Source of the DNA: a virus
IMG/VR virus record: IMGVR_UViG_3300030419_005383
Span: 10,296-74,295 of that record
Length of the DNA stretch: 64,000 bases
Reading direction: 5' to 3' (one strand)
In this document: positions 1 through 64,000 of the stretch, piece after piece
How the letters are laid out: each line of letters starts with the position of its first letter
Position numbering within the stretch: position 1 is the stretch's first letter
Notes under the pieces: generated by a model
The model's input: the letters and a program-made list of their open reading frames with translations, nothing else
The model's database searches: none
What the model was told of the DNA's origin: nothing
Made by a program: the position numbers and the translations under genes

Positions 1-1
1 T

Positions 2-190
2 GGCCGAGGCCCATACAGCGCAGTTGAGGTTGGATTTCCCAGTAAGGCCGAGCCACTGCTGATGAAGTGGGCTGAGGACCGAGATGATCCGACCAACACT
101 GTGTACGGCTGGGTACCGGCTGATGTCGTCAAGCGCGTGATAGCGAAGCATGGCGGCATGGTGGGGGGACAGTTGCCACGTTTTCAGTAG
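2..190 (+). CDS. 3' part of conserved phage hypothetical protein (truncated by window)
   Basis: Open frame GRGPYSAVEVGFPSKAEPLLMKWAEDRDDPTNTVYGWVPADVVKRVIAKHGG...* ending TAG at 188-190. The VEVGFPS / TVYGWVP / IAKHGG pattern resembles a widespread phage family. Confidence 0.75.
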   Translation, partial: GRGPYSAVEVGFPSKAEPLLMKWAEDRDDPTNTVYGWVPADVVKRVIAKHGGMVGGQLPRFQ

Positions 191-197
191 GCCCCAC

Positions 198-225
198 TTG
201 CCGCACCTTTGTTTGTGCTTACATT
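198..225 (+). promoter_or_regulatory. Early promoter class member (TTGCCG-N11-GTG-N2-TACATT)
   Basis: Same architecture at 2669, 3222, 4655 and 7300. Lies in the intergenic gap before a gene. Confidence 0.65.
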
Positions 226-262
226 AAAGATGTAACCACGAACCAACCTGAGAGAACCAACC

Positions 263-1003
263 ATGCCAGAAAGCACATTCAACAACTACAAGCTGAACAA
301 GTCGCTTGGCCTCAACTGGATGACCGCAGGAATGTCCATGTCGCCGGCCACCGAATCAATCGAGGTTGGTGGCCGAAACATGTGCCCCTGGTCTGGAGCG
401 TGCGAAAAGTCCTGCCTGAAGTTTGCTGGCCGAAACCGCAACGCTCAATCCAGGGTCGCCCGTCAACGGCGTACCATGTTTCGCCTTGAGGAATTGGGCG
501 GGTTCATCCGGCTTGTGTCGGGAGAGATTGAGGGACTGAAGCGCAAGGCCGCGAAAGAAGGAATGAAGGTCGCCTATCGGCCAAACGTCCTGAGCGACGA
601 CAGCGTGTTCGCCCTGAAGCTGGCCGAAGCAAACCCCGACGTGCAGTTCTACGACTACACCAAAATTCCCAAACCATGGAAACGGGTACGCGAGAACTAC
701 CACCTGACATACAGCCTCGACAACCACAACCACGCCGAAGCACTCGAAGCCATCGAGAACGGTATCAACGTCGCGGTTGCCTTTGACCTTGGCAAGGATG
801 AGCCACTGCCAGAAACCTGGCAGATCCCCGGCACCGATGTCGTGTTGCCAGTGATCAACGGTGACGAACATGACCTGCGATTCCTTGACCCGGTTGGTGT
901 CTTTGTTGCCCTCAAATTCAAAGGCAGCAAGGCTGAGCGAGCCAAAGCGGTTGCGGCTGGCTTTGTTTTCTCCCCAGTCACCATCATGGCTAAGGCGGCA
1001 TGA
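263..1003 (+). CDS. Gp88-like (radical-SAM-related) phage protein
   Basis: N-terminal CPWSGACEKSC cysteine motif plus RPNVLSD, VQFYDYTK, NYHLTYS, INGDEHDLRFLDP and LKFKG motifs typical of the gene product 88 family. Confidence 0.75.
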   Translation: MPESTFNNYKLNKSLGLNWMTAGMSMSPATESIEVGGRNMCPWSGACEKSCLKFAGRNRNAQSRVARQRRTMFRLEELGGFIRLVSGEIEGLKRKAAKEGMKVAYRPNVLSDDSVFALKLAEANPDVQFYDYTKIPKPWKRVRENYHLTYSLDNHNHAEALEAIENGINVAVAFDLGKDEPLPETWQIPGTDVVLPVINGDEHDLRFLDPVGVFVALKFKGSKAERAKAVAAGFVFSPVTIMAKAA

Positions 1004-1137
1004 CCACACCACAGGAGGTGAGAACCAATCCCAATCAACCCGAACCCTCGCCGGCCCTGGTAATCCGGCGGGTGCGTTGGGCTCTCCAAAGGGTGGAGAT
1101 TCCAGCTCACCAACCAACCACAACAACCGAGAGAACC

Positions 1138-1224
1138 ATGACTACATATCGTAGATATTCACAGCGCTCCTTGTTCCGCGACAACCGACGCAAGGCCAGC
1201 CCCGAACCACAGGAAGAAGAATGA
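1138..1224 (+). CDS. Putative small Arg-rich peptide (MTTYRRYSQRSLFRDNRRKASPEPQEEE)
   Basis: ATG directly after the conserved GAGAGAACC leader. Stop overlaps the next ATG. Confidence 0.4.
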   Translation: MTTYRRYSQRSLFRDNRRKASPEPQEEE

Positions 1225-1589
1225 CCAATCGAGAACAACAAGCCCTTAAACGAATCGAGCGTTTTTACCGGTTGATCGTAGACCATGACGATATCTATTT
1301 GGACATTGTTGCGCCCACCTTCAACTGGTTCCGGGCGGAAAGCGACGACCCAATGAAGGTGTATCAAGACGCCGTTGATGCGTTTCAGCCGGCCATCGTG
1401 CGAGCAGCCTACATGCTTCGGAAAACCGGTGACTGGCGAGGCTCGGTGCTCAACCAAGATGAGCGGTTGGCTTTGCGTGCTGACCGTCAAGCCGTCGCAG
1501 AGATGATGGTGGAACACTACGTTGATCGCTATTGTGACAGCGCGCGCGTCATCCTTGAGCTTGCGATTGCAGAAAAGTCGGGTGAATGA
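1221..1589 (+). CDS. Hypothetical early protein
   Basis: 122-aa ORF with AACCACAGGAAG leader, coupled to neighbours. Confidence 0.7.
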   Translation: MTNREQQALKRIERFYRLIVDHDDIYLDIVAPTFNWFRAESDDPMKVYQDAVDAFQPAIVRAAYMLRKTGDWRGSVLNQDERLALRADRQAVAEMMVEHYVDRYCDSARVILELAIAEKSGE

Positions 1590-1990
1590 TGGCCCCAGAA
1601 ATTGACCTGTCTGAATCTCACTGGCGTGTGGCGATGCGAATGCACAACCACTCCACGTTGTTTTCTCAGACTCCGTCTCACATCACAAGACCGAAAACTC
1701 CAGATGAGGAGGTGGAAAGCTGGCTCTTCTACGTGGAGCATGAGGTCCGGGCCATTCAAATTCGTGAGCGAATTTTGCGTGAGTGCAAAGACCTGTCTCC
1801 TAAAGAAAGGGATTCGCATGAGCATCTGCGTAGCCGCTCACAGTGGCGAGTCGGACAGTTCAAAAAGGAGCTGAAAGAAGCAGAGCGCAAGGCGCTGCCA
1901 GGGAAAATCGAACGACTGCGTCAGCGGTACGCTGTCAGGAATTTCGTCGCCAAGCGTCAAAAACCTGAAACCACAGGAGAGAACCAATGA
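1586..1990 (+). CDS. Hypothetical early protein
   Basis: 134-aa ORF with ATGA overlaps at both ends. Confidence 0.7.
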   Translation: MMAPEIDLSESHWRVAMRMHNHSTLFSQTPSHITRPKTPDEEVESWLFYVEHEVRAIQIRERILRECKDLSPKERDSHEHLRSRSQWRVGQFKKELKEAERKALPGKIERLRQRYAVRNFVAKRQKPETTGENQ

Positions 1991-2409
1991 CTGACAATTT
2001 GCAATTTCAAATGAGGGTAGCCGAAGGATGGCTGCACTTTACGGAACAAGCACGGTTTGAAAAAATCACAGTGGAACAGCTTGTCCGAAGACATTTCACG
2101 CAATGTCTCACCGAGCCAAATGTTTGCCACGACTGCAACAAACCGTTGAACGCTGAATCTCACGTCTTCGATACGGGAGATGGCGACAAGGATCCGTCCT
2201 GCGTCAGGTGCGGCGTCAAGACGATGGTTTCGGTGAGACTGGACGAATCAACGTGCGTTCAGGAACTGAAGGCTTTGACGGACCCCATCACCGCAAGTGT
2301 TCTGTTTTTCAGTGGCATCGACACAGACCCGAATCATCCGTTGTTTGATGTTCGTGATTGTCTGGAAGAAATGTTGCTTGGCAGCATCCCTGACCTGGCG
2401 GAGGAATAG
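1987..2409 (+). CDS. Hypothetical Zn-ribbon protein
   Basis: CHDC...CVRC pairs. Conserved leader AACCACAGGAGAGAACCAATG. Confidence 0.7.
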   Translation: MTDNLQFQMRVAEGWLHFTEQARFEKITVEQLVRRHFTQCLTEPNVCHDCNKPLNAESHVFDTGDGDKDPSCVRCGVKTMVSVRLDESTCVQELKALTDPITASVLFFSGIDTDPNHPLFDVRDCLEEMLLGSIPDLAEE

Positions 2410-2413
2410 CGCT

Positions 2414-2653
2414 ATGCCTTTTGTTTGCGTCAACGAACGCTACGGCGACGGTGAGTACGAGACTGCCGAAGCTTTCATGGAAATGTGCCAGGAGGTCTTT
2501 GGTGAGGCGCCAACCTTGATTGAGCGGGTGCTGGGTGAACTGTCTGAATTCATTGCGCCATCTTGGTGTCAAAATGAAAAAGAGCGAATGGAGTGCCAGC
2601 GGGCCGACTACGGGTACTGGGAAGTTGTGCTTCGGAAAAATGAAAATGAATAA
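2414..2653 (+). CDS. Hypothetical early protein (MPFVCVNERYG...)
   Basis: GGAGG SD upstream of ATG 2414; fills the gap between neighbours. Confidence 0.6.
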   Translation: MPFVCVNERYGDGEYETAEAFMEMCQEVFGEAPTLIERVLGELSEFIAPSWCQNEKERMECQRADYGYWEVVLRKNENE

Positions 2654-2668
2654 TTTTCACCCCACGTG

Positions 2669-2696
2669 TTGCCGTACCTTTATTGGTGACTACACT
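2669..2696 (+). promoter_or_regulatory. Early promoter class member (TTGCCG-N11-GTG-N2-TACACT)
   Basis: Intergenic; matches the motif at 198. Confidence 0.65.
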
Positions 2697-2716
2697 TTCT
2701 ATGCAAGGGAGAACCA

Positions 2717-3211
2717 ATGACCCAAACCACTTTTGAATCTTTCAAGAAAGAAGCAGGTGACCTGCTCAAACAACCATCACCGCTGGCTGATCAGTTGAAC
2801 AGAATGGTCAAGATCGAGCGGACGGAGCGAGATGCGGTCCGCGGCATGCCTGCCGAGATGGACGGTCAGTTTGTTTCCGGCGTAGACCTGAAAGCGTTTC
2901 GTGATGATGACAAGCGTTTCCAGCGCGTGGCAGGCTGGAAAATCGATGAGGAATGGGATGATCTCGAATGGACGGAATGCTCCACATGTGGATGGTTTGC
3001 CGCGCGAGAATCAGGCGATGGAGACTTCAATTCAATCCTTGATGACGAGTTCGGTTCGGATTGGTTTCTGTGTGACCCTTGCTGCGCCGCAGATGACCGA
3101 TGTCGAGATACGACATTTCCTCCCCGCGAGGAACCGACCAAGCTGGACAAGATCGTCTCTGACCGCCTCACCGATGTGCTTGAGAAATTCGGAATCTTCC
3201 GAAACGACTAA
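2717..3211 (+). CDS. Hypothetical acidic Zn-binding protein
   Basis: CSTC...CDPC motifs. GGGAGAACCAATG leader. Confidence 0.7.
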   Translation: MTQTTFESFKKEAGDLLKQPSPLADQLNRMVKIERTERDAVRGMPAEMDGQFVSGVDLKAFRDDDKRFQRVAGWKIDEEWDDLEWTECSTCGWFAARESGDGDFNSILDDEFGSDWFLCDPCCAADDRCRDTTFPPREEPTKLDKIVSDRLTDVLEKFGIFRND

Positions 3212-3221
3212 AACCAAAGGG

Positions 3222-3249
3222 TTGACACACTATTAAATGTGCCTATCTT
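3222..3249 (+). promoter_or_regulatory. Early promoter class member (TTGACA-N11-GTG-CC-TATCTT)
   Basis: Consensus -35. GTGCCTATCTTAT is identical to 4672-4684. Confidence 0.75.
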
Positions 3250-3274
3250 ATATGTGAACCACAGGAGAGAACCA

Positions 3275-3877
3275 ATGTCCATTTTAAATCAAGCCGAAAT
3301 CGTCGCACTCCAAGCCCTTGGCAACACATCATGTGAGCAGTTGCCAAAGGCCAAGGCGGCCGAAGCGAAGAGCGAGCTGCCGGAAGCAGAGTCCAAGACA
3401 ATCAAACTGACTGCGGAGATTGAGGCCACCGTGTCGAAGGGAAAGCCTCCAGCCGAGCGGCCGAACACCAGTTCTCTCGGCTCAGATGCTGATCTGCGAA
3501 TTCTCGCAGCAGCAGTTGAGGAGGTCAGAGAAGCGGCCAAACGAGACGACAACGGAAGGTTTCGAGACAGCCAGGAGGCATCACGCGTTTTAGACATGTT
3601 GATGGATGTCATCGTTTCCAAGAAGTCTGAATGGTCGGAGCGGCAGATTGAATGCGGAAATGACCCGAAGAAGCGAAAGCAGTTGAAGAAAGACTTTCTG
3701 CTCGAAACCGGCAACCCCGAAGTCCTGATGCGATTCGCTCAGCTCAACAAGGAACTGAAGGCCAACATGCCGAAAGTTCAACCGGCTGCTCCCGTTCGGG
3801 TGACATTTGAAAACGTGAAGATCATGAATTGCGAATTGCTCCGCGACCAAGTCAACGCAGAAAAGGGTGAGGCTTGA
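3275..3877 (+). CDS. Hypothetical early protein
   Basis: Start reassigned to ATG 3275 after AACCACAGGAGAGAACCA. Confidence 0.75.
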   Translation: MSILNQAEIVALQALGNTSCEQLPKAKAAEAKSELPEAESKTIKLTAEIEATVSKGKPPAERPNTSSLGSDADLRILAAAVEEVREAAKRDDNGRFRDSQEASRVLDMLMDVIVSKKSEWSERQIECGNDPKKRKQLKKDFLLETGNPEVLMRFAQLNKELKANMPKVQPAAPVRVTFENVKIMNCELLRDQVNAEKGEA

Positions 3878-4065
3878 TGATGGAAACGAACGACAGACAT
3901 CTGCGGCTTGTCCGAAACGAACGACAAATGAAGGCTTTGCTGGATGACCTGGACCCGACACTGACGGCTCAGGTCATCCAAGACCTGCGAGCGATGCAGC
4001 CCGGCCAGGTCACCAACATCAAGGCAGGCGAAGTCATGCTGCGGGTCACCAGGGGCGGAACATGA
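3877..4065 (+). CDS. Hypothetical small protein
   Basis: Coupled ORF (TGATG overlap upstream, ATGA downstream). Confidence 0.55.
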   Translation: MMETNDRHLRLVRNERQMKALLDDLDPTLTAQVIQDLRAMQPGQVTNIKAGEVMLRVTRGGT

Positions 4066-4658
4066 GACCATCAACAACTCAGATCAGGATCCTTCGGGTC
4101 GTTGCACAAAAATTTCTCTGTCAGATACGCGACGCCGGCCGCGTCATGTATCAGGAGGGTTTGGCTGTGCGTGAATTTCCGAATCGACATCCAGTGGCTG
4201 AGACCGGAATGGAACAACTTAAATTCCAATTCGTCAAAGTCCACCGATTGATGATGATGGCTGGCGCCGAACGCACCTGGGTTTCAACTGGCCAGTTCGC
4301 TGTCCCGCTGACGGGCACCGACGGCCGCTGGTACGGTCCAGAGCCGTTGCCGCGTATCGCAAACGAGTGTGAAGCAGCGAGGCTGCTGCTGACCAAGGGC
4401 GAGCTGCCAGATGGCTACCCGTCCGCCAGGTTGCAGGGTCGGTTCGTTCGCAACCGCGCGCTCTGCCATGTCATCCGGCCAGAGGTCGGTGTACATGACC
4501 TGCACCTGTACGCTGCCTGTCGTGCCCTTGGCCAACTGCGACTTCCCCTCCGGCACCTTCGGCTTCGCCAGATGAACCCCGAAGATCCGGTCGTCGTTCA
4601 GACTGACGCCGACCCCAGCGCATTCGTTTTGATCAAACCGTTCAAAAGAAAAACTTGA
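4062..4658 (+). CDS. Hypothetical protein
   Basis: 198-aa ORF with ATGA overlap. Confidence 0.65.
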   Translation: MRPSTTQIRILRVVAQKFLCQIRDAGRVMYQEGLAVREFPNRHPVAETGMEQLKFQFVKVHRLMMMAGAERTWVSTGQFAVPLTGTDGRWYGPEPLPRIANECEAARLLLTKGELPDGYPSARLQGRFVRNRALCHVIRPEVGVHDLHLYAACRALGQLRLPLRHLRLRQMNPEDPVVVQTDADPSAFVLIKPFKRKT

Positions 4659-4682
4659 CTTTCATGAGTCGGTGCCTATCTT
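4655..4682 (+). promoter_or_regulatory. Early promoter class member (TTGACT-N11-GTG-CC-TATCTT)
   Basis: Near copy of the 3222 promoter. Confidence 0.72.
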
Positions 4683-4723
4683 ATTGGTGTGACCGTTTAA
4701 CCCCACAGAGAAAAGAGAGAACA

Positions 4724-5041
4724 ATGAGCACAAAACGATTCCAGTATGAGTGGCAGCTTTTCTGGGAAGAGCCAGATGGCGAAGTTGACCACAGCGATAC
4801 CATCGAAGGGTTCCACCCAGATGACATCAACGATCTGCTCGCCAAGCGGTGTGAACTGTCCGTCCGCGTGTGGGACCACAGGAATCCCTACGGCGGCTGG
4901 GAAGACGCACGATGTCATTGGAACGATGGCACCCTGACCATCGCCAGCCACCATGAGCCTGCGGCATTCCAATTGCACGGCAAGAAGGTGTTGCAGCGCC
5001 ACCACAAAGAACTGGCTGCATTCATGTGCAACCACCGATAA
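4724..5041 (+). CDS. Hypothetical early protein
   Basis: Start reassigned to ATG 4724 after GAGAGAACA. Confidence 0.7.
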   Translation: MSTKRFQYEWQLFWEEPDGEVDHSDTIEGFHPDDINDLLAKRCELSVRVWDHRNPYGGWEDARCHWNDGTLTIASHHEPAAFQLHGKKVLQRHHKELAAFMCNHR

Positions 5042-5092
5042 CCACCGGGGCCCACAGCCCCACCAACCACACAAACAACGGAGAGAACAATG
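5039..5092 (+). repeat. Intergenic cassette repeat copy 1 (TAA-CCACC-GGGGC/GCCCC hairpin-ACCAACCACAC-GAGAGAAC-ATG)
   Basis: Similar to 5588-5633 and 6132-6183. Confidence 0.85.
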
Positions 5093-5590
5093 CCTGCACA
5101 ATGGTACATTGGAAATGTGAAAAACTGGAAAACCACCTGCTATCGGGTGGAGACCGCCGCAGATTTTACGAAGAGGCGCGCCATCGACATAGAAGTTGTT
5201 CGCGAATGGGCCGGTTCAGATCATGTCGATTTTTGGACTGCTGATGGAACCGAGCGCGAGGACATCACGGAAGACACGTTGATCAAGATGATGGATCCGA
5301 TTTGTCGATTCTTGGTTTTTCAAGGACTGCCCTACACTGGGCATGAAGATTTGCTTCTCAAAAACATTGAGGATGTCTACAAGCGTCTTCGGCTGATTGG
5401 CGACCGCGAAGGAATCCGACCGTCTGATCACAAGGATGGTGAACTTTTCCGACGCGACATCACAATGGATGATCTGATCAAGTTTGTTGGGATCTACAAC
5501 ACTGCCGCCATCAGACGAAGAAAAAAGGTCACCGTCTTTTGCGAAGAACTCAAAATCAGCAGTAAGGAATGGCGAAACTGGGCAGCGTAA
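5090..5590 (+). CDS. Hypothetical protein, tandem paralogue A
   Basis: Long identical DNA blocks shared with 5631-6134. Confidence 0.85.
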   Translation: MPAQWYIGNVKNWKTTCYRVETAADFTKRRAIDIEVVREWAGSDHVDFWTADGTEREDITEDTLIKMMDPICRFLVFQGLPYTGHEDLLLKNIEDVYKRLRLIGDREGIRPSDHKDGELFRRDITMDDLIKFVGIYNTAAIRRRKKVTVFCEELKISSKEWRNWAA

Positions 5591-5633
5591 ACCACCGGCC
5601 CCACCAACCACACAAACAAAGGAGAGAACAATG
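5588..5633 (+). repeat. Intergenic cassette repeat copy 2 (hairpin partly deleted)
   Basis: TAAACCACCGGCCCCACCAACCACACAAACAAAGGAGAGAACAATG. Confidence 0.85.
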
Positions 5634-6134
5634 CCTGCACAATGGAGCATTGAAGATGTCAAAGACTGGGAAACGACCTGCTATCGGGTAGAGACCGCCG
5701 CAGATTTCCTGAAGAGGCACACCTACGTGAGAGACATCGAAGCCATTCGGGATCCCAACGGACCATCCAATATTTGGGCGGCTGATGGAACCGAGCGCGA
5801 GGACATCACGGAAGACACGTTGATCAAAACGATGGATCCAATTTGCAATTGGTTGGTTTTTAGCGGCCTGCCCATGACGGGACACGCGAGACTGACCTTC
5901 AAAAACATTGAGGATGTCTACAAGCGTCTTCGGCTGATTGGCGACCGCTTCGGACGCTACCGACCACAAGATTGGAAGGACAAAAAACACTTCTTCTTTG
6001 ACATCACAATGGATGATCTGATCAAGTTCGTTGGGATCTACAACACCGGCACATCGTCACAGTTGAAAAAGGTCACCGTCTTTTGCGAGGAATTCAAAAT
6101 CAGCAGCAAGGAATGGCGAAGCTGGGCAGCGTAA
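5631..6134 (+). CDS. Hypothetical protein, tandem paralogue B
   Basis: Start at ATG 5631 (MPAQW..., as in paralogue A). Confidence 0.85.
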   Translation: MPAQWSIEDVKDWETTCYRVETAADFLKRHTYVRDIEAIRDPNGPSNIWAADGTEREDITEDTLIKTMDPICNWLVFSGLPMTGHARLTFKNIEDVYKRLRLIGDRFGRYRPQDWKDKKHFFFDITMDDLIKFVGIYNTGTSSQLKKVTVFCEEFKISSKEWRSWAA

Positions 6135-6183
6135 ACCACCGGGGCCCCACAGGCCCCACCAACCACACAGAGAGAACCACATG
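6132..6183 (+). repeat. Intergenic cassette repeat copy 3
   Basis: TAAACCACCGGGGCCCCACAGGCCCCACCAACCACACAGAGAGAACCACATG. Confidence 0.85.
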
Positions 6184-6666
6184 TCCAAACATCCCGCAGA
6201 CGAACCACCTGGGCTCTACTTGCGCCTCTACCCTCCGGGCTGGAGAGCCACAGCCATCTCGGTAACGCACCTTTGCGACACGGATGTTCCGCAAGGCGTG
6301 ACGTTTGAATCAGGCAAATCGTCCGGCTCTAATGTCGCATGTCCTGATTGTGGACTGGATCAAGAATCCGCCGAAGATGAAGATCGTGAGGTTTGGGCCT
6401 ACGAGGTGGACAACGAGGGATTCGACATCTGGACCCGCGCGACCTGCAACGACTGCGAACGGGTGGAGATCTTCCGATGCACAGGCGGGAAGCGTGACAA
6501 GCAACCACGCAATGTGGCGCTCTGTGTGTCGGGTGAACATCGGGACAAAATCTTTCGATGCTGGGACGGACAACGCTGGCGGCACACTCGCCGCCCAGGT
6601 TTTGCCCGGCACGAGCTTGACCGCAAGCACAAGGAATCACACAGCGAGTGGGCAGGTGAATCATGA
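6181..6666 (+). CDS. Hypothetical Zn-ribbon protein
   Basis: CPDC...CNDC pairs; conserved leader. Confidence 0.7.
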   Translation: MSKHPADEPPGLYLRLYPPGWRATAISVTHLCDTDVPQGVTFESGKSSGSNVACPDCGLDQESAEDEDREVWAYEVDNEGFDIWTRATCNDCERVEIFRCTGGKRDKQPRNVALCVSGEHRDKIFRCWDGQRWRHTRRPGFARHELDRKHKESHSEWAGES

Positions 6667-6905
6667 GAAACGCCTGGCACAAAGCGTTGAAGAACGTGGA
6701 GGAGTACGCCCCCATGATCTACCTGAGTGTTGTTTGTTCACAACTCAAAGCGTGCCTGGCTCTCCAGTGCGAACCGGCCGAATACGGTGAGGGTGACCTG
6801 GACCTGAGGAAGTTGGACTTCGTCAAGAGGGCGAAAGCCGATGGTTGGACCTACGACAAGAACGGCAACTGGCTCTGCCCTGACTGCTCCAAGGAAGGTG
6901 AATGA
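6663..6905 (+). CDS. Small Zn-finger protein
   Basis: GWT...WLCPDC motif; coupled ORF. Confidence 0.65.
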   Translation: MRNAWHKALKNVEEYAPMIYLSVVCSQLKACLALQCEPAEYGEGDLDLRKLDFVKRAKADGWTYDKNGNWLCPDCSKEGE

Positions 6906-7129
6906 TGAAACTCTCCGAGATGCGAAAGCTGGTGGAGGAAAGCTCAACGGACGGAGACTTGATCTGCCGTGCCAGCGTGGGTTCATGCCCATCTGAGTTT
7001 AAGAAGGGCGAGACAAAACGAGTCATCAGAGTCAATATCGATTTCTACAGCAAAAATGAAGATCGTTGTGTCTCCGCAAGTGGATTTTTGGAGGTCTGGG
7101 ATGTGGAAGATCACAGGAAAGGTGAATGA
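6902..7129 (+). CDS. Hypothetical small protein
   Basis: AAGGTGA SD and ATGA overlaps. Confidence 0.6.
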   Translation: MMKLSEMRKLVEESSTDGDLICRASVGSCPSEFKKGETKRVIRVNIDFYSKNEDRCVSASGFLEVWDVEDHRKGE

Positions 7130-7290
7130 TGAACCTACCGAGACGCATCAAAGACTGGCCAGCCGAGGCCACTGCTGATTGGAACGAACGGGCTGGCATC
7201 ATGGAGTTTGATGGTGGCCTTGCAAGAAGAGAAGCCGAACGGCAAGCCGAGAAAATTGTTCGACGCCAATATGCGGCTGTCAAAAATTGA
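7126..7290 (+). CDS. Small protein with ERAGIMEFDGGL-x-R-x-EAE motif (not in ORF track)
   Basis: Translated by hand: MMNLPRRIKDWPAEATADWNERAGIMEFDGGLARREAERQAEKIVRRQYAAVKN*. The motif recurs in phage/plasmid replication-associated proteins. Confidence 0.75.
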   Translation: MMNLPRRIKDWPAEATADWNERAGIMEFDGGLARREAERQAEKIVRRQYAAVKN

Positions 7291-7299
7291 ATCACACTC

Positions 7300-7327
7300 T
7301 TCACTTTTCAAAATTCGTGACAAACAT
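7300..7327 (+). promoter_or_regulatory. Degenerate early promoter class member (TTCACT-N11-GTG-AC-AAACAT)
   Basis: Same spacing as the other four; intergenic. Confidence 0.4.
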
Positions 7328-7357
7328 ATATAGGACACAGACAAACAGGGAGAACCA

Positions 7358-7684
7358 ATGAGCCAAAACGAATCCATTTTGAAATGCCTGACGTGGGCGA
7401 CTACCTTTGCGGAGGGTAGCCGGGACGCTGACGAGTCCCTGGGCAACCCGGTCTTCAACGGTTGGCTTGACGATTGCAAAAACGCAATCCAGTCGCTGAC
7501 CCCAGAGGATGAGGCCGACCAGCAGAAAGCCTCCGAAGAGAGAGACCTTGCAGTCGATGCGCTGAAGCAATTCGTGTCGGCATTTGATGCGGAACTTTTC
7601 GAGCTGGTCATCGCGAAGGCGAACGCTCAAGCGGTCATTAAGAAAATCGAATCCGCAGGAGAGAACCATGAACCGCAGCAGTAA
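7358..7684 (+). CDS. Hypothetical protein
   Basis: GGGAGAACCAATG leader; 108 aa. Confidence 0.7.
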   Translation: MSQNESILKCLTWATTFAEGSRDADESLGNPVFNGWLDDCKNAIQSLTPEDEADQQKASEERDLAVDALKQFVSAFDAELFELVIAKANAQAVIKKIESAGENHEPQQ

Positions 7685-7865
7685 ATCTCGCCGCACACGC
7701 CGCAAGGCACAGCGGAAGTTCAAGCAAGCCATGCGTGGCAAGCTTGAGAAAACCACAGGACGGAACTGGTTGGCAGTTTCCGCCCACTTTCGTCGCGGTG
7801 GCGCTTTTAAGAACCGCCGCGCTCACAACAACAAGATGGCATGTCGCCGTCGAGTGGAGGGCTAA
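7668..7865 (+). CDS. Small Arg/Lys-rich protein
   Basis: ATG 7668 after CAGGAGAGAACC; MNRSSKSRRTRRK...RNWLAVSAHFRRGGAF. Confidence 0.7.
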   Translation: MNRSSKSRRTRRKAQRKFKQAMRGKLEKTTGRNWLAVSAHFRRGGAFKNRRAHNNKMACRRRVEG

Positions 7866-8110
7866 TGCCGACTTTTGATTTTCCATCCGAACCATACTTC
7901 GTCATCTACGACGAAAACGGGAGACGTGTCTATTTCACATTCCGTGAGATTGGAGACCGTGTCCGCAAGGAGGCGCCTGAAACCCTGGGTGAGCACATCT
8001 TTGTGCAGATTGACGCCCTGGGTTTGAACAAAGAGTTCGAACGGGCAGGGACTCCGCACTCGCTTCCTTACACTTTTGCTGAAAAAAACACTGGAGAAAA
8101 CAATGCCTGA
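7865..8110 (+). CDS. Hypothetical protein
   Basis: GGAGG SD and TAATG overlap. Confidence 0.65.
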   Translation: MPTFDFPSEPYFVIYDENGRRVYFTFREIGDRVRKEAPETLGEHIFVQIDALGLNKEFERAGTPHSLPYTFAEKNTGENNA

Positions 8111-8690
8111 TCCCCGGCAATACAATCGTGAAGACGTAATCAAACAACACATTAGCAGCGCAGTTGGAAGCGATGCCGCATTTATGGCTGCTCGGCATGA
8201 TCCCAAGCTTCAAGGCACCTTTACCATCAGCCATAAAGGGCAGTTGTACCACAATGGAGTTCTTGTTGATCACGCAATGATCAGTGACTTTATGGTGTAC
8301 TTGAGCGGCACATACGGTGTTAGGCCGCGGGCAGATGAAGTTGTTGCTGGGTTCACTTCTGCCGCAACGAAGAACCCGAAAAGCATTATGCGGAAACGAA
8401 AACGAACCACCCATGTTCCGCCCAGGCTTCTCCATGAAGTTGATCAAACGGTTCGGCTTATGAGAGGGGAACTGACCACGAAGAAGATCGCCTTGAAGTT
8501 GATGCCACACGAATACGAGGATTCAGCGCGGTCCGTGGAAATGCTCATCTCCGAGGCTATGAAGCGGCTTGGCTACATCAAGAAACGGAAGATGATCAAC
8601 TGCGTCCGTCAGAGCCGGTGGGAACCAAACCCAAAAGCAAAGCGGGTTGGGCTACCTCAAAACGATAGGCTTGAGGGGGGAGAAGAATGA
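8103..8690 (+). CDS. ATPase-less paralogue of the VapE-like helicase (N-terminal domain plus C-terminal winged helix)
   Basis: Segments resemble the N- and C-terminal parts of 10690-12015. No Walker A/B. Confidence 0.6.
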   Translation: MPDPRQYNREDVIKQHISSAVGSDAAFMAARHDPKLQGTFTISHKGQLYHNGVLVDHAMISDFMVYLSGTYGVRPRADEVVAGFTSAATKNPKSIMRKRKRTTHVPPRLLHEVDQTVRLMRGELTTKKIALKLMPHEYEDSARSVEMLISEAMKRLGYIKKRKMINCVRQSRWEPNPKAKRVGLPQNDRLEGGEE

Positions 8691-9184
8691 TTTTAACCCT
8701 ATTCGCGTTGATGCTTGCGGGCGATTTTTATCGCCCAATAGCCAAGCCGGAGCCGAAGCCATACGCCGATATGCTCGACACTATGACGGGATTCCGCGGC
8801 GTTGAGTTCCGCTCTGCGCCGAATCTGGGCCCAGAATTTCTGCTCTACGAAGACAACATCGATACAACCGTTTACCGGCGCCCAGGTGATGATCTGCAAT
8901 TCTCTGGTGTTGAGATGGACGATGTCTACTACGTCTTCTGGCGGGGCAAATTCCTGGGAGGAGTTGCTTTGTGTTCCATCGCCGTCCACTGCCTGGAGCC
9001 TTTGTATCTCGCGATTGTGCCAATGCTTGGTGAAGGAATCTTTGAAGAACACGAGGACCGAATTGTCTGGCCAGGCGAGCAAGCCTTTCTGGTTCTGAAA
9101 CGAGAAGAGGACGGCACCGGACGGCTACTGTTGCTTGACAAAGAGACCATAGAAGAAATCCGACAGACGCCTTCGGAGAAGTGA
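8687..9184 (+). CDS. Exported/periplasmic protein with signal peptide
   Basis: MILTLFALMLA N-terminus. GFRGVEF...DDLQFSG...YYVFWRGKF resembles bacterial exported proteins. Confidence 0.65.
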   Translation: MILTLFALMLAGDFYRPIAKPEPKPYADMLDTMTGFRGVEFRSAPNLGPEFLLYEDNIDTTVYRRPGDDLQFSGVEMDDVYYVFWRGKFLGGVALCSIAVHCLEPLYLAIVPMLGEGIFEEHEDRIVWPGEQAFLVLKREEDGTGRLLLLDKETIEEIRQTPSEK

Positions 9185-9447
9185 TGAACGCCACACAGGA
9201 ACGACTTGACACCCTTTCAGCGGTCCAGGCCTTAGTTGATGCGCTGGGAGGCAGGGTCAAGCCAGCAGCAAGGATCATGGGTGCATCTGAATCAAGCTTG
9301 TACAAGGTTCTCAAGAAAGAGAACGCGGCCCCGACGCTCGATACATTGGCCCGATACGCCAACAGAATTTTTCGAGAAACTGGAATCCGTCTCATTTTTA
9401 CTGTGACGCCCGATTTTAAACTTCATTGGACCGTCAAGAACGAATGA
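9181..9447 (+). CDS. XRE/Cro-type helix-turn-helix regulator
   Basis: VKPAARIMGASESSLYKVLKKENAAPTLDTLARYA. Confidence 0.8.
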   Translation: MMNATQERLDTLSAVQALVDALGGRVKPAARIMGASESSLYKVLKKENAAPTLDTLARYANRIFRETGIRLIFTVTPDFKLHWTVKNE

Positions 9448-9452
9448 TGTTT

Positions 9453-9481
9453 TTGACGAGCTAATCTCAACACCCTATTCT
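9453..9481 (+). promoter_or_regulatory. Sigma70-type promoter of the replication operon (TTGACG-N17-TATTCT)
   Basis: Near-consensus hexamers. Predicted +1 at ~9488 coincides with the first base of a structured leader. Confidence 0.7.
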
Positions 9482-9487
9482 CTTCTG

Positions 9488-9637
9488 GCCTGCCGGGATT
9501 GATCCCCCGGCCTCGTGAAAGCGAGTCAGGCATCTTGGTTGGGCCCCCGCCACCAAACTAGTCGTTGCTCTGCGCGGTTGGTGGCGGAGCGGCCCCAGCC
9601 AGGAGTGCGCCTGCCGCGACCACTAAAGGAACCAAGA
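9488..9637 (+). ncRNA. Structured 5' leader RNA upstream of primase
   Basis: Three-way junction with GAAA tetraloop and a long G-U-containing hairpin (9533-9604). TCTTGGTT (9533-9540) is also complementary to AACCAAGA at the RBS (9630-9637). Confidence 0.6.
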
Positions 9638-9641
9638 ACCA

Positions 9642-10703
9642 ATGAAACTCTGGATTGAAAACGTGAAGCAGGCAGCAACAACGACACAGGTTGCTAAACT
9701 TCTCGGAGCCAAACCAGGCAAGAACAAGTCATTTGGGCCATGTCCAGCCTGCAAGAACGAAAGACGAAGCAAAACTGATCAGCGTAAGCCTTTGACGATT
9801 TATTCTACTGGAAAGTGGGTTTGCTACGCATGCTCAGCCAAGGGCGATGGCGTGGACCTTGTATCTATTCATCTTCACGGTGCCAGGCTTGGCGCGGTCA
9901 GTAAGGATAAAGTGAAAGCCGTTCGGGGGTGGTTTGCATCCCATGGCTTCTGCGAGAATGGCCAGGCTACACCAAAGATTCCAACCGGGCGACCCCAGCG
10001 CGAGAAGAAACAGGAAGACCAGAACGTCTACGTCAAGCGGGGAAGACCACCGGCACACGAGATCGTTTCTCTTTGGAAATCGAGCCTGTATCCCAACAAG
10101 GCCGTGGAGAGCAGCCGGCCGAACGACCCACTTGTCAAATGGCTGCTCAATCGCGAATTCTCCCCTCAGACCCTGAAAAACACAGGACTCATAAAAGTCA
10201 CGCCACTGGGCGTAGACTATGAATATCCTGAATGGTGGCCTCGCCAGTGGTCATACTCCATCCGGCTGATCACACCAGCGTATGAACCCAACGGAAAGGT
10301 CGCCTCACTGCACGGGCGAAGCGTCGTGAAGAGCGGCCCAAAAACGCGCTGGCCGCTCGGCTACGAAGCGGGGGGTCTCTGGATGGCAAACCGGTCAGGC
10401 GTACACATGATGCGCGGGCAGAAGCCCAGGCTGAGCGGCGTTCTAATCTGCGAAGGAATTACAGACCTGATGCGGGCTGCTTGCCAGAACATCGACCAGG
10501 CGTTGGGACTAGCTGTTCTCGCTGGGACATCCGGCTCGTTCCGTCACGTCCACCAAGCCAGCATTCCAAAGGATCTGCCAGTCTATCTGGCTACGGATGA
10601 CGACGGGACTGGTGATAAGTATGCACGTATAGTTGTCGAAAAGCTGAAGCACAACAGAATCTACCGCTTGAACCTTGCAGGAACTGCCGATGCCCGATCT
10701 TGA
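9642..10703 (+). CDS. DNA primase (Zn-finger plus Toprim)
   Basis: CPAC...CYAC zinc finger; Toprim LICEGITD and LATDDDGTGD. Confidence 0.85.
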   Translation: MKLWIENVKQAATTTQVAKLLGAKPGKNKSFGPCPACKNERRSKTDQRKPLTIYSTGKWVCYACSAKGDGVDLVSIHLHGARLGAVSKDKVKAVRGWFASHGFCENGQATPKIPTGRPQREKKQEDQNVYVKRGRPPAHEIVSLWKSSLYPNKAVESSRPNDPLVKWLLNREFSPQTLKNTGLIKVTPLGVDYEYPEWWPRQWSYSIRLITPAYEPNGKVASLHGRSVVKSGPKTRWPLGYEAGGLWMANRSGVHMMRGQKPRLSGVLICEGITDLMRAACQNIDQALGLAVLAGTSGSFRHVHQASIPKDLPVYLATDDDGTGDKYARIVVEKLKHNRIYRLNLAGTADARS

Positions 10704-12015
10704 CGATGCTCTCAAAGCCTCAAACCTCAAAGACCTTATTGATGAAGCGAATGAGGCCGGCGCCTTACACGAGCCATCGAACGAGCTGACGCTTGGCGAC
10801 ATTGCCGATGAGTCTGTTTTGGCCAGGCTCCAGCAGTACAAAGATTCGTATGGAAACCCGACCGGGCGACCAATGAAAACAAGAAGGAATTGCTATCTGA
10901 TCATTCGGTACGACAAACGACTGAGTAAACAGATCTGGTTGGACTCATTCAAGAACGTGCTGATGTTTGGTGATGCCGACTACAGCGATACGGATGACAC
11001 TCGAATCTCTCTCTGGATTGATGCGGTCTACGGCGTTTCATACGCACCGGGCACCATCATGGAGATGACCAGAAAAGTCGGCGAAGAGAACCAGAAAAAC
11101 GAACTGGTTAACTGGCTGAACCGAATCACATGGGACAAAACCCCCCGCTCGGAAGAGTGGCTGATTGAAGGCGCTGGAGCTGACGACACAGAACTGATCA
11201 AAACAATGTCCAGATGTTGGTTGATTCAGGCCGTGGCCAGGGCTCTCAATCCCGGCGTGAAAGGCGATGTGTGCTTGATTCTGGTCGGCCCTCAAGGCGC
11301 CAAAAAATCCACCTTGCTGGAGGCCGTCGCTGGGAAGGAATACTTCGCGGACACTCCCTTGGACATCGGAAGTCGTAATGCCTACCAACAATTGCAACGT
11401 GCTTGGATTTACGAGGTAGCAGAATTAGACTCAATTCGGCGCAGCCATAACTCAAGCACAAAGGCCTTTTTGAGCGCCACCGAAGACACCTTTGTGCCAC
11501 CGTATGGCAGGCATGCTGTCACCATCAAAAGACATGTCTGCTTCTGCGGCAGTACGAACGAAGACACCTTCCTGCGAGACAAAACCGGATCTCGCAGGTT
11601 TTGGCCGGTTCGTGTTGGAAAAATCAACCTGCAATGGGCCAGAGAAAACCGAGAACAACTCTGGGCGGAAGCTGTCCACCTGTACAAGTCGGGCGCCCAA
11701 TGGTGGCTTGGCCATGATTCTGAAAATGTGCTGGCAGAAGAATCAACCCAGTACGAAGAAGCCGACCCGTGGCTCAACATCATCGCTGAGTTCTTGTTGA
11801 CGCGGGGGGGCTCAGCCCTGGAAACGTCTGACATCATGAAAGAGGCCCTGAAGCTGGAATCTCACCACATGTCGAGAACGAACAGCATGCGTTTACACGA
11901 AGTCATGACAAAGCTTGGATGGGTTCGAGAACGCCGATCATACGCCGGAACCAGAGGGTACTACTGGGTAAAGAGTGCCGATGTGCTTAGCTTCAATAAA
12001 TTAGGTGATTTATGA
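10690..12015 (+). CDS. VapE (virulence-associated E)-like P-loop ATPase / replicative helicase
   Basis: Walker A GPQGAKKST, IYEVAELD, FVPPYGR, FCGSTNEDTFLRDKTGSRRFWPV, QLWAEA. Confidence 0.9.
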   Translation: MPDLDDALKASNLKDLIDEANEAGALHEPSNELTLGDIADESVLARLQQYKDSYGNPTGRPMKTRRNCYLIIRYDKRLSKQIWLDSFKNVLMFGDADYSDTDDTRISLWIDAVYGVSYAPGTIMEMTRKVGEENQKNELVNWLNRITWDKTPRSEEWLIEGAGADDTELIKTMSRCWLIQAVARALNPGVKGDVCLILVGPQGAKKSTLLEAVAGKEYFADTPLDIGSRNAYQQLQRAWIYEVAELDSIRRSHNSSTKAFLSATEDTFVPPYGRHAVTIKRHVCFCGSTNEDTFLRDKTGSRRFWPVRVGKINLQWARENREQLWAEAVHLYKSGAQWWLGHDSENVLAEESTQYEEADPWLNIIAEFLLTRGGSALETSDIMKEALKLESHHMSRTNSMRLHEVMTKLGWVRERRSYAGTRGYYWVKSADVLSFNKLGDL

Positions 12016-13379
12016 CGAAAACAGTAATTGGCGGTGGTTTTTTCCTTTCGCCGCAACATCCATCAATAAATGATATTCGGAACCGATTCAAAATTAGGAA
12101 TCCAGACTATGGCCAAGCCCTGGCGCTCAGGGATAAGGGTCGATGGGTCGATCTTCCTGATCAATGGGTTTACGCATGCGAGCCGCTGCCCCCTGGCCAC
12201 CCCTGGCAAGGCGGATTGGCCGTCCCAAGGGGTCTGATTAACCAAATTGCGGAAGTCAAAACAGCTCAAAACGCGCAAAGCTATGCGCCCGCTGAACCGC
12301 TTTCAACTGGAGCCAACCTCCAGTCTCGCGCTTACCAGCAAAAAGCTGTTGAAGAGCTGAAGAAGCACCATTCCGGCATCGTCATCGCGCCATGCGGAAG
12401 CGGAAAGACCTGCATTGGCATTTTGGCCATTGCGGCGATCCCCACCAAGACGCTGGTTCTGGTACACACACTTGATCTCGCCAAGCAATGGATTGATCGA
12501 TGCGAATCAATGCTGGGCATCACTCCCACACTCGTTGGTGGCGGCAAGTTCAATTCAGATGGTCGCGTTGTTGTCGCCACATTCCAAACTTTGTCGCGTT
12601 GCCGTTGGGATGAACGATACCAATGGGCAAAGCAGTTCGGAATGGTCATTGCTGACGAGGTTCATCATGTTCCGAGCAGGACTTTTCGCGATGTCATGAT
12701 GACCATGCCGGCGAAGTATCGTTTGGGCCTGACCGCAACACCTGACCGGCCTGATGGGTTGACGGAATTGATGTGGTGGCACTTTGGCAGAAAGCTACTG
12801 GAGCTTCAGCAGAGCGACATGGTGGACGCTGGCTTAGTTCTTTCGCCATCAATTGAATGGCTGCACACCGGCTGGGAGGGTGCAGGACGAGACATGGACT
12901 GGCCGAAGTTCATCAACTCAATGACTCAAGACGACAGCAGGAACAGCAAAATTCTTGAACGAGTCAAGCAGGCCGTAGCAAAAGGGCGGCAAGTCTTAGT
13001 GTTGTCAGATCGGGTAGCCCACTGTGAGATGATCGCAGAACAAATGAATGCATGCGGTATCTCTTCCGCGGCACTTGTTGGGCGTTTATCGAAGAAGAAA
13101 AGAGCAGAACTGCTTAAAGACGCAGACGATAAGAAGCTGTCGGTCATTACTGCAACAACAATTGCAGATGAAGGGCTTGATCTGCCGAATCTGGACACAG
13201 TGGTTTTGACCACACCAACGAAAGCGATGGGGCGAGTTCAGCAGAGAATTGGAAGGGTAATGCGCAAGGCCCCAGGAAAGCGGAAACCGCTGGTCATAGA
13301 CTGCCTCGATGAAGTAGGTTCATTACGAGGATTGGCCAGAAAGCGATTCAAGCTGTACAGTAAAATGGGGTGTTCATGA
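12012..13379 (+). CDS. Superfamily 2 DExH helicase
   Basis: APCGSGKT, ADEVHH, GLTATPDR, DEGLDLP, QRIGRVMR. Confidence 0.93.
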   Translation: MTKTVIGGGFFLSPQHPSINDIRNRFKIRNPDYGQALALRDKGRWVDLPDQWVYACEPLPPGHPWQGGLAVPRGLINQIAEVKTAQNAQSYAPAEPLSTGANLQSRAYQQKAVEELKKHHSGIVIAPCGSGKTCIGILAIAAIPTKTLVLVHTLDLAKQWIDRCESMLGITPTLVGGGKFNSDGRVVVATFQTLSRCRWDERYQWAKQFGMVIADEVHHVPSRTFRDVMMTMPAKYRLGLTATPDRPDGLTELMWWHFGRKLLELQQSDMVDAGLVLSPSIEWLHTGWEGAGRDMDWPKFINSMTQDDSRNSKILERVKQAVAKGRQVLVLSDRVAHCEMIAEQMNACGISSAALVGRLSKKKRAELLKDADDKKLSVITATTIADEGLDLPNLDTVVLTTPTKAMGRVQQRIGRVMRKAPGKRKPLVIDCLDEVGSLRGLARKRFKLYSKMGCS

Positions 13380-13585
13380 GCAAGAACATGCTTCCTGAAG
13401 GCTGGACCGTTCGCCAAACTGATTGTGGAACGACCTGTTTAATCGATGAAGATGGCTTTCTGGTGGCTTCGAGGCCAGACTATGATGAAGTGTTTCGACG
13501 GTTAAGCGCAGCTCTTCACTGGGCGAGCCAAAACGCTTCACCAACAAACGCAAAGATCAAAAAACAGAAACCCGCAAAAGCCTAA
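13376..13585 (+). CDS. Hypothetical small protein
   Basis: ATGA overlap with the helicase stop. Confidence 0.6.
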   Translation: MSKNMLPEGWTVRQTDCGTTCLIDEDGFLVASRPDYDEVFRRLSAALHWASQNASPTNAKIKKQKPAKA

Positions 13586-13842
13586 GACTTCTTGGTCGTC
13601 TTCTTTGTGGTGCTCTTTTTTGCAGCCGGTTTTTTTGCTGGGGCCTTTTTGGCCGGGGCCTTTTTGGCCGGGGCCTTCTTGGCTGGAGCTTTTTTAGCTT
13701 CTGCTGCTTCGAGAGCTTCTATGAGAGAAAGAATAGCAGAACAAAGCAGAGGAACCGCTTTGGGTGCATGGTAAGGGGATCGCTCATTCCGGTATCCGCC
13801 CCGTGCAGCTTTAACGAGACTCAGTGCTTCTTTTTTGTCCAT
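13582..13842 (-). CDS. Histone H1-like protein with KKAPA repeats
   Basis: C-terminal AKKAPAKKAPAKKAPAKKAPAKKPAAKKSTTKK; GAGG SD. Confidence 0.75.
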   Translation of the reverse strand: MDKKEALSLVKAARGGYRNERSPYHAPKAVPLLCSAILSLIEALEAAEAKKAPAKKAPAKKAPAKKAPAKKPAAKKSTTKKTTKKS

Positions 13843-14087
13843 CAGGATTTCCTCTTGTGTAAACGCTTAGATAGGCCAGGCCAACTGTTTGTAGATACTA
13901 CCCCACCCGTGGCTTCTTCGACAGCCACCGCCAGCAGCAATGATGGCACCGAACGCCCAGACTCCAAGTCTCGCAGATATGGAATGCTGATGGTCAGCCC
14001 GCCTGGAAGCTGTCCGTTCAACCATGAGCAAAACGCAACGCGAGTGCTGTGGCGTGGATGACTTTGCCGATAATCAGAGATGTTCAC
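13842..14087 (-). CDS. Cro-like/XRE HTH regulator
   Basis: ISIPYLRDLESGRSVPSLLLAVAVEEATGGVV; GAGGTG SD before GTG. Confidence 0.8.
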   Translation of the reverse strand: MNISDYRQSHPRHSTRVAFCSWLNGQLPGGLTISIPYLRDLESGRSVPSLLLAVAVEEATGGVVSTNSWPGLSKRLHKRKS

Positions 14088-14112
14088 AGCATCACCTCAA
14101 CTCAATGTAGTG

Positions 14113-14147
14113 ATGCTATTGACATCACTTTATCATGTCAATACGAT
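14113..14147. promoter_or_regulatory. Overlapping bidirectional sigma70 promoters on a 9-bp inverted repeat
   Basis: + strand TTGACA(14119)-N17-TACGAT; - strand TTGACA(14141)-N17-TAGCAT; IR TATTGACAT-N9-ATGTCAATA. Confidence 0.8.
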
Positions 14148-14166
14148 TGGTAAGACAGAGGTAAGA

Positions 14167-15126
14167 ATGACTTCAGAAGAACGTGAGAAGTGGCTTGAGA
14201 AACGCCGAACCGGATTAGGCGGAACGGACATCGCAAAAATCATCGTGGACGCAGCACCCCCCGCCAAGCGCATCGGCTGCTATCGGGGCAGCATCTTCCA
14301 GATGTGGGCAGAGAAAGTCGGGCTGCACCAACCGTCCGAATACACCATGAGTGATGCGGCCAGGCGCGGCATCCAGCTTGAGAGCTATGTTTGCGGGCTG
14401 TACAAAGACTACCTGAGCGAAGAGGTTGAGTTCACCGAACTAAGCTCAGTTCAGCACCCAGACAGGCCCATCATCAGGGGAACGCCTGATCGAATGGTGA
14501 AAGCGATTGCTAGCGGCAAGACATGGGGCATGGACGCGAAAACCCGCCGATACAAAAAGGGTTGGGGCGATCATGAAACCGCTGACGTTCCGCTGGACAC
14601 CGAAATCCAGTGCCGTGTCTACATGGAAATCTTCGACAGTCCAATGTGGGATGTAGCTGCCTTGTTTTCGCTTGATGATCTTGGGGTCTATCGGCTCTTT
14701 CGTGACAAAGAGCTGGGACTCCAAATTCTCGATGTTGCCGAAACATGGTGGGAGACTCATGTCATTGGCAACAAACCGCCAGACCCAGATGGTCATGAGA
14801 AGACCCGAGAGCTTCTGGCGCATTTTCATGACAAGCCAACTGATGAATTGCGGCAAGCGACTTTGCTCGACCAGCAGCTACACGAAGACCTGATCGACAT
14901 CCGAAAGCGATACAAGGAACTGGGCGCAGAGAAGCATTTGCTGGAAAACACTTTACGTGGCCGAATCGGTGACGACCTTGGCATCAAAGGCATCGCCACA
15001 TGGAAGCAGGGTAAACCTCGCAAGATTCTCGACACGAAGCGGCTCAAGGCTGAGGACCCGGAAATCTACGAAAAATACTTGGTAGAGCGACCAGCTACCA
15101 GAACTCTTCGCGTCATGGGCGAATAA
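14167..15126 (+). CDS. YqaJ-like (lambda exonuclease family) recombination nuclease
   Basis: WLEKRRTGLGGTD, RGIQLE, GTPDR, MDAKT, QCRVYM; adjacent to recT. Confidence 0.92.
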   Translation: MTSEEREKWLEKRRTGLGGTDIAKIIVDAAPPAKRIGCYRGSIFQMWAEKVGLHQPSEYTMSDAARRGIQLESYVCGLYKDYLSEEVEFTELSSVQHPDRPIIRGTPDRMVKAIASGKTWGMDAKTRRYKKGWGDHETADVPLDTEIQCRVYMEIFDSPMWDVAALFSLDDLGVYRLFRDKELGLQILDVAETWWETHVIGNKPPDPDGHEKTRELLAHFHDKPTDELRQATLLDQQLHEDLIDIRKRYKELGAEKHLLENTLRGRIGDDLGIKGIATWKQGKPRKILDTKRLKAEDPEIYEKYLVERPATRTLRVMGE

Positions 15127-15140
15127 CCACAGGAGAAATC

Positions 15141-15998
15141 ATGACTCAACTTCAACAACAAAATCAAAGCCAGCTTGCTGTCCTTCAGGACTACCTGATT
15201 GATCGCAAACACGTCCTACAGGAGCTTGCGCCAGACGGCGTAAACGTAGACAAGATCATCAAGGTTGCCATCTTTGAGGCTGCTAAGAACGAACAGCTTC
15301 GGTCCTGCACACCACAGTCCATGTTTATGGCCATTGGCAAGGCCTGTGAGCTTGGCTTGGCTGCTGGAGGGGTTCTGCATAGGGCAAGCCTCGTGCCCAT
15401 CTACAGCAAGAAGAAGCGGGCCATGGAGGCGGACCTCTGGGTCGAATACACCGGGCTGATGGACTTGGTTCGTCGTTCTGGCGAAATCGCTTCTTTTGTC
15501 GCCCGTGTGGTTCATGAGAACGAAGAGTTCGAACACTACTTTGATGCTGCTCAAGGTGAAGTGCTTCGTCACCGGCCATGCTACGACTCTGACCCAGGTG
15601 GACTTCGGCTGGCTTATGCCGTCGCTTTCTACAAAGATGGCCGTCGTCAGATTGAGGTCATGCGGCGTGACCAGATCCTCAAGATTCGTGACGGCTCACG
15701 CTACAACGGGAATGGTCCGTGGAAAACTCACGAAGAAGAAATGTGGCGCAAAACCGTAATTCGCCGCATTTGCAAATACCTTCCCCTTACACCACAGGCT
15801 ACAGCCGTTATCAACGACGATATCAACACTGAATTTTCCGGCAACATGGACCTGATGGACAACCTGTCAGTCGCAGCCACCGAAACCATTGATGTTGATT
15901 CCGATATTATCGATGAACCGGCTGAGACGATTGCTCAAGAAGCAGTCAAAAAGGCCAAAACAAAAACAGCTAAAAAAACTACTGAGGATGTGAACTGA
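15141..15998 (+). CDS. recT: RecT single-strand annealing protein
   Basis: LRSCTPQS, YTGLMDLVRRSG, GPWKTHEEEMWRKTVIRRICKYLP. Confidence 0.95.
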   Translation: MTQLQQQNQSQLAVLQDYLIDRKHVLQELAPDGVNVDKIIKVAIFEAAKNEQLRSCTPQSMFMAIGKACELGLAAGGVLHRASLVPIYSKKKRAMEADLWVEYTGLMDLVRRSGEIASFVARVVHENEEFEHYFDAAQGEVLRHRPCYDSDPGGLRLAYAVAFYKDGRRQIEVMRRDQILKIRDGSRYNGNGPWKTHEEEMWRKTVIRRICKYLPLTPQATAVINDDINTEFSGNMDLMDNLSVAATETIDVDSDIIDEPAETIAQEAVKKAKTKTAKKTTEDVN

Positions 15999-16630
15999 TG
16001 TCTCTAATTGCAAAGCTTGAGGCTGAGCGGGCCAATAAATCGCGCGGCGAAATTGATGAATCCGAAAAGGAATCTAAAATCTTGCAGCCAGCCACGTTGA
16101 TGCGAATCCTCAATGAATCGCTGGACGCAAAGTGTGTCAACAAGAAAACGGCCAAGGCCTGGTCCTCATATCGGCACAGGGTGCAAGACGTTGGGTGGCC
16201 ATTGGAGAACCTGCTTGGCTCCGTGACTCCTGAGATCTGGAGCAACATTTGTGAAGGTGCCATTGCCGGAATGCTGAAGACCATTCGTCACAGCCAGTCG
16301 AACGGCGATTGGCAGATTACAGAATATGAAGCAGACATTAGGCGTGATAGGGATGGCCGCGAGCGGGTGATGGTGGCGGTTAAATGGGTTGACGCCAAAA
16401 ACCAAAACGACCTGACTTATCAAAACGGAATCCCCAGCAATCTAAACGTGAACATTAAGCAAGCCGCAATACCTGATGAAGTCATCAATGCAATCACCAA
16501 CCGCGGCAACAGCAGCAACGATGATGAGTTGAAGGAGCTGCTTAAGGGCTTGGTTTCAGAAATGGCCCAGGCCAGGAAAAGCAACGAAGAAAAACCTGCA
16601 CCAGAAGAGGGCGTTCACCTTGCCGAATGA
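15998..16630 (+). CDS. Hypothetical protein
   Basis: 210-aa coupled ORF. Confidence 0.75.
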   Translation: MSLIAKLEAERANKSRGEIDESEKESKILQPATLMRILNESLDAKCVNKKTAKAWSSYRHRVQDVGWPLENLLGSVTPEIWSNICEGAIAGMLKTIRHSQSNGDWQITEYEADIRRDRDGRERVMVAVKWVDAKNQNDLTYQNGIPSNLNVNIKQAAIPDEVINAITNRGNSSNDDELKELLKGLVSEMAQARKSNEEKPAPEEGVHLAE

Positions 16631-16868
16631 TGTAAATGTCCCGAAAGGTTTTGATGCTTGGAATGTTGAGATTCTACAGAAGGCTGTTTTTGAGCCTGGA
16701 AAGTGGACAAGTCGAACATTGAGCGAACACTACCAAGTGCCTTGGCCGACTATGAAAAATCGAGTCGGTCATCTTCGAGCCGTCGGCTACATCAAACGAA
16801 AGGTGCATGCGATTATTGCAACAGATGATGGCCGAGTGGCGTACCACAAGCGGATGAACATGATTTGA
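16620..16868 (+). CDS. Small winged-helix protein
   Basis: TSRTLSEHYQVPWPTMKNRVGHLRAVGYI pattern. Confidence 0.6.
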   Translation: MPNDVNVPKGFDAWNVEILQKAVFEPGKWTSRTLSEHYQVPWPTMKNRVGHLRAVGYIKRKVHAIIATDDGRVAYHKRMNMI

Positions 16869-17041
16869 GACAGTGTGAACAAGACCAGTGCCTACAAAGA
16901 GCCGTGGTATTGACTGACACAATCCATAATCAACCAATGTGGTTGTGTGGCCAGTGTGCAATCAAGGCGCTTCGGGCATTGGCCGACAACGAGGAAATAG
17001 ATGGCGCGGTGCGGACGATGCGGACTCTTCCAAGAGGATGA
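16865..17041 (+). CDS. Possible small Zn-finger protein (not in ORF track)
   Basis: TTGA overlap; CEQDQC...WLCGQC. Overlaps the next ORF by 41 nt. Confidence 0.35.
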   Translation: MRQCEQDQCLQRAVVLTDTIHNQPMWLCGQCAIKALRALADNEEIDGAVRTMRTLPRG

Positions 17042-17288
17042 CCAGATGGGTGCCGAGATTGGCGGCACATGTCTTTGGTTCCTGATGGAAGTTCCGGTTG
17101 ATGCTGTGTGGGATGAGCGAGAATGTGAAAAATTCCACAAGCGCGTCTCCTCGTGGGAGCCCATCGACCACTGGCGCTTCATGCGAGAAAGAGACGGTAT
17201 GCGTGATGCCTACAAGGGGGTTCAGCGAGCAATCTTCTTCTCTCTCGTTTCTGTTCTGTTCAGTCTTGCCTCCTATATGAGTAAATAA
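17001..17288 (+). CDS. Cys-rich protein with C-terminal transmembrane helix
   Basis: CGRC..C..C and AIFFSLVSVLFSLASYM; GAGG SD. Confidence 0.65.
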   Translation: MARCGRCGLFQEDDQMGAEIGGTCLWFLMEVPVDAVWDERECEKFHKRVSSWEPIDHWRFMRERDGMRDAYKGVQRAIFFSLVSVLFSLASYMSK

Positions 17289-17293
17289 GACCC

Positions 17294-17362
17294 TCCCCCT
17301 TGGCTCAATCATGCCCTGAAATTGCGGACAGCCAGGGTTCCCACCGGTTGGGCTAAGGGGGA
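17294..17362 (+). other. Long RNA hairpin (17-bp stem with 3 G-U pairs, inner CCCTG/CAGGG stem)
   Basis: TCCCCCTTGGCTCAATC pairs with GGTTGGGCTAAGGGGGA. Lies just upstream of the FmdB-like gene. Confidence 0.6.
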
Positions 17363-17375
17363 CACCATAATCAAA

Positions 17376-17576
17376 ATGCCAATTTACGACTTTAAATGCA
17401 CCAATTGCGAGACAAAAGTAGAGCGGATGCAGCGGTATGACGATGATCCGCCGATCTGCAAGAAGTGCTGTGGATCAATGTCTCGCATGATTTCAGTGAC
17501 CAACTTCTCTCTTAAAGGAGCAGGCTGGTACAAAGATCACTACGGGCTCAAGCCCACTAAAAACAATCAATCGTAA
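17376..17576 (+). CDS. FmdB-family zinc-ribbon protein
   Basis: MPIYDFKCTNC...CKKC...FSLKGAGWYKDHYG. Confidence 0.85.
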   Translation: MPIYDFKCTNCETKVERMQRYDDDPPICKKCCGSMSRMISVTNFSLKGAGWYKDHYGLKPTKNNQS

Positions 17577-17932
17577 ACGACTTTGACAATAACAGCAGTG
17601 GACAGAGCAGTGGTGCCACCTTCACCTGGCGTCGTGACGCATGCCATCTTGATTGCCGTACCAAAAGCAATGCCCTCAGAGAACTGATATGCAACCTTTT
17701 TGCCAGCAGGAGCAAATAAAGTCATGTCGTTCGAAGTGGTCCCAGGGGTCGGGCTGGCATGGTCGTAAAACTTAACGTATGCATCTTCTGAACTGGCCGC
17801 AGTGTTGTCAATCTCTACACACTGAAGGGTTCCAGACGATCCCTTAAAAGTCACGGCAGTAGCGTTGGCGCTTGTGTCTTTACCGAACGAGGCGCCAAGC
17901 CGGGTGGTTAATGTCAGTGTCGTAAGAGCCAT
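17567..17932 (-). CDS. Small beta-rich virion-type protein (paralogue of 17946-18320)
   Basis: Thr/Gly/Ala-rich. YVKFYDHASPT...IAFGTAIKMAC parallels FLHIWNDAAPT...IAFSNGVSWAC. Confidence 0.75.
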   Translation of the reverse strand: MALTTLTLTTRLGASFGKDTSANATAVTFKGSSGTLQCVEIDNTAASSEDAYVKFYDHASPTPGTTSNDMTLFAPAGKKVAYQFSEGIAFGTAIKMACVTTPGEGGTTALSTAVIVKVVYD

Positions 17933-17945
17933 GTTGGTTCCGGTA

Positions 17946-18320
17946 TCAGGTTGAAATCAACGTAACAGAACAAGTCGAACCACCAGAGACCGCAGAGCCG
18001 ACACCTGTTCCGCCAGCGTCACCGCACGCCCAAGAAACGCCATTCGAGAAAGCGATTGGATCACTGATCGTTACAACCTGACGTTGCCCGTTCGTAATTG
18101 GAAAACAAATATGAGATGCGGTCGATGCTGCTGTTGGAGCGGCGTCATTCCAAATATGCAGGAAAATTTTAGTCGAGGCGCCACCATTATGGGTCACATC
18201 AATGCAAGAGATCTTGGCAGCGCCGCCAACAATGTTGTTGTCTGCCGTTGTTCCTACTGCTGTTTGCTTCACCCGTTGATTTTTAAATTTAGCGAACGGA
18301 ACTGTTGCAGTGAAAGCCAT
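17946..18320 (-). CDS. Small beta-rich virion-type protein
   Basis: Paralogue of the downstream gene; GGAG SD. Confidence 0.75.
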   Translation of the reverse strand: MAFTATVPFAKFKNQRVKQTAVGTTADNNIVGGAAKISCIDVTHNGGASTKIFLHIWNDAAPTAASTASHICFPITNGQRQVVTISDPIAFSNGVSWACGDAGGTGVGSAVSGGSTCSVTLIST

Positions 18321-18344
18321 GATCAATCTCCGGTTGTATCGATT

Positions 18345-18566
18345 CTACTTGGTCTCAGGAGTTGCTTCAACTTTCTTGATCGGTTCGGACACGACAACTG
18401 CTGCCGTGTCTTCCACCGACTTCATCTCTTCGACCCGTGCCAGGATCTCAGAGAGCTTTTCGTTCATCTCCAGGGCCTGTTCCACAACTGTTTCTGTCTG
18501 AACTTGTGCCGGTTCAGGTGCCGGCTCATCAGCGAAAGCCAAAGTAACAAGAACAACAAGTTTCAT
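18345..18566 (-). CDS. Small signal-peptide coiled-coil protein (lysis region)
   Basis: MKLVVLVTLAFA-DEP. Confidence 0.6.
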   Translation of the reverse strand: MKLVVLVTLAFADEPAPEPAQVQTETVVEQALEMNEKLSEILARVEEMKSVEDTAAVVVSEPIKKVEATPETK

Positions 18567-18574
18567 GATGACCT

Positions 18575-18772
18575 CTATTGTGGTGTGCGCGGGGCAATGT
18601 TGTCGAGTATCTCCAGAATAGCACTGGTCTGCGTATTGGCCTGTTCCATCTGGATTCGGATCTGTGCCAATTCGACTTTGACCTCAACCACAAACGTGGC
18701 AAGACCAATCAAAGCCGCAGTCAACAGTCCCGTTAGCACTTTGTGGATTGCTTCCCAGGTGTTTCCGTTCAT
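18575..18772 (-). CDS. Small membrane protein (lysis region)
   Basis: One transmembrane helix plus short coiled coil. Confidence 0.6.
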   Translation of the reverse strand: MNGNTWEAIHKVLTGLLTAALIGLATFVVEVKVELAQIRIQMEQANTQTSAILEILDNIAPRTPQ

Positions 18773-19161
18773 TTCCCACTCCCCTTTTGTTGTCGGGCTA
18801 ACTCTTTCATCTTCGCTTCCTGGTAGTGGGATCTCATTTCACCAAGACCTGTTTCCATCATTTGATGTAGCTCAGATAATCTTGTAAGCACTGATTCTCT
18901 CACGTCTTCATTCCGATCTTGGTATTCGCGCACTACGCTGTCGTACCGCTCCCTCAACGATTCTTCACGAGCCTCGTATTTCGCGGCCAATTCAGACAGC
19001 TTTTCCTCGAATCGGGTTTGCATTGCATCAGAACGCTCTGATGATGCCTTTTGTTCTTCATGCTGCCGTTTGGTCATTGAGAGATGCTGCCAGACCATAA
19101 AAGCAGCAAATAATCCAAGCGCCCCATAATCTAATAGCGTGTTCAGTAGTGCATCAGTCAT
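18769..19161 (-). CDS. BhlA-like holin/coiled-coil membrane protein
   Basis: LLDYGALGLFAAFMVW followed by a long coiled coil. Confidence 0.55.
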   Translation of the reverse strand: MTDALLNTLLDYGALGLFAAFMVWQHLSMTKRQHEEQKASSERSDAMQTRFEEKLSELAAKYEAREESLRERYDSVVREYQDRNEDVRESVLTRLSELHQMMETGLGEMRSHYQEAKMKELARQQKGSGK

Positions 19162-19574
19162 TGTTGCCCCCCGGCCACTTGAGCAAGCGCCCACCCAGTT
19201 CCAATACAGACTACTACCCCACCGACAAGGCCCATGGCAACGTGAACACCGGGGCGTTGCACAATTGGTTCAGCCCGCTCAGCATCCAACATTTGTTGTA
19301 GCTGCGCCGACTTCCACTCAGCCATTTCTACGGACAATTCGAGTTCAGCAGTATCAATGCGGTATCTCGCTTCCAGATGTTCCGCCCACTTCTCAGTGGC
19401 GTACAAATCCGCAGCGACGGACAAAGGAAGCGCCACAGCAGCGCAATCAGTAGCGTCGCGTAACCCTGGGGTCACACTGAAAGCCTCTGGACACTCCCCA
19501 GGGACAGGTTGCGGTGGTTCTGGCCTTGCCGGAGGCTCGATGGCAAGAGCCGTACTGAACAGCAACCAAATCAT
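19158..19574 (-). CDS. Signal peptide, Pro-rich, coiled-coil and C-terminal TM protein (spanin-like)
   Basis: MIWLLFSTALA-IEPP...; C-terminal VAMGLVGGVVVCIGTGWAL. Confidence 0.55.
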   Translation of the reverse strand: MIWLLFSTALAIEPPARPEPPQPVPGECPEAFSVTPGLRDATDCAAVALPLSVAADLYATEKWAEHLEARYRIDTAELELSVEMAEWKSAQLQQMLDAERAEPIVQRPGVHVAMGLVGGVVVCIGTGWALAQVAGGQQ

Positions 19575-19849
19575 TATCGTTTCCGCTTATTGATCATGTC
19601 GGCGAGCGCATCGGCATCGCCGCTTTCGATCACTTCACGAACCTCTTCTTGCTCAGCTTCAGCCTGGCGATCAATCTCAACACGCGCCACTGCAATCGCT
19701 TCATCTGGTGCAGGGGGTGGGTCAATCGACGTTTGCGTTGGCTTCTCTAACCCACGCAGAAACCACATCTTAGCAATGATACCTGCCAGACCGGCGCCGA
19801 GAACGCCGATCAGGACGGTAAATATATGCGTTGAGATGTCTTCGATCAT
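19574..19849 (-). CDS. Membrane-anchored protein (i-spanin-like)
   Basis: N-terminal TM followed by a charged helical segment. Confidence 0.55.
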   Translation of the reverse strand: MIEDISTHIFTVLIGVLGAGLAGIIAKMWFLRGLEKPTQTSIDPPPAPDEAIAVARVEIDRQAEAEQEEVREVIESGDADALADMINKRKR

Positions 19850-20088
19850 TCGTCCGTGGCTTTGAGCACCAGATCGACAATCACATCAATGATGATGCCG
19901 AGAATCAAACTCTCTTGGCGCTCGCTGAGGAACGGAATGTCGAGCTTGGCGTTCACCGTATCGACAACCCATTCACGTTTTTCGGCTCCTGAGCCGGCTT
20001 CAGGAAACAGAACCTCAGCCATTTGGATGGCTCTGGTCAGGACCTTGCCGAGATCAGATGGACTCACGCGACGCTTCTTTCTACCCAT
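19846..20088 (-). CDS. Holin-associated small protein
   Basis: AEVLFPEAGSGAEKREWV...LDIPFLSERQE motif resembles LL-H-type holin families. Confidence 0.55.
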   Translation of the reverse strand: MGRKKRRVSPSDLGKVLTRAIQMAEVLFPEAGSGAEKREWVVDTVNAKLDIPFLSERQESLILGIIIDVIVDLVLKATDE

Positions 20089-20091
20089 GGT

Positions 20092-20931
20092 TTACCCCTT
20101 GAGTTTTTTGTACACAGCCCAGCAGACGAAGGTAGACCACATTCCGTCTTCGACCAAGCCGTTATCTTGTTGGAACTTTTCAAGTGCAGCCTGCGATAGG
20201 CGCCCCCAGTCGCCGTCAGCTCCGTAGCTGCCCAGGTCGTAACCAAGCGCCATCAGCACCCGCTGACGCTGCTCAGCCGAGCGGAATGGTGTCCACACGT
20301 CTGGAATGCCTGGGTCGTCGTAGATGCCTCTCAGGACCTCCGCAAACGGGAACCCGATGACATCGAGCTTCCTGGCGGGGCAGATGTCGTGATGACCATG
20401 ATGGTGCTCAGGACGGATGTGCGGGAACCGTTCAATGATTTCCTGGCCGACGCCGATCATCATTGTGATCTGCTCATCAGTCCACGGCTGAATTTCCATT
20501 TCGCTACGACCGCGATGGTCCAGCACCTTAATCCAATCGTGAGCAGCAGGTACACCCTTACGTGCGTAGCCGATGTTCACGGTTTCAATCCCGATGGTCG
20601 TGCGGGCGCCACTCCAAGACGAGCTACTGCGCTTGCCGTCAAACCGGAGGGTTTGGCCCTTACCTGCATGCCAGGAACGATTCTCAAGCGTCACGTAGCG
20701 ATGCACACCCTCTTTGTACGAGCGACCCACGCCATAGTGCGCAGATGCCGAACCCTTACGCAGGGCGTTGGCGCCACCCAGAATACGTGTGCAGGTCTTC
20801 AGGTCCCAGGTTGCCGTCCAGTGCCAGGTCACACCGTGAGGTTTCCCGCCAGTGGCGTTTGGCCAACCAGCCGAGACAGCGTGACCCCGCTTGACCGGAA
20901 TCAGGTACTCATCGCTGATCTCGAATGCCAT
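20092..20931 (-). CDS. Endolysin: N-acetylmuramoyl-L-alanine amidase (Amidase_2) plus PG-binding domain
   Basis: WHWTA, SAHY, SWHAG, IGIETVN, GHHDI...KLD; C-terminal DGDWGRLSQAALEKFQQDNGLVEDG. Confidence 0.93.
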   Translation of the reverse strand: MAFEISDEYLIPVKRGHAVSAGWPNATGGKPHGVTWHWTATWDLKTCTRILGGANALRKGSASAHYGVGRSYKEGVHRYVTLENRSWHAGKGQTLRFDGKRSSSSWSGARTTIGIETVNIGYARKGVPAAHDWIKVLDHRGRSEMEIQPWTDEQITMMIGVGQEIIERFPHIRPEHHHGHHDICPARKLDVIGFPFAEVLRGIYDDPGIPDVWTPFRSAEQRQRVLMALGYDLGSYGADGDWGRLSQAALEKFQQDNGLVEDGMWSTFVCWAVYKKLKG

Positions 20932-21137
20932 CAGGACTTCCAGGCCGAGACAGCCTTCTGTGCGGCATCAGAACCCACGTAAACCGTGCAGATCAGGATG
21001 TAGTCTTCACCTGTGATGACACCAAACGGCACCATTGCGGTGCAGGTCAACCAACACAAGAGTCGTCGATATGACAGTCTCTGACTGCCGAATGCGGCAT
21101 CTATCCACTTGGCAAGCATCTTAGCCTCCGTTGGCAA
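20931..21137 (-). CDS. Putative holin
   Basis: Small two-TM protein immediately upstream of the endolysin. Confidence 0.65.
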   Translation of the reverse strand: MPTEAKMLAKWIDAAFGSQRLSYRRLLCWLTCTAMVPFGVITGEDYILICTVYVGSDAAQKAVSAWKS

Positions 21138-21330
21138 TGTCTACAATTTGCTGGACGGTCAGTTGTTCAATGACAGTACCTGAGCCTGGGTAATGCACGC
21201 ATGACAAGTCTGGAGCCAAAACGCACAAGTCCGCATCATCTTCAGATTTGAATGCGTTGACTGTTTCACCATTCTCTGTGTAACGAACAATCGTCCGAGC
21301 TAAAAATTCTTGGGCTTCTTCTTGTGTCAT
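21121..21330 (-). CDS. Hypothetical small protein (MTQEEAQEFL...)
   Basis: Start reassigned to ATG 21330 (ATGA overlap). Confidence 0.6.
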   Translation of the reverse strand: MTQEEAQEFLARTIVRYTENGETVNAFKSEDDADLCVLAPDLSCVHYPGSGTVIEQLTVQQIVDIANGG

Positions 21331-22109
21331 GGGAACCACGTAGGCTGACGCCCCGAAAACGCGACGTGAAGTTTGAACGATATACTTTCTGTTCCCGCTG
21401 TACTTCCGCTTCGACCCAAAGCCAAAAAGAACGCAGGGGAAGAGTTCGTAAGCGACTGAGAAGTTGATGTTGCTCGCTTGGTATACTTCCAGGTCAATCC
21501 TGCTGCGGTTGTATTTGTCATTGCGTTGGCATGGCAACTTGACAGAATTTGTCCAGGCAGGACTTGGATCACACCTAAAACCCCGACAACACCGGCCTGT
21601 GCACCACTGTCGCTACCCGTTCCATCACGGCCGATACCAACCCGTACCTCTGGGTTGTCTTCATTCGATCCATCATAGTGAAGCCCGCTTAAAGCGAATG
21701 AAGAATCAGGCAGTCCTGCGGCATTTCCACAAACACCGCATGTGATGACAAGGTTGGAGTTACCTAATCCGCTATTGTCGGTAATCTCAAGGGCGGTCCA
21801 CAATGTGTTGATATCACCGCATACCCAGCCATCGAAACCAAGTGCCGGGGTGAGATCCCAGCCATACAACACACCTTCGCCGGGCTTATTACACGCGGTT
21901 CCACCTTGTACATGTACAGTCCAAACACCTAAAGCGTCTTGACTTGCTCCACCTGCACCCGCATCCAATCGAGTTGTGACGCTGGTCTCAACATTCGACA
22001 ACTTTGGTTGCCACCACTGCCCAGGCATACGAACTTTGTTGCCCATGATCGCGCTGCTACCATGTCGATTGACAATCGGCCCAGGAAGATTTGGTCGGCG
22101 ACGGTTCAT
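21327..22109 (-). CDS. Beta-rich virion/receptor-binding-type protein, paralogue B
   Basis: Shares GLH.D, VRVGI, AQAGV.G, WKYTKR and ISFK.H with 22106-22876. Confidence 0.75.
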   Translation of the reverse strand: MNRRRPNLPGPIVNRHGSSAIMGNKVRMPGQWWQPKLSNVETSVTTRLDAGAGGASQDALGVWTVHVQGGTACNKPGEGVLYGWDLTPALGFDGWVCGDINTLWTALEITDNSGLGNSNLVITCGVCGNAAGLPDSSFALSGLHYDGSNEDNPEVRVGIGRDGTGSDSGAQAGVVGVLGVIQVLPGQILSSCHANAMTNTTAAGLTWKYTKRATSTSQSLTNSSPAFFLALGRSGSTAGTESISFKLHVAFSGRQPTWFP

Positions 22110-22876
22110 AACGGAAACCAGATGTCAGGTTGGGCAGAAACCATGGCGTGGAATTTAAATGAAATCGTTTCAGCCGCAGTACCTGTTGCAATACGACCCA
22201 CTGCTAAGAACAGGACTGGATCATCACCACTGTCCCAGACAATAGCCGTCGCAGAAGACCGTTTCGTATATTTCCACGTCGGAGTGTTGGCCTGACAGGA
22301 ATGCGTCTGAGCGCTCATGATGCGTCGGTTTGGTCCAACTTCGATCATCCCAATGTAGCCAATGACACCCGCTTGGGCAGCAGAGCCCGAACCCTCACCA
22401 CCTGTGTCATGAATCCCAACACGAACATCCACGTTTGCGTGTGTGCTGTGGTCCCAGTGGAGCCCCGTCATTGCAAGTGTTTCGCTTGGGAGTCCTGAAC
22501 CTGTCTCAGTTAGGCCTGTTGCAACATAGAGTTCAGGTACATTTCCCGAACTGAATGTTGTACCTGTAACCTCAACGCACGACCAAAAAGTGAATGGTCG
22601 ATTAGGACGCATTCCTTTTGCATCTGCGGTATTCGGAAGATCCCAGTAGTAACAGATGCCATCCCCAATATCAGACGTTGAACCAGTATTGACGGTAAAC
22701 GTCCATGTGGCCCCGGATTGGCTGACACTTCCCAGCCCTGTTGTGCCTTTTACGTTTGCATTCGCAAGTTGGGGCGCAAACCACTCCATCTCTCCTGGTA
22801 CGTTCGGACGGTTGAGGTGCGAACGACCCCAACGATCAGAAATAAGCCCAGGAACAGTTGGATGGCGGTTAGGCAT
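22106..22876 (-). CDS. Beta-rich virion/receptor-binding-type protein, paralogue A
   Basis: Tandem paralogue of the downstream gene. Confidence 0.75.
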   Translation of the reverse strand: MPNRHPTVPGLISDRWGRSHLNRPNVPGEMEWFAPQLANANVKGTTGLGSVSQSGATWTFTVNTGSTSDIGDGICYYWDLPNTADAKGMRPNRPFTFWSCVEVTGTTFSSGNVPELYVATGLTETGSGLPSETLAMTGLHWDHSTHANVDVRVGIHDTGGEGSGSAAQAGVIGYIGMIEVGPNRRIMSAQTHSCQANTPTWKYTKRSSATAIVWDSGDDPVLFLAVGRIATGTAAETISFKFHAMVSAQPDIWFPL

Positions 22877-23232
22877 TAAGCAGTGATCCTGTTCGCATAG
22901 CCGAAGAGCAGGATAACGTCTGCCGTGCCCGCAAATGCTTCTATAACTTTAGAATTATTAAGAATCAGACCAGGAATAATCAAAGACAGACCTGATTCAG
23001 CAGGAATGGTTTGCTCGATATTTCCCTCATCCGCAGTTGCCGTTCCCCACTCCAGGGTCAGCTTCACAGCAGAAGTGCTTGTATTGGTCGCATAGAGCCA
23101 AATTTCATCAATATCAGAAGTGCCGGAAACGGCAGTATGGACAGCAGTTGCACCAGCAGTGTCTGTTCCAGAGACCTGATGCGCCAACCCATTACCACAG
23201 CCGGTAAGTACAATTTTACTCATAGTTGCCAT
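22876..23232 (-). CDS. Conserved small virion protein
   Basis: DEIWLYATN...LTLEWG...IPGLIL...AFAGTA...GYANRIT motif common in environmental phage tail regions. Confidence 0.75.
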   Translation of the reverse strand: MATMSKIVLTGCGNGLAHQVSGTDTAGATAVHTAVSGTSDIDEIWLYATNTSTSAVKLTLEWGTATADEGNIEQTIPAESGLSLIIPGLILNNSKVIEAFAGTADVILLFGYANRITA

Positions 23233-23762
23233 TACGAAAACACCTGCATGTGAAGGATTGTGTTCATGTCATTAGCAGCAGCACCACCACCGCCAATGGA
23301 TGAGTGGTCAGCAGACACGTCCATGAACTGAATAAGATACCAATTAGTTCCGTCAAACGTCCAGGTCGTTACATCACCGTTCGCGGTCGTGATGTCTGTC
23401 GAACCACCCTTCAGGTTGGTGCCGGTTACATCGAAAACGACTGCGGCTGTGGAAATGACCGTGATGGTTTGACCAGCCACGCCGCCATCAAACATCGTCA
23501 GCGTCTGACCACTGGCGTGGGTCTTGAACAGGTTGCCAGTTGCTACAGATGGTGTCGTGTCGGATGAGCTAAACGTTACAAACGTCTCGCTGGGCCCAGA
23601 GAATGCAGCAGAGCCAGCGACATGGAGCGTACAGTCTGGGGTGGCTGTGCCAACGCCAAGACGGTCATTGGTCTCGTCAACAACAACTGTAGGGCTATCG
23701 ACCTCAAGGTCGGTGAGGATCTGGGATCCTCCACTGCTGTTGAACGCACTGTAGAATCCCAT
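23232..23762 (-). CDS. Short tail fibre-like protein
   Basis: VDETNDRLGVGTATPDCTLHVAG fibre repeat; FDGTNWY. Confidence 0.75.
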   Translation of the reverse strand: MGFYSAFNSSGGSQILTDLEVDSPTVVVDETNDRLGVGTATPDCTLHVAGSAAFSGPSETFVTFSSSDTTPSVATGNLFKTHASGQTLTMFDGGVAGQTITVISTAAVVFDVTGTNLKGGSTDITTANGDVTTWTFDGTNWYLIQFMDVSADHSSIGGGGAAANDMNTILHMQVFS

Positions 23763-23771
23763 TTCTTCTCC

Positions 23772-24206
23772 CTATGCTCCACCACCACTGCGCTTGTCTG
23801 CCCAATGAAGACGTGCGCTCGCAATTTCTGGATTTCCCGTTGCGTCATCAACGAGAACCCAAAGGTAGCACTTTCCTGCCGTTGTTTGAGCCGTTGGCGC
23901 AGTCACCAAAGCATCAAGGGCAATGGACACATGCTTCAAGTTGCTTGTGCTTCCCGATTGCAGTTTCTGACCAGTCGCCTCACCCGTCATCGGGTGATCT
24001 TTACCACTGTCCCATGTCAGGAAACATGAGACAGTCGTGGCGCTGTTTGCGTTGGTCAAAGACAGATCAACATGCGACAAGTAGCACGCCTGCGGCATCG
24101 CCCGTGAACGAGCATCAACCGCTGCATCCTCATGAAGCAAAAGCCCGTTCCCGTAAGACGCAGTGATTTCGGTTGTCGCGTTGTCGTTGCAAATAAATCC
24201 CTGCAT
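23772..24206 (-). CDS. Hypothetical virion protein
   Basis: AGGAGGTG SD; beta-rich. Confidence 0.7.
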   Translation of the reverse strand: MQGFICNDNATTEITASYGNGLLLHEDAAVDARSRAMPQACYLSHVDLSLTNANSATTVSCFLTWDSGKDHPMTGEATGQKLQSGSTSNLKHVSIALDALVTAPTAQTTAGKCYLWVLVDDATGNPEIASARLHWADKRSGGGA

Positions 24207-24236
24207 TGGGACACCTCCTGCGTCAGGGATTCAGAA

Positions 24237-24860
24237 TCAGGTAGACGGGTTGACGATGTCTACGATGAACATTTCCAACTCAACATCATTGTCGTTGTGG
24301 TTAGCAGACCACTGAGAGTCGATTGACAGCACTAGAGCAGCGGTTGTGTCAACGGCTGCGGTTCCAGAAATGCTCGTTGCAATTTGAGACTTAACTGCCT
24401 GATCACTTGGCTGAGAGTATGTCCACATTGCGTAGCCAGTTGCTGTTGCTCCAACAGTTCTGAATTGAATGGCTCCGTCAATAACGCAAAAATCACCATC
24501 AGCTACGGTTGCATCGTTCGTAGTCAAAAGCTGGTTGTTACTGGCAGGCGTTGTAGTGTTAGCCCCAAGACTCACAAAAATCTGCAATGCGTCAGTACCG
24601 TTTACGTCTGAATTCCGCGTAACAGCGCGAACCCGAATCGTAGATCCTGCAACCAAAGTGTTGGCGGGGATCGTATACGTTCCGAGCATTGTGTGAACAG
24701 TCGTGTCGTATGTAGAGCCTTCCTTTGCGGCTTGGGCTGTAATCGCATGGGCTTGGCCACCGACGTACATCTTGGCGCCAGAGCCACGGCCATGATCAAC
24801 AACCAAAGCCAAACCGTGTTCAAGGGCGCGACCGCCCATCAGTGCAGGAATCTTAGACAT
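24237..24860 (-). CDS. Hypothetical virion protein
   Basis: GGAGG SD before ATG 24860; YTIPANTLVAGSTIRVRA. Confidence 0.75.
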   Translation of the reverse strand: MSKIPALMGGRALEHGLALVVDHGRGSGAKMYVGGQAHAITAQAAKEGSTYDTTVHTMLGTYTIPANTLVAGSTIRVRAVTRNSDVNGTDALQIFVSLGANTTTPASNNQLLTTNDATVADGDFCVIDGAIQFRTVGATATGYAMWTYSQPSDQAVKSQIATSISGTAAVDTTAALVLSIDSQWSANHNDNDVELEMFIVDIVNPST

Positions 24861-24961
24861 CTTCAGCCTCCAGGGGCTCAACTAGGTGGACAGGTGATCA
24901 GCATAACATGAGGCACAAGTCTGACAGAAAGTCTGATCAAAACTCAACCAAAAGCACAGCA

Positions 24962-27900
24962 TCATTCATCTATAGCAGATTCAGCTTGGCGTTTTTTCTC
25001 TACTGTTGCTTTAGACAAATCTCTCAGGGATGAGCGCAAGGCACGCTGAATCTTAGTTTCTTGCGTCTCTACAACATCAGGAACAATACCTATTACGCCC
25101 ATTGCCTCGCCGGGAGAGAACGCGGCAGGGTCTTCACCAGCAACCAGCTCTGTACGAGGCACCATTGTTTCCGCGGCAACCGTACCGGGTTGTGCTTGTA
25201 TGTATGTTGACGTACCAGGCAGTCTCACTCGCCTGTGTCGGGGCAAATAATGTGAATCAATGTCATCGAGAAACCCTTCACGGTTTCCGAACTGACGAAA
25301 TTGATAGCCAACCTCCAGCATGGATTCAACGGCGCCCATGTTTGCGCGATCTAAGCGATCAAAAAGCGTCATCTCACGCCCTGCAAAAGGTAAAGGCGCC
25401 ATATTTTTCCACATATGGAACAGCAGGGGACCAAGAGATCCGCCGGCTTTATAAGAGACAGTTTCTCCAGGCACCTTTTGATATTCAGGGTCACTTGGCC
25501 CCCAAACTTCCGCACCAAACAACTCGTCAACGACGTACCCCCCACTGGGGCCATACCGGTCAAGATTGACGAACCAAGATGGGATAGTGCCTGAACGCCG
25601 AAGGCTTCGATTGAAGTAGAAGTTTTGTTCAGTAACAGTGACAATTGGAAGCATTAAAACAGGGTTCGTCATCGAGATAAACTCTCGAAGACCCTGATCA
25701 CCTTGCTTGGTGCCATGGTAAGCAGCCGCATCGAAAAGGTTCAAGAAAGGCATCATTGCTGTAAAAGCGGGCAATTCAGGCGCATACCAGGCAACTTGCT
25801 TGTTTTTCATCCGGTTTAGAACCGACTTCATTGCAAACATGACCGGACGGCTTTCGAAGTAATGCTCTTCAACAAGGACAGGTTCTTCTTCAAGCCAGAG
25901 GTTCTTGCTGCCTTTGACCAGGCGCATCTGTGCCAGGATTCTGCCTGGGTTGGTCAACAACGTCTCGTAGAATAAATCCAGATTCTTGCGCTGGAAACTG
26001 TAAAACATAAACACAATACGCATGAAGGATTTTTCGAATTCAGTCAGCGCCGAATAGTCCATGCCGATCTTGCGCGCCCTCGCCGCGGCTTGACTGGGAG
26101 ACAGGCCGCGCTCTATTTCAGAAATCCAGACAGATACGCGGAAGATGTTGTCCATCGCGGTCGCGAATTCCAGAAGCGTTTCCTTCCAGGGTCGATAAAC
26201 TTTCTTAATGAATCCGGTCGGTGACTTATACCACGGGGCCGTGTCCAGCTTGTCTCGCAGAATCTCATGGACCGCTCTCGCTGATTCAGCCTGAGGGAAG
26301 CTGCTTTTCAAACTGTGGGCAATAGCCATATTACCGAGACGATTTGCTGTATATACACGGTAATCTTTCGTGATTAGGGGGCGCGCGTTTGGCTTCCAGC
26401 CACCCTCTCCCCACATTCTGGAAACAACAGCACCGACCAAATTGGAGTTCTTGGTAACCAGGCTTGTCCCCATCCTGGCCATGGTCGGAACTGCCTGCGC
26501 TGTAATTTTCCCCGCCTTTACCGCCCCAAGGCCTTGATGAACAGCCGCAGCAATTCCCATAAACGCGGCCATGTAGTACGGTAATTCAACCAGACCGGTC
26601 CCCGTTGTCATGTGCTGCTTCATTCTGGAGTGCGTCAACGGATTCAGCTCAAAAACGGTGTCAACGGCTTGAGCCAGTGTCAGCTTCGCCTTCTCGGTCG
26701 GGCCCAGGTCTTCTGGAATAAACTCAGGGCCAAGCTCTGTTCCTAACAGGCCCTTCTTGGTAGCCTTTAGGCGCCCCTTAGCGGCTATATCCTGCGCCTT
26801 ACGTGATTTTGCTCCCGTCCAGGCGTAGCCGATTTGAGACAGCCTATTGGTCATCTCTTCAATTTCTTTGATGGCGGCTTCCGGCAGTAAAGTAGTGCTC
26901 CCGTCAGGGAATGTGTGTTGTTGGAAACCTGATTTTGCGTACTTGATTCCCCATTTTTGAACATACTTATGCGCAACCGTGTAGGCCTCAAGATCATCAT
27001 TGTTTACGGTCAAGCGCCAGTCAGGTTGACGCGGTGGTTTTGGTCGCGGTGTTTGAAGCCTTCTTTTCTCAGGTTTTCTGATTGCTTGATAATTAAAGCT
27101 CATGATCTGATTGATGTGGTGATGCACATTCTCAACGAATGCGATTCGATCAATCGACGTGTCAGGTGAGAAGCCGCGGTGTGAGGTCAGTTCTCGGACA
27201 TCTCCCGTGTACCCGTACTTTGCCAGGTTGTGCGAAAGCACAGTCAAGATTTCCATGAACCGCATCCGCATGATCATTTCAAGAATCGCCGTTGCGGCGT
27301 CATACTCATACCCGCTAACAATCAGGCCCTTTTCTTGAGCCAGATTGATCATCTCCATGAATCTGCCTTGATAGAAATTCTGATAAATGCTGATCAGCTC
27401 ATACTCATCAAGGTTCTTCACAATGCTAAGATCATCGGCTCCAGACAAGGATATTGCCAGATTTTCGGCCCGAACCAATACTTGTTTTTTACGGCGAACA
27501 AGCCCATTGTGAATCACCCGGATCGCATCTGACACCGCATATCTGTCATTGTCAGACAGTTCCACCAAGCGGTCAGGATTGGTTGGGTCAATGTAAGATC
27601 GAATAATATCCAATGCTTGACGATCTTTTGGATGCAGCCCCCAGTATTCAGTCAAGTACCCCTGGATGTTGTCCAGCTTTCTAACCAACATCTGAAGATC
27701 GAAACCTTCATCCAATTGATCAATTTTGATGTCAAGTTCTTCTTGGGTTTTGAACCTTAGATCTTCACGGCTGATAACTCCAGACAGATCTCTTTCCATT
27801 TCTAAAATCGGTTTCAGGTCAGAAAGGGCAACAGGTGCATTGAGGTGCTCAATCAAGTGGTCATACAACTCTTGGACTGTTCCTTCCTTGTTGCCTTTTC

Positions 27901-30900
27901 TCCATTCAGAAACCGCACGAACAAAGAATCGTGGATTGTCTTCACCCAGCCGAAGCGAGTTGTTTATGAGGTCCCGAACCGCTGGGTCCATCAGGTCTTT
28001 GCCAAATTCTGGCACAATGAACAAATCGCGGAATTTCCTTCTGACGTTGTCGATTGATTTAAACAAAGCCCTGTTGTCAACTTTGTCGAAAACCTCGCCC
28101 ACATACCGAGTAAAGGCGAGGGCCAAGGAACGGCTCATTCGATCATCGTATCGATTGACTCGTGCAGCCACGCCTGCGCTTACATCAACCAGAACCTCAT
28201 GAATGTTTTGCCAGTCGGCAACCGCAATCTTTGTGAAGTCACTTTGACGGAAAAACCTGTCAGGCAGAATGTTGCCCATTGGTTCATTTGCCAGCTCATG
28301 TACCAAACGCTTGATGCGAGCAGCCTGAGGCGGATCAAACTCAATGTAGTCGGCCTCATCAAGCAACCGTGCGTTGGGGTCTTCCTGCATGTAAGATCGA
28401 ACAAGTCCGGTAGCATCGCCCCTGCTGACCAATTTGATTCGCTTGACAAGCTGCTTGGCGTTTTCACCAACAGCATCCATCAACCGGTCAGTGACATCTT
28501 TTTTGATTCGGGACACCCTGCTTGCTGGAACAATCGTCCGAATCGTCATCCTCACTACGTTTTCTGCACGCTGACTTCTCTTAAACCGCTCCGCTGCCTC
28601 TAAGCCCATAGAGCGAACAACAAGCGCGATTGCGTCGATCTCGTCTCCAGCCTTCACGCCAAGCTCTTGTCGCAACGACTCCTCATCGCCCATCAACCGC
28701 ATACCCGCACGCCTTCGACCGGCTTTTCCGACCGGTGATTCAAGAACCCGCTCAGCCATGGCTGTTGGCACCATTTCAGGTGAAATGTTCTTCAGTCGAG
28801 TGAACACATCCGAAACAATCCCTTTCGACACTTCTTTGAGAAAATCATCTGCCGACAAGGGGGGACCGAGCTTTTCGTCACCTCCTTCCAGTCGGAGCCT
28901 TAAGTCACGTCCTTCCAGTCTTTTCAAAACATCTGAAATGATCCCGTCCATTAAGCCTTGGATTAGATCATCAGGCAATTCTACTGGGACTCTCGAATCT
29001 GCCATAAGTTTACGAATAGCAGTATCAGCAATATCAGACGCAATGCGTTGAGCTACTTGCCGATCCCGTAAACGAAACACCTTCATCAGTGGAGTCAGTC
29101 CAGATTTGTCATCCGCTTGCGAGACGGTCCTGGCGACATATCCCTCGATGGACTTTTTCACGCGGCCAGCAACCGAACGCTTCAACTGAACGACTGGTCG
29201 CTTTTGAGTCTTCTTCAAAACGTCGTCGGTGATCTTTGCGGCAGGCATAGCCAGCAGCTCGGACGGCCTGTACAGCTCATCCCAGAACTCAGCCAGGTGC
29301 TTCGGCAAATTGTGACGCTTCTGACGGATTAGGCGCCAAAGATTGCGAAGCTCACCGTGAAGCTGACCAATCAGTCGATTCACGCCTGGATTGTACGAAG
29401 CCCTCTTGGTTTCCCACCATTGAGCAAGGGCATTAGCAAATTGTTCGTGTCCAGCGTCAGTAAGTCGCCCGTTTTGGTCTGTATCAAAAAAGCGGAATAG
29501 CCAGCTTCGCCACTTGTCACCCATAATGGCCTGCAACAAGTGTCCATTTTCATGAGCAAGTGTATCAAAGCGCCCAGTCGAGAAAAGGCGAAGTAGATAC
29601 GAGGCCGTTCCAGACTCGTCCGTTCGAACTTCGAAACTGCCGCGTGGAGAATCCGGCCCGCCGTCGTAGCGAATCGATGTTGGAAGAGCAGGCTTGGCCT
29701 CAGTCGGAGCTATCCGAAAGGCATCCGCGAGGACATCAAGGACTGTATCATCTGGTTGAACTCCGAATCGCTCAATGGCTCTGTCGTAGGCTGCGCGGTT
29801 GACGCTTGGGTGCTCGTACCAGTTTCCTCCAGCTTCTTGGGAGAGTCTGGCGAGGTACTTTCCTGTTGGTTCTCCTTCTGGCTGCCGGGGGAGGATTCGT
29901 TCTTCTGGGGAGAGTTTTTTGAGGACATCTTTGGCATGGGATTTAATCTCTTTTTCGAATTTATTTTTTGACTTTAGATCAAACCCAAAGATTCGACCAT
30001 CGGAGGTGGCGGCAGCAAGTATGCCGTTTCCGTGGACAGGATCCAGAGCATGCAGATCTGCTTTCGGGACGTTTACATAATAGAAACCCAGGATGGGTGA
30101 CCTCTGCTCACCCATCCGAACATAGACACCACGATAGGGTGATTCCAGCCCAAACATCTCTTTGACCAGCGCCTCGCCAGTGGAATGCGAGATGAGCTGC
30201 TGGTTCGCCGCTACCCATGTTTCCCAATGGAAGCGACCAATGGAAGCATCTTCTGGACGGCCCAATTTCTTATAGACTTCGGGTACGATCTTATTAAGGG
30301 CGCCTTCCACGGCCTCATAGAACAGAAGACCGCGGGGCCCATCAAATACCGACGCAAGACCTGGTTTTTGGGACCATGGCCGAAATGATGCGGTGCTTTT
30401 GTATCCACCTTTTGGCGCCTGCCATCCAGTGTTCAGACTGCCGGGATTTCCGTATTCATTGGCCCGATTCGCGTAGTCATAGATGTGCCTGGTCTGCCAT
30501 ACATCCAAAACAGCCGTATCGGGTCGCCCTGCCATCAAAGCGACAAAGCTCATCACTTTGTTTTGAATGCCGACCCCCTGGCTCATCGTCCAGAATTGCC
30601 GGCGCACTTCGCTTCCAGACAGATTTTGGTCGGACATCAGTCTATGTATGGCCTCCAGTTTAGTCATGCCTGGATACCGATCATGATTTACAGGCAACCG
30701 CTCGCTCATCCGCCTCAAGAACAGATCACCAAACGCATTGAGATTCATCAACGCCTGTGTGCCTGGAGAGCCCGAATACTTGTTAAGATTCACGATGGCC
30801 CGAGCACGCTTCCGCCAGGCGGCTTGCCAAACGTCATCCCATTCGCCGCGCAGAGCGACATTGATGAATTCGTCTACGCCAGCATTGACGGCATCAATGA

Positions 30901-33900
30901 ATCCTGCCTCTTGAATCCAAACAGAAGAATTTCGGCTGAGCATGCCCCACAGAAACAGCTTCGCTGTATGGCGCGGTTGAGCCCGCCCGGCGGCATATGC
31001 TTCGCCAAATTTCTCAACAACACTAAAGCCTTCATTTACAGCGCTCTGCTGTTCAGCCGTGAGGTTCTCTTTCAGGAAATCAACAACCGCATCAGGGTTG
31101 TTGTAGTATTCGATCATCTTATACGGGGGCTTCACCACGTTCTTATCATTCGTGGCGTTAAACCAGAACTTCTTCCATTCGGCTTCACTCGAAAGCATCT
31201 TGCCTTCTGGCCAACGCTCCAGCAAGGCATCGATTTTAGCTAATACATCGTCACCACGGCGGGTCGGATTCAATGGAAGGGCCTTTTCCTTCACGCTGTC
31301 ACGGGGCTTGAACCTCGTCTTGATCGCCATCGGGGCCGGAACAGCAGCGAGAACCTCAATTCTGAACGCCTCACGAATCCGTCTACGTTCTTGTTCTGGT
31401 AGAGCCTCACGCTCGGCCTTGGGCATCTTTGCGTACTTGGCCAGCGCCTTTTTTCCTATGGGAACAATTGGCGTCTGCTTGGAATCCAGAAACGCCTCAA
31501 CGTCTTGGTCCGTGAATTCGGCGCCTTCATGTTCAGCCAGGTCGCGTGTAATTTTTGGCGGGACTGGCGCCTTGCTGGGTAATGGCTCTACCATTCCCGC
31601 TGGAGGGGCCACAGATGGTTCCCCTTCTCTGGGGGCCGTCAAAAGATCATGCTGAATCCTCATGGCCTCAGAAAGCGCGTTTCTGTCTGTTTTCGCGATT
31701 CCGAGCGCATCAGCCACCCACGAAAGCAGCCGGCTCCAAACCGACTCCTGGGTGTCAACGAACACGATGTCTTTCAATATTGACTGGAATTCTGGATTAG
31801 AAAACGCTTCAGCAAGAAACTCCTTTGCGTTTTTCAATCCATAAGGAAGGGTTCTCACCACCGGTTCATCGTCAACTATAAGTTGTTCCAAATAGTCAAC
31901 TTCCTCACCGAGAGTCTCTCTTCTTTCTTCTTGCCTCAAGTAGCCATCAAGCCTGTCTCTGACGTACTCCCAAAGATGATCCAACTCTATAGAGGCTTTT
32001 CCCAATGGGGTTGACGGGCCCTCACCTAAGCCTTCGTTGTACCGCATTACGGTTGCTGCATGGACCAGCTCATGGAGCGCGGTTTTTTCCCAATCGCCAG
32101 ACCGCAGCTTTTCATTGGGTTGATATAGATCGATATGGGGACTAGGCCGACCCGGCCCGAGCCAATAGTATATTCCCGTCCAACCCTCTGGATGCGCGGC
32201 CTCTGTGGTTTCTATCGATACATCATCGGTGATGAACTCTTCAATATATGCAGCGATGGCCCTTATTTGATCGGTTGTTCCGTTCTCTTTTATCCAGTAG
32301 ACAGCCTCTTTTGCGCTTTTCCACTGCTTGGCTGCTTTTCTAAATTTAAGATTTGAATCAGCACGAATACTGGGCGGGATTGGCATGGGTGTACGGATCG
32401 CAGGACGTGCGCCATTCCAGAAAACCCTGGAATCTAAGCCTCGGTAAATCAAATTGTAACGATGTAGCGCACGTGAAACGTCACTTGAGTCCGCATCTCT
32501 TACAGCATCAACCAACCGAAGCGCCTCTTCGGCAGCTCCACCAGCCTGAAGAATCCTTGCTTCAACGGCCTTCCAGTCGATAGTGTCGTCAACTTCAATA
32601 AATTCTTTGAATAAAGAATCGATAAATTCATCACTGAAAACATCGCCTATATCGTCAAGAAGTCGTCTGGCCTCACCAAAAGCGACCTGCCTGAATGTTT
32701 TAATCGCAGGAAGAATCTTCTCTTGGTATTCCTTGATGGAGCCGATTTCGGTCAGTAGTTCACGGGCCTCTTCATAAATCGCCCGATCAACATCGTTTAG
32801 TTCTTGGTCCTTGAGACCCATGAACCGTGAAAAGTCTGCTGGTGTATTGAACGCCCTGCTTACCACATCTGTTGATACGCGCTTCTTAATGCCATCGGCC
32901 TTTATCCTTGCTTGTACTCGATCTTTTCTCTCTTTTTCTCGCTTAATCACGGCCCGTTCTGGCCCTGTATACCGAGACAGACCTTTGGTTTGAGATTCAA
33001 ACCTATCTTCGGCCTTAGCATAGGCGTCGAAAACTGCTTCATCGTTCGCCAGAGTGAGTGCAGACGCCTTGCGGAGGACTGTTCGCTTTAACGCTTGAGC
33101 CATCGGAGAGACCCACTTGTACTCAATGGACAGTTCAGAACCTATCGGTAAACCGCCACGGCGAACTTGATATTCGCGATTGATGCCACGAAACAGTGAG
33201 GTCCATTCATCCGATTGAAAAATAGAATGAAGTTCAGCATTGAGACCGAGCTGTGTTTTGGTGTCTTTGAGGCCCTCAATCAATCCGTACAAATCGCTCC
33301 GCCGAATGTTTTTCTGATCAAACCGCTCAATCACGCCCTCATAAACATCTTCTATCGTCCATGGTTCTCTGTCCAAAAGATGCGACTTTTTGAGGCTACC
33401 CTTATCTGAAATTAGAGGCTCAATATCTTTAAGTGCAGCCCGAAGAGCATCTATGGCGCCTTCTGGAATCCCTTTAAGTACAGCGCCTTCTGGAACTTGA
33501 GTGAGATCCTGAAGGATTCTTTCTATGTTGTTGAGGTCACTCCAAACGAGGCGTTCTGCCATTTTGACCTGTTGACTAAAAATACCCCCAATGGCCCTGA
33601 TCGCATGCCAGGGTGTATATTCAAATCGGCCATATTTGGTTTCAGCCGAGAGGCGGGTTCCCATTGTTGCGGTTTCAATCAATTGACGAATGCTGCCGTA
33701 GCCACTCTCAACATCGAGATCTTCCGGCCTGTTGGCGTTCCAGGCTCTCTCAAGCGAGTTCTTGACCCACGATGCTGACTCAAGCAAATAGTTCGGCCAT
33801 GCTTTCGGCAGCTCAGGGGGCTTGTCAGGGGGCTTAAGGATAACTTCCGGGTCAAGCGAAGGCAGCGGATCTCTGGCGCCCTCGACGCGCGGGGATGTCA

Positions 33901-36900
33901 GCCAGTCGGCGGGGCGCTCCATAAGCTCTACATCAACAACAATCTTCTTTTTGCCCATTCCGCGCAGGGCTTCAAGACGATGCCGACCATCCATGATGCT
34001 GTGGAATGTTCCGTCTGCATTGATGGCGACTCTTGGCGGGGCCATAGGTTTACCCGACTTAATGAACTCAATCGCTCCTTTCAGTCTTCCGCTTCCCCAT
34101 AGTTTCTGTACAGGAATGTCATCGATGTTGACGACACGGGGCTCTATGTATTCCAATCCGGCAAGGGTTCCTGAGTCTTGACGCATCAACTCTTCTACGT
34201 CATGACCCATTTCTATGATCTCGTCGCGCATTTCCCGAGCCCGGTCTGCCCGAGATCGATACGACACACCCTCGACTTCAGTCACCGCTTCAACTGGTTG
34301 ACCTAAGACCTCGACGCGGGCGGGGGGCTCTACACCCTCTGGCGTTTGAAAACGAGCACCAGGCCCAGGTTGACCGCCAACCCGATGGTTAATCTTTTTG
34401 AAGAAATCAATCGGGGTGACGATGTCAGGAATCATATCGTCAGATGAATGAGCAAGCGCCTGATGCTCAAGAAGCGCAAGATGTATGACCAAGTCCTGGT
34501 CCGTCAGGTTCCCCGCTTTGATGTATTCGCTCAGCTCATCCTTTACGCGCAGATACTCAGGGTCTTTGCGCATACTCATTTCAGTCGGGGTTCCGTGCTG
34601 TAGAAACCGCTGCAAATTTCCCGTGTAAAGAGAACGGCGACCTTTCATTGCGTTGTTGAAGGTCTTGATAAATTCTTCTGTGTCCTCAACGCCCGTCTCT
34701 TTGAGTCGGTTCTCGAAGGCCTCCAACCGATACCCACTCATGCTGTCCAGGGGGCTGATCCCCAGCTCGATCATCTTTGCAGCCAATTGCATTGTTGCGT
34801 TGTTGACCGCAGAAACCGCGTCCAAGTCTTCCTTTTTCTGAGGGTCTAAGGCGGCTTCTTCTGGTGGCTTCACAACCCTTTGATAAATCTCAGGTCCGAC
34901 ATACGCTGACATCATGTGCGTAGCCATAGACAGCTTACTTGTAATCGGGGCGCCATCTAATGCTTGAACCGCCCTTTTGGCTGCAACCGAACCCCGCAAT
35001 GCGTTTGCGGATCTTCTTACGCCAAACCCAAGCGTTCTGAAAATTGGAGATTCCCAAGGAACAAGGAAGTCCGCCGAAAGACCGCCAAGCATTCCATACA
35101 TCCAGTAACCTTCACCAGGCCTGCCTCCGTTTGCCATCATGGCTCTTCGCGTTGCCATCATCGCACCAGAGTCACCAGTAGCCACGTTAGCCAGGCTTTC
35201 CGCCATCCAGCCGGTCAAAGTCAACTCTTGATTCTTGTCTTTGACTCCAAGTACCTGATTCAGAGAATCGCCCGCAAAAACCGGAGCATCCATCAAAAGC
35301 TGTAATTGCGGCTCCATCAGCAGGTCCGCACTTCTCATGACCCGGCTCATGGTCCCTTCAATCAAGTAAAGCTGATTCCCTTCCCGAACAGTGGTTGTCA
35401 TATAGGAACCAACCGACTCTTCGAGCTTTGTGGTCGGAGCCGCACGTTCAATCATGCGTCCAGTTGTCTCGATGACTGATGCCGTATCAGGAACAGATTC
35501 AGCGAACTTGAAGTTCATTGAAACCAAGGTTCCAAATTTCACCTGATTCAGCCAGTTTTGGACTTCAGACAAGTCCACTTCATCTTCGACATCATCTCCA
35601 GCCAAATCGAGTATCGTCTCAGTAATCCAAGGCCAGTCCGATGTGCCGTAGGCAGCATTCATCGCCTTGCCAAGGTTGCGGTCGTACCTCGCCCAAGATT
35701 CATAAGTCTTACGCTGTTCCGGTGTTGCCTCTTGCAAAATATGAACAAAAAGACGCACATCCGGCATCCGTGTGGGTCCGCCATACTCCTGCCTGAGACT
35801 GCCTGGAACATCCACATATGAGACATTCTGCATCTGATCTAAAAGAATTCCAGAAACGTTCGAGTCTGGATTTTCCTTCGCATACCGAACAGTTTCCATC
35901 AACTGAGCCCAAGCATCCGACCACTTGGCTTCTGAAGTTCGGACTCTGCGCTCTAAATAATATGCGCCCCTTTCCTCAGGGGTCATGAAAGAAGCGCCGG
36001 CAACGCGCTCAAAGAAATCGTTGCTCTTTTCATGAAATTCTCGATAGAGCTGAGCCATCGACTTCAACGCTGGAACGCCTTCTCGCTCCTCATCAGACGA
36101 CAATGCGGTTGTGACAAGCAGTGCCGGCAACTGCATAGGCGAAACGGTTGCAACGCTTGACGGAGGCAGCGATTCCATTGCCTCAATCTGACGAGCAAGC
36201 GGAATCCCGGCAGCGAGAATGTTGTCCATTGCGGTAGCTGATTCAGGGTCCGTATCGACAAGCTCCTGCCGCGCTGACCGGATCTTCATATTGGCTTCTT
36301 GAACGCCTTTTGCCCACTCTTCAACTTCAGCATCTGCCTGTTCAGGCGTCTTGCCGTCCATATGGACCTTCTTCTGCTTCAATACATACCGGGCTCCCTC
36401 AAAAGCCTGCGCCATACCTTCGGCAGTAAGCTCTTCCGCCATATTGCCTGCGCGGGAAAGCTCAGTCACATCCAGGGTTCGGTTGAAAAGGTCCGCCAAG
36501 TAGCCTGGGTCGTCAATCTCGTGAGCCAGAGCTGTTCCACCAGCAGCGCCACCCATTGCTCCAACAATCCAGCCGCCAGGAATCTTCAGCCGGGAAGCCA
36601 AAACAGAACCACCCGCTGCGCCAACTATGGCTAATTCTTCCGCAAACTCAGGAACGTCAGGAAGGTCCCCCTCTGTGATCTCTTCCTTAAAGGCCGGCTG
36701 CGTGACTCCGATCATTACATCTTTGAGGCCCCTGAGAAGCTCTCCAGACTCCTGCGCTTTATCCAGGGTCTCTTTGTACTCCGCTTTTCTTTTCGCGGGT
36801 TCATCAGGATCAATAGGCTCGGTGACTGGCAGCACTCTCGGCCCAAAGACTGTCTTACCTTTTTCGATCGTGGCGCCGGGCGTCTCGTCGCCTGGGATTC

Positions 36901-37144
36901 CCTCTATAAATCGAAACCCATCCTCTGCTTCCCGAACCCTTAAATCAATCCATTCGTCAGATTTGGTCGGGTTATCCACCTTGAGGGCTGCTCTGACCTG
37001 CTCGCCAAGCTCACTAATGCCCGCTTCATAGGCCTCACGGAGGTCTTCGCCTGTCCTTATTTCAAAGCGCGGATCAGGAGCGGGGCCAAGAACTTCTGCC
37101 GTTTCTTCAGTGACCTCGGTTCCCTCAAGCGTCTCTTCAGCCAT
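24962..37144 (-). CDS. Giant 4060-aa ejection-type polyvalent protein (ParB-like, two HExxH zincin-like domains, HhH-GPD glycosylase-like domain)
   Basis: DGRHRLEA (res 1052), HELVH (1691), K2196/D2214 HhH, HENGH (2531), C-terminal DYSALTEFEK..FYSFQRKN. Follows the SLT ejection protein. Confidence 0.9.
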   Translation of the reverse strand: MAEETLEGTEVTEETAEVLGPAPDPRFEIRTGEDLREAYEAGISELGEQVRAALKVDNPTKSDEWIDLRVREAEDGFRFIEGIPGDETPGATIEKGKTVFGPRVLPVTEPIDPDEPAKRKAEYKETLDKAQESGELLRGLKDVMIGVTQPAFKEEITEGDLPDVPEFAEELAIVGAAGGSVLASRLKIPGGWIVGAMGGAAGGTALAHEIDDPGYLADLFNRTLDVTELSRAGNMAEELTAEGMAQAFEGARYVLKQKKVHMDGKTPEQADAEVEEWAKGVQEANMKIRSARQELVDTDPESATAMDNILAAGIPLARQIEAMESLPPSSVATVSPMQLPALLVTTALSSDEEREGVPALKSMAQLYREFHEKSNDFFERVAGASFMTPEERGAYYLERRVRTSEAKWSDAWAQLMETVRYAKENPDSNVSGILLDQMQNVSYVDVPGSLRQEYGGPTRMPDVRLFVHILQEATPEQRKTYESWARYDRNLGKAMNAAYGTSDWPWITETILDLAGDDVEDEVDLSEVQNWLNQVKFGTLVSMNFKFAESVPDTASVIETTGRMIERAAPTTKLEESVGSYMTTTVREGNQLYLIEGTMSRVMRSADLLMEPQLQLLMDAPVFAGDSLNQVLGVKDKNQELTLTGWMAESLANVATGDSGAMMATRRAMMANGGRPGEGYWMYGMLGGLSADFLVPWESPIFRTLGFGVRRSANALRGSVAAKRAVQALDGAPITSKLSMATHMMSAYVGPEIYQRVVKPPEEAALDPQKKEDLDAVSAVNNATMQLAAKMIELGISPLDSMSGYRLEAFENRLKETGVEDTEEFIKTFNNAMKGRRSLYTGNLQRFLQHGTPTEMSMRKDPEYLRVKDELSEYIKAGNLTDQDLVIHLALLEHQALAHSSDDMIPDIVTPIDFFKKINHRVGGQPGPGARFQTPEGVEPPARVEVLGQPVEAVTEVEGVSYRSRADRAREMRDEIIEMGHDVEELMRQDSGTLAGLEYIEPRVVNIDDIPVQKLWGSGRLKGAIEFIKSGKPMAPPRVAINADGTFHSIMDGRHRLEALRGMGKKKIVVDVELMERPADWLTSPRVEGARDPLPSLDPEVILKPPDKPPELPKAWPNYLLESASWVKNSLERAWNANRPEDLDVESGYGSIRQLIETATMGTRLSAETKYGRFEYTPWHAIRAIGGIFSQQVKMAERLVWSDLNNIERILQDLTQVPEGAVLKGIPEGAIDALRAALKDIEPLISDKGSLKKSHLLDREPWTIEDVYEGVIERFDQKNIRRSDLYGLIEGLKDTKTQLGLNAELHSIFQSDEWTSLFRGINREYQVRRGGLPIGSELSIEYKWVSPMAQALKRTVLRKASALTLANDEAVFDAYAKAEDRFESQTKGLSRYTGPERAVIKREKERKDRVQARIKADGIKKRVSTDVVSRAFNTPADFSRFMGLKDQELNDVDRAIYEEARELLTEIGSIKEYQEKILPAIKTFRQVAFGEARRLLDDIGDVFSDEFIDSLFKEFIEVDDTIDWKAVEARILQAGGAAEEALRLVDAVRDADSSDVSRALHRYNLIYRGLDSRVFWNGARPAIRTPMPIPPSIRADSNLKFRKAAKQWKSAKEAVYWIKENGTTDQIRAIAAYIEEFITDDVSIETTEAAHPEGWTGIYYWLGPGRPSPHIDLYQPNEKLRSGDWEKTALHELVHAATVMRYNEGLGEGPSTPLGKASIELDHLWEYVRDRLDGYLRQEERRETLGEEVDYLEQLIVDDEPVVRTLPYGLKNAKEFLAEAFSNPEFQSILKDIVFVDTQESVWSRLLSWVADALGIAKTDRNALSEAMRIQHDLLTAPREGEPSVAPPAGMVEPLPSKAPVPPKITRDLAEHEGAEFTDQDVEAFLDSKQTPIVPIGKKALAKYAKMPKAEREALPEQERRRIREAFRIEVLAAVPAPMAIKTRFKPRDSVKEKALPLNPTRRGDDVLAKIDALLERWPEGKMLSSEAEWKKFWFNATNDKNVVKPPYKMIEYYNNPDAVVDFLKENLTAEQQSAVNEGFSVVEKFGEAYAAGRAQPRHTAKLFLWGMLSRNSSVWIQEAGFIDAVNAGVDEFINVALRGEWDDVWQAAWRKRARAIVNLNKYSGSPGTQALMNLNAFGDLFLRRMSERLPVNHDRYPGMTKLEAIHRLMSDQNLSGSEVRRQFWTMSQGVGIQNKVMSFVALMAGRPDTAVLDVWQTRHIYDYANRANEYGNPGSLNTGWQAPKGGYKSTASFRPWSQKPGLASVFDGPRGLLFYEAVEGALNKIVPEVYKKLGRPEDASIGRFHWETWVAANQQLISHSTGEALVKEMFGLESPYRGVYVRMGEQRSPILGFYYVNVPKADLHALDPVHGNGILAAATSDGRIFGFDLKSKNKFEKEIKSHAKDVLKKLSPEERILPRQPEGEPTGKYLARLSQEAGGNWYEHPSVNRAAYDRAIERFGVQPDDTVLDVLADAFRIAPTEAKPALPTSIRYDGGPDSPRGSFEVRTDESGTASYLLRLFSTGRFDTLAHENGHLLQAIMGDKWRSWLFRFFDTDQNGRLTDAGHEQFANALAQWWETKRASYNPGVNRLIGQLHGELRNLWRLIRQKRHNLPKHLAEFWDELYRPSELLAMPAAKITDDVLKKTQKRPVVQLKRSVAGRVKKSIEGYVARTVSQADDKSGLTPLMKVFRLRDRQVAQRIASDIADTAIRKLMADSRVPVELPDDLIQGLMDGIISDVLKRLEGRDLRLRLEGGDEKLGPPLSADDFLKEVSKGIVSDVFTRLKNISPEMVPTAMAERVLESPVGKAGRRRAGMRLMGDEESLRQELGVKAGDEIDAIALVVRSMGLEAAERFKRSQRAENVVRMTIRTIVPASRVSRIKKDVTDRLMDAVGENAKQLVKRIKLVSRGDATGLVRSYMQEDPNARLLDEADYIEFDPPQAARIKRLVHELANEPMGNILPDRFFRQSDFTKIAVADWQNIHEVLVDVSAGVAARVNRYDDRMSRSLALAFTRYVGEVFDKVDNRALFKSIDNVRRKFRDLFIVPEFGKDLMDPAVRDLINNSLRLGEDNPRFFVRAVSEWRKGNKEGTVQELYDHLIEHLNAPVALSDLKPILEMERDLSGVISREDLRFKTQEELDIKIDQLDEGFDLQMLVRKLDNIQGYLTEYWGLHPKDRQALDIIRSYIDPTNPDRLVELSDNDRYAVSDAIRVIHNGLVRRKKQVLVRAENLAISLSGADDLSIVKNLDEYELISIYQNFYQGRFMEMINLAQEKGLIVSGYEYDAATAILEMIMRMRFMEILTVLSHNLAKYGYTGDVRELTSHRGFSPDTSIDRIAFVENVHHHINQIMSFNYQAIRKPEKRRLQTPRPKPPRQPDWRLTVNNDDLEAYTVAHKYVQKWGIKYAKSGFQQHTFPDGSTTLLPEAAIKEIEEMTNRLSQIGYAWTGAKSRKAQDIAAKGRLKATKKGLLGTELGPEFIPEDLGPTEKAKLTLAQAVDTVFELNPLTHSRMKQHMTTGTGLVELPYYMAAFMGIAAAVHQGLGAVKAGKITAQAVPTMARMGTSLVTKNSNLVGAVVSRMWGEGGWKPNARPLITKDYRVYTANRLGNMAIAHSLKSSFPQAESARAVHEILRDKLDTAPWYKSPTGFIKKVYRPWKETLLEFATAMDNIFRVSVWISEIERGLSPSQAAARARKIGMDYSALTEFEKSFMRIVFMFYSFQRKNLDLFYETLLTNPGRILAQMRLVKGSKNLWLEEEPVLVEEHYFESRPVMFAMKSVLNRMKNKQVAWYAPELPAFTAMMPFLNLFDAAAYHGTKQGDQGLREFISMTNPVLMLPIVTVTEQNFYFNRSLRRSGTIPSWFVNLDRYGPSGGYVVDELFGAEVWGPSDPEYQKVPGETVSYKAGGSLGPLLFHMWKNMAPLPFAGREMTLFDRLDRANMGAVESMLEVGYQFRQFGNREGFLDDIDSHYLPRHRRVRLPGTSTYIQAQPGTVAAETMVPRTELVAGEDPAAFSPGEAMGVIGIVPDVVETQETKIQRALRSSLRDLSKATVEKKRQAESAIDE

Positions 37145-37194
37145 TACCGCCTCCGTGTTCAGAGATTGTATCAGCCGAGCGGAGTTTGTTCACC

Positions 37195-40100
37195 TCATGG
37201 CCCCATGGCGTCTACAAGCTCATCGGTGCCCTGTTGGTTTTGTAGATCCCAGGTGGGGGCTAGTCCTTGATTGTCCCGAATCACCTTCAACGCTGCATCA
37301 TATTTACCCACATATTTTCTGGTCTCAGGGTGAAGTCCGCGATCATCACGGTTCTTGGTTTTAAATTCAGCGCGAGGATTTCGTAATGCCACTGTAAGGT
37401 TTCCTGGGCCGGTATTGTATGCCGCAGCGGAAAGTCTCCACGCATCTTCCTCAGAGTCTGCGTGAGAAGCGAACTTTTTGTGCAACATCTTTAGATACCG
37501 GGCCGCAGCATCAGCCTGTTCTCTCCAGTCTTGATAGTTCCTCGGATCAATCTTGAGATCTTCGCTGGCGGTTTTTGGCATGATCTGAAACATGCCTTGA
37601 GCACCAGCCTTGCTTATCGCTCCTGGCTTGAACCTGGATTCAACCCAAGCAATACCCTGCAACATACCTGGGGGAAGGCCGTACCTTTCCTCTATACGGA
37701 AAAAGTGGTCCCTCATTTCCTTGGGAACCCTCTCATTAAAGAGTCCATCATAGTTTTTCTTGTAGCCAAGGATGTACTTGTCTGGGCTATCAAAAGCTCC
37801 AGCTTCATCTAAAACCGTCCCACCAACACCACCAACAACCCTGGGGCCCGACTCGCCTGGCTCTGGCTCGACATCTTCCACGGTCATATCGCCAACTGCG
37901 CTTTTGAACTGGGGCTCGTCGCCTTCCATCCGCATCTGGTCCACTGCGCTTTTGAACTGAGGCTCGTCGCCTTCCATCTCTTCGCTCGTGGCTTCCCCGA
38001 TTTTTGTTTCTCCAGCATCTTGCTCAAGTGGAACATCAGATCTGGCCCACTCCAGGGCCTGCTGCAACGCGCTTTCTGATGGCCCAATGTTCTGCAACGC
38101 TCGATTAGCCGCGCCTGCTTGAGTCTGGTAACGGGCCTGGTTTGCTTTTTCGTTTTCAACTTGTTGGATGGATTTCTGAAGTTGAGATTGTAGGTCTGCG
38201 ATCTTCTGGTCGTGCTTTTCCTTCGCCTGTTGATAGGCGGCAACCTTCATGGTCTCTTTGTCACGATCATCTTGTCGAACAATTTCTCCATGCCGACCCA
38301 GTGTTCGTTCGTCTTTCCAGTGACCAGCAGCTTTCATCCTTGCAGAGCGGTCGTTAAAACTTGCCAATTCATCATCAATTTCTTGCTGTAGCTGACCGGC
38401 CACAGGGCCAAGTTGGGCGATATTTTTTCTGCTTTCGGTAGCCATCCGGCCATAATACTTCCTCGCGTCTTCCGTGCTTTTGCGCTTTTGCGCTAAGTCC
38501 AAGACCTGTTGACGCTGATCCCGTTGCGACATCAGTCCAAAACCAGGGATTACATTCTCAAGACCCGCGACCGCCTCATCTGACAGTGCCGGCATAGCCT
38601 CGGCTGGAGGCGGCGGCTCTCCCGCGGCCAATGGCCCGACTGGAGGCGGGGGAGTGTCAAACAAGCCATCAAACTCTTTTTTAGCTGCCTTAGCCTCAGC
38701 CCCAGAAGCCGCAGTGTAGAACGAGTCCTGTAGCTCAAGGTCAGTCGCGTCAACTACACGATCTGAAAGCGGCACAGGAGCCTGCTCCGGTCCAAGTCTT
38801 CCCGCCTCGCGGGCTAGTCTTCTTCCTTCACGCACAGCTTGACGCTGGCCTCTTGCTGCCTGCCGGGCTTTAGTCAATTCTTCCTGACCCGTTCCAAACA
38901 CTTCTCCAGCGGGCTCTGCATCTTCTACGGCAAGGTCTTCTGGAGCAACTTCGCCGAATTCAAATTGTTCCTCTTCAGGAAGAGCGCCTTCTGTATCTTC
39001 TACGGCAATCTGTTTCGGAGCAACTTCGCCGAATTCAAATTGTTCCTCTTCAGGAAGAGCGCCTTCTGTATCTTCTACGGCAATCTGTTTCGGATGAACT
39101 TTGCCGAATTGAACCTGTGACACCGATTTGGCCGGATCGATTGGATCCAAGGCGTCAAATGGCACACTCAAGTCTAATTCAGCGAGCCTACCCATGAAGT
39201 TACCGAAAACGCTTGTGCCTGCCTGGCGGGCCTCTCTTGCTTCCTGGCGCTCACCGATTCGTTGTAGCTTCGCCGCATGACGAGCCGCACTTGTTTCCTG
39301 GCGCTCACCGATTCGCTCTCGCTTCGCCTCATGGCGCTTACCGAACCGTTCTGTCCGCCGCTTGTATCGATCAAGTGCCGGTGACACTTCACGGAAACCG
39401 GACGGAGCCATATACTCGCCGTAATACTGCTGGCTCCTATATGGGAGACCGGCCATCCTCATCAATTCAGCATGCTGTCGCGAGGCGCTCAATTGTGAAG
39501 GTGCTGATTCCCCAGAAAAATCAATGTTGCCCATCTTCTCAGCTTGTTCAAAAAGCTTAGCAGATGTGCTGTCTTTGGCCATTTCGTCAATTGCCGCAGT
39601 TATGTCAGCTTCGCTATAGACCGGAAATTCAGACTGAATGTAGGGACCAGGCTCCTGACCAGCAAAAAAATCAGCCTTTAGCCCTTGGGTGATTGAATCG
39701 TCTGCACCATGCTCCTCCATCATTGCGTCATAGATTATTCGATTCAAAGCGAGCTTCTTGGCTCTATATGTATTTGCATCTTTGCTTTTTAGGTCTCCCA
39801 CGATGTTCCCTGACATCCTTCTCAATTGGCGTAGCGCGGTATCGGTATCGGGCCAGGTAGTGCGCTTGTAGTCCCTTAAAACCTTATCCACGGCGTCAAT
39901 TTGTTTCTGAGTCAACTCAAGACGCTTTTCATTATCTACGCTAATGCCTCTCAGTTGGTTGGAGAGTTTTACCTCCCGATCCTGTTCGGACTCTTTCAGT
40001 GAGCCCGCTGTCCTGATGAGGGAGGGGCCCATTGTTTGGAAGAGCCTGGCTTGCTGCGAAGCTGGAGAATACTTCTGCTGAGCCTCCCACCTCTTCAGGG

Positions 40101-40209
40101 CGTCTGCATCGCTGAGACCACCCAGCGAATATTGCGAAGCTGCCGATGGCTGTGGCGACATAAGAATTTGAGCCAGAAGCTGGTCTGCGACTGTTTTTGT
40201 TTTTGCCAT
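37195..40209 (-). CDS. Internal virion protein with C-terminal lytic transglycosylase (SLT) domain
   Basis: IAWVESRFKPGAISKAGAQGMFQIMPKTA, AAAYNTGPG, ETRKYV. Confidence 0.9.
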   Translation of the reverse strand: MAKTKTVADQLLAQILMSPQPSAASQYSLGGLSDADALKRWEAQQKYSPASQQARLFQTMGPSLIRTAGSLKESEQDREVKLSNQLRGISVDNEKRLELTQKQIDAVDKVLRDYKRTTWPDTDTALRQLRRMSGNIVGDLKSKDANTYRAKKLALNRIIYDAMMEEHGADDSITQGLKADFFAGQEPGPYIQSEFPVYSEADITAAIDEMAKDSTSAKLFEQAEKMGNIDFSGESAPSQLSASRQHAELMRMAGLPYRSQQYYGEYMAPSGFREVSPALDRYKRRTERFGKRHEAKRERIGERQETSAARHAAKLQRIGERQEAREARQAGTSVFGNFMGRLAELDLSVPFDALDPIDPAKSVSQVQFGKVHPKQIAVEDTEGALPEEEQFEFGEVAPKQIAVEDTEGALPEEEQFEFGEVAPEDLAVEDAEPAGEVFGTGQEELTKARQAARGQRQAVREGRRLAREAGRLGPEQAPVPLSDRVVDATDLELQDSFYTAASGAEAKAAKKEFDGLFDTPPPPVGPLAAGEPPPPAEAMPALSDEAVAGLENVIPGFGLMSQRDQRQQVLDLAQKRKSTEDARKYYGRMATESRKNIAQLGPVAGQLQQEIDDELASFNDRSARMKAAGHWKDERTLGRHGEIVRQDDRDKETMKVAAYQQAKEKHDQKIADLQSQLQKSIQQVENEKANQARYQTQAGAANRALQNIGPSESALQQALEWARSDVPLEQDAGETKIGEATSEEMEGDEPQFKSAVDQMRMEGDEPQFKSAVGDMTVEDVEPEPGESGPRVVGGVGGTVLDEAGAFDSPDKYILGYKKNYDGLFNERVPKEMRDHFFRIEERYGLPPGMLQGIAWVESRFKPGAISKAGAQGMFQIMPKTASEDLKIDPRNYQDWREQADAAARYLKMLHKKFASHADSEEDAWRLSAAAYNTGPGNLTVALRNPRAEFKTKNRDDRGLHPETRKYVGKYDAALKVIRDNQGLAPTWDLQNQQGTDELVDAMGP
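37896..37978 (-). repeat. 48-bp coding tandem repeat (MEGDEPQFKSAV x2)
   Basis: Direct inspection. Confidence 0.8.
38920..39112 (-). repeat. 75-bp coding tandem repeat (KQIAVEDTEGALPEEEQFEFGEVAP, ~2.5 copies)
   Basis: Exact copies at 38942-39016 and 39017-39091. Confidence 0.9.
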
Positions 40210-40218
40210 GACTATTTC

Positions 40219-41196
40219 CTATAGGAGCTTGTACCGACTGGGGGGGGTCGATGATGCCCCAGTGCCACCAAGAGAATACTTGCCCGTGTTAGGATTGAAG
40301 TTTTCCATCAACTCATCATCTAGATGTGTTGGACTGATCCTCTGGGCTCTGGAACGCGCCCGTGCTGCCCGCCGCCCGTACCCGGCACCAGCACGCGATG
40401 GCGCCTCACCCATTTCGGCCATCGTTCGAGCCGCTTCTGGGTCAACATCAAAACCGGCCCTCTTGGCCGCTGTCTTTTGCGCCTCAAGCTGTTTTCTGCT
40501 TAGCTCCTCAGCCCTGCCGGTCGCTTTCTGGGCCGCAGCTTCCGCCGACAATGGTTTCCCAGTTTTCAGGGCTGCGGTTGCTGCCATCAGGCCTGTCTGT
40601 AGCGCCCCAACAGCAGACTCTCGCCTTCTTTTCCTGAATTGCGCGTCTGCTTCCTCAAGCTCTCGACGGCGGTCAATCTTCATCTGTTCCTTGTGCTGCC
40701 TTTCTTGTTCAGCAAGCCTGGAGCCCTCACGAAAGAGATCCGCCATCTGCCCGCTGGCCTCTCGTCGTTCTCTGACCTGTGAGGCCGCAGATGTATCTCC
40801 GCGAGCGGCCAATCCAGCCTGTAGCTGCTGTGAAAACTCCCTTGCCCCGCGGAACATGCCTGGTGGCATTTCTCTACGGATAGGGCCTTGCCCTCTTAAT
40901 TCCTGCAACTCTTCGTATTGTTGTCTCTCAAGGGGTGTTCGAAACACTCCCAGGCCTGATTCGACGAGAGTTGGAGCTGCCGTCATCCCAATTCCAGCCA
41001 ATTGCCGAAGACGCAAGACTTCCTGGTTGTACGCCGCCTGCTCCGGGGAACCCAGATACTGCTGGGCGAAGCCTTGTGAAGCCCGGTCCATCCATGGGGG
41101 CTGAAGGCTCTGCTGCGGATACGAGCCAGGCTCGATTGGGCGCCCATAGGCGTCTACCGCTAAACCGCTAATCATCGGATCGAATTCATATGCCAT
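40219..41196 (-). CDS. Internal virion/ejection protein
   Basis: Helical Gln/Ala/Arg-rich; lies in the ejection gene cluster. Confidence 0.7.
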   Translation of the reverse strand: MAYEFDPMISGLAVDAYGRPIEPGSYPQQSLQPPWMDRASQGFAQQYLGSPEQAAYNQEVLRLRQLAGIGMTAAPTLVESGLGVFRTPLERQQYEELQELRGQGPIRREMPPGMFRGAREFSQQLQAGLAARGDTSAASQVRERREASGQMADLFREGSRLAEQERQHKEQMKIDRRRELEEADAQFRKRRRESAVGALQTGLMAATAALKTGKPLSAEAAAQKATGRAEELSRKQLEAQKTAAKRAGFDVDPEAARTMAEMGEAPSRAGAGYGRRAARARSRAQRISPTHLDDELMENFNPNTGKYSLGGTGASSTPPSRYKLL

Positions 41197-41210
41197 GTTT
41201 GATTCCTCAA

Positions 41211-41660
41211 TTACCCGATTCCATAAAGGTCTGCGTTGAATCTATCGGTGAGCGTTGCACCACCGACATTCATCGCCTCAACAATTGGGGCGTCTGCTTC
41301 ACCAATCTGAACCGGCCTTGGGGAATCAGCCCTCTTGGCCAGCTCTGCTGCTTCTTTATTGAAGCGTTTTTGCGCTTCTTCTGCTCTTTCTTGAGCTTGC
41401 TTTTCCAACGCTGTAATCGCCTTCTGTTCTTTCATTGCCTTCTTCGCGCTCACGCCACCCATGATGGCTCCAGCAACCAAGCCAACGCCAGCGCCAATAA
41501 GCGTGCCAACAACCGGAACGGCACTGCCCATTGCCGCACCCATCATCATTCCGGTAGTCGCCCCGGTTGCGCCCGTCTTCAGTCCGGTCACAGCGGCCTC
41601 TGACCGCATCGCTTTTCTTTCGGCTTCTGTGAAATCAGTTGTAAGGTCTTTATCAGCCAT
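41211..41660 (-). CDS. Glycine-zipper ejection/membrane-pore protein
   Basis: GATTGMMMGAAMGSAVPVVGTLIGAGVGLVAGAIMGG followed by a coiled coil. Confidence 0.7.
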   Translation of the reverse strand: MADKDLTTDFTEAERKAMRSEAAVTGLKTGATGATTGMMMGAAMGSAVPVVGTLIGAGVGLVAGAIMGGVSAKKAMKEQKAITALEKQAQERAEEAQKRFNKEAAELAKRADSPRPVQIGEADAPIVEAMNVGGATLTDRFNADLYGIG

Positions 41661-41688
41661 TTGAGTCCCGCCGTCTTAGGATACCATC

Positions 41689-42501
41689 CTATCCGAATCG
41701 TTTGACTGGTGCAGTCAGCCCATAGTAGTCCACGATGATATTTCGGGCAGATGCGCTTGCGGGAGCGATTGCAATGACCGGCGCAAGCGCCTGTGTAGAA
41801 GCGGGAATGTTTGTTGTAACAACCGGGCCAACGTCTTTGTTCTCAACTTGAAATTGTATACCGCTGCGTGTTCTGCGCCATCCAAGGGTTGCGTACTTCG
41901 TGTTTGCCGCAACCTTTAAATCTACCTTTGTTTCTGCTGTTCCTTTTCGGCAGACTCCGAACCAATTGACAGCAGTTGCTGTTGCTCTGGCCGCAAACCC
42001 TATTCCATGGGCGGTGTTTGACCCGGCAGCATCAGGTATAACGGTGGCGCTATAGAATAGACCGGCCCAGATATTGACTTGAGTCAACGTTCCGTCCAGT
42101 TTGATTTTTATGAACAGCCTCGCTCCGACCGGAGGTGGGCCGTAAAACGGACATGTTGTTGTTTGGCCCTGATGAATCGCAATACCGTTTCCTGACGATC
42201 CTGCTGTAGTCAGCTTAATCATCCCACAATCCAGCCAACCAGACGCAGAAGGGCTTACCGCAGCAACGGATCCGCCGCCTGAGCCAATATCAGCAATGAC
42301 CCACCCTAATCGACCGACTTCGCCCGTCTCGGCAGAAGGAACCTCGAAATCATCCCACAACCTGTAGCCGCTCTGCTGCGACAAAGTGACACTTGTAGGC
42401 GTCAGGTTGCTTGCGCGAACAATCGGCCTTGTAAGCCTTTCGCGCTTTCGAGACTTTTTGACCGGTCTTGATTTAACTGAACGGCCACCACGCCATGACA
42501 T
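41689..42501 (-). CDS. Lectin/beta-sandwich-type virion protein with basic N-terminus
   Basis: LWDDF...IQFQVE...TTNIP...IIVDY pattern; tail region. Confidence 0.7.
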   Translation of the reverse strand: MSWRGGRSVKSRPVKKSRKRERLTRPIVRASNLTPTSVTLSQQSGYRLWDDFEVPSAETGEVGRLGWVIADIGSGGGSVAAVSPSASGWLDCGMIKLTTAGSSGNGIAIHQGQTTTCPFYGPPPVGARLFIKIKLDGTLTQVNIWAGLFYSATVIPDAAGSNTAHGIGFAARATATAVNWFGVCRKGTAETKVDLKVAANTKYATLGWRRTRSGIQFQVENKDVGPVVTTNIPASTQALAPVIAIAPASASARNIIVDYYGLTAPVKRFG

Positions 42502-43319
42502 CAACCGCTCCCGCTGTAGTTGGTGTGAACATCGACCACCATTGATCTCACATCAACAATAATCTGGCCAGTATTTTGGCCAGCCGTAGCCGTTAATGGC
42601 TTGACGTAAACAGCAACGCTGTGCATTCCCTCGTCAAGCTCTTTGTGACAAATCATAGACACGTTCTTTCGAGCCAGGAAATTGGAAAACGTCCTGATAC
42701 CAACACCATCTACACCTGTAGCTTCAGCCCAATCAATAAACCGATTATCAGGGTCAGACGCCAGGCAGACTTCACGAACAGTTCCATCAACTTTTGGGCC
42801 ATCGTTAAAAGCCAACCATAGGCGAGCGCATTGCGTTCCATCATCCTCGAAAGCTGAAGGTTGCCAAGTCGAAGACGAAGACGAATAATTTCCAATCATT
42901 GGGTCGTTATCTGTAGATACCTGCGATCTTTCCGGTAAATTTCCGCCTTCTTCATAGACGTACAAGTTGCAAAACACTGAAACCTTGCAGTCATCTCTTG
43001 GCACATAGAAAGTGACGCCAAGCCCAGGGCAGGCGTTGTCTGTCTTTGTGTGATTAGAGTGGAAAAACGCCTGATGCCCATAGCCCTCAGGAGTCATTCG
43101 GTAGTGAACGTCTCCAGTTACCGCGACCATTCTTGGGCTGGGAGCACCGTAAAACTCAGGTTTATAAATGTACTCACGAGTGATCCAATTTGTGCTGGAT
43201 GTGAGATCCGAAGCCTCAATGTCCTCATTGATAAAATCTGAAATTTCTTGCAGTTTGTCTTGTATGTCTGATGCGCTGACTGTGTCGCCAGGTGAGAAAT
43301 TAGTGAATGTCGTCGGCAT
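42501..43319 (-). CDS. Tail-associated protein
   Basis: FSPGDTVSASDI N-terminal anchor shared with the two upstream genes. Confidence 0.7.
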   Translation of the reverse strand: MPTTFTNFSPGDTVSASDIQDKLQEISDFINEDIEASDLTSSTNWITREYIYKPEFYGAPSPRMVAVTGDVHYRMTPEGYGHQAFFHSNHTKTDNACPGLGVTFYVPRDDCKVSVFCNLYVYEEGGNLPERSQVSTDNDPMIGNYSSSSSTWQPSAFEDDGTQCARLWLAFNDGPKVDGTVREVCLASDPDNRFIDWAEATGVDGVGIRTFSNFLARKNVSMICHKELDEGMHSVAVYVKPLTATAGQNTGQIIVDVRSMVVDVHTNYSGSG

Positions 43320-43321
43320 TT

Positions 43322-44014
43322 CTATCTCCCAAACAATTCCACATAGAGGTACGGCGCAGAAAACGTGATGTCCAAAGTCGGATGAAGGTTTTGTTTAAGA
43401 AACAAGCCAAACCAAACTGTACTTGAGCTTGAACTCGTAAACTTGTGGGCAATAGTCGTAATGCCCCTGAAGACAACTCCAGCCCGCGCAATCTCAAACG
43501 GCCTGTCTTCGTGTTCATCACTATCTGATCTACTGCCTGAGACTGAGGACCCATCGCCTTTTGCTACAGATTCATGAAATTGGAAGTTTCGTTTCGTCTC
43601 GTCAATCAAGGTCCAAGTGGAATTGTCTGTAGAATATCCAATCGCCACCTGTCCGTAAGGTGGGTCTTCCGAATAGTCACTGGCCCCTAATGCTATCTCA
43701 AACGATGCCCTGACAATACAGGTAGTAGTGCTGTCAGACAGGTCGAAAGAACCAACCATCATCTGATCACCACCAATAAAATTGGGAACCGAAAAATAAT
43801 CGCCGTTGTGAGTCGTATAGCTTGAACTGCTAAAAGAATTTAGGTCCAATCGAACCGCGCTTGCTTCAAAACACCCGCCATCCAACCCTTCCTCTCTAAG
43901 GTTGGCCCTGTTGATTGATCCTGTTGCTGATGCCCAATTATCGAGAGTTTTATTAGCATCAGTGGTGTTTAGAACATCGCCGGCTGTGACTTTAGTAATC
44001 GAAACCCGGCTCAT
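43322..44014 (-). CDS. Tail-associated protein
   Basis: VTAGDVLNTTDAN...SINRANL. Confidence 0.7.
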   Translation of the reverse strand: MSRVSITKVTAGDVLNTTDANKTLDNWASATGSINRANLREEGLDGGCFEASAVRLDLNSFSSSSYTTHNGDYFSVPNFIGGDQMMVGSFDLSDSTTTCIVRASFEIALGASDYSEDPPYGQVAIGYSTDNSTWTLIDETKRNFQFHESVAKGDGSSVSGSRSDSDEHEDRPFEIARAGVVFRGITTIAHKFTSSSSSTVWFGLFLKQNLHPTLDITFSAPYLYVELFGR

Positions 44015-44721
44015 CTGTACCTCGCACGAATCAAAAGTTCCCTTTGCTTCATGGTGAAAGTAAAGTCCGCACCAACAAAGTAGCTTGTGTTTTGATTCAT
44101 GTTGAGGTGGTCTTGCTCCACAATCTTAAGGCTCTGCTCTAAGTAGACGAGCTGCGCTTCAAGTTGAACAATATGACTCCCAGCTACTACTGGAATGGCT
44201 CCTACCAAATAAGCTGAATCACGAGCCCTTCTCGCTGAAGAAAACCCAGTTTCAGAAACAATCATTCCATCTACTGACAGGCGGAACCTGCAAAGAGTCG
44301 ATGTCGGGTCTCTCTTAAGGGTGACACTTGTCGATGAAGAGTCTGTTCCGGGGACCTGAAGCCAGTCAGGATCAGTTGCATCATATGACCACTTCCAACC
44401 GCCAGACCATTCAACCATCAACAACGCATCAGCCTCAACCTCTATTGTTCTTCTGCTGATATTTGTGTTGTCAACGTCCTCGTACTGCCAGTCTGTTGTA
44501 GATGAAACAAGCGCCGAAGAGTCAGTGCTCGAAGATGTAGACCAGAATTGATTACAGGCATTAACTGCCAGCATGTCTTTCTTAATGAAATTGGCTGGAA
44601 AATTATCACGGTCCAGATTCCCGTTGAATTCTTCGGCGAAATTCGTGTGATTCAGATTCCAATCATCTGGATCAATCACGTCACCAGATTCGAATGCTCT
44701 TTTCTGATACCGAAAAGCCAT
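44011..44721 (-). CDS. Tail-associated protein
   Basis: FESGDVIDPDDWN...NGNLDRDNF. Confidence 0.7.
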   Translation of the reverse strand: MAFRYQKRAFESGDVIDPDDWNLNHTNFAEEFNGNLDRDNFPANFIKKDMLAVNACNQFWSTSSSTDSSALVSSTTDWQYEDVDNTNISRRTIEVEADALLMVEWSGGWKWSYDATDPDWLQVPGTDSSSTSVTLKRDPTSTLCRFRLSVDGMIVSETGFSSARRARDSAYLVGAIPVVAGSHIVQLEAQLVYLEQSLKIVEQDHLNMNQNTSYFVGADFTFTMKQRELLIRARYR

Positions 44722-46868
44722 CAACGCCTCTCCGAGCCCAGCACAGTTGTCATGGGCAACATGTTTCGCTGTTCACCAACCTTAATCTCAAGATCAATCC
44801 CAATGATCTGAATCCTCTGAGACGCTGCGCTAATGTCAAGCTGAAGTTCGTGAACCGGTTGTTCATGCATGGCCGAGATGTCAAACCGAATAACAACGGG
44901 GCGATGGGTATTCCATGTATACGGGCCGTCCCAGGTCGCGGTGTCATAGTGAGACAACGCATCAAGCGGATAGACTTGGTCCAGCCCAATTGCATCAGTC
45001 AACGACGTTGAGTCCTGCCGGTTTACTGTAAAGTTGAGATTGATGTCGTTTTTCCCGTATCCAACCGCATAAATCATCGCATACGCAGGCTGAACAGCCC
45101 TATAAACAGCACCAAAATCGAAATGAGAAGTTCGGTATAGCGAGCTGATAGGTTTTGTTGACCCAATCGCGCCAGTATCGCCTCTACCTTTGGTTGTAAT
45201 CCCGCGAGTGTAAACATGCAGGCCTGGGTTGTTGGTAGTATCGTGGCTCCCAAAAATCAGATACCCGCGGTGGTCCTTTGTCTCCACCATGCAACTGATT
45301 GGGAAATTCTCCCTTACTGACCAAGCGCCAATCTCATAGTGGTAGATCAAAACCAAGTGATTCTTGACGCCGCCAGAACTTGGTACAGATAACCAATACT
45401 CTTTGTCCTGATGGTAAACAACGCCACACGCATTCATCATCGCTGACTTATTGATTTCTTTGATCTGATCAGGAATTGATGCACTAAGGTTCACGATCTT
45501 AGTCGCCGTCCCCGTGTTCTCCAGGGCCCCAGCAAGTACATATACGCCGGCATCTGATAGAAACATCAGACCAACACCTGGGACCTCTTTGATTGTGTTT
45601 GGGGCAGAACAACCAACGTCTCTGGTTAGAGTCTGGGCATAGAAACCATTCAACGGATCACCTTTGATCAGGTAAATCCCACGCGGCTTAAAAATCACAA
45701 GAGAATTCTTCGTTGGATAAATTCCAGTGATTGCGCCCATGTCTGAGTCGCCAACCTGAAACACGTTGTCTACTGGAAAAACCTCAGGTTGATTCGGGGC
45801 CGAAAACCGAACCTCGTTGTTAGCCATTCCGGCAACAAACATCGTGTTTTTGAACACTGCCAAATACTTTGACCCGGCAGGCCAAAACCCAAAATCGTTC
45901 GGATCCATCAACGAACCAAGCCCATAGTCTTGAAGACCGTCTTCATAGTAGGTCGTGATGTTGTCCTGAATCTCAGCCAAGAAATAATAATTCTCACCAT
46001 CTTGGGCTTCGATCAGGTCACCGTTCGAATCGGCAAGATTAAGCGTTCTGTAAATCCGGCGAGCAACCACTGACCGATCACCCCTTGGGACATGAACAGC
46101 AAGGAAGTGCCTATACTTGAGACCAGATTCTCTACAGATATTATCAAATCGAATCAGCGAGCTTGACGCCGAGGGCGGTGACTCCTGCCCTCTTTCATTT
46201 AAAAACGTAACTTTGTAACGATAAGCTGCTGGCGTTCTGTCACTGTACGACGGGTCAACGGTGCCATCTTCGTCTAATTCTGGAAGATCGTCTCTGTGAA
46301 TATCTGGACTGGCCGGACCAAGCCCCAGCTCTCTCACTGTTGTTTGACGGTCAATCAGACTCACTGACGGCGCAGAGGGAGGCGAGTCGAACCCAGCGCG
46401 ATGGGCTACCCTGCCGTCGAAAACAATCGGCTCATCAAAGCCGTTGACCATGTACAAGCGGCCACCAAAAGACTGCGACTGCGTCCGCTGCCATGAGCCA
46501 TTTAAATAAGTGCGAGCGGTGTAAGTGCTGGCATTAAACCGCGGGACATACGCTTCTGGGCTCGCTGGGGCACTGGCACCCTTGAAATATTTTAGCTCAC
46601 CATCAGCCGTTTCATAAATCAGCCACTGGCGCCCACCGTTGTGCTGAGCAAACCAGTGCAAGCTAGTAATTTCTGACTCACCAAAGTAAGCCGGCTGCGA
46701 ATACTCGACAAAAGGTGCCGTGACCAGAGGATGGTAGCCACCTGAGTCTTTCCATCCATCCCGCTGATCCCACGTCATGTCGCGAATTAGGCTCGCAGTT
46801 GCCGGAGAAGGCTTCCAGCGTTGGTCCATGCCCCTCAGTTTGGCGATTTGAAAAACTTGAGTTTTCAT
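44721..46868 (-). CDS. Tail nozzle / DNA stabilisation protein (P22 gp10/T7 gp12-like)
   Basis: 715 aa, propeller-like repeats (VRFS.P..PE.F, LVIFK..GIY, VGCSAPNTI); follows the adaptor gene. Confidence 0.8.
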   Translation of the reverse strand: MKTQVFQIAKLRGMDQRWKPSPATASLIRDMTWDQRDGWKDSGGYHPLVTAPFVEYSQPAYFGESEITSLHWFAQHNGGRQWLIYETADGELKYFKGASAPASPEAYVPRFNASTYTARTYLNGSWQRTQSQSFGGRLYMVNGFDEPIVFDGRVAHRAGFDSPPSAPSVSLIDRQTTVRELGLGPASPDIHRDDLPELDEDGTVDPSYSDRTPAAYRYKVTFLNERGQESPPSASSSLIRFDNICRESGLKYRHFLAVHVPRGDRSVVARRIYRTLNLADSNGDLIEAQDGENYYFLAEIQDNITTYYEDGLQDYGLGSLMDPNDFGFWPAGSKYLAVFKNTMFVAGMANNEVRFSAPNQPEVFPVDNVFQVGDSDMGAITGIYPTKNSLVIFKPRGIYLIKGDPLNGFYAQTLTRDVGCSAPNTIKEVPGVGLMFLSDAGVYVLAGALENTGTATKIVNLSASIPDQIKEINKSAMMNACGVVYHQDKEYWLSVPSSGGVKNHLVLIYHYEIGAWSVRENFPISCMVETKDHRGYLIFGSHDTTNNPGLHVYTRGITTKGRGDTGAIGSTKPISSLYRTSHFDFGAVYRAVQPAYAMIYAVGYGKNDINLNFTVNRQDSTSLTDAIGLDQVYPLDALSHYDTATWDGPYTWNTHRPVVIRFDISAMHEQPVHELQLDISAASQRIQIIGIDLEIKVGEQRNMLPMTTVLGSERR

Positions 46869-48175
46869 AGTTTAGACGGTGTTCCCCATCGCTCGAACTG
46901 GAGGATGTCTTTCATAAAAGAGCGCCGGATGTAGAGTCTATCAGGCGAAGACAACCAACGGGCCTTCATCTGCTCAAGTACGACCCCGGATCTGCGCTCA
47001 TAAAGCTGACCAAGCTGTGTCATCCCGTGCTGAAGACATATATCTTGCAGTGTGCGGTAAACCAGCAGGTGGTGGTACGGCGCAGGCCAAGATGGAACGT
47101 CAGCGTCATTAGAGAGCCTTCTGGGTTGCTGAAGGTAGCGCACGTCCATATTCATGTCTGAATTCGGCGTATACCAGATTCGGAAGTAATCCCTGGGGCC
47201 CTGCTCATACAACGTAGGAACGCGCTGTCTTTCTTTTTCGCCACTCGACGAGCTTGAGTATGTCCCATCCCAAGTAAAGGCAGTCGTTGACTCATCAAGG
47301 TCTCCGCTAATCTCTCGCCAAACACCTCCGCTCGTCTTCTTTCGTGCATAAATACGCTTAAGCCGCCCGGTCGAGTTTTCGGCTGGAGTGCCGCCATAAG
47401 TCGCCTGAGTGTTTTCTAAGTCGTAAATTTTAACGCTTCGGTCCACCCCTGTTCCTGTGGTATGGCTAACGACAAGTGATGGTGCTGACTCTCGACCCTT
47501 ATAAATAAAGGTGTAGCAGAATTCGTATTCTGTGTTTGTTTCGAGGCTTCCGCCTGCGGCCTCCGAAGCAGACGGCGCATCGTCCGGTGGCGGATCGATG
47601 TAGCTGTCCATACTGATGTAGACAATCCCGTCTCCGGTCTCGTCTCGGTCCAAGTGAAGGTTCTCTTCTCTGGCCCGGTCCACATAGACAAGGCGACCCC
47701 GGTCATCATCTCTGGACATGATTCCCAGGATTTCTGTGCAGTCTTTCGGGACTGGATACCTGCGGAACTCCAGCGACCAATCAGTCGAAGCACTGACCGC
47801 CCCAGAGAGAGTTGTGTCGATAATGACCTTGTCGCCGGTCACAACCTGTGTGATCTCTGCTTCGACGGTGCCAATCTTGAGTGTTTGGCCTTCCCAATCA
47901 CTTTCTGCCGTTGGGGCTGATACTCCGCCAAAACTAACAGTACGAAGGCCAGCAACTGTTGAGTCGGTAACCGTGATGGTCTTACCTGAACCGCCTTCAA
48001 TCTTGGCCTTCAGCGTAATCTCATGCGTCTTTTGCAGGAAGCTCCACTGGTACTGACTTGAGATCTGGAGGTAATGACGATTCAACACGCGGGCCACAAT
48101 GTCCCGGTACTGAGCCAGGTCTGGATTGTAATCCAGCGCGGCATTGACTTCCTGGCGTAGTTCTTTCAGATTCAC
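46865..48175 (-). CDS. Head-tail adaptor (tail tubular A-like) with inserted beta domains
   Basis: GTG 48175 after GGAGG; MNLKELRQEV...QWSFL...; C-terminal LSNDADVPSWPAPYHHLLVY. Confidence 0.75.
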   Translation of the reverse strand: MNLKELRQEVNAALDYNPDLAQYRDIVARVLNRHYLQISSQYQWSFLQKTHEITLKAKIEGGSGKTITVTDSTVAGLRTVSFGGVSAPTAESDWEGQTLKIGTVEAEITQVVTGDKVIIDTTLSGAVSASTDWSLEFRRYPVPKDCTEILGIMSRDDDRGRLVYVDRAREENLHLDRDETGDGIVYISMDSYIDPPPDDAPSASEAAGGSLETNTEYEFCYTFIYKGRESAPSLVVSHTTGTGVDRSVKIYDLENTQATYGGTPAENSTGRLKRIYARKKTSGGVWREISGDLDESTTAFTWDGTYSSSSSGEKERQRVPTLYEQGPRDYFRIWYTPNSDMNMDVRYLQQPRRLSNDADVPSWPAPYHHLLVYRTLQDICLQHGMTQLGQLYERRSGVVLEQMKARWLSSPDRLYIRRSFMKDILQFERWGTPSKL

Positions 48176-48188
48176 GGACCTTTCCTCC

Positions 48189-48231
48189 AATAGAAAACCG
48201 GCGACCGAGCACATTGTACCCCGGTCGCCGG
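48189..48231 (-). terminator. Rho-independent terminator after capsid genes
   Basis: CCGGCGACCG/CGGTCGCCGG stem followed by TTTTCTATT on the - strand. Confidence 0.8.
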
Positions 48232-48262
48232 CATTGGGCGCAGGGCCCGAGAACGGAAAGGC

Positions 48263-48733
48263 TTAGTTGGTGAACCAGCCCTTGTCGTACATCATGAACT
48301 TACCGTCCGAATCACCGCTGCTATACGCATCAATGCAAACGCCAAGGACCTCAGTTGTTGTCGAATCCGTATCATAAATACGAATTTGACCAGAGGTAGA
48401 CGCCGACACCCGGTCACCCGCAGAAATCGCTTCAGCGGCCGTTGGGCTGGTTGCGTTAACGCCATCAATCAACCCACCGGTTTGAATAATGACCTTTTCT
48501 TTATCCGAAGCGGCATGCAGAGCAACGCCGCAAGCCAATGGACTACTGGTGGCGTCGCATGCCTTAACGATCTGGCCTGCATAACCATAGTTATCAGGAT
48601 CCGGGTCAGCAGCCGCATCGGTCTCCAGAATAACCACCTGGCCCTTCGTGATTGTTCCATTAGCCAGCGCTGTATACGTGTTTTTTGGGTTGTGTGCAGT
48701 TCCATCAACCCCATCAATCTTCAAGATACCCAT
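48263..48733 (-). CDS. Capsid decoration/cement protein
   Basis: Directly after the major capsid gene; ITKGQVV..GVALHA..IQTGG..ISAGDRV. Confidence 0.75.
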   Translation of the reverse strand: MGILKIDGVDGTAHNPKNTYTALANGTITKGQVVILETDAAADPDPDNYGYAGQIVKACDATSSPLACGVALHAASDKEKVIIQTGGLIDGVNATSPTAAEAISAGDRVSASTSGQIRIYDTDSTTTEVLGVCIDAYSSGDSDGKFMMYDKGWFTN

Positions 48734-48759
48734 TTTGTTTTCCCCAAAAAGAAGTTAGT

Positions 48760-49806
48760 TTAGAAGGTTTCGAGGTCGATAGCCAAGCCGCTGGAACCGA
48801 GATGCTTAGCGAGAAGCTGACCGCGGCAACGGATTTTGGCGGAACGAACATCGTACTCACCGGACACGGTTTCAAACTCACCCAGATCGAAGAAACCCTT
48901 CGGATCCCAGAGGACGTGAATGTCGCTCATGTTCAGGAAGTAGAAGCTGGCGGGGTCGGTAGTGGACTGCGAGCCGTCATCAGGCATGTTGCGCTCGACA
49001 TCGATCATCACGCCATCCCAGAACTCAACCATGCGGCCACCATCGATCTTGTCGGTATCCACGTACCGCTCGTTGGCTTGGAGAGAACGCTTCAGGTTCT
49101 TGAAGCCTTCACGCGATGCCAAGATGACATCCGGGGGGCCAGATGGCGACACGCTGTTGATTTCGACTTTCAGGTCGTACAGTCCAGCGAGACCATTCGC
49201 GTTGAAGCTACCGGAACCATCATAAAACTGGTTCTGCCAACCGACCTTGGACGAATACGTGCCCTTGTCTACGCCACCAACTGAGTTGGTTTGTGTAGTA
49301 GGCGCTGCCGCTTCAAGAAAACCAGCAACAGCAGTGTCGATACCGTTGAGGCTTCCCCAGTCTTCCCAGCCAGTCTGACCGCCTTTCACGATCTGCTTGA
49401 CGAATTCACGCTTGAGGGCGTTCGCGGTCATCTTGACCCGGCCTTCAAGAATGGACAGAACCGCAGCATCACCCTGGTTCACGAACTCTTCTTCTGAAGA
49501 GATTGCAACGGGACGCACGACGTGTGCCCATTGGTACACAGCAGGCTGGTACACATCCGAGACGCTCAGGTCGATGCGCTCGAAACCGGTCTGCATGCGG
49601 GTGGTGCTGCTGTGCTCACCGAAACCCAATGGCACGACAATACGGGTTCCACCAGACTGGCTGGGGGATCCTGCACCATGCACGCGCTCTTGAGCGTCGA
49701 GGAATGCAACTGATTCATGAACTGCGTCACGCCATTCCTTCATCAGGACATACATGGTCGTGGAAAGCAGTTCGTTTCCAATGGTAAGAGAGGTAGTAGT
49801 GGCCAT
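48760..49806 (-). CDS. Major capsid protein
   Basis: 348 aa after the scaffold; GGTRIVVPL, WQNQ; followed by decoration gene and terminator. Confidence 0.85.
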   Translation of the reverse strand: MATTTSLTIGNELLSTTMYVLMKEWRDAVHESVAFLDAQERVHGAGSPSQSGGTRIVVPLGFGEHSSTTRMQTGFERIDLSVSDVYQPAVYQWAHVVRPVAISSEEEFVNQGDAAVLSILEGRVKMTANALKREFVKQIVKGGQTGWEDWGSLNGIDTAVAGFLEAAAPTTQTNSVGGVDKGTYSSKVGWQNQFYDGSGSFNANGLAGLYDLKVEINSVSPSGPPDVILASREGFKNLKRSLQANERYVDTDKIDGGRMVEFWDGVMIDVERNMPDDGSQSTTDPASFYFLNMSDIHVLWDPKGFFDLGEFETVSGEYDVRSAKIRCRGQLLAKHLGSSGLAIDLETF

Positions 49807-49827
49807 CGTGGGCTCCTATAGGGGGTC

Positions 49828-50838
49828 TCAGTGTCGGAATTCGCTGCTAATTTTGCGCGCAGCCTCTGGATTGTTTTCTAACCACAGTCGTATGGCGTTC
49901 GCACCTTTACGTTTCACATCAGCAGGAACACCCTCAATACCGGGAGAACCACTGGCCGAGGTTCGGCTCACTCTGCGCGCCGCATTGGCACGCGCTCTTT
50001 GCTCTTGCGCTTGACGTGCTTGCCGTTCAGCAAGAACCTGTTGCGCCTTTACAAGCTGGTACGCATCCTGCGTATCAATGGCTTGGCCAGCCTCTTGGCG
50101 CCCACGGACAAGTTTAAGGACTTCGTTCTTAAACGTCGGGTCACGCATCTCAGGATGCTTGTCAACAAAGTCCAAGTAGGCGCTTTGTTTAATCTTCCGG
50201 TCAGCCGCCTGGTGGAGTGGCTCCAATACACGACTCATCCCCTGAGCGACCCCACGATCAATGCGGGCCTGAATTCCCTCCGGGGAAAGTGGATCAGGAA
50301 GCTCTTCCTCTGGTACTGAAAGCGTCTCTCTTACCTTCGGATCGTCAATCAGCGCATAGAACTCTGCCTGGCGGCGGGCAAAGTCTCGCTCCATCTGCTC
50401 CAACTTCTGTTGGCGCTGAGCACTTTCCGCTTCCTTAGATGCAATCACCTCTTGCAGTTTCGCGTTGTTCTTTTCGTATGCAACACGGAAGTTGTGCAAC
50501 ATGCGGCGAGCAACGGGTGGAAGATCCTTGATGTGCTCTGGATTCAGGTCGTCGTAGAACCCGTCATGCTCCATCTCTTCGACTTCAGGCAACTCCGAGG
50601 TCAAAGGGTCAAAGCTTACGGGCTCAAAATTGTCGCTCGACACAGGCTCAGACGCAGGCTCAGACGCAGGCTCCGCATCTGCTGAAGCAGCAGTAGCGTC
50701 AACGGTATCAACAGGCGCAGCCTCTACTGCTTCAATTGGCTCTGGCTCAATTGAGTCAACAGAAGAAGCAAGTTCATCCGTAGAGACTGACGCCTCTGCG
50801 GACATGGTTTCATTTACATCGGTGTCTTCGTTAATCAC
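49828..50838 (-). CDS. Capsid scaffolding protein
   Basis: Acidic N-terminus and coiled coil; directly upstream of the capsid gene. Confidence 0.75.
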   Translation of the reverse strand: MINEDTDVNETMSAEASVSTDELASSVDSIEPEPIEAVEAAPVDTVDATAASADAEPASEPASEPVSSDNFEPVSFDPLTSELPEVEEMEHDGFYDDLNPEHIKDLPPVARRMLHNFRVAYEKNNAKLQEVIASKEAESAQRQQKLEQMERDFARRQAEFYALIDDPKVRETLSVPEEELPDPLSPEGIQARIDRGVAQGMSRVLEPLHQAADRKIKQSAYLDFVDKHPEMRDPTFKNEVLKLVRGRQEAGQAIDTQDAYQLVKAQQVLAERQARQAQEQRARANAARRVSRTSASGSPGIEGVPADVKRKGANAIRLWLENNPEAARKISSEFRH

Positions 50839-50902
50839 TGTGTACCCTCATTTCCGTTAATACGAGAATAAAACTTACCACTAAGTACCAACGCTACGCA
50901 AG

Positions 50903-51496
50903 CTATGCAAGCCCCGCTGCGAGTTCTTCGTCTTCAGGAGACATGGCCCCCATTTCAGGCGGAGGGCCAAGCTCACCAGCCGGCGCTTCGGCTGGAGCCT
51001 GCATTGCCTCAATGAGCTTTTTGTCTTTTCTCATCCGAACAAGTTGCGCACTGGTTTTTCTAAGCTCAACGTCGCTAACCATTTGGAGAGGTTCAAAGTC
51101 ATACTTTTCAGCAAACTCACCTTCTCCAACCATCTTAAGGGCCTCAGAGATTGCAACGAGAGGAACAAACAGTGCAGGCGGAATTGGTTCCATCCACTTC
51201 TTTTCAGTACCAAAATCAACCTCAACAGGAGGAAGCTCACCACCACCAAAAACATCAAGCGTTTCGTTGAATTCTTTTTGCAGCGTCTGGAGCGCCTTTA
51301 CTGAATATGGCTTTTCCGGCACTGGGGCTTGAGCCGCGATATCAGAAACCCGAGCCATCGCATCGTCTTGTACCCCTTCAGGAGGCATTGGTGGTGCGGC
51401 ACCTGGCCCACCGGGGGGCATCGGGGGCGCGTCTGGGGCGGCTCCAGGTTCTCCAGCGTATGGAAGGCGTTGTCCGGTTGCGGGGTCGGTGGGCAT
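50903..51496 (-). CDS. Pro-rich hypothetical head-region protein
   Basis: 197 aa; AGGAG SD. Confidence 0.7.
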   Translation of the reverse strand: MPTDPATGQRLPYAGEPGAAPDAPPMPPGGPGAAPPMPPEGVQDDAMARVSDIAAQAPVPEKPYSVKALQTLQKEFNETLDVFGGGELPPVEVDFGTEKKWMEPIPPALFVPLVAISEALKMVGEGEFAEKYDFEPLQMVSDVELRKTSAQLVRMRKDKKLIEAMQAPAEAPAGELGPPPEMGAMSPEDEELAAGLA

Positions 51497-51514
51497 GATG
51501 TCTCCTAAAGGTGC

Positions 51515-52126
51515 TCAGAGAATACCAAGATCTCGTTTGCGGCGAAACTCTTTAAAACCAGGATGTGTATCAAGACGTTCGCAATAATCTGCGTACTCTT
51601 TCTCTTCCTTCTTGTTTTGCGTATCCCATTTAGAATACTCTCGCTCAATGTCCCAGTCACCGTCAACGGGCGTCAATCCACGAGCACGGCAGATGTCTCG
51701 GCGGTGCTGTTTTGATTGAAGCATCACGCCGAGGCCCCGGTCATAGTACGGAAAACGCTCACTGAACCGGTCGATGTTGACTGTGACGGGTCGAACCTCA
51801 GCAGAGGCTCCACAATTGGTGCAAGCAATTGACTTGGGAACTTCGCCGTCAACCAAGTCAATGTCCTCAATGTCTTCATGGCCACAATCACTGCACCGAA
51901 TGTCACGCCAGGCATAATTTTTCTCAGCCTGGCGCCGGTTGGACTCGTCAATCCTGAGTTTTTCACCATGACGGGTAACAGTCAAAGACTGACTCATTCC
52001 CACAGACGGTCGATATTTAGATTTCTGACAGCAGGTGTCGCACTCGACACTTTCCGGTCTGGAAGATGCAGAAAAGAACTTTTCAGTCTCATGTCCGTCT
52101 ACACAAAAAAAACCATACAAAGGCAC
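51515..52126 (-). CDS. Tandem FmdB-like zinc-ribbon protein
   Basis: MPLYGFFCVDGH...CDTC and CSDC...CTNC; YYDRGLG...SKQHRR. Confidence 0.75.
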   Translation of the reverse strand: MPLYGFFCVDGHETEKFFSASSRPESVECDTCCQKSKYRPSVGMSQSLTVTRHGEKLRIDESNRRQAEKNYAWRDIRCSDCGHEDIEDIDLVDGEVPKSIACTNCGASAEVRPVTVNIDRFSERFPYYDRGLGVMLQSKQHRRDICRARGLTPVDGDWDIEREYSKWDTQNKKEEKEYADYCERLDTHPGFKEFRRKRDLGIL

Positions 52127-52128
52127 TT

Positions 52129-54336
52129 TTACATTCCTGGCATCTGAGGTGATCCGCCTACAGCATTAGCCAACATCTGTGCTTGCTGATCGGGCGGTAG
52201 TTGAGCCAACTGGTCCAATGTTGCCAACATTTCAGGGTCGTTCGCAAAGACCTCACGCAACATTGGAATCGCTTGCTCTGGTGGAAGTGTAGCAATCTGT
52301 GCGAGGTCAGGTGGCGCTCCAGGCACTCCAGGCGCTCCAGGTGGAGGAGCCTCTGGCTGCATTTCTTCCGGCCCAGCTTCAGGTTGTTCCTGCTTTGCTT
52401 CAGCTTCCGCCTTCTCCATTTCTTCTTTACCGCGAGTTTCCAGCTCTTCTGGGTGTAGATCCTGCGGAAGATCAAAACGCTCAGCAACAACTTTCATATA
52501 CGATTTAGCAAAGGCGCCCATAGGGCCACCCTCTTGAGCCGCCTGCCATAGTGCTGTCAACGGTTGCAGTAAAGCCACCAAATTCTGTTGCATCGCGGCA
52601 TCATTCAACGGGGTTCTGCCACCCTCAACAAAGTTGACCTCAAACTCAGCATCAAGGTCCATTACCGCAACCGCAATCATTTCTCGACGATCCATCAGCT
52701 TTAGAACCGACTGCTCAACAGCCACGCTACCGTCTTCCAGCTCAGACTTCCCAAGTTCAGGAACCTGGCCACCGTCGAGGTAAGACGAAGGTCCTCCAAA
52801 AATCTTATCTGCTTCTGAGTGCTTGACCTGAGATTCTGTCTCCTCATCAATCTCTTCAGAGTCAGAGGACTTTTCATCCCCGTCTGGGATCGCGCCAACT
52901 TCTGCGTACTCTACAGCCTGGTCTTCATAGGCCCCGGTGCTGTCGCCAGCGTCTTGCATGGCCCCAATCAGAGCCCTAAGCATGAGTTTGACCACTTGTG
53001 CCAGCCATTCGTCCCTGATGGAGGCGTGTAGACCGTACTCAGATTCCGTGTACTGCTGAACCGTTTGGACCTCAAAGGCCGTTGCCTTGGTCACCTGGCC
53101 TCGTGCCGCCGGGCTGGTTCCAATAGCCAATTGCAGATCGCGCTCGACCTGGCTCAGGTAACGATCAATGTTTGCCGAAATCGGGGAATTCTGGATTGGA
53201 ATAATCGCATCGCCAAGCGGGCGCTCGAATCCCTGCTCTACCTCAAGGACCAGCCCATCATGACCTTCCGTTAGGTTGGTCAACTCATCGCTTGAAAACG
53301 TGCCCTTACGAGTAATGTACTGACGGGTATCTTTACGCGTCGCCATCGCCATAAACGACCGATAGCCATTCAGCTCTCGCAGTTGAGGCATCATGCGCCG
53401 AGCATGCGCAATCCCGCGAAGCGGAAATTCAGGCTCATGATTAAAGATCAGCGGAACCACATGCGCCATCGGTTGACCAGACGGTGTCGCAAACGGAAGC
53501 GGACCAATCCATACGGGCGTCTTGGACAATTCGCCTTGGCCCAAAATATAGATTTCCAGCCTGCCGTTGTAGATGATGTCGGGATTCTGTTCGTCCCGCA
53601 CTTGATCCTCCAGATTACAAAGCTCCAAAACCCGCACAAAGGCCTGATTATCTGACGGTGCCTGATTGGTCTTTTTGGTCGTTTTTGAGTCAAGTTGGGA
53701 CTTTTGAGCCAGAAAATCAACCCTTGCCGTCCCCGCTAAGCCTTCAAGACCGTATTCCTGCTCAACCTCATGGATCGGCCTGTAATACAGGTGTCCACGA
53801 TATCGCTCGTCTTCCACATCCCGCACGTCGCGGTCCAACATGATTTCCCACCAGGGAATGACGCGCATCCAAACCCGGTCCATCGGATTGCCGTGACCAG
53901 GGTCATACCCAATCTTGATGCCGGAGCCTGGATACAGCAACGACTGACGCAACGCTGAAACAACACGCTGATGAATGCGGCGCATAGACAAACAACGGTT
54001 GACCGCCAGCTCTGCTTTTGGAGCATCACCCTGACCCATCACATCTTGGCTAAGCACCGCGCGAGCGGCCCGCGGATACAGCGCCGACAAGTAAGACGAG
54101 ATGACACCCCACAGCCGGTTGACCTCAACGTCAATGTCGGTCATCTGGGCCATGCTTCCGCTACTACTTGGCGGAAGCGTGCCTGTGCGAACATGATCCC
54201 AATACTTGGTCATGTACGCAGCTTTGGCCAAAGCCCAATGCTGGCGGTTCTCCCGCATGTATTTGTCATGAACTTTGACGTGTTCATGGACCTGTTTGTG
54301 TGTCAACATGTCGGACTTGGATTCGTATTCAGACAT
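52129..54336 (-). CDS. Portal protein
   Basis: 735 aa after the terminase; TKATAFEV motif; Pro/Gln-rich tail. Confidence 0.85.
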   Translation of the reverse strand: MSEYESKSDMLTHKQVHEHVKVHDKYMRENRQHWALAKAAYMTKYWDHVRTGTLPPSSSGSMAQMTDIDVEVNRLWGVISSYLSALYPRAARAVLSQDVMGQGDAPKAELAVNRCLSMRRIHQRVVSALRQSLLYPGSGIKIGYDPGHGNPMDRVWMRVIPWWEIMLDRDVRDVEDERYRGHLYYRPIHEVEQEYGLEGLAGTARVDFLAQKSQLDSKTTKKTNQAPSDNQAFVRVLELCNLEDQVRDEQNPDIIYNGRLEIYILGQGELSKTPVWIGPLPFATPSGQPMAHVVPLIFNHEPEFPLRGIAHARRMMPQLRELNGYRSFMAMATRKDTRQYITRKGTFSSDELTNLTEGHDGLVLEVEQGFERPLGDAIIPIQNSPISANIDRYLSQVERDLQLAIGTSPAARGQVTKATAFEVQTVQQYTESEYGLHASIRDEWLAQVVKLMLRALIGAMQDAGDSTGAYEDQAVEYAEVGAIPDGDEKSSDSEEIDEETESQVKHSEADKIFGGPSSYLDGGQVPELGKSELEDGSVAVEQSVLKLMDRREMIAVAVMDLDAEFEVNFVEGGRTPLNDAAMQQNLVALLQPLTALWQAAQEGGPMGAFAKSYMKVVAERFDLPQDLHPEELETRGKEEMEKAEAEAKQEQPEAGPEEMQPEAPPPGAPGVPGAPPDLAQIATLPPEQAIPMLREVFANDPEMLATLDQLAQLPPDQQAQMLANAVGGSPQMPGM

Positions 54337-54345
54337 ATCTACTCA

Positions 54346-55908
54346 TCACCGCAGAATGGATTCGCTTTGGAATGGACTTCTTCGAGCATGATAACGCCTC
54401 TTTGAGCTTCGGGTTCTCACCTGCCTGCCTCGAAGCGTTCGACGGTTCCACTCAGCCAGCATCAAAGCATCGGCATGGTCATCATGGTAGCCGTCCTGAC
54501 CCTCAATCTTTCCGTTGACTTCTCGAATGTGCATCAACTCTTGAATTGTCTGCGCATCCATCAGCGTCAAGGCGTCACCATTCACCATTTGGCGCAAGTG
54601 AGCATACGCTTCTTGTTTTGAGCCTCGGTGTGTCGTCCAATACTTGACTTGGGTAGACGGCATTCTTCCCGGTGGAGTCGGCTTGGTCCAAAGCGGAATG
54701 TTGTGCTTTTGAAACTCCCTCAAGACAACTGGGCCGGCGCCGCCTGGATTGTGCTCTACCAAAGACCGAGCCTTTCCGTAATGAATGGCGAGTTCTGCTG
54801 CTTTCGTAGCGAACAACATTTCCCCCCCCTGGTTCATCGAAAGCGTCGCAACCTGACGCCCATCACGACTGAGCACCTGCGCTACCGCGTAGTCTCCACC
54901 ATTACACCACGACGGGTCTACACCCATCGCATACGTCATGCCTGGAATCGGGCGCTCAAAAATTCTTAGAGTGCCCTCTGACTCTTCGACCGACGAATAC
55001 ACATCATTAAGGTAGTCGGCATCAAACCAGCTACCATCCACAATCATAAAGCCATCTTCCAGCGTCAGCGGATACTCCCGCCGAAATCTGGTCAGGCCAA
55101 TACCGTTGACACCATGAATCTTGTTGTGGCGCCAATAAAGCTGCTCCATGTCCAAGCCATGCGTTTGAGCCAGCTCCCATTCTTCCTGGTCAGGCTCCCA
55201 GCTCTTAGGCACCTTGGTTCGATAGGCGTCATGGTCAGCCCACTTGAAAAACCGAAATTGAACAGTCGGGTCACCGTTCAGCATCGCTTCCTGTGCAGCT
55301 AAAACCTTGCGATGGAACAAATTGCCAGGCCCATCAGCCGTAGACATGATGATGATCTTACGGTGCGGCCCCGCGTGCAGCGTCGAAGTCACACTGGCCC
55401 AAACCTCTTCCGCGTTCGGCCAGAACGCCAACTCGTCTGCGTGAAGACGTTGATATGTCCAACCACGCGCTTCTGATCGTCCACCCGCGGTCATACATCG
55501 AAACCCGGCGCCCGTGTCATCGAACAACAACTCGCGCTTGTTTGACCGGGCCACAGAACGCCGCAAGGGTGTCGGTAGCGACTTGTAGTAGTGTCGAATC
55601 TTACCAAAGATAGCGTCAGTAGTCTCATAAGAGTCGCCAACCACCAAGCAGCGGACCGGGTCCTGCGCCCAGTACAAGTACCCGAAATTGTACGCGGTTC
55701 CGACTGTCGTGTTTCCGATCTGGCGGGGCTTATAGTGAATCACCGTCTCAGCAGGAGACAGGAAATCATTCATCGCCAACACCTGCTCTCCAAACGGAGC
55801 AGTCATTGAGCGGTCCTGGCCTCGCTGGTCCACAATCCGTAAACGAGAAATAAACTCAAACGGATCCTGCGCTAATACCCGCAGCTTCCGCTTGATTCTT
55901 GCGTCCAT
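54346..55908 (-). CDS. terL: Terminase large subunit
   Basis: KPRQIGNTT, LHADELAFW, MSTADG, FRREYP, MGVDPS, HDDHADAL. Confidence 0.95.
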   Translation of the reverse strand: MDARIKRKLRVLAQDPFEFISRLRIVDQRGQDRSMTAPFGEQVLAMNDFLSPAETVIHYKPRQIGNTTVGTAYNFGYLYWAQDPVRCLVVGDSYETTDAIFGKIRHYYKSLPTPLRRSVARSNKRELLFDDTGAGFRCMTAGGRSEARGWTYQRLHADELAFWPNAEEVWASVTSTLHAGPHRKIIIMSTADGPGNLFHRKVLAAQEAMLNGDPTVQFRFFKWADHDAYRTKVPKSWEPDQEEWELAQTHGLDMEQLYWRHNKIHGVNGIGLTRFRREYPLTLEDGFMIVDGSWFDADYLNDVYSSVEESEGTLRIFERPIPGMTYAMGVDPSWCNGGDYAVAQVLSRDGRQVATLSMNQGGEMLFATKAAELAIHYGKARSLVEHNPGGAGPVVLREFQKHNIPLWTKPTPPGRMPSTQVKYWTTHRGSKQEAYAHLRQMVNGDALTLMDAQTIQELMHIREVNGKIEGQDGYHDDHADALMLAEWNRRTLRGRQVRTRSSKRRYHARRSPFQSESILR

Positions 55909-56490
55909 TCACCCACTCGTCGGCAGTTTCCACTTCGAACCACCGCCTGTACCCAGAAACTTTCTCAGTTCATCCAGGTCAACTACAATCGCATCCGGGT
56001 CTTTGGAGTTCTTGAACCGGACTGATGCATATTGCTTAAACGCCCACTCACGCTTGTCGCACATACCATCACGAAGGCCCTCCCAGAACCGCCTGTCGAG
56101 AAACCGGAACTCCTCTTCGCCCACCGGCTCCACGTCAGGAAATTCCGAGTAAAACCAGCCCACGAAGCGCGGGTCTTCTTTGCACCAATGCTTCCATAGT
56201 GTTTCGTTAACTTTCCGCATTTTACGGTGCTTTTGACGAGATTCCTCAAACCACTCTCTGCGAAACACTTTGCCGGTTCGAACCAATTCGTATGCAACAT
56301 CTCGAAACGCTCGCTGTGAAGCCGTAGGAGAGAACCCGCTAAAATCAACGTCTCCATCAAGGAAACGACGCACCGCATCGTGTGCTGATGCCTCTTCTTC
56401 AATAACGTCAGGCACCAAATCATCGTTGGCGCCCTCGTCAATCAGCCTCAATTTAGGTTTTTCTTCATCGCCAATGTCATAACGATCCAT
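55909..56490 (-). CDS. Putative terminase small subunit
   Basis: Abuts terL; AGGAG SD before ATG 56490. Positional call. Confidence 0.55.
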   Translation of the reverse strand: MDRYDIGDEEKPKLRLIDEGANDDLVPDVIEEEASAHDAVRRFLDGDVDFSGFSPTASQRAFRDVAYELVRTGKVFRREWFEESRQKHRKMRKVNETLWKHWCKEDPRFVGWFYSEFPDVEPVGEEEFRFLDRRFWEGLRDGMCDKREWAFKQYASVRFKNSKDPDAIVVDLDELRKFLGTGGGSKWKLPTSG

Positions 56491-56534
56491 CAAAAACTCC
56501 TGTGCTACCCTATTAGAAATACCACGAGATTCAT

Positions 56535-56750
56535 ATGAGCACCCAAGACCTACACCCACATTCCGACATCGTCGAGTATCTGAAAGAAACAAACACACCG
56601 ATGCAGCCTGCTTTCGCAGTGGCCTCGCCAGAAGAAAAGGCCAGGTACATCACGCGGATCACCAAGCGTTTTCATGACGCCTGGAAGCAGAATCAAAAAG
56701 GAATGTCGCTGGTTTCAACTCGCGTAGACGTAGACGGGGCCGGAGAGTAG
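56535..56750 (+). CDS. Possible small protein on the opposite strand
   Basis: Fills the gap between terS and ssb; overlaps the ssb 3' end; weak SD. Confidence 0.35.
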   Translation: MSTQDLHPHSDIVEYLKETNTPMQPAFAVASPEEKARYITRITKRFHDAWKQNQKGMSLVSTRVDVDGAGE

Positions 56751-57100
56751 CCATCAGTCGAATTCTGGCTGACTTTTGAGCCCAAAAACTTCACAGTCTT
56801 CGCGCTGATTTCAGTAGAACGGCGATCTTTGCCTTCTTTGTCTGTCCAATCGCGCGTGCGCAACGAACCCTCGACGTAAATTTGGGAACCCTTTCTCAAG
56901 AACTTGGCGACGTTTTCAGCCGTGCGGCTCCAGGCCGTCACGTTGAACCACTCAACTACCTCACCCCACTCTCCGTCTGGTCCCTTTCGGCGCTCGTTTA
57001 CAGCCAGCCGTAAGTTCACAACAGGTTCTCCAGACCGTGTTTTACGCAATTCCGGGTCGTGACCCAAATTACCAATCAAATGAACAACATTCACACCCAT
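56693..57100 (-). CDS. ssb: Single-stranded DNA-binding protein
   Basis: VNVVHLIGNLGHDPELR, EWFNVTAW, KGSQIYVEGSLRTRDW, C-terminal DIPF. Confidence 0.97.
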   Translation of the reverse strand: MGVNVVHLIGNLGHDPELRKTRSGEPVVNLRLAVNERRKGPDGEWGEVVEWFNVTAWSRTAENVAKFLRKGSQIYVEGSLRTRDWTDKEGKDRRSTEISAKTVKFLGSKVSQNSTDGYSPAPSTSTRVETSDIPF

Positions 57101-57128
57101 CACTGCTCCAATCCTCCACGTTTACGTT

Positions 57129-57272
57129 TTAGTAACTACTCTTTTTTACGGACTTTTTCTTGCCGGTTGATTTTCCATAGCTTGATTTAGCCTTCTTCAC
57201 CGGCTTCTTTTTCTTCTTTCCATAGTGCTTCATTGCCTTAGCTGCGCCATCTCTCAGCTTGTCCATTGCCAT
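57129..57272 (-). CDS. 47-aa Lys-rich peptide (not in ORF track)
   Basis: MAMDKLRDGAAKAMKHYGKKKKKPVKKAKSSYGKSTGKKKSVKKSSY*; TAATG overlap with the upstream gene. Confidence 0.65.
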   Translation of the reverse strand: MAMDKLRDGAAKAMKHYGKKKKKPVKKAKSSYGKSTGKKKSVKKSSY

Positions 57273-57676
57273 TACTTCTTCCCTTTGCCTTTACGGGCAT
57301 CCAACTGACGGACAATCTTCCTCGCCTGCGCATATCCAGCGTCACCACCCCAAAGCATCGATGCAACGTACCCTTTGTCCTCTGTAGGCTTCTTTCCCTT
57401 GTCCAGCTTCCGGTCTTTCTGGTGACGGTCATGGTAAGCCTTGACCCGCCTCCATGTTGAAGGACTCAAGTTCTTTCGATTGGCCATGTTTGAAGCGCGA
57501 GTCACACCAGAACCGATGCCCTGCTTCTTTGCTTCTTTTGGGTCTAAGCCAGCTTTTCCGCTTTTCGGCTGTTTCCGTCGCAACTCTAAACCGCGCTTTG
57601 CTGCCGCTGCTGTCGATTTGCTGGGTTTCATATTGATTTCTTTCGAAATACCCTGAGCCAATTTCTTCACAGACAT
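57272..57676 (-). CDS. Basic conserved phage head-region protein
   Basis: AKRGLELR...GVTRA...LSPST..R...RH...GYVASMLWGGDAG motif. Confidence 0.8.
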   Translation of the reverse strand: MSVKKLAQGISKEINMKPSKSTAAAAKRGLELRRKQPKSGKAGLDPKEAKKQGIGSGVTRASNMANRKNLSPSTWRRVKAYHDRHQKDRKLDKGKKPTEDKGYVASMLWGGDAGYAQARKIVRQLDARKGKGKK

Positions 57677-58063
57677 CTATTCAGCCTTCTTTTTTTCTCG
57701 CAACATACGCAATGCAATCGCGAGCGCCTGGTCCTTGCTCTTACCTTCTTTCATCAGCTTCTTCATCTTCTGCCCAACCCAAGCGCGCTCCTCTTTTGTC
57801 ATAGGAAGCTTACGCCTTCTCCCCGTTTTTTTCTTTCCAGGCATGTCAGACCCCTTCTTGCGGTTCGTCTCTTTACTGACCGCTCTTAGATTCTTGTCGC
57901 TATTCCCTCCGCCCTTTGACTTCGGGATAATGTGGTCCGCTTCTTCTGGATCGCCCTTTTTCAGCCCCAACTTACGCCGAGCCTTATTCGCTAAGTTCCG
58001 ACCATCCTTGGCTTTGCGGCTCGAATGGAACAGCCGGTATTCACGTTTGTAGTTTCGGGGCAT
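57677..58063 (-). CDS. HNH-type endonuclease with basic C-terminal tail
   Basis: ADHIIPKSKGGGNSDKNLRAVSKETNRKK; near the terminase. Confidence 0.8.
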   Translation of the reverse strand: MPRNYKREYRLFHSSRKAKDGRNLANKARRKLGLKKGDPEEADHIIPKSKGGGNSDKNLRAVSKETNRKKGSDMPGKKKTGRRRKLPMTKEERAWVGQKMKKLMKEGKSKDQALAIALRMLREKKKAE

Positions 58064-58066
58064 TCG

Positions 58067-58249
58067 TCAATACTTCTTTACCGACAGCTTATTCGAACGC
58101 AGACCAGCAACAGGGGGGCCAACTTGCTTGACCGGTTTATCAAGGCTTGGGGCTTTGCCAGAAACATGCGGGCTGGCTTTCGGTTTCTTCCGCTTCAACG
58201 GCGAATTCCTCAAACTCATGCTTGAGACCAGCAGATCAAGACCCTTCAT
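58067..58249 (-). CDS. Small basic protein
   Basis: ATGA overlap at 58246-58249; Lys/Pro-rich. Confidence 0.55.
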   Translation of the reverse strand: MKGLDLLVSSMSLRNSPLKRKKPKASPHVSGKAPSLDKPVKQVGPPVAGLRSNKLSVKKY

Positions 58250-58659
58250 GTCAAACGACTCCCGGCACCACCAGGCTGATACCCCCAAGACTCAAGCGCA
58301 CGCTTCAGCGCGTCAATGTCTCGCTCATATTTCTCAGAATCAGGATGCGAGGCCGGAAAAGCTACGCCACGACGACTCAACTTCGACAAATGAGTCGTAT
58401 ACTCGTTCACTTTCTCTCGATACTTCCCAGAAAGCTCCGCTGGCTTCATGTCTGCGTAATCCAAAACCTTTCCAACCAGCTCAGAACGCTCATTTTGCTC
58501 TGGAGTGAGATCAATGGCCGGCTCAGCCAAAACCTGAGACTGTACACCACCCATGTTAGCGGCCAACAATTCGTCGTCCGTAGGACCCACTGGGGCGCCA
58601 GGATCCGCCAAATAACGGTCTTCAGGGCTCAAAAAACGCTCTTCTCTCGTCAATGCCAT
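58246..58659 (-). CDS. Hypothetical protein
   Basis: 137-aa ORF in an operon. Confidence 0.7.
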   Translation of the reverse strand: MALTREERFLSPEDRYLADPGAPVGPTDDELLAANMGGVQSQVLAEPAIDLTPEQNERSELVGKVLDYADMKPAELSGKYREKVNEYTTHLSKLSRRGVAFPASHPDSEKYERDIDALKRALESWGYQPGGAGSRLT

Positions 58660-58670
58660 GCTGTTTGCCC

Positions 58671-59552
58671 CTAAAAACTGGGAAAATCTACACGCTCGTC
58701 GCGTGATCTCTCTTCAGGAAGACCCGTTCGGCCCGTCTCTTTAAACATCTCTTGGAACTCATCACGGGCCTTGTCGCCCACCCGCGGTGCCTCAAACAGG
58801 CCCATCTTGTTGTATTCGTTCCTGATCTCACGATTCCGGTCGTCACGAAGGAACCTGAGAACATCATTAGGCAAATCATCCGCAACAAGTGGACGGCCAT
58901 CCTTGTAGTACAACGCCATCATCAAACCACGGTGAGCCTGAGAGTCAGGAGCGCCGCTGCGGAGAGACGGGAATTTTTGAAGCATCGACGCATGAATTCT
59001 CGCAGGCTGTTCGCCAAATTCAAGAAGCGCCTGTGTAATGCCCTCGTCGCTGCCCACCTCAGGCTCGCCAGCCAACGTCGTGGCAGCAGTCTCTTTCCCT
59101 ACGCTTGGCGACTCGGTTGCCATAAAATCCATCAACTCGCGCTCGTCATCGTCCATATGACCCAACCATCGACGAACATCACCAGCCGCTTGGGCTGACC
59201 GGTCCATTGGGCCTGGCGTGAACTCCGGTGCAAAGCCAAGTGCGGTGCCCAACTCTTCAATGCCCTTCTTGACAGCCTTCTCCGTCAATGGAGAACGAGA
59301 ACCGCCAGTGCGAACGTCCAGCTTTGGTTCATCAAAAGGCACAATTAAGTCGGACATGAGACCGGCCACACGAGCTGCCCTCGCTAAGCCTGGTTCCTCA
59401 AGCCAAGGCCCTTCACTTTCCTTAGGTCGTCCAGACTCTAAGAGAGATGACGCAATGTCTTGGACCTGGCCAGCAGCGCCAGACCAGTCACCAGCAGATG
59501 CCATCTGCTTGGCTTTCTCAAGTTGTCTCAGGTATTCTTCTCGGCTCGCCAT
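58671..59552 (-). CDS. Hypothetical protein
   Basis: 293-aa ORF; GGAG SD. Confidence 0.75.
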   Translation of the reverse strand: MASREEYLRQLEKAKQMASAGDWSGAAGQVQDIASSLLESGRPKESEGPWLEEPGLARAARVAGLMSDLIVPFDEPKLDVRTGGSRSPLTEKAVKKGIEELGTALGFAPEFTPGPMDRSAQAAGDVRRWLGHMDDDERELMDFMATESPSVGKETAATTLAGEPEVGSDEGITQALLEFGEQPARIHASMLQKFPSLRSGAPDSQAHRGLMMALYYKDGRPLVADDLPNDVLRFLRDDRNREIRNEYNKMGLFEAPRVGDKARDEFQEMFKETGRTGLPEERSRDERVDFPSF

Positions 59553-59555
59553 TGG

Positions 59556-60857
59556 CTACTCCATCGTCTTGGATTCTTTGTATTGGCCAGCAGAAGGCGC
59601 AGGCGTCCCCCGCGTGAACTCTCCACGAGCGCCAGGACCGTAAAGCTCAGCACGCTCTTCCATGAGCCTTTGCTCTCTCAGTGCTTCAGCGCGTTCTGCA
59701 TCCTTCTTTCTCCTATAGGGAGAATCATAGACTCGCTGCATGGATGAGCCGACGTATCTACCAGACGCTTTAAGGTCAGCACGGTGCCGAGCTGCAAATT
59801 CATCTTCAGACATGCCAAACCGAGCCTTAAATTCCGGTTCAGACATGCTGGCCATCAACGCACTGTCCACAGGATCCTTAGCAACAGCCTCGCTAGCACT
59901 AAGCTCCTGGCTGACACCGAGACCACCAGCTTGCGCTGACTCGCGATCCAATTGACGCAACCAGATCGTTCGCAAATTGGCCAGACTCGTCAACTGATCA
60001 TCTGTCGGTGGAGTGCCCTGGGCCATTAACTGAGCGCGCTTCCAAGCATAGGTCTCACCCATCTTCACTGACGGCAACTCAAACAAACCAGACGCGGCCA
60101 TCTTAGCTGCCTCAGTTTCTGTCGTCTCGCCTACTTTAGGTTCGTTGGACATCTTGCTTTGCTCCTTAGTGCTCACGTATGTCTCATCAACAGCAGGTAG
60201 TGTTTCTTTTAGATCGTCTGGATGGGCGCCGATCTGTTTCAATTCTTCTTCTGTCATCCCCTCGTATTCCCAAGGACGAAAGTAAGTCGGCCACTCTTCC
60301 GCAGTGGCGCTGGATGTGCCAGGTGAGAGATTTTTAGGCCCTTTATCTTCTTCATCTTCTTCCTGGCTACGTTTCGCGGCTTCCATGGCTTCGGCCAGAC
60401 TTATGCCCCCCTCTCTTGCGGCTGCGGCTTTTATGGCTTCGGACAGGCCCATGCCCTCCTCCAACATGTCGTCTACTTCTGCGAGCTTGAGTCGGTTTTG
60501 GTGAGCCACTCGTCTTTCTTGTTGGGACTCAGATATACCCTCTGCGATTTTTGCGTCTTCAGTCTCTGAAGGCTTGTGATCTGGGTGGTCGGTGACGTTC
60601 AGCGTTTCGCCCGTGTCCTGGTTTACGAGGAAGATTCGGTCGATACCGTCGTCACCTACGACAACGTGGCGGTCCCAGTCTGGGTTGCTGTCCCAGGGAT
60701 CAACATAAGAAGTCACTGTGCCAGCTTCCCCTGTTAGGCGATGCTCCAGGTCATCCGCTGCGTCGTACCCCTTTGGGACATTAATCACGTTGCCAGAGTA
60801 GTTACGCGCATCGTCTGCGGCGCGTTCGGCGTTGGTGTCGTCCCGTTCGTTGGCCAT
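59556..60857 (-). CDS. Acidic, largely low-complexity hypothetical protein
   Basis: GGGAGG SD before ATG 60857. Confidence 0.75.
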   Translation of the reverse strand: MANERDDTNAERAADDARNYSGNVINVPKGYDAADDLEHRLTGEAGTVTSYVDPWDSNPDWDRHVVVGDDGIDRIFLVNQDTGETLNVTDHPDHKPSETEDAKIAEGISESQQERRVAHQNRLKLAEVDDMLEEGMGLSEAIKAAAAREGGISLAEAMEAAKRSQEEDEEDKGPKNLSPGTSSATAEEWPTYFRPWEYEGMTEEELKQIGAHPDDLKETLPAVDETYVSTKEQSKMSNEPKVGETTETEAAKMAASGLFELPSVKMGETYAWKRAQLMAQGTPPTDDQLTSLANLRTIWLRQLDRESAQAGGLGVSQELSASEAVAKDPVDSALMASMSEPEFKARFGMSEDEFAARHRADLKASGRYVGSSMQRVYDSPYRRKKDAERAEALREQRLMEERAELYGPGARGEFTRGTPAPSAGQYKESKTME

Positions 60858-60899
60858 GTGCGCCTCCCGTTCCACAACAGCATAGCGCGCTCACGCCAC

Positions 60900-60938
60900 A
60901 AAAGAAAAGACCCGCGCCAACAGACAGTGACGCGGGTC
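60900..60938 (-). terminator. Rho-independent terminator of the candidate sRNA (and upstream operon)
   Basis: GACCCGCGTCA/TGGCGCGGGTC stem followed by TTTTCTTTT on the - strand. Confidence 0.85.
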
Positions 60939-60978
60939 CAACCACAGGGAACGCTTGAGAGAACCAGTCACAAGCATC
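60900..60978 (-). ncRNA. Candidate trans-acting antisense sRNA targeting early-gene RBS leaders
   Basis: Own promoter and terminator. Contains UGGUUCUCUC and CCCUGUGGUUGG, complementary to the GAGAGAACCA and CCAACCACAGG leaders of many early genes. Confidence 0.65.
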
Positions 60979-60984
60979 AACAAG

Positions 60985-61013
60985 ATACTAAACACATCGC
61001 GTGTCCGCGTCAA
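60985..61013 (-). promoter_or_regulatory. Sigma70-type promoter of the candidate sRNA (TTGACG-N17-TAGTAT)
   Basis: Near-consensus hexamers; GTG-N2 before the -10 as in the early promoters. Confidence 0.7.
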
Positions 61014-61225
61014 TCCCTGGCACCCTCAGAAGGCCAAATCCAGCCACTATGTCCATTTGAGCATCTCCATGCCCCCTGTGGGCCCCTGTTCTCTTCTATC
61101 TTCTGCTGCAACGTCATCTGTTTCGCCAAGGACCGACGAGCACCACAGCCCAATACTGGACACTTGCTGCCTTCTTGCCGCCACTCAAACCGAAGATGGC
61201 CAAACATGTCAATCTGCTTTGTCAT
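61010..61225 (-). CDS. Small Zn-ribbon protein
   Basis: CPVLGC...WRCSNGH. Confidence 0.6.
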   Translation of the reverse strand: MTKQIDMFGHLRFEWRQEGSKCPVLGCGARRSLAKQMTLQQKIEENRGPQGAWRCSNGHSGWIWPSEGARD

Positions 61226-61770
61226 CCACTCTCAACTGGCCAAGACTCCCAACCAACCGCTCGCTGTCGTGCAAACAACTCTAACTTGCGTTGCGTCGGA
61301 AACATCAAATCAATCCGCTCTCGCACCTCGTGCGGCTTCGCTGAGTGAACACCCCTCGGCGCATCTACCAACTGACGCACGTTTCGGGCGCCGCGAGGCT
61401 TCGGTATCTTCCCACGCTTGCCTACCAAGCACAGTTCACACTGGCTCATCGTGTAGAAGCCAGGATTAACCCTGTCTTTCATCCAGACAAAGGCAACCGT
61501 CGCCCACTTGAAGCCCCAGGCCTTCATCAGCTCAATCGCTTGGTCTAAATGAGGCGATGTCGCCCACAAGAACAGCAAACAGTCGTCCTCAGCTACTTCT
61601 TGGACAGGTAACGCCTTCAGGTCCCGCAACTTTACTGTCGAGTAATGACTGATTGCACCGCCAGAAGTAGGCTTGCCTGCACCCGTGTGCTGTACCTGAC
61701 CCTTGTAATCCCACGGTGGATCCGCGTAAATCACCGAAAACCTGCCCGATGGCAGTGTTTCAAACATCAT
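61222..61770 (-). CDS. MT-A70 family N6-adenine methyltransferase
   Basis: VIYADPPW, LLFLWAT, AWGFKW, ELCLVGKRG, HSAKP, KLELFARQ...GWESW. Confidence 0.93.
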   Translation of the reverse strand: MMFETLPSGRFSVIYADPPWDYKGQVQHTGAGKPTSGGAISHYSTVKLRDLKALPVQEVAEDDCLLFLWATSPHLDQAIELMKAWGFKWATVAFVWMKDRVNPGFYTMSQCELCLVGKRGKIPKPRGARNVRQLVDAPRGVHSAKPHEVRERIDLMFPTQRKLELFARQRAVGWESWPVESG

Positions 61771-61937
61771 TTACTATCCAAAAGCTTCAATATTGGGCCA
61801 AATGCCTTCTCCAAACCGTCGCGTCGCTCCTTGTACAAAGGAACCCAGCGAACCGTATCTGTCGGAATATGCTTCCATAAAGTCATGAATTCCGCAGTAT
61901 CGTAGGCAATAAACCTGAAATTCTTATAAAGCCCCAT
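61767..61937 (-). CDS. Hypothetical small protein
   Basis: Coupled ORF MGLYKNF... Confidence 0.5.
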   Translation of the reverse strand: MGLYKNFRFIAYDTAEFMTLWKHIPTDTVRWVPLYKERRDGLEKAFGPILKLLDSK

Positions 61938-62400
61938 CCGCTCGCCCCCGAAAACACTCTGGCACGCTTGGCACACCGTCAATCGCTCGAACCACAATCT
62001 CTACGCGAGGACCACGATCACGCTCCGCGTAGCAGTCCCACACCTCGTGCTTCACAACCTGGCTGTCGTCACGAATCACACCAGCCATCACCAAAGCGTC
62101 TAAAGCGCACTTGGCAATATTGTCCGAGTCAGGCTTGCTTGTCTTCCAGATCAAACCGTCTGGGTCCTTCTTGCGCAACAACCTCTTCGGTCGTGACGCA
62201 GCAGCAAGAATAGTCACCTCTACTGGACCATCCTCTGGTGCTTGACGCCATGAACCGCCAATCAACATCGCCGCAGACTTCTCCCAATCAGAAGTCTTCT
62301 TCGGCGTATACATCTTTACGAATCCACCCCGAACTGCTCCCCGAGGACGCCCTTTGCCAATCGGCGGTCCAGGGATGATAAATCTGTGAGACCCAACCAC
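61924..62400 (-). CDS. rusA: RusA-family Holliday junction resolvase
   Basis: GKGRPR, YTPKKT, KPDSDNIAKCALDAL..DDSQVV. Confidence 0.93.
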   Translation of the reverse strand: MVGSHRFIIPGPPIGKGRPRGAVRGGFVKMYTPKKTSDWEKSAAMLIGGSWRQAPEDGPVEVTILAAASRPKRLLRKKDPDGLIWKTSKPDSDNIAKCALDALVMAGVIRDDSQVVKHEVWDCYAERDRGPRVEIVVRAIDGVPSVPECFRGRADGAL

Positions 62401-62720
62401 TGCTTACCTCCTATTTCGAATAAATACTGCCTCAACGGCGCAACAATCGCAGAATGTGGCCCATTCAAAACGGACAACCACAAACCATCCAATATCCAGT
62501 ACAAGTCTTCCAGGCCTTCGTCTTTTCCCGTCCTGCGGTAGTCGTCGATGTGCTTAAAGCCGCTGTTTAGACGAACTGGAGTGCTCAGCATCCATCCCTC
62601 GATGTGACGCCATTGATGACGGTCAACGCTTTTGGCTTGAAGTAACAAGTACCAATCACCAATCAGCTTGAGCAGAAGCTGCTCTAAGTCATCTGCTACT
62701 CGATCAGATGGCTTCAGCAT
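62316..62720 (-). CDS. Hypothetical protein
   Basis: Start at ATG 62720; overlaps the rusA 5' end. Confidence 0.55.
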   Translation of the reverse strand: MLKPSDRVADDLEQLLLKLIGDWYLLLQAKSVDRHQWRHIEGWMLSTPVRLNSGFKHIDDYRRTGKDEGLEDLYWILDGLWLSVLNGPHSAIVAPLRQYLFEIGGKQWLGLTDLSSLDRRLAKGVLGEQFGVDS

Positions 62721-63672
62721 TTTCTTCCACCACTTCCCAACGTATCGGCGACTGCCACTCGCTCCACTCTGGCCAGGCCGCATACATCAGAATCTTCTCA
62801 AACTCGTCTGGAGTGACCATGACCTCATGGACGCTGTTGCGAGACCTTGTTTCTCGTTTGTACTGGATTCCGCGGCACATCTCGCGCAATCCTCGTGGAA
62901 CAAGGTACTCGTCCTCCAGGTAATCAACAAGCAAGCGCTCCCAGAAGCCCCTGATGAGCGGCCTCCTCATGTTGTTCCGAGTCAACCTGATACACGGCAC
63001 GTTGCCCGGTAATCCCTCAACATCTGAGGCAGGCTCCCAGACCTTGCCCAGAGCAAGCTTAGACTGCCTGAAAGCTGGGCCAAACGTTGGTTCTCCACGG
63101 TTATCCATAAAGATCCTGTGGATAACTTTAAGCACCAGCCATGCTGTCCATGGTCGCTTGTGCTTCAGTGGCTTCTTCGCTTTTGACTGGTCAACTATAC
63201 CGATATGGTACAAAACCTTGGTCAAGCCTGATGTTGCGCTGTTTTTAGCTGTCCGTATGTGGACCAGACGGCCCAGAGGATCGGAGATGACGTACTCGCT
63301 GCTGTCCGTTTCAAACGACCACCGGCCTGTTCTGAGGGAGTTCGCACGAGTCCTGTGAGGAAGCTCCTCATCACGCTCTGGATTCTGCCTGACGCCAGTC
63401 TCGTAAAAAAGATGAATGTTCGGACGCATCACGTCCATGAACTCCTCTTCCAAATCGAGGCGCTTAATGACGATATCGCCCTCTGCCATCCAGTCATCAG
63501 CCTCACTTGAGATGAATGTCACGACATGAAATGAGACCTTTTGGTCCTCTGGGATCTCAGCTTCACGGCGCAAACGCTCGGCGTCTCGGAAGTCTTCCAC
63601 CTCATAAGTATCAACAACACTAAAGCCCCTCTGAGGGAACAAACCACCAATCAAAAAGTAATCACTACTCAA
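62704..63672 (-). CDS. Hypothetical protein
   Basis: 322-aa ORF with TTGA overlap. Confidence 0.75.
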   Translation of the reverse strand: MSSDYFLIGGLFPQRGFSVVDTYEVEDFRDAERLRREAEIPEDQKVSFHVVTFISSEADDWMAEGDIVIKRLDLEEEFMDVMRPNIHLFYETGVRQNPERDEELPHRTRANSLRTGRWSFETDSSEYVISDPLGRLVHIRTAKNSATSGLTKVLYHIGIVDQSKAKKPLKHKRPWTAWLVLKVIHRIFMDNRGEPTFGPAFRQSKLALGKVWEPASDVEGLPGNVPCIRLTRNNMRRPLIRGFWERLLVDYLEDEYLVPRGLREMCRGIQYKRETRSRNSVHEVMVTPDEFEKILMYAAWPEWSEWQSPIRWEVVEENAEAI

Positions 63673-63950
63673 TTTTCGCCTTCCTCATCACTCCAGGCCC
63701 AGTACATCGGACCAACCTTCATCAATGGAACGGTGACGTTCCCGACCTCAGGAAACCGGACCCGCATTGTCATGTCGAGGATGCCTTCTTCCGCTTCTTC
63801 AACGTAAACCTCACTTGAAGACGGAACCCCTCCATGATCTCCGACCTTCTTGAACAACGTAAGAATCGACTCAATGCAGACGCCACGGGCCTCTACGTTC
63901 AGGTCAACATCTCTTAATGTTGCTGGATTCACCTGCGTAAAACGTTCCAT
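63669..63950 (-). CDS. Hypothetical protein
   Basis: 93-aa ORF; first gene of the - strand arm in this window. Confidence 0.65.
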   Translation of the reverse strand: MERFTQVNPATLRDVDLNVEARGVCIESILTLFKKVGDHGGVPSSSEVYVEEAEEGILDMTMRVRFPEVGNVTVPLMKVGPMYWAWSDEEGEN

Positions 63951-64000
63951 GACATACGCATATCACATTCCCGCACCATAGTTTACTATCACTATCACTA

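Follow-up and report, generated by a model that had tools for sequence, protein, structure and literature searches.

A shared leader on the early genes of an uncultured marine phage and a candidate small RNA that may read it

Why should a phage place a nearly identical A/C-rich leader and ribosome-binding site (RBS) upstream of about 18 of its early genes? We addressed this question in a window of 64,000 nt, the whole stretch of DNA analysed, which corresponds to bases 10296-74295 of the 74.3-kb record of an uncultured marine phage whose early region begins 10.3 kb before the window. Positions below are those of the window. The reading that we favor, with moderate confidence, is that the sequence works both as an unstructured, ACA-rich translation leader and as the address of a small RNA (sRNA) of ~79 nt located at 60978-60900 on the minus strand.

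Placement of the early-gene leader

We defined motif sites as GAGAAC followed, within at most 10 nt, by an ATG opening an ORF of at least 25 codons. Across the whole 74.3-kb genome this rule returned 20 sites, all 20 on the plus strand and 18 of them in the early region. GAGAAC was found within 18 nt upstream of the start at 16 of 41 early starts, compared with 0 of 13 middle and 0 of 48 late starts (Fisher 5.8e-7). Late genes instead have GGAGG, TAGGAG or GAGG sites at varied spacings, and GAGAAC is absent from them, in agreement with an earlier note on this DNA, which had ascribed ordinary Shine-Dalgarno (SD) sequences to them. The A+C content at -25..-1 was likewise higher at early than at late starts (0.64 vs 0.49; Mann-Whitney 1e-5). 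The GAGAAC motif occurs in one orientation only and at a fixed distance of 1-7 nt from the ATG, the two halves of the leader are separated by linkers of variable length, and the leaders are unstructured when folded alone (0 to -4.7 kcal/mol).

Within 235-7670, the motif precedes 11 ORF starts on the plus strand and a partial copy precedes one more, consistent with the "about a dozen" early ORFs counted previously. The leader of the GP88-like ORF 263-1003 (234-265) reads AACCACG..AACCAACCT-GAGAGAACC-AACC-ATG and makes up nearly the entire 5' UTR behind the promoter at 198-225. The ATG at 1138 is preceded by CCAACCAACCACAACAACC-GAGAGAACC-ATG (1108-1140), and ORF 1221-1589 by the partial copy GAACCACAGGAAGAAGA-ATG (1203-1223). 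Leaders behind the promoters at 2669-2696 and 4655-4682 are CAAGG-GAGAACC-A-ATG (2704-2719; ORF 2717-3211) and AACCCCACAGAGAAAA-GAGAGAAC-A-ATG (4699-4726; ORF 4724-5041). ORF 5090-5590 carries CACCAACCACACAAACAACG-GAGAGAAC-A-ATG (5061-5092), preceded by a GGGGC/GCCCC hairpin, and its tandem paralogue, ORF 5631-6134, carries a near-identical leader (5602-5633). Further downstream, CACCAACCACACA-GAGAGAACC-AC-ATG (6157-6183) precedes ORF 6181-6666, ACACAGACAAACAGG-GAGAACC-A-ATG (7335-7360) precedes ORF 7358-7684, and GCAG-GAGAGAACC-ATG (7655-7670), inside the 3' end of the latter ORF, precedes ORF 7668-7865. Two of the motif copies serve internal starts (1987 and 7668), and two others follow intergenic hairpins (those of 5090 and 6181).

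The remaining two leaders are copies of the 21-mer AACCACAGGAGAGAACCAATG, which, as stated in the earlier note, is identical at 1969-1989 (ORF 1987-2409) and 3257-3277 (ORF 3275-3877). These are its only two copies, where shuffled sequences are expected to contain none. The former lies within the 3' end of ORF 1586-1990, where the overlap with coding sequence has left the 21-mer unchanged, and the latter begins approximately at the expected transcription start of the promoter at 3222-3249. The shorter GAGAGAAC has 15 matches in the window against 2.7 expected; nine of these lie on the plus strand at 250-7666, each followed by an ATG after 1-6 nt.

The promoters mentioned above belong to a 28-nt family, TTGNCN-N11-GTG-NN-TANNNT, with 10 copies on the plus strand of the early region. 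The member at 198-225 reads TTGCCG-N11-GTG-CT-TACATT; those at 2669-2696, 3222-3249 and 4655-4682 are the others in the window, and six more lie upstream of it. The leader or a close variant is carried by 7 or 8 of the genes behind these 10 promoters, and the description of it as a feature of most promoter-proximal early genes holds.

A candidate small RNA at 60.9 kb

Outside the early region, both leader halves occur in order at the 60.9-kb locus only. The upstream half, CCAACCACA, has five copies genome-wide, four in early leaders and one at 60938, and GAGAGAACC has 11 copies, all on the plus strand, comprising nine leaders, a site at 60957 and one further site. On the minus strand, this locus would encode a candidate sRNA of ~79 nt (60900-60978) consisting of a 5' hairpin, a single-stranded linker and a terminator. 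Its putative promoter (60985-61013, TTGACG-17-TAGTAT), recognized by consensus match, conforms to the early promoter family apart from one additional base, and the intrinsic terminator (60908-60939) has a 12-pair stem followed by a T-run. Block A, UGGUUCUCUC (60957-60966), occupies the apical loop of the hairpin and adjoining bases and is antisense to GAGAGAACCA; block B, CCCUGUGGUUGG (60938-60949), lies in the unpaired linker and is antisense to CCAACCACAGG(G). The fold, with block A in the loop and block B unpaired, is better than that of shuffled sequences (z -3.9). Rfam covariance models run over the window gave no family reaching its gathering score, and GcvB and C4 were unmatched.

Both RNA blocks match 13 of 41 early starts (only about one third), but 0 of 13 middle and 0 of 48 late starts. 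Among the best 15 cofold energies with the candidate RNA, 13 belong to early leaders. For 10 leaders the mean ddG was -18.1, compared with -10.3 +/- 2.5 for RNAs with shuffled heads, of which 1 in 100 was as good. Individual values were -19.8, -21.6, -15.5 and -16.9 for the leaders of starts 263, 1138, 1987 and 3275, and -24.1 for that of start 6181, the best predicted duplex among the 10 leaders folded; the partial leader of start 1221 matches through the upstream block only. The pairing background between G/U-rich and A/C-rich sequences is high, and shuffled RNA heads still reach -10 kcal/mol.

Among relatives, 10 of 12 rusA-bearing loci have, directly after rusA, a G/U-rich element with a strong terminator at its end, and two further genomes have a G/U-rich element nearby. 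Within this rusA-adjacent intergenic region it is the seed that is conserved, and compensatory changes occur in the terminator; on the opposite strand of the homologous loci, as read from the sequences, we found no conserved ORF. Relatives with ~70% TerL identity showed no GAGAAC-ATG enrichment. When the RNAs and leaders of eight genomes were compared, start regions of the RNA's own genome ranked first for six of the eight RNAs, and the cognate assignment was the best of 40,320 permutations, which is not a strict probability because the genomes are related. This ranking is free of inflation by self-hits. One relative, G008, showed no cognate preference, and cognate pairs did not stand out from foreign ones in a genome-wide non-TIR scan. 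In other marine strains the RNA locus is still present although a different gene lies downstream of 60863, so that the candidate RNA behaves as a separate module.

Framed by a promoter and a terminator, with an exposed seed that matches start regions above chance and that is conserved and co-varies in relatives, the candidate has the sequence features of a multi-target trans-encoded sRNA. The suggestion of the earlier note that the leader is the address of this RNA is favored by the promoter match and strong terminator, the antisense halves, the confinement of matches to early starts and the RNAs of relatives; that the RNA is transcribed, pairs with the leaders in vivo and represses them, and the timing of this effect, are inferences.

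Possible mechanism and alternative explanations

In enterobacteria, ACA motifs upstream of the SD enhance translation, and a G/U-rich sRNA silences them (PMC3879156). By analogy, the leader is probably also a translation enhancer, and its enhancer and address roles probably coexist. As RNA it would form an almost structure-free 5' UTR of ~20-35 nt with ACA-type A/C-rich elements, a GGAG core and a fixed A/C spacer (GAGAACC-A), which would load ribosomes efficiently on each early cistron without translational coupling to the preceding gene. The loop block UGGUUCUCUC would then pair with GAGAGAACCA and the linker block CCCUGUGGUUGG with CCAACCACAGG, and an 8-9-nt bulge between the two RNA blocks would allow variable target linkers to be tolerated. 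Because the predicted duplex would extend from about position -18 to position +5, counted from the AUG, it would be expected to keep the 30S subunit from binding and to leave the mRNA open to decay, and downstream coupled genes would fall along with the first cistron. To judge from its sequence, the 60.9-kb RNA probably turns the early gene set down together. Since it has a promoter of the early family, it would build up together with its targets and slow early protein synthesis after a delay. The need to match a single RNA would keep the spacer uniform within one phage and let it differ between relatives. With an early-type promoter, RNA and targets would be made together, so that a clean early-to-late switch would not be automatic.

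A simpler account is that the leader is merely an excellent RBS, spread by duplication or recombination and without a trans partner, and that the 60.9-kb RNA, if made, acts otherwise, for example on host mRNAs. A/C-rich, ACA-containing, unstructured leaders with ACAGGAGA are a trait of the whole phage family, the tandem paralogues 5090/5631 share their leader by duplication, and ACA motifs alone enhance translation (PMC3879156). Moreover, the exact 18-mer RBS is also present, as an RBS, in seven unrelated viral contigs, so part of the leader sequence may be just a good RBS. The earlier contrast between a regulatory address and a mere strong RBS was drawn too sharply, although the sRNA address is favored. 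This account, which we consider unlikely, gives no reason for both halves to occur inverted just once, flanked by a promoter and a terminator, for relatives to retain such RNAs, each best fitting its own leaders, or for the 21-mer to stay identical across the overlap with another gene's coding end. Recombination could also act in its own right, if the repeats marked the boundaries of mobile promoter/leader cassettes by which small early genes are exchanged among phages, with conservation at the DNA level; the promoter-early stem-loops of T4-type phages have reportedly been proposed as such cassettes. Leaders flank ORFan early genes here, several are preceded by hairpins, and a comparison of strains places a mosaic junction exactly at the start region 60863. 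However, the motif keeps a strict 1-7 nt spacing to the ATG and a single orientation, and halves joined by variable linkers are unlike a recombination site; we hold this explanation to be highly improbable. The recombination reading is compatible with a role at the RNA level.

The motif could instead be bound or cut by a protein, either a host CsrA-type ANGGA binder or a phage factor like the T4 repressor RegA or RegB, which cuts GGAG in early SDs. In T4, early starts are marked for RegB/S1 by the long consensus GG*AGRAYARAA, and RegA represses ~30 mRNAs at unstructured sites (PMC3014915). A new RNA binder could be among 20 early proteins of the present phage, which have no Pfam family except for one GP88 match. 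The ACAGGGA at 7342-7348 resembles a CsrA site. Nevertheless, no CsrA, RegA or RegB homologue was found in the genome (for RegA and RegB, in searches lacking a positive control), and a protein site gives no reason to expect a mirror-image RNA co-varying with the leader. The CsrA-type binder offered in the earlier note as another partner found no support in the phage sequence, as no phage csrA was found and the leaders are unstructured, leaving the GGA outside any hairpin loop. We regard a protein site as very unlikely overall. Least probable in our view is an extended SD fitting an unusual host 16S tail. With the canonical tail, ...GAUCACCUCCUU, GGAG is the only part of the leader able to pair; the tail compared is the canonical one, from which the host's may differ. 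Conservation indeed extends beyond the SD, as had been noticed earlier. Against an unusual tail, the coupled genes 1586, 6663, 6902 and 7126 and the relatives use GGTGA or GGAGGTGA, which fit the canonical tail, and late genes of the same phage never carry GAGAAC.

Significance and comparison with known systems

Timing in lytic phages is usually ascribed to promoters, RNA polymerases and proteins such as RegA/RegB. Here, independently translated early genes apparently bear one RNA-readable tag with a matching RNA, and relatives have changed both together, so that early-gene shut-off would gain a level of control by RNA. This would also offer a testable answer to the purpose of start-associated sequences. 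Such a tag-and-RNA pair would be a compact, orthogonal means of controlling many genes together. More tentatively, as a proposal that we hold to be about as open to doubt as to belief, start-associated leaders of lytic phages in general may be address tags for a single co-evolving phage "anti-leader" RNA, the master throttle of the early regulon. If true, this would explain the long-unexplained motifs of the type of start-associated sequences (SAS) and define a widespread class of phage riboregulators.

The closest parallel in pairing logic is GcvB, in which a G/U-rich unpaired sRNA region pairs with A/C-rich ACA elements located at the SD of many mRNAs and immediately before it, and the target elements are themselves translation enhancers, so that one RNA silences a regulon (PMC3879156). 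However, GcvB is host chromosomal and Hfq-dependent and targets amino-acid transport, whereas the present candidate is phage-encoded and directed at the phage's own early genes; its predicted pairing also spans the SD, the spacer and sometimes the AUG, and homology in sequence or structure is absent (no Rfam match). The c4 RNA of P1/P7 is, like the candidate, a phage-encoded trans-acting RNA (~77 nt) with loop-presented short stretches that pair with two target stretches around the RBS and block translation (PMC12197685). In contrast to the at least 12 dispersed predicted targets of an apparently lytic phage, c4 has one adjacent target operon (ant) and serves the immunity of temperate phages, and the Rfam C4 model was unmatched in the window.

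In T4, the RegB/S1 sites and RegA operators resemble the leader in that early starts share an extended unstructured motif, GG*AGRAYARAA, beyond the SD, which marks coordinated shut-off while middle and late genes escape (PMC3014915). The T4 effector, however, is a protein nuclease or repressor with no homologue found here, and the motif is different. Finally, the SAS of Cluster K mycobacteriophages is a 13-bp AGGAG-containing motif lying 3-7 bp before many non-structural gene starts in one orientation; it too is conserved beyond its 16S-pairing part, and in several of those genomes one copy alone points the other way (PMC3203893). SAS have no assigned function, and the authors leave a phage RNA or protein partner possible (PMC3203893). 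SAS differs in consensus (GGGATAGGAGCCC), host and phage lineage, no partner RNA has been described for it, and its extended form has inverted repeats of a kind not seen in the present leaders. Membership in SAS was considered and rejected: the leaders share its placement and orientation rule but differ in sequence from GGGATAGGAGCCC, and they may be viewed as non-members that work in a similar way (PMC3203893).

Early leader sequence and gene context

The earlier note described a bipartite, A/C-rich leader before most promoter-proximal early genes and took it for a regulatory zip code read by a small RNA or a CsrA-type binder. Its reading of the sequence agrees with the window, including the 21-mer AACCACAGGAGAGAACCAATG, which is identical at 1969-1989 and 3257-3277 and has no third site even at 3 mismatches. 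The leader consists of an upstream half, CCAACCACA or AACCACAGG, separated by 0-12 variable bases from GAGAGAAC, and the term "bipartite" is therefore accurate. GAGAGAAC occurs 15 times against 2.7 expected, with nine + strand copies within 250-7666, each a short distance ahead of an ATG. The early region starts 10.3 kb before the window, and the motif is present in that upstream part too. Across the genome, GAGAAC precedes an ORF-opening ATG by at most 10 nt at 20 sites, all on the + strand and 18 of them in the early region. When gene starts were called by a rule using only a generic SD score, GAGAAC lay ahead of 16 of the 41 early starts and of none of the 13 middle and 48 late ones (Fisher, 5.8e-7); it is not equally frequent at late genes. 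Early leaders also have a higher A+C content than late ones (64% versus 49%) and twice as many ACA triplets.

A 28-nt promoter family (TTGNCN-N11-GTG-NN-TANNNT) has ten members, each lying in the early region and on the + strand. Four match the consensus within the window (198-225, 2669-2696, 3222-3249 and 4655-4682) and six lie upstream of it; two members also pass a generic sigma-70 scan. The predicted transcription start of the promoter at 3222-3249 falls within 1-2 bases of 3257, so the leader should be the entire 5' UTR there. The reported association with promoter-proximal genes holds for 7-8 of 10, counting close variants (GGGAACC, GGAACCAACC). The leader is not bound to promoters, however. 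It is also found before the internal cistrons at 1987 and 7668, in each case sharing sequence with the tail of the previous ORF, and before the genes at 5090 and 6181, which come after intergenic hairpins. Because leaderless early genes mostly have a start overlapping the previous stop (ATGA or GGTGA-ATG-ATG) and are translationally coupled, the leader is a mark of independent initiation sites.

Several further features were observed in this context. Hairpins of the form GGGGC(C)...G(G)CCCC, with no U-run, lie at 5046-5060 and 6141-6157 between an early stop and the next A/C-rich leader and may serve in RNA processing or stabilisation; ahead of 5631 the hairpin copy is degenerate. The tandem paralogues at 5090-5590 and 5631-6134 have near-identical leaders and N-termini, both starting ATGCCTGCACAATGG. 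Shortly downstream of the point where ORFs 263-1003 and 1000-1224 overlap at ATGA, ACCACAGGAGGTGAGAACCAAT (1008-1030) combines the canonical GGAGGTGA site with the GAGAACCAAT spacer, and no ATG follows it. Finally, GGAGAGAACCC occurs on the + strand at 56326-56338 within a - strand late gene (55909-56598), so that 11 nt of the late mRNA are antisense to the core of the leader, a match that may be chance.

An extended match to the host anti-SD is an improbable explanation of the leader. Only GGAG of the leader motif can pair with the near-universal 16S tail (...GAUCACCUCCUU), the canonical sequence, from which that of the host may differ. GAGAAC is never used by late genes of the same phage, though these are translated by the same ribosomes. 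Coupled genes of the phage use GGTGA, and its relatives use GGAGGTGA, which fits the canonical tail, often within the junction GGAGGTGAGTGATG. This nearly invariant 14-mer joins many early genes in four relatives' genomes (G001-G004; loci L065-L080) and comprises an SD inside the upstream gene, the TGA stop of that gene and the next ATG. It gives the phage family another conserved start signal, distinct from the leader.

A candidate small RNA mirroring the leader

Outside the early region, both leader halves occur in the right order at one place, 60938-60966 on the + strand, with no ATG downstream on that strand. The opposite strand carries a candidate RNA of about 79 nt (60978-60900, - strand), with a predicted promoter (TTGACG-17-TAGTAT; 61013-60985, - strand) that matches the early family with one extra base and a terminator with a 12-pair stem and a T-run (60939-60908, - strand). 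Its predicted fold is better than that of its own shuffles (z -3.9) and places UGGUUCUCUC in and beside the apical loop of the 5' hairpin and CCCUGUGGUUGG in an unpaired linker ahead of the terminator. In folding predictions the leaders themselves are nearly unstructured. Cofolding the RNA with ten leaders yielded bipartite duplexes that extend from roughly position -18 to position +5 with respect to the AUG, with predicted ddG values from -13 to -24 kcal/mol (mean -18.1); RNAs with a shuffled head gave a mean of -10.3 +/- 2.5, and 1 of 100 shuffles equalled the real RNA. Early leaders accounted for 13 of the 15 best-pairing start regions of the genome, and both RNA blocks matched 13 of the 41 early starts and none of the 13 middle or 48 late ones.

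No Rfam family matched anywhere in the window, and a blastn search with the RNA region found no match in the 54 related loci. A small ORF opposite the RNA was ruled out, as no ORF is conserved among relatives there. Comparison with contigs of four marine DNA runs showed the locus to be almost unchanged in other marine samples. Contigs from three marine runs match up to 60863 and then continue into an unrelated gene start (ATGGCCACGATTTC..., - strand). Since the RNA locus stays almost unchanged while the sequence beyond 60863 differs, the RNA is its own module rather than simply the leader of the gene that follows, and the 433-aa gene found there in this phage is replaceable. The mosaic junction falls exactly on the ribosome-binding site of that gene. 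The 433-aa protein had no relative in viral contigs, and its few homologues are too divergent to start a search from.

Genome setting and co-variation among relatives

The virus record is 74,295 bp long and judged complete, and DNA of the phage and close variants is present in marine and seawater metagenome runs of many studies. Small ORFan genes followed by replication genes (primase, two helicases, a YqaJ-like nuclease and RecT) occupy the + strand, and structural and packaging genes, including a 4060-aa ORF, TerL and an SLT-domain protein, lie on the - strand, from roughly 17.5 kb into the window onward. The 4060-aa ORF (24962-37144, - strand) had no Pfam match; the genome layout resembles that of N4-like phages. 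The best cultured TerL relative is Roseobacter phage CRP-7, at 26% identity, and a DNA similarity search of the early 8 kb against cultured phages returned no match. No rRNA was found in the whole record and no tRNA in the window.

TerL proteins of 47-74% identity are encoded in 54 viral contigs, several of them complete at 70-75 kb; the closest relatives compared have about 74% TerL identity. GAGAAC-ATG enrichment was absent from the five full relatives' genomes examined. Their uncoupled early genes have the same architecture, an A/C-rich tract, an SD and an A/C spacer, with a version particular to each genome: (CAA)n for G002, ATACACAGGAGA for G003, ACAAACACGAGGA for G005 and GGAGNACAACAATGAGT for G007. 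Directly after rusA, 10 of 12 rusA-bearing loci have a G/U-rich stretch with a strong terminator at its end, and G002 and G003 have such a stretch nearby. The reverse complement of these stretches resembles idealised start regions, sometimes with the ATG included. Within one subfamily, the spacer is divergent except for the seed, which stands out as a conserved island, and compensatory changes are seen in the terminator stem.

We scored every combination of eight RNAs and the start regions of eight genomes; start regions were chosen because cognate and foreign genomes could not be told apart by a top-10 ungapped score taken genome-wide. For six of the eight RNAs the own genome ranked top, and the cognate assignment was the best of all 40,320 permutations, a rank that is not a strict probability because the genomes are related. 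No self-hit inflated the cognate diagonal. Judged by these sequence comparisons, the result is the pattern expected if the RNA and leaders change together. Pattern scans gave 2 matches in viral sequences, apparently by chance, and 120 matches in metagenomes, the latter bearing no similarity to the present genome. In seven viral contigs (L002-L008) that share no close proteins with the phage, the exact 18-mer CACAGGAGAGAACCAATG follows A/C-rich sequence and acts as a start region.

Proposed mechanism, alternatives and known systems

The leader is early-specific, unstructured and ACA-rich, a single RNA gene mirrors it, and co-variation extends across the family. We propose that host polymerase would make the RNA together with the early mRNAs and that the RNA would accumulate, because its hairpins would make it stable. 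It would then pair with the leaders, hiding the SD and AUG from 30S subunits, which would shut down early translation, and downstream coupled genes would go down too. Both halves of this proposal have precedent, because ACA motifs lying before the SD enhance initiation, and GcvB, a G/U-rich RNA, silences them (PMC3879156). The need to match a single RNA would explain why the spacer is uniform within one phage and differs between phages.

A leader that is no more than a strong RBS, multiplied by duplication, would account for the A/C-rich style throughout the family and for the recurrence of the 18-mer in seven viral contigs that are unrelated, but would leave the mirror RNA and the cognate matching unexplained. 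A protein reader, namely CsrA or a RegA-like or RegB-like protein, has precedent in T4 (PMC3014915). However, no CsrA, RegA or RegB homologue was found in the genome (the RegA and RegB searches were run without a positive control), and the leaders do not form the hairpins that CsrA prefers; the CsrA-type binder of the earlier note is not supported. An uncharacterised early protein could conceivably be the reader. Spread of the leaders as recombination cassettes may contribute, consistent with the mosaic junction at 60863, although it does not predict the fixed distance to the ATG.

Among known systems, the proposed pairing of the RNA with the leaders most resembles, in mode of action, that of GcvB with ACA-rich targets and that of the c4 RNA of P1/P7, which is bipartite (PMC12197685); in purpose it comes nearest to RegB and RegA of T4. 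In sequence terms, the leader is most like the start-associated sequences of Cluster K mycobacteriophages, for which the authors left the partner open as "either RNA or protein" (PMC3203893). The RNA-leader pair is a member of none of these families, because it has no Rfam match and the motifs differ. A 2025 review of phage sRNAs lists none targeting a leader common to many of the phage's own early genes (PMC12197685).

Follow-up and report, generated by a model that had tools for sequence, protein, structure and literature searches.

The 4060-residue product of a giant gene (P0001) in a marine phage carries a module whose central part, residues ~2012-2320, is predicted to form an Ogg2-like HhH-GPD domain. 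Its own Ogg2-like modelled fold, an invariant Lys/Asp pair and the lack of recognition by sequence databases together make the module a new HhH-GPD family, one that is shuffled among giant phage polyvalent proteins; membership in HhH-GPD is assigned from the predicted structure and one short motif. The somewhat favoured reading is that the module would be an Ogg2-like bifunctional glycosylase/AP lyase, carried as cargo and delivered by the virion, which acts on a base other than 8-oxoG and has a partner encoded in a nested reading frame.

Table 1. Features of the giant gene and its glycosylase-fold module. Positions are those of the window, the whole 64,000-nucleotide stretch of DNA analysed.
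Feature	Residues	Window position	Strand	Basis
Giant gene P0001, 4060 aa, carrier of the glycosylase-fold module		24962..37144	minus	ORF list and translation
HELVH, HExxH signature upstream of module	1691-1695	32060..32074	minus	sequence motif
Conserved mobile module, as modelled	1945-2465	29750..31312	minus	BLAST extents in 49 giant relatives and alignment
N-terminal helical extension, absent from Ogg2	1945-2011	31112..31312	minus	model
HhH-GPD (Ogg2-like) catalytic core, predicted	2012-2320	30185..31111	minus	structure superposition
Helix-hairpin-helix with G-V-G hairpin and K2196	2177-2204	30533..30616	minus	DSSP and conservation
Gly/Pro loop and putative catalytic Asp, AGRPDTAVLD	2205-2214	30503..30532	minus	conservation and MjOgg alignment
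Variable low-confidence insertion after the Asp	2233-2262	30359..30448	minus	pLDDT <50, model residues 289-318
GRFHWETWVA...Q...H motif, last core helix	2303-2320	30185..30238	minus	conservation
C-terminal beta/alpha subdomain	2321-2460	29765..30184	minus	model strands 397-444, helices 446-516
Nested 75-codon ATG ORF, +1 frame of P0001, directly behind module		29710..29937	minus	ORF scan
HENGH and HEQFA (E2567), zincin-type signature downstream of module	2531-2535 (HENGH)	29435..29554	minus	motif conservation

An AlphaFold (AF2) model of residues 1945-2465 (pLDDT 78.3, pTM 0.79) was compared with known structures, a test chosen beforehand as one that could refute the claim of a sequence-only reading that an HhH-GPD domain lies inside the giant protein; the result was an Ogg2-like HhH-GPD fold. 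VIA-align gave Z scores of 14.0-14.1 for T. maritima Tm1821 (3n0u), 13.9 for S. solfataricus Ogg (3fhg), and 13.7 and 13.6 for M. jannaschii Ogg (3knt and 3fhf, respectively). These four superpositions have rmsd values of 3.1-3.5 A over 205-211 of 207-214 residues, model residues 68..376 aligning to Ogg2 chain residues 1..207, a whole-chain match. The top six Foldseek matches are likewise all Ogg2 (prob 1.00, TM 0.67-0.73 on target length). Next in the structural comparison come OGG1 (Z 10.4), EndoIII (9.5-10.1), Qng1, ROS1, Mag1, MagIII, NTHL1, MutY, AlkA and AGOG; in all, more than 20 HhH-GPD enzymes besides Ogg2 match at Z 5-10.4. OGG1, endonuclease III/NTHL1 and ROS1/DEMETER have the same fold (Z 8.8-10.4) and the same Lys/Asp chemistry as may be expected of the module, but they match less well than Ogg2, and the module has neither the OGG1 N-terminal domain nor conserved iron-sulphur cluster cysteines.

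In the model, a G-V-G hairpin joins two helices, and a Gly/Pro loop then leads to an Asp at the start of the following helix: DSSP helices 233-243 and 251-260 (model numbering) flank the loop SQGVGIQ, and K2196 begins the second of them. Around this core, the Ogg2 superposition begins at model residue 68-75 and leaves model helices 20-83 at its margin or beyond it; the N-terminal extension contains a conserved P2007. The insertion after the Asp differs in length by up to ~55 residues between aligned relatives. The C-terminal subdomain, which the fold searches barely covered, had no fold match; it is itself conserved (G2345 in 196, Y2356 in 191 and W2442 in 184 of 197 modules).

The motif proposed as catalytic, GIQNKVMSFVALMAGRPDTAVLDVWQTR, lies where it had been placed, at residues 2192-2219 (window 30488-30571). 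Translation puts the K2196 codon at 30557-30559 and the D2214 codon at 30503-30505, 18 residues apart, and bears out the accompanying upstream LFLWGMLSRNSS (residues 2063-2074) and downstream FHWETW (residues 2305-2310). The spacing is, as had been stated, that of E. coli Nth, and also that of Ogg2; it equals that of the catalytic pair K129/D147 in MjaOgg, the corresponding residues in SsoOgg being K128/D146 (PMC5069365). The asserted likeness to the Ogg2 motif also stands: when a 57-column motif profile was run against the whole PDB at E <= 10, the sole match was 3fhf, the Ogg of M. jannaschii, at E 0.94, in which the Asp of ...GYDDVAIIDRH is paired with D2214. Conservation was counted in an alignment of 197 homologous modules, otherwise 25-40% identical. 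K2196 is present in all 197 and D2214 in 195; G2206 (197/197), D2209 and F2200 (196/197 each) are similarly constant, as are H2306 (196/197), W2307 (195/197), W2310 (196/197), Q2316 (195/197) and H2320 (196/197) in the last helix. In the hairpin, G2190 is kept in 168 and G2192 in 185 modules (85-94%), and N2195 in 191. Judged from these sequences, the Lys/Asp motif is more than a chance match. With a median pI of 5.8, most cores of the family are mildly acidic, which is unusual for a DNA enzyme; this copy has a pI of 8.7.

One might suppose that the HhH-GPD fold has been kept without catalysis, serving the ejection apparatus as a structural part or by binding DNA, for example to hold the leading DNA end. 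The ~100 extra core residues, the two extra subdomains and the unusual V2215 of this copy (Arg in 194 of 197 relatives) would fit such a role, but it is very doubtful: Lys, Asp and some 20 pocket residues, polar or aromatic, are near-invariant in 197 members as divergent as these, which is the pattern of an active enzyme.

The family was silent in sequence searches. Neither the protein nor the domain nor any of 26 aligned members matched Pfam PF00730 (HhH-GPD) or PF22175 (Ogg-HhH) at E <= 1-10; PF22175 was silent in this genome and positive in three control genomes, and hhalign of the module against E. coli Nth gave nothing. The module is thus a separate sequence family within the HhH-GPD fold. 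It has 463 cluster representatives at E <= 1e-3 (317 at E <= 1e-30), which are unnamed in Pfam, PHROGs and UniProt, and it went unrecognised in Pfam, PHROGs and PDB sequence searches.

Ogg2 is a stand-alone enzyme of ~207 aa in which Lys207, at the free C-terminus, selects 8-oxoG (PMC5069365). Besides the Lys/Asp spacing, the module has in common with it the HhH hairpin, a Gly-rich loop, a ...G..D..V/A.(I/L)D motif, an aromatic side chain at Lys+4 and Trp in the last helix. Pocket equivalences are approximate: on such placement, F2200 and W2307/W2310 would be the counterparts of the aromatic sandwich for which MjaOgg has His133 and Trp198. The module differs from Ogg2 in that identity is only 12-16%, with no Pfam or PDB sequence match at significant E; in its core of 309 rather than 207 residues, with added N- and C-terminal subdomains; in the small ORF nested behind it; and in its internal position, the chain running 1740 residues further. 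The last aligned pair in every Ogg2 superposition sets chain residue 207 against model residue 376, which is H2320: where Ogg2 has its chain-end lysine, the module has an invariant, internal His. Because of this replacement, the target base is probably one other than 8-oxoG. Assignment to the Ogg2 family proper was ruled out, the domain being internal and without a C-terminal lysine.

The same residue bears on whether the module might serve to repair the phage's own genome, as a packaged Ogg-type glycosylase clearing oxidised or sunlight-damaged bases from the entering DNA before transcription and replication. This appears unlikely, since a free chain-end lysine for 8-oxoG is impossible in an internal domain with an invariant H2320 in that place, and neither a dedicated nested partner nor swapping with ART and RNA polymerase cargo would be expected of a repair enzyme. 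It would nonetheless accord with the nearest solved structures being 8-oxoG glycosylases, with the origin of this phage and nearly all of its relatives as uncultured environmental viruses, and with the finding of no polymerase or repair glycosylase among the phage ORFs scanned.

Another possibility is a nucleotide or nucleoside N-glycosidase like Qng1/DUF2419, whose substrate would be a free nucleotide, for instance one that is modified or that signals host defence. Qng1 is nucleotide-specific, shares the fold with functional Lys199 and Asp231, and gives the longest aligned lengths (233-249 residues, Z 8.6-9.1); the family core is mostly acidic, and polyvalent proteins have been proposed to carry enzymes acting on nucleotide signals (PMC7824862). 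This is improbable, however, as Ogg2 is clearly the better match (Z 14 vs 9) with its entire chain covered, and 85-94% of members retain the G-h-G hairpin, the element in contact with the DNA backbone. Qng1/DUF2419 was ruled out as the best structural neighbour both by its Z scores and by its Lys-Asp spacing of 32, against 18 in the module, Ogg2 and Nth.

In the favoured reading of the module as a DNA glycosylase/AP lyase, the catalytic steps can be drawn from the mechanism of solved family members. The helix-hairpin-helix would grip the DNA backbone, and the base would be flipped into a pocket lined by F2200 and by the helix with invariant H2306, W2307, W2310 and H2320; this GRFHWETWVA...Q...H helix is likely a wall of the base pocket. 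D2214 would activate K2196 to attack the sugar C1', giving a Schiff base with removal of the base, and beta-elimination would then nick the strand: the domain would be bifunctional.

By gene order, P0001 is directly downstream of the gene for a 1004-aa SLT-domain protein of the internal virion type, and both sit in a terminase-portal-capsid-adaptor operon. In the giant protein at least five blocks are conserved; it also has a ParB-like motif, DGRHRLEAL, and two HExxH motifs, which flank the module, as had been noted earlier, and whose putative peptidase domains may release it. Pfam found nothing at the HExxH regions; the HELVH region had no PHROG match either, and its relatives are unnamed viral proteins. 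At the downstream site H2531, E2532, H2535 and E2567 are invariant in six relatives, the fold model of the region is poor (pLDDT 52), and structure search gave no meaningful matches.

Polyvalent proteins are described as injected giant proteins of phages and conjugative elements that join several unrelated effector domains, with LPD, ART or MPTase as signature domains; the survey that describes them (Iyer, Burroughs, Anand, de Souza, Aravind 2017, PMC5512222) names no glycosylase and mentions HhH once, in another context. P0001 resembles them in being giant, multi-domain and in a virion gene block, in its HExxH signatures, a kind for which a role in processing these proteins has been proposed, and in the shuffling of its module among relatives; it differs in that a Pfam search of P0001 itself matched no LPD model. 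Relatives bearing the module do carry LPD38, LPD22, ART-PolyVal or virion-type RNA_pol domains, and the position of the module varies within these proteins of 2.2-6 kaa, where it lies beside an ART-PolyVal or virion-type RNA polymerase domain. The domain may be exchangeable cargo, one module of a polyvalent protein that is packed in a podovirus particle. From the position of the gene and by analogy with what is proposed for polyvalent proteins, this phage probably sends a glycosylase-fold enzyme into the cell together with its DNA.

The ORF nested behind the module starts 292 nt after HWETW; the 12.2-kb gene has just two alternate-frame ATG ORFs of at least 70 aa on its own strand, this one included. 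A +1-frame ORF of 50-90 codons is present in 25 of 25 related loci, starting 265-469 nt after HWETW (mostly 295-346 nt). In these relatives synonymous differences in the giant frame fall from 44% outside the ORF to 20% inside it (p = 4e-13), and differences by codon position shift from 0.18/0.11/0.48 to 0.23/0.12/0.25. The related loci thus have a dual-coding signature; no close relative was found for this phage's own lineage. The nested peptides are of low complexity, with pI from 4.4 to 12. The ORF is a candidate gene, which probably encodes a dedicated partner of the module. An embedded out-of-frame phage gene has a precedent in lambda Rz1 within Rz: in both cases a complete small +1-frame ORF lies in a larger gene, here with dual-coding substitutions in relatives, but the host gene here is a putative virion effector rather than a lysis gene, and product and partner are putative.

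What might such a partner do? It may restrain the enzyme in the cell that makes the phage, in which case the module would more likely be a conflict effector that targets DNA at entry than an enzyme of housekeeping repair. A more specific version, offered tentatively, is that module and nested ORF are an enzyme-inhibitor pair in two frames of one virion gene: at entry, the injected glycosylase/lyase would hit either a base that marks the DNA of the host or a modification placed on the phage DNA by host defence, and in the cell where the enzyme is made the small protein would keep it silent.

Base excision is familiar from cellular repair proteins and, lately, from anti-phage defences; a widespread, phage-delivered base-cutting enzyme, if that is what the module is, would be the reverse of anti-phage glycosylase defence. 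The family is large, compact and easy to express, and its pocket, unlike that of Ogg2, could lead to a new substrate, perhaps a modified base or one installed by defence systems, and to a new tool enzyme. If real, the nested partner ORF would add an unannotated class of genes overlooked by standard callers. Should the enzyme-inhibitor reading be true, the pair would open a new class among injected phage effectors and extend the HhH-GPD fold to a new base specificity.

The gene product P0001 of this phage carries, within a module spanning residues 1945-2465, a core (residues 2012-2320) that the sequence-only reading had likened to HhH-GPD DNA glycosylases, and structure prediction bears this out. 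An AlphaFold2 model of the module, built on a 26-sequence alignment (A1), reached a mean pLDDT of 78.3 and a pTM of 0.79. Its six best Foldseek matches in the PDB were all Ogg2 enzymes, the 8-oxoguanine glycosylase/AP lyase family (3fhf, 3knt, 3n0u, 3fhg), at probability 1.00 and TM scores of 0.67-0.73 on target length. Against 48,161 representative chains, the best VIA-align match was Tm1821 Ogg, 207 of its 209 residues superposing on model residues 68-376 at Z 14.0 and rmsd 3.2 Å, followed by OGG1 (Z 10.4), EndoIII-3 (9.5), CacOgg (9.1), Qng1/DUF2419 (9.0) and ROS1 (8.8), then by Mag1, MagIII, NTHL1, AfAlkA, MUTYH, AlkA, MutY, Nth, MIG, AGOG and MBD4. In a further comparison the four Ogg2 entries reached Z scores of 14.1, 13.9, 13.7 and 13.6, each aligned from residue 1 to 207. 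A Z of 14 alone is not decisive for a helical protein; the fold is accepted because the strong matches all belong to one superfamily and the full target chain is covered. A less likely alternative is a Qng1-like nucleotide glycosidase, whose fold stands in the same ranking, below those of Tm1821 Ogg, OGG1, EndoIII-3 and CacOgg. The model thus shows an Ogg2-like fold in the module core, with the HhH-GPD motif recognisable in the local order of elements: helix 233-243 (model numbering), hairpin SQGVGIQ, helix 251-260 beginning with N2195-K2196, the loop AGRPDTAVL, and D2214 at the start of helix 271-277.

On translation, the motif GIQNKVMSFVALMAGRPDTAVLDVWQTR lies at P0001 residues 2192-2219, with the proposed catalytic pair, K2196 (codon 30557-30559) and D2214 (codon 30503-30505), 18 residues apart; LFLWGMLSRNSS, FHWETW, HELVH (1691) and HENGH (2531) are likewise where that reading had put them. 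Among 197 family members, K2196, G2206, N2134 and R2181 are kept in all, D2209, F2200, H2167, E2277, H2306, W2310 and H2320 in 196, and D2214, W2307 and Q2316 in 195; of the two glycines in the hairpin, G2190 is found in 168 and G2192 in 185. The Lys/Asp pair and the pocket residues are intact and invariant. A chance match of the motif can be rejected, since the family keeps the Lys and Asp invariant and the predicted fold points the same way. An unlikely rival reading is of a non-catalytic DNA-binding module; this invariant pair speaks against it and, in our phage, V2215 for it, a residue that directly follows the catalytic Asp and is Arg in 194/197 members and in MjOgg. Human OGG1 likewise has Val after its Asp, so V2215 need not be disabling.

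A 57-column motif profile (A2) gave exactly one match among PDB sequences at E <= 10, MjOgg 3fhf (E 0.94), aligning ..G..D..V.DR against FLRNVGYDDVAIIDRH. The aligned Asp is residue 154 of the 214-residue construct; the native enzyme has 207 residues, and a seven-residue offset, based on the two lengths, would make it native Asp147. The catalytic residues are Lys129 and Asp147 in MjaOgg and Lys128 and Asp146 in SsoOgg; in MjaOgg the flipped base is sandwiched by His133 and Trp198, and Lys207 at the C-terminus tells 8-oxoG apart from G (PMC5069365). The Lys-Asp spacing of 18 is common to both enzymes and the module. Judged by spacing and alignment end-points rather than residue-level superposition, His133 would correspond to F2200 (both four residues past the Lys) and Trp198 to W2307/W2310 in the last helix; by the end-points, again short of residue-level superposition, residue 207 of the Ogg2 chain would correspond to the invariant H2320.

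In other respects the module departs from Ogg2, with which it shares 12-16% identity. Its core has 309 residues against 207, among them an insert past the Asp (2233-2262) that is disordered and variable; the core is preceded by 67 residues of helical extension and followed by a beta/alpha subdomain of 140 residues. Being internal in P0001, it has no free-carboxyl C-terminal Lys of the Ogg2 type unless cleavage falls exactly there. For oxidative repair of the phage's own genome, a further and less likely rival, speaks the Ogg2 likeness of the fold, and against it this difference at the 8-oxoG-discriminating position; the base specificity of the module is probably other than 8-oxoG. The family has no conserved cysteines, and hence no iron-sulphur cluster. 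Most members have a mildly acidic HhH-GPD core (median pI 5.8, net charge -5), which is unusual for DNA glycosylases; the P0001 copy is basic (pI 8.7), and has Asn at 2314, where 183/197 members have Ser. Sequence models did not see the relationship: Pfam at E <= 10 gave noise only on all 26 A1 members, Pfam and PHROGs had no match on P0001 or its HhH-GPD-like domain, PF22175 had none in the phage genome (with positive controls in three genomes), phmmer and the full-module profile had none among PDB sequences, and hhalign gave no alignment of the family to E. coli Nth.

The module is a mobile one among giant phage proteins. P0001 residues 2000-2350 retrieved 49 proteins of 2257-4207 aa (E 1e-45 to 1e-55), whose precomputed Pfam domains are LPD38, LPD22 and ART-PolyVal, with RNA_pol and an acetyltransferase each present once, which is the repertoire of polyvalent proteins (Iyer et al., 2017; PMC5512222). 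LPD38 sits far downstream of the module, which is therefore none of the Pfam LPDs. The homologous block (P0001 residues about 1945-2460) sits anywhere from residue 91 to 2188 in these relatives: in P0012 (residues 729-859) it comes straight after an ART-PolyVal ADP-ribosyltransferase domain, and in P0003 (residues 1368-1684) straight after a T7/N4-type single-subunit RNA polymerase domain. Such placement suggests cassette-like exchange, and the module is possibly coupled functionally with the ART in relatives. Among 1.8 billion proteins clustered at 50% identity, the A1 profile matched 463 cluster representatives at E <= 1e-3, of which 317 reached E <= 1e-30. Some carriers are shorter, at 426-916 aa, and all of these are unnamed. 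BFVD matches were solely "uncharacterized protein, uncultured Caudovirales phage", and tblastn with the modules of this phage and of L001 had no match in 50,697 GenBank phage records. A public protein fragment of 1310 aa (P0072) is 100% identical to P0001 residues 1172-2480, and so represents the same or a near-identical phage assembled elsewhere, as a partial gene.

The IMG/VR source record (74,295 bp, most of it the window) is rated complete by CheckV. P0001 occupies the slot of podovirus ejection/internal-core proteins, so that a location in the virion is a reasonable inference from gene position. The plus-strand early region codes for a primase, a VapE helicase, an SF2 helicase, a YqaJ exonuclease and RecT; the ORFs scanned included no DNA-modification enzyme, and the portal protein had no match in the same GenBank phage records.

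Features of the giant gene and its surroundings (window positions)
Feature	Position	Strand	Remarks
Large terminase	54346-55908	-	First in minus-strand gene order
Portal	52129-54336	-	Second
Major head protein	48760-49806	-	Third
SU10-type adaptor	46865-48214	-	Fourth
Nozzle or internal-protein-like gene	44721-46868	-	Fifth
1004-aa protein with SLT lytic transglycosylase domain	37195-40209	-	PHROGs: internal virion protein with endolysin domain
Giant gene P0001	24962-37144	-	12,183 nt, 4060 aa; last in order, after SLT-domain gene
Glycine-rich hydrophobic patch	36524-36616	-	P0001 residues 177-207, near N-terminus
DGRHRLEAL	33965-33991	-	P0001 residues 1052-1060
V2215 codon	30500-30502	-	
Nested ORF	29710-29937	-	75 codons, ATG start, +1 frame; begins 292 nt after HWETW
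98-aa ORF	28180-28476	-	ATG start, +1 frame
C-terminal 1250 residues	24992-28747	-	P0001 residues 2800-4051
61-aa ORF	25369-25554	-	ATG start, +1 frame

Elsewhere in P0001, HENGH and E2567 (part of HEQFA) do not vary among six giant relatives, which also share the C-terminal 1250 residues, and as a sequence pattern the two fit a gluzincin signature. The HExxH motifs may mark the processing peptidases that have been proposed for polyvalent proteins. An IMG/VR pattern scan and five related virus records gave no relatives of the HENGH region, and Pfam, PHROGs and the ESM Atlas no named family, the last giving unnamed viral clusters only, with faint LPD1/LPD5 and LPD23 leads; AlphaFold2, given 6 sequences, produced a poor model (pLDDT 52) whose Foldseek matches were meaningless. 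The C-terminal region, possibly the ejection or channel-forming part, recurs with 23-31% identity in five further giants (P0009, P0174, P0185, P0181 and P0195; 3822-6086 aa) and matched no named family. The N-terminal hydrophobic patch, a possible membrane-inserting stretch of an ejection protein, has a weak glycine-zipper 2TM match (PF05433, E 0.012, under cut-off). DGRHRLEAL resembles ParB/sulfiredoxin motifs; no Pfam ParB domain was found at E <= 1.

Behind the module lies a nested ORF. Only one other same-strand alternate-frame ATG ORF in the 12.2-kb giant gene reaches 70 aa, and ORFs of this kind take up 2.2% of alternate-frame positions. A +1 ORF of 50-90 codons is present in all 25 related loci; it starts 265-469 nt past HWETW, with most loci at 295-346 nt, and in the marine clade AAAGGA often precedes it. 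The giant's frame is open and conserved in this region. The dual-coding signature was measured in seven disjoint pairs of related loci. Synonymous differences in the giant's frame, at 44% outside the ORF, drop to 20% within it (Fisher p = 4e-13). Six pairs have the lower fraction inside, the drop being significant on its own in four pairs; the seventh, with just three codons inside, shows roughly the same fraction in both. Differences by codon position shift from 0.18/0.11/0.48 outside to 0.23/0.12/0.25 inside, the pattern to be expected where a second coding frame has its position 3 at position 1 of the giant's frame. A search of metagenome contigs yielded no close relative of residues 2321-2480. 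The nested-ORF peptides are low-complexity, with pI from 4.4 to 12 and a short hydrophobic C-terminal motif in common; the product may be a partner controlling the module. At a cut-off of at least 60 aa the gene has two other such ORFs, of 98 and 61 aa; the former, with a C-, W-, L- and S-rich product, appears to be out-of-frame noise.

The survey of polyvalent proteins (PMC5512222) never mentions a glycosylase, and in the literature searched no paper connects a DNA glycosylase with a polyvalent or ejection protein. The fold and chemistry of the module are already known; its sequence family and setting are new, and its specificity is probably new as well. Carried in the particle, the module would act at entry, receiving a flipped base and then performing Schiff-base glycosylase/beta-lyase chemistry on DNA.

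Follow-up and report, generated by a model that had tools for sequence, protein, structure and literature searches.

An intergenic unit on the − strand of an uncultured marine phage genome has the anatomy of a small RNA gene, and the RNA predicted from it is complementary to a long leader for translation initiation that the same phage places before its rightward early genes. We read the unit, with middling confidence and on the strength of its sequence, as a stand-alone gene for a ~79-nt trans-acting anti-leader sRNA that would repress early translation. An initial annotation of this DNA had proposed that one sRNA silences a whole early regulon; complementarity and conservation both speak for that proposal, whereas production of the RNA, its ends, its timing and repression by pairing are what we infer. 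The terms "master switch", "immunity" and "carrier silencing" used there exceed the data, although the complementarity to early starts is borne out.

Anatomy of a predicted small RNA gene

The DNA analyzed here (the window, 64,000 nt) comprises bases 10296–74295 of IMG/VR virus record IMGVR_UViG_3300030419_005383, which is 74,295 bp long and rated complete; the right edge of the window is the end of the record. Rightward (+) genes occupy record positions ~600–28,000 and include many small ORFans, a gene for a GP88-family protein, a primase/helicase block and RecT. Leftward (−) genes begin at the right end of the record with a short operon encoding, in order, proteins of 93, 322 and 155 aa, RusA, a 76-aa protein, an MT-A70 methylase and a 71-aa protein. 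Beyond the 71-aa gene lie 433- and 293-aa ORFans and small genes, then the large terminase, followed by portal, major head protein, internal virion proteins and a 4060-aa giant protein. The RNA unit has the 71-aa gene on one side and the 433-aa gene on the other. The phage belongs to an uncultured marine family with TerL proteins ~70% identical; its closest cultured relative has a terminase only 26% identical, and the DNA runs that contain window sequence come from marine or seawater metagenomes, with no RNA run among the runs listed for it. The features of the locus are as follows.

61010–61225, −: 71-aa gene, last of the leftward early operon; outside the RNA, ending inside its promoter
60985–61013, −: sigma-70-like promoter, TTGACG (61013–61008), 17-nt spacer, TAGTAT (60990–60985); 9/12 matches
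60900–60978, −: predicted 79-nt small RNA; +1 is the seventh base after the −10 hexamer, 3′ end is the end of the U-tract
60950–60978, −: 5′-terminal hairpin, RNA positions 1–29; 10 pairs, one U-U mismatch, 7-nt loop CUGGUUC
60957–60966, −: seed A, UGGUUCUCUC, RNA positions 13–22; complements GAGAGAACCA, the SD and spacer of early leaders
60938–60948, −: seed B, CCUGUGGUUGG, RNA positions 31–41; complements CCAACCACAGG, the C/A-rich upstream leader half
60900–60939, −: intrinsic terminator, 12-pair G+C-rich stem (60939–60908) followed by UUUUCUUUU
60858–60899, −: spacer from terminator to 433-aa gene; possible weak promoter TATGCT (60884–60879), SD GGGAGG (60868–60863)

Promoter, +1, hairpin, seeds and terminator were all found where the initial annotation had placed them. 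The promoter is the sole good − strand match (9/12) in 50000–64000, and the TGA that ends the 71-aa gene upstream falls within its −35 hexamer. That gene encodes a zinc-ribbon-like protein (CPxxGC...CxxGH spacing) that matches nothing in Pfam or PHROGs and has a single homologue, 70% identical and encoded on a 1.2-kb Logan contig, among 5.8 billion proteins. The terminator (60939–60908) ranks first among those of the region, being the strongest within 1.6 kb downstream of RusA, and its hairpin works as a terminator on the − strand only.

The 79-nt − strand RNA folds at −31.3 kcal/mol (z −4.7; equaled by 0 of 200 shuffles) into a 5′ hairpin that begins at the predicted +1, a 10-nt linker and the terminator. 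Read from the + strand, the same 79 nt reach only −23.6 kcal/mol, 7.7 kcal/mol worse, and have no U-tract, in agreement with the − strand preference put forward earlier. The loop CUGGUUC opens with CUGG, a YUNR-type turn. Seed A had been described as mostly exposed in this loop, and six of its ten bases indeed lie there, the other four belonging to the 3′ arm of the hairpin; seed B is single-stranded linker except for its last two bases, which are in the terminator stem. The only Hfq-related feature visible in the RNA is the U-rich terminator tail. The unit is predicted to be non-coding, the frames inside it not being conserved in relatives. Rfam returned no family match for the whole window at the gathering score, and a search of 60700–61200 at E up to 10 gave no C4 or GcvB match, only chance-level ones at E about 1 (ncr1241, a toxic sRNA of betaproteobacteria).

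On the + strand, the element reads CCAACCACAGG, eight extra bases, GAGAGAACCA and GTC; it is a copy of the early leader split by an insertion and without a start codon, and the insertion is the 3′ arm of the 5′ hairpin in the − strand RNA. The sequence of the element could partly reflect its origin and not its function, because it resembles an inverted copy of an early "hairpin + leader" module.

Complementarity to the early-gene leader

Listing the regions before + strand starts gave a leader consensus of ~20 nt, AACCACAGGAGAGAACCA-ATG, and the targets of both seeds are halves of this one long translation-initiation leader. More than 25 early genes are preceded by a full or partial leader, four of them in the 10.3 kb before the window, and no 9-mers in the genome recur more often than those of the leader. 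Leftward genes have plain GGAGG sites. The sites that the RNA would address are these.

250, 1129, 1977, 3265, 6170, 7659, +: exact seed-A target sites, GAGAGAACCA, at start codons
2707, 7348, 4715, 5081, 5622, +: one-change seed-A sites in early start regions
1114, 1205, 1969, 3257, 5063, 5604, 6159, +: seed-B sites in early start regions
250–7668, +: predicted target region, early-gene starts with leader, from seed matches
15125–15143, +: RecT gene leader AACCACAGGAGAAATC-ATG, seed-B target; net cofold −15.1 kcal/mol

The six exact and five one-change start-codon sites for seed A reproduce those of the initial annotation, as do its seed-B sites, to which we add one at 7751. The window contains exactly seven GAGAGAACCA sites, all on the + strand, the seventh being 60957, inside the element; allowing up to one mismatch gives 21 sites against 5.4 expected. 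Two further leader words are similarly concentrated in leaders plus the element: AACCACAGG at 6 sites (0.6 expected) and CCAACCACA at 5 (0.55 expected). The distance of 45–60 kb given earlier between sRNA and targets holds on the linear map; it does not hold on a permuted or circular genome, where the nearest targets would be ~6 kb away, because the window ends at the record end and leader-bearing genes start from record position 3046.

We scored complementarity by counting the start regions (−30 to +6) that could pair perfectly over 8 or more contiguous nt with the 49 nt preceding the terminator. Such matches occur in 18 of 53 called + strand start regions and in 0 of 40 on the − strand. Dinucleotide-preserving shuffles of the element match a mean of 2.9 starts, and none of 200 to 300 shuffles reaches 18; the proposed seed enrichment at early start regions thus stands against shuffled controls. 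Weak matches are inflated, because both partners are of low complexity (C/A-rich versus G/U-rich). Among ~22,000 sliding 49-nt windows away from called starts, none scores above the element, and the only one to tie with it is an uncalled early leader at window position ~1106–1112.

Net cofold energies, which charge the cost of opening the RNA's own hairpin, average −10.1 kcal/mol for + strand starts versus −5.7 kcal/mol for − strand starts (Mann–Whitney P = 1.4e-5). The best are −24.3 kcal/mol (gene 6181–6666) and −22.6 kcal/mol (gene 263–1003), both with the two seeds paired. Contiguous-complement counts and net cofold energies were used in place of RNAduplex, which discriminates poorly because any G/U-rich 45-mer pairs with C/A-rich leaders: its energies depart modestly from shuffles for the window's element (z −2.5) and, of five relatives, only for G004 (z −3.8).

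We envisage that host sigma-70 RNA polymerase would transcribe the unit leftward, from a promoter lying over the end of the last leftward early gene to the unit's own intrinsic terminator. In the resulting RNA, the hairpin loop and 3′ arm (UGGUUCUCUC) would mirror the SD and spacer of the rightward early leaders and the single-stranded G/U-rich linker (CCUGUGGUUGG) their C/A-rich upstream half, with loop and open linker acting as two toeholds. With both halves fully paired, everything from the C/A-rich enhancer-like tract through SD and spacer to the AUG would be covered, which should keep 30S subunits off about 18–26 early messages at once and would probably expose the paired mRNAs to decay; the leftward operon and the late genes, with their ordinary GGAGG sites, would be spared. 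The RNA may be made together with its targets, because its promoter is of the same sigma-70 type as early promoters; it could act as a late shut-off of early genes, as a damper from the outset or as a block to a superinfecting twin. A counterpoint to this scheme is the burial in the 5′ hairpin of four of the ten seed-A bases and, in relatives, of most of the anti-SD.

Equivalent units in related phages

Relatives were collected through the terminase gene, which led to 54 loci on viral contigs of related phages, with protein identity of ~70% and genome sizes of 70–75 kb. Their conserved gene order is p322, p155, RusA ... p136, p229, TerL; the 433-, 293- and 71-aa genes are not conserved among the 54 loci, and searches of viral and metagenome contigs through the 433- and 71-aa neighbors found no relatives. 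No homologue of the element was detected in the 54 loci by blastn and nhmmer, so the comparison is based on position and architecture. A DNA search of a phage collection with 59500–62500 gave no match, and exact-seed patterns retrieved 11 unrelated loci from viral contigs and, from metagenome contigs, 120 chance loci of which 0 resembled the region.

In each relative, the strongest terminator just past the RusA operon follows a G/U-rich stretch that resembles an inverted leader. We applied a single rule to 11 genomes, that of the window (G000) and ten complete or near-complete relatives (G001–G010): the strongest terminator at most 1.6 kb after RusA was taken, and the 49 nt before it were scored. 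By this rule, the unit complements its own genome's + strand starts beyond shuffles in 7 of the 11 genomes, as listed here.

G000 (window): 18/53 starts matched; reached by 0/200 shuffles
G001: 10/45 starts matched; reached by 0/200 shuffles
G003: 12/55 starts matched; reached by 0/200 shuffles
G005: 9/39 starts matched; reached by 0/200 shuffles
G007: 12/49 starts matched; reached by 0/200 shuffles
G009: 4/26 starts matched; reached by 2/200 shuffles
G006: 4/48 starts matched; reached by 4/200 shuffles

Complementarity to own + strand starts was not above shuffles in G002, G004, G008 and G010. The matched segments in relatives cover the SD and, in G003 and G005, the AUG too; − strand starts, that of the downstream gene included, are hardly matched by the units of their own genomes (0–5 per genome). 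Leaders vary among genomes and the elements vary along with them: the window's RNA matches 34% of its own leaders versus at most 5% of those of any relative, and the elements of G005 and G003 likewise score highest on their own genomes. A motif, GAGAGAACMA, showed no enrichment in five relatives.

The layout recurs as well. We took the best sigma-70-type site within 130 nt before each junction terminator, and genome after genome this promoter overlaps the end of the upstream gene, as in TTGACG/TACTCT, TTGACA/TACTCT, TTGCCG/TATAGT, TTGCGT/TAGAAT, TTGTCA/TAGGAT and TTGACG/TACGTT, all with a 17-nt spacer. The RNAs, as predicted by promoter position alone, are 62–89 nt (short type) or 118–123 nt (long type) and consist of a hairpin exactly at +1, a G/U-rich linker (UGUUUGUU-type) and the terminator. 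The combination of a promoter score of 8.5 or more and a paired 5′ end is present at 8 of the 11 junction terminators versus 2 of the 117 other strong terminators of the 11 genomes, which were put through the same procedure (Fisher P = 5e-9). The initial annotation called for the sRNA and matching leader changes to be sought in related contigs: the unit is present at 8 of 11 junctions, and a significant match to own leaders is found in 7 of 11 genomes and not in the other four.

Within the best-sampled subgroup, CTCTCCT(G/A)T, the complement of ACAGGAGAG, is kept outside the terminator in five of six sequences; the 5′ arm opposite this segment changes in both sequence and register from one unit to another. 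In G001, the words most enriched ahead of + strand starts include ACAGGAG and AGGAGAG. MAFFT/RNAalifold over all short-type units recovered the terminator alone, because the 5′ hairpins are not alignable. More distant RusA-encoding phages (at most 49% identity) lack the unit.

A bolder reading, which we hold to be less likely than not, is that throughout this uncultured marine family the rightward early program is timed or limited by a dedicated ~60–120-nt anti-leader RNA, with RNA and leader co-diversifying as lineage-matched pairs. If so, a resident phage could silence a superinfecting twin but not a cousin, and an acquired gene would join the regulon by landing behind a copy of the leader.

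Alternative explanations

The most serious of the alternatives, which we consider somewhat doubtful, accepts a real conserved unit and gives it another job: acting on host mRNAs, serving as a sponge for Hfq or another RNA-binding protein, or playing a cis role by insulating the leftward operon from the next one, occluding a promoter behind the terminator or masking the downstream SD in read-through transcripts. The leader match would then be a by-product of inverted-duplication origin and G/U-rich composition. Such a job would fit an architecture (8 of 11 junctions) that is more uniform than significant complementarity (7 of 11), and relatives whose 5′ hairpin locks the anti-SD against an SD-like GGAG(A). 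In G007, the first downstream gene has GGAGAGAG before its start, and the RNA could pair there too; the short 6S transcript of lambda has also been reported to bind Hfq, with its function unknown (PMC12197685). Set against this are the concentration of matches at + strand start regions, where they cover SD or AUG, the scarcity of matches at − strand starts, and an own-genome specificity that is hard to derive from composition alone. By reading of the sequence, the window's RNA pairs with only 6 nt of the start region of its downstream gene.

It is unlikely that no separate RNA exists, with the terminator serving the operon, the "promoter" arising by chance and the anti-leader being a neutral inverted relic of recombination. 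Early intergenic regions on the + strand do have a similar layout, with a G+C hairpin, CCAACCACA and GAGAGAACCA (at 5081 and 6170), mosaic junctions are common at the locus, and no homologue of the element is found in relatives at the DNA level. In independent, unalignable sequences, a promoter nevertheless recurs at a fixed distance with a hairpin at +1, and relatives with different leaders have correspondingly different anti-leaders; nor would a neutral copy be expected to persist at one junction across genomes whose TerL proteins are ~70% identical. The version of this idea raised in the initial annotation, a + strand leader relic whose gene was lost, is itself unlikely, because the only frame on the + strand would give serine/proline-rich junk and because the architecture is specific to one strand.

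Less plausible again, in our estimation, is a late leader of the lambda PR′–tR′ type, which would give a short terminated RNA until an antiterminator acts and make the RNA a by-product. The position would suit it, past a nin-like block (RusA, MT-A70 methylase, zinc-ribbon-like protein) and before terminase, portal and capsid, and the window has no good promoter after the terminator, its TATGCT having a poor −35. That TATGCT nevertheless stands at the place analogous to a second promoter which is clear in relatives just after the terminator (for example, TTGCT(A/T), ~17 nt, TAAAGT; or TTGACT, 17 nt, TAGTGT), so that the unit there does not lie between a late promoter and the late genes. Moreover, in Pfam and PHROGs the 71-aa protein matches no Q or other antiterminator family and its neighbors match no Q family, and leader complementarity is left unexplained.

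A functional + strand, on which the leader and a TTG start at 60955 would drive a 109-codon rightward gene antisense to the 71-aa gene, is very improbable: an open frame does extend from 60955 to 61284, and AGGGA lies six bases ahead of its TTG, but its Ser/Pro/Leu/Thr/Cys-rich product has no family-like features, for which compositional implausibility we rejected it, and it overlaps the well-supported MT-A70 gene and faces a plausible zinc-ribbon-like protein that has a homologue, while the + strand leader copies of relatives have no start codon after them and the hairpin is a terminator on the − strand only.

Relation to known RNAs and leaders

If the anti-leader reading is right, its closest working analogue is probably GcvB of enterobacteria, in which a single-stranded GU-rich region, R1, acts on more than 40 mRNAs by pairing with and silencing CA-rich elements that enhance translation and lie at or ahead of the ribosome-binding site (PMC3879156, citing Sharma et al. 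2007). Both are trans-encoded with their own promoter and intrinsic terminator and set a GU-rich region against CA-rich leader elements; the likeness, seen in the G/U-rich linker and C/A-rich leader half of the window and its relatives, is one of mechanism and not of membership. GcvB is chromosomal, about 200 nt long and Hfq-dependent, and it acts on amino-acid transport genes through target sites that are only loosely alike. The RNA of the window, in contrast, is phage-encoded, ~80 nt long and directed at the phage's own early genes with a near-identical ~20-nt leader; it has a second seed in a hairpin loop and matches nothing in Rfam.

Among phage RNAs, c4 of P1/P7 and CI of P4 block translation through two short seeds, which base-pair at two sites around a ribosome-binding site. 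They are processed from the transcript that they control and act on one operon, and c4-type seed/target pairs differ between related phages and set specificity. The window's RNA resembles them, in mechanism only, in having two seeds for two leader halves, both used in the best cofold. It differs in having a dedicated promoter and terminator, not being cut from the transcript of a regulated operon, and in addressing about 18–26 separate start regions that lie elsewhere in the genome and on the other strand; neither its sequence nor its structure matches theirs.

Other small antisense RNAs, sar of P22 and OOP and aQ of lambda, block translation or destabilize phage mRNAs (PMC12197685). These are encoded in cis opposite a single target, whereas the window's RNA is encoded elsewhere and would have many targets. 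Across the precedents c4, CI, sar, OOP and aQ, each RNA acts on one operon and is encoded in cis or processed from its target transcript (PMC12197685). The 6S RNA of lambda was recently listed as an Hfq-binding phage sRNA (PMC12197685). Like the RNA predicted for the window, 6S is short, starts at a constitutive sigma-70 promoter and ends at a terminator, and its place is between the nin/RusA region and the late genes; the window's locus differs in having no Q homologue, and relatives in having a separate promoter after the terminator. We know of no complementarity of lambda 6S to other phage mRNAs, and of no report that c4, CI, sar, OOP or aQ controls a regulon defined by a leader; the phage antisense RNAs known to us each control a single gene or operon, and mostly do so in cis.

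For the target leader, the nearest described analogue comes from cluster K mycobacteriophages: in a subset of their genes, the start-associated sequence (SAS), a conserved motif that exceeds an SD in length and whose function is open, immediately precedes the start codon (PMC3203893). Sequence, host and phage type are unrelated. No RNA complementary to SAS has, to our knowledge, been described.

Should the anti-leader reading hold, a trans-encoded phage RNA directed at the leader of some twenty early genes would constitute a post-transcriptional regulon switch, doing as RNA what T4 RegA/RegB or a repressor does. Such a switch would further explain why some phages keep start-codon motifs far longer than an SD, a question open since the cluster K SAS. 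The matched RNA–leader pairs of relatives would, if repression is true, form a natural set of orthogonal translational repressors, and the reading can be checked in a laboratory host, for which a phage culture is not needed.

Variation of the locus in population DNA

We compared the window with contigs of four DNA runs. One contig from a seawater run covers 60855–61414 with one base change, and in the adjoining part of the 433-aa gene its identity falls to 85%. Contigs of three runs cease to resemble the window exactly left of 60863, the edge of the downstream gene's SD; one contig that diverges at 60863 runs into a different gene, whose product starts MATISEIK, as at this place in relatives. 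The one-change contig and the mosaic junction at 60863 indicate that the RNA unit, its terminator and the following 45 nt move as a block whose cargo changes. Another run has a 705-nt deletion within the 433-aa gene, and run X5 carries an 84%-identical variant of the element spanning 60863–61178.

Promoter interlock and 5′ hairpin in related phages

In the related phages, a second conserved sigma-70-like promoter lies directly 3′ of the junction terminator, the strongest terminator within 1.6 kb after RusA of the leftward operon. It takes the form TTGCT(A/T), ~17 nt, TAAAGT or TTGAC(T/C), 17 nt, TAGTGT, and its −35 element adjoins or overlaps the terminator's U-tract, so that the RNA unit and the promoter of the next operon are physically interlocked in these phages.

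Second promoter in relatives (sigma-70-like matches)
L019: 3300-3345
L031: 3627-3670
L058: 4197-4245
L020: 3800-3845

The extreme 5′ end of the RNA carries, in most relatives, an SD-like GGAG(A)/GAGG paired with an anti-SD (U)CUCC inside the 5′ hairpin. Because the anti-SD is paired, it would be masked until the linker docks; the relatives' RNAs may follow a toehold-like design. The same SD-like/anti-SD pairing may instead hint at another function.

Examples of the 5′ hairpin in relatives
L090: 3723-3737
L102: 987-1001, minus strand
L044: 1146-1159
L058: 4131-4146

Genes flanking the RNA unit

Environmental DNA contigs of three runs diverge from the window at exactly 60863, the boundary between SD and spacer of the 433-aa gene, the first leftward gene downstream, and contigs of one run have a 705-nt deletion within this gene (60142-60848). 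The 433-aa gene looks like exchangeable cargo with a fixed regulatory cassette in front.

Directly upstream of the RNA unit lies a gene for a small protein:
61010-61225, minus strand: 71-aa protein with CPxxGC...CxxGH spacing

This spacing is zinc-ribbon-like, and a collection of 5.8 billion proteins holds a single homologue (73 aa, 70% identity). In its position ahead of the next operon, the gene recalls P2 Ogr and other late activators of the small zinc-finger kind.

Similar layouts and other regions

Three plus-strand intergenic modules precede three tandem paralogous genes:
5040-5090, plus strand
5590-5630, plus strand
6135-6180, plus strand

All share one order, namely a G+C hairpin, then ACCAACCACACA, then the GAGAGAAC(C/A)A leader, which is the layout of the RNA unit read on the plus strand. 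Their hairpins, of the GGGGCC-CCACA-GGCCCC type and lacking a U-tract, may serve in processing or stabilization.

The seed pattern search also returned ~37-bp repeat arrays of the form TTGACTCA ... TGGTTCTCT in the unrelated viral contigs L002, L003, L005, L006 and L009. These repeats have no relation to the RNA unit; they resemble iterons, or promoter/operator units present in several copies.

Between the leftward 293-aa and 128-aa genes, ~600 nt (58064-58670) hold no convincing minus-strand gene; the sole frame has 175 codons on the plus strand, and the region may be regulatory as well or contain an overlooked small gene. One very long frame stands among the internal-virion/ejection genes:
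24962-37144, minus strand: open frame of 4060 aa

It matches no PHROG family, and the adjoining 1004-aa protein has a transglycosylase-type match at its C-terminal end.
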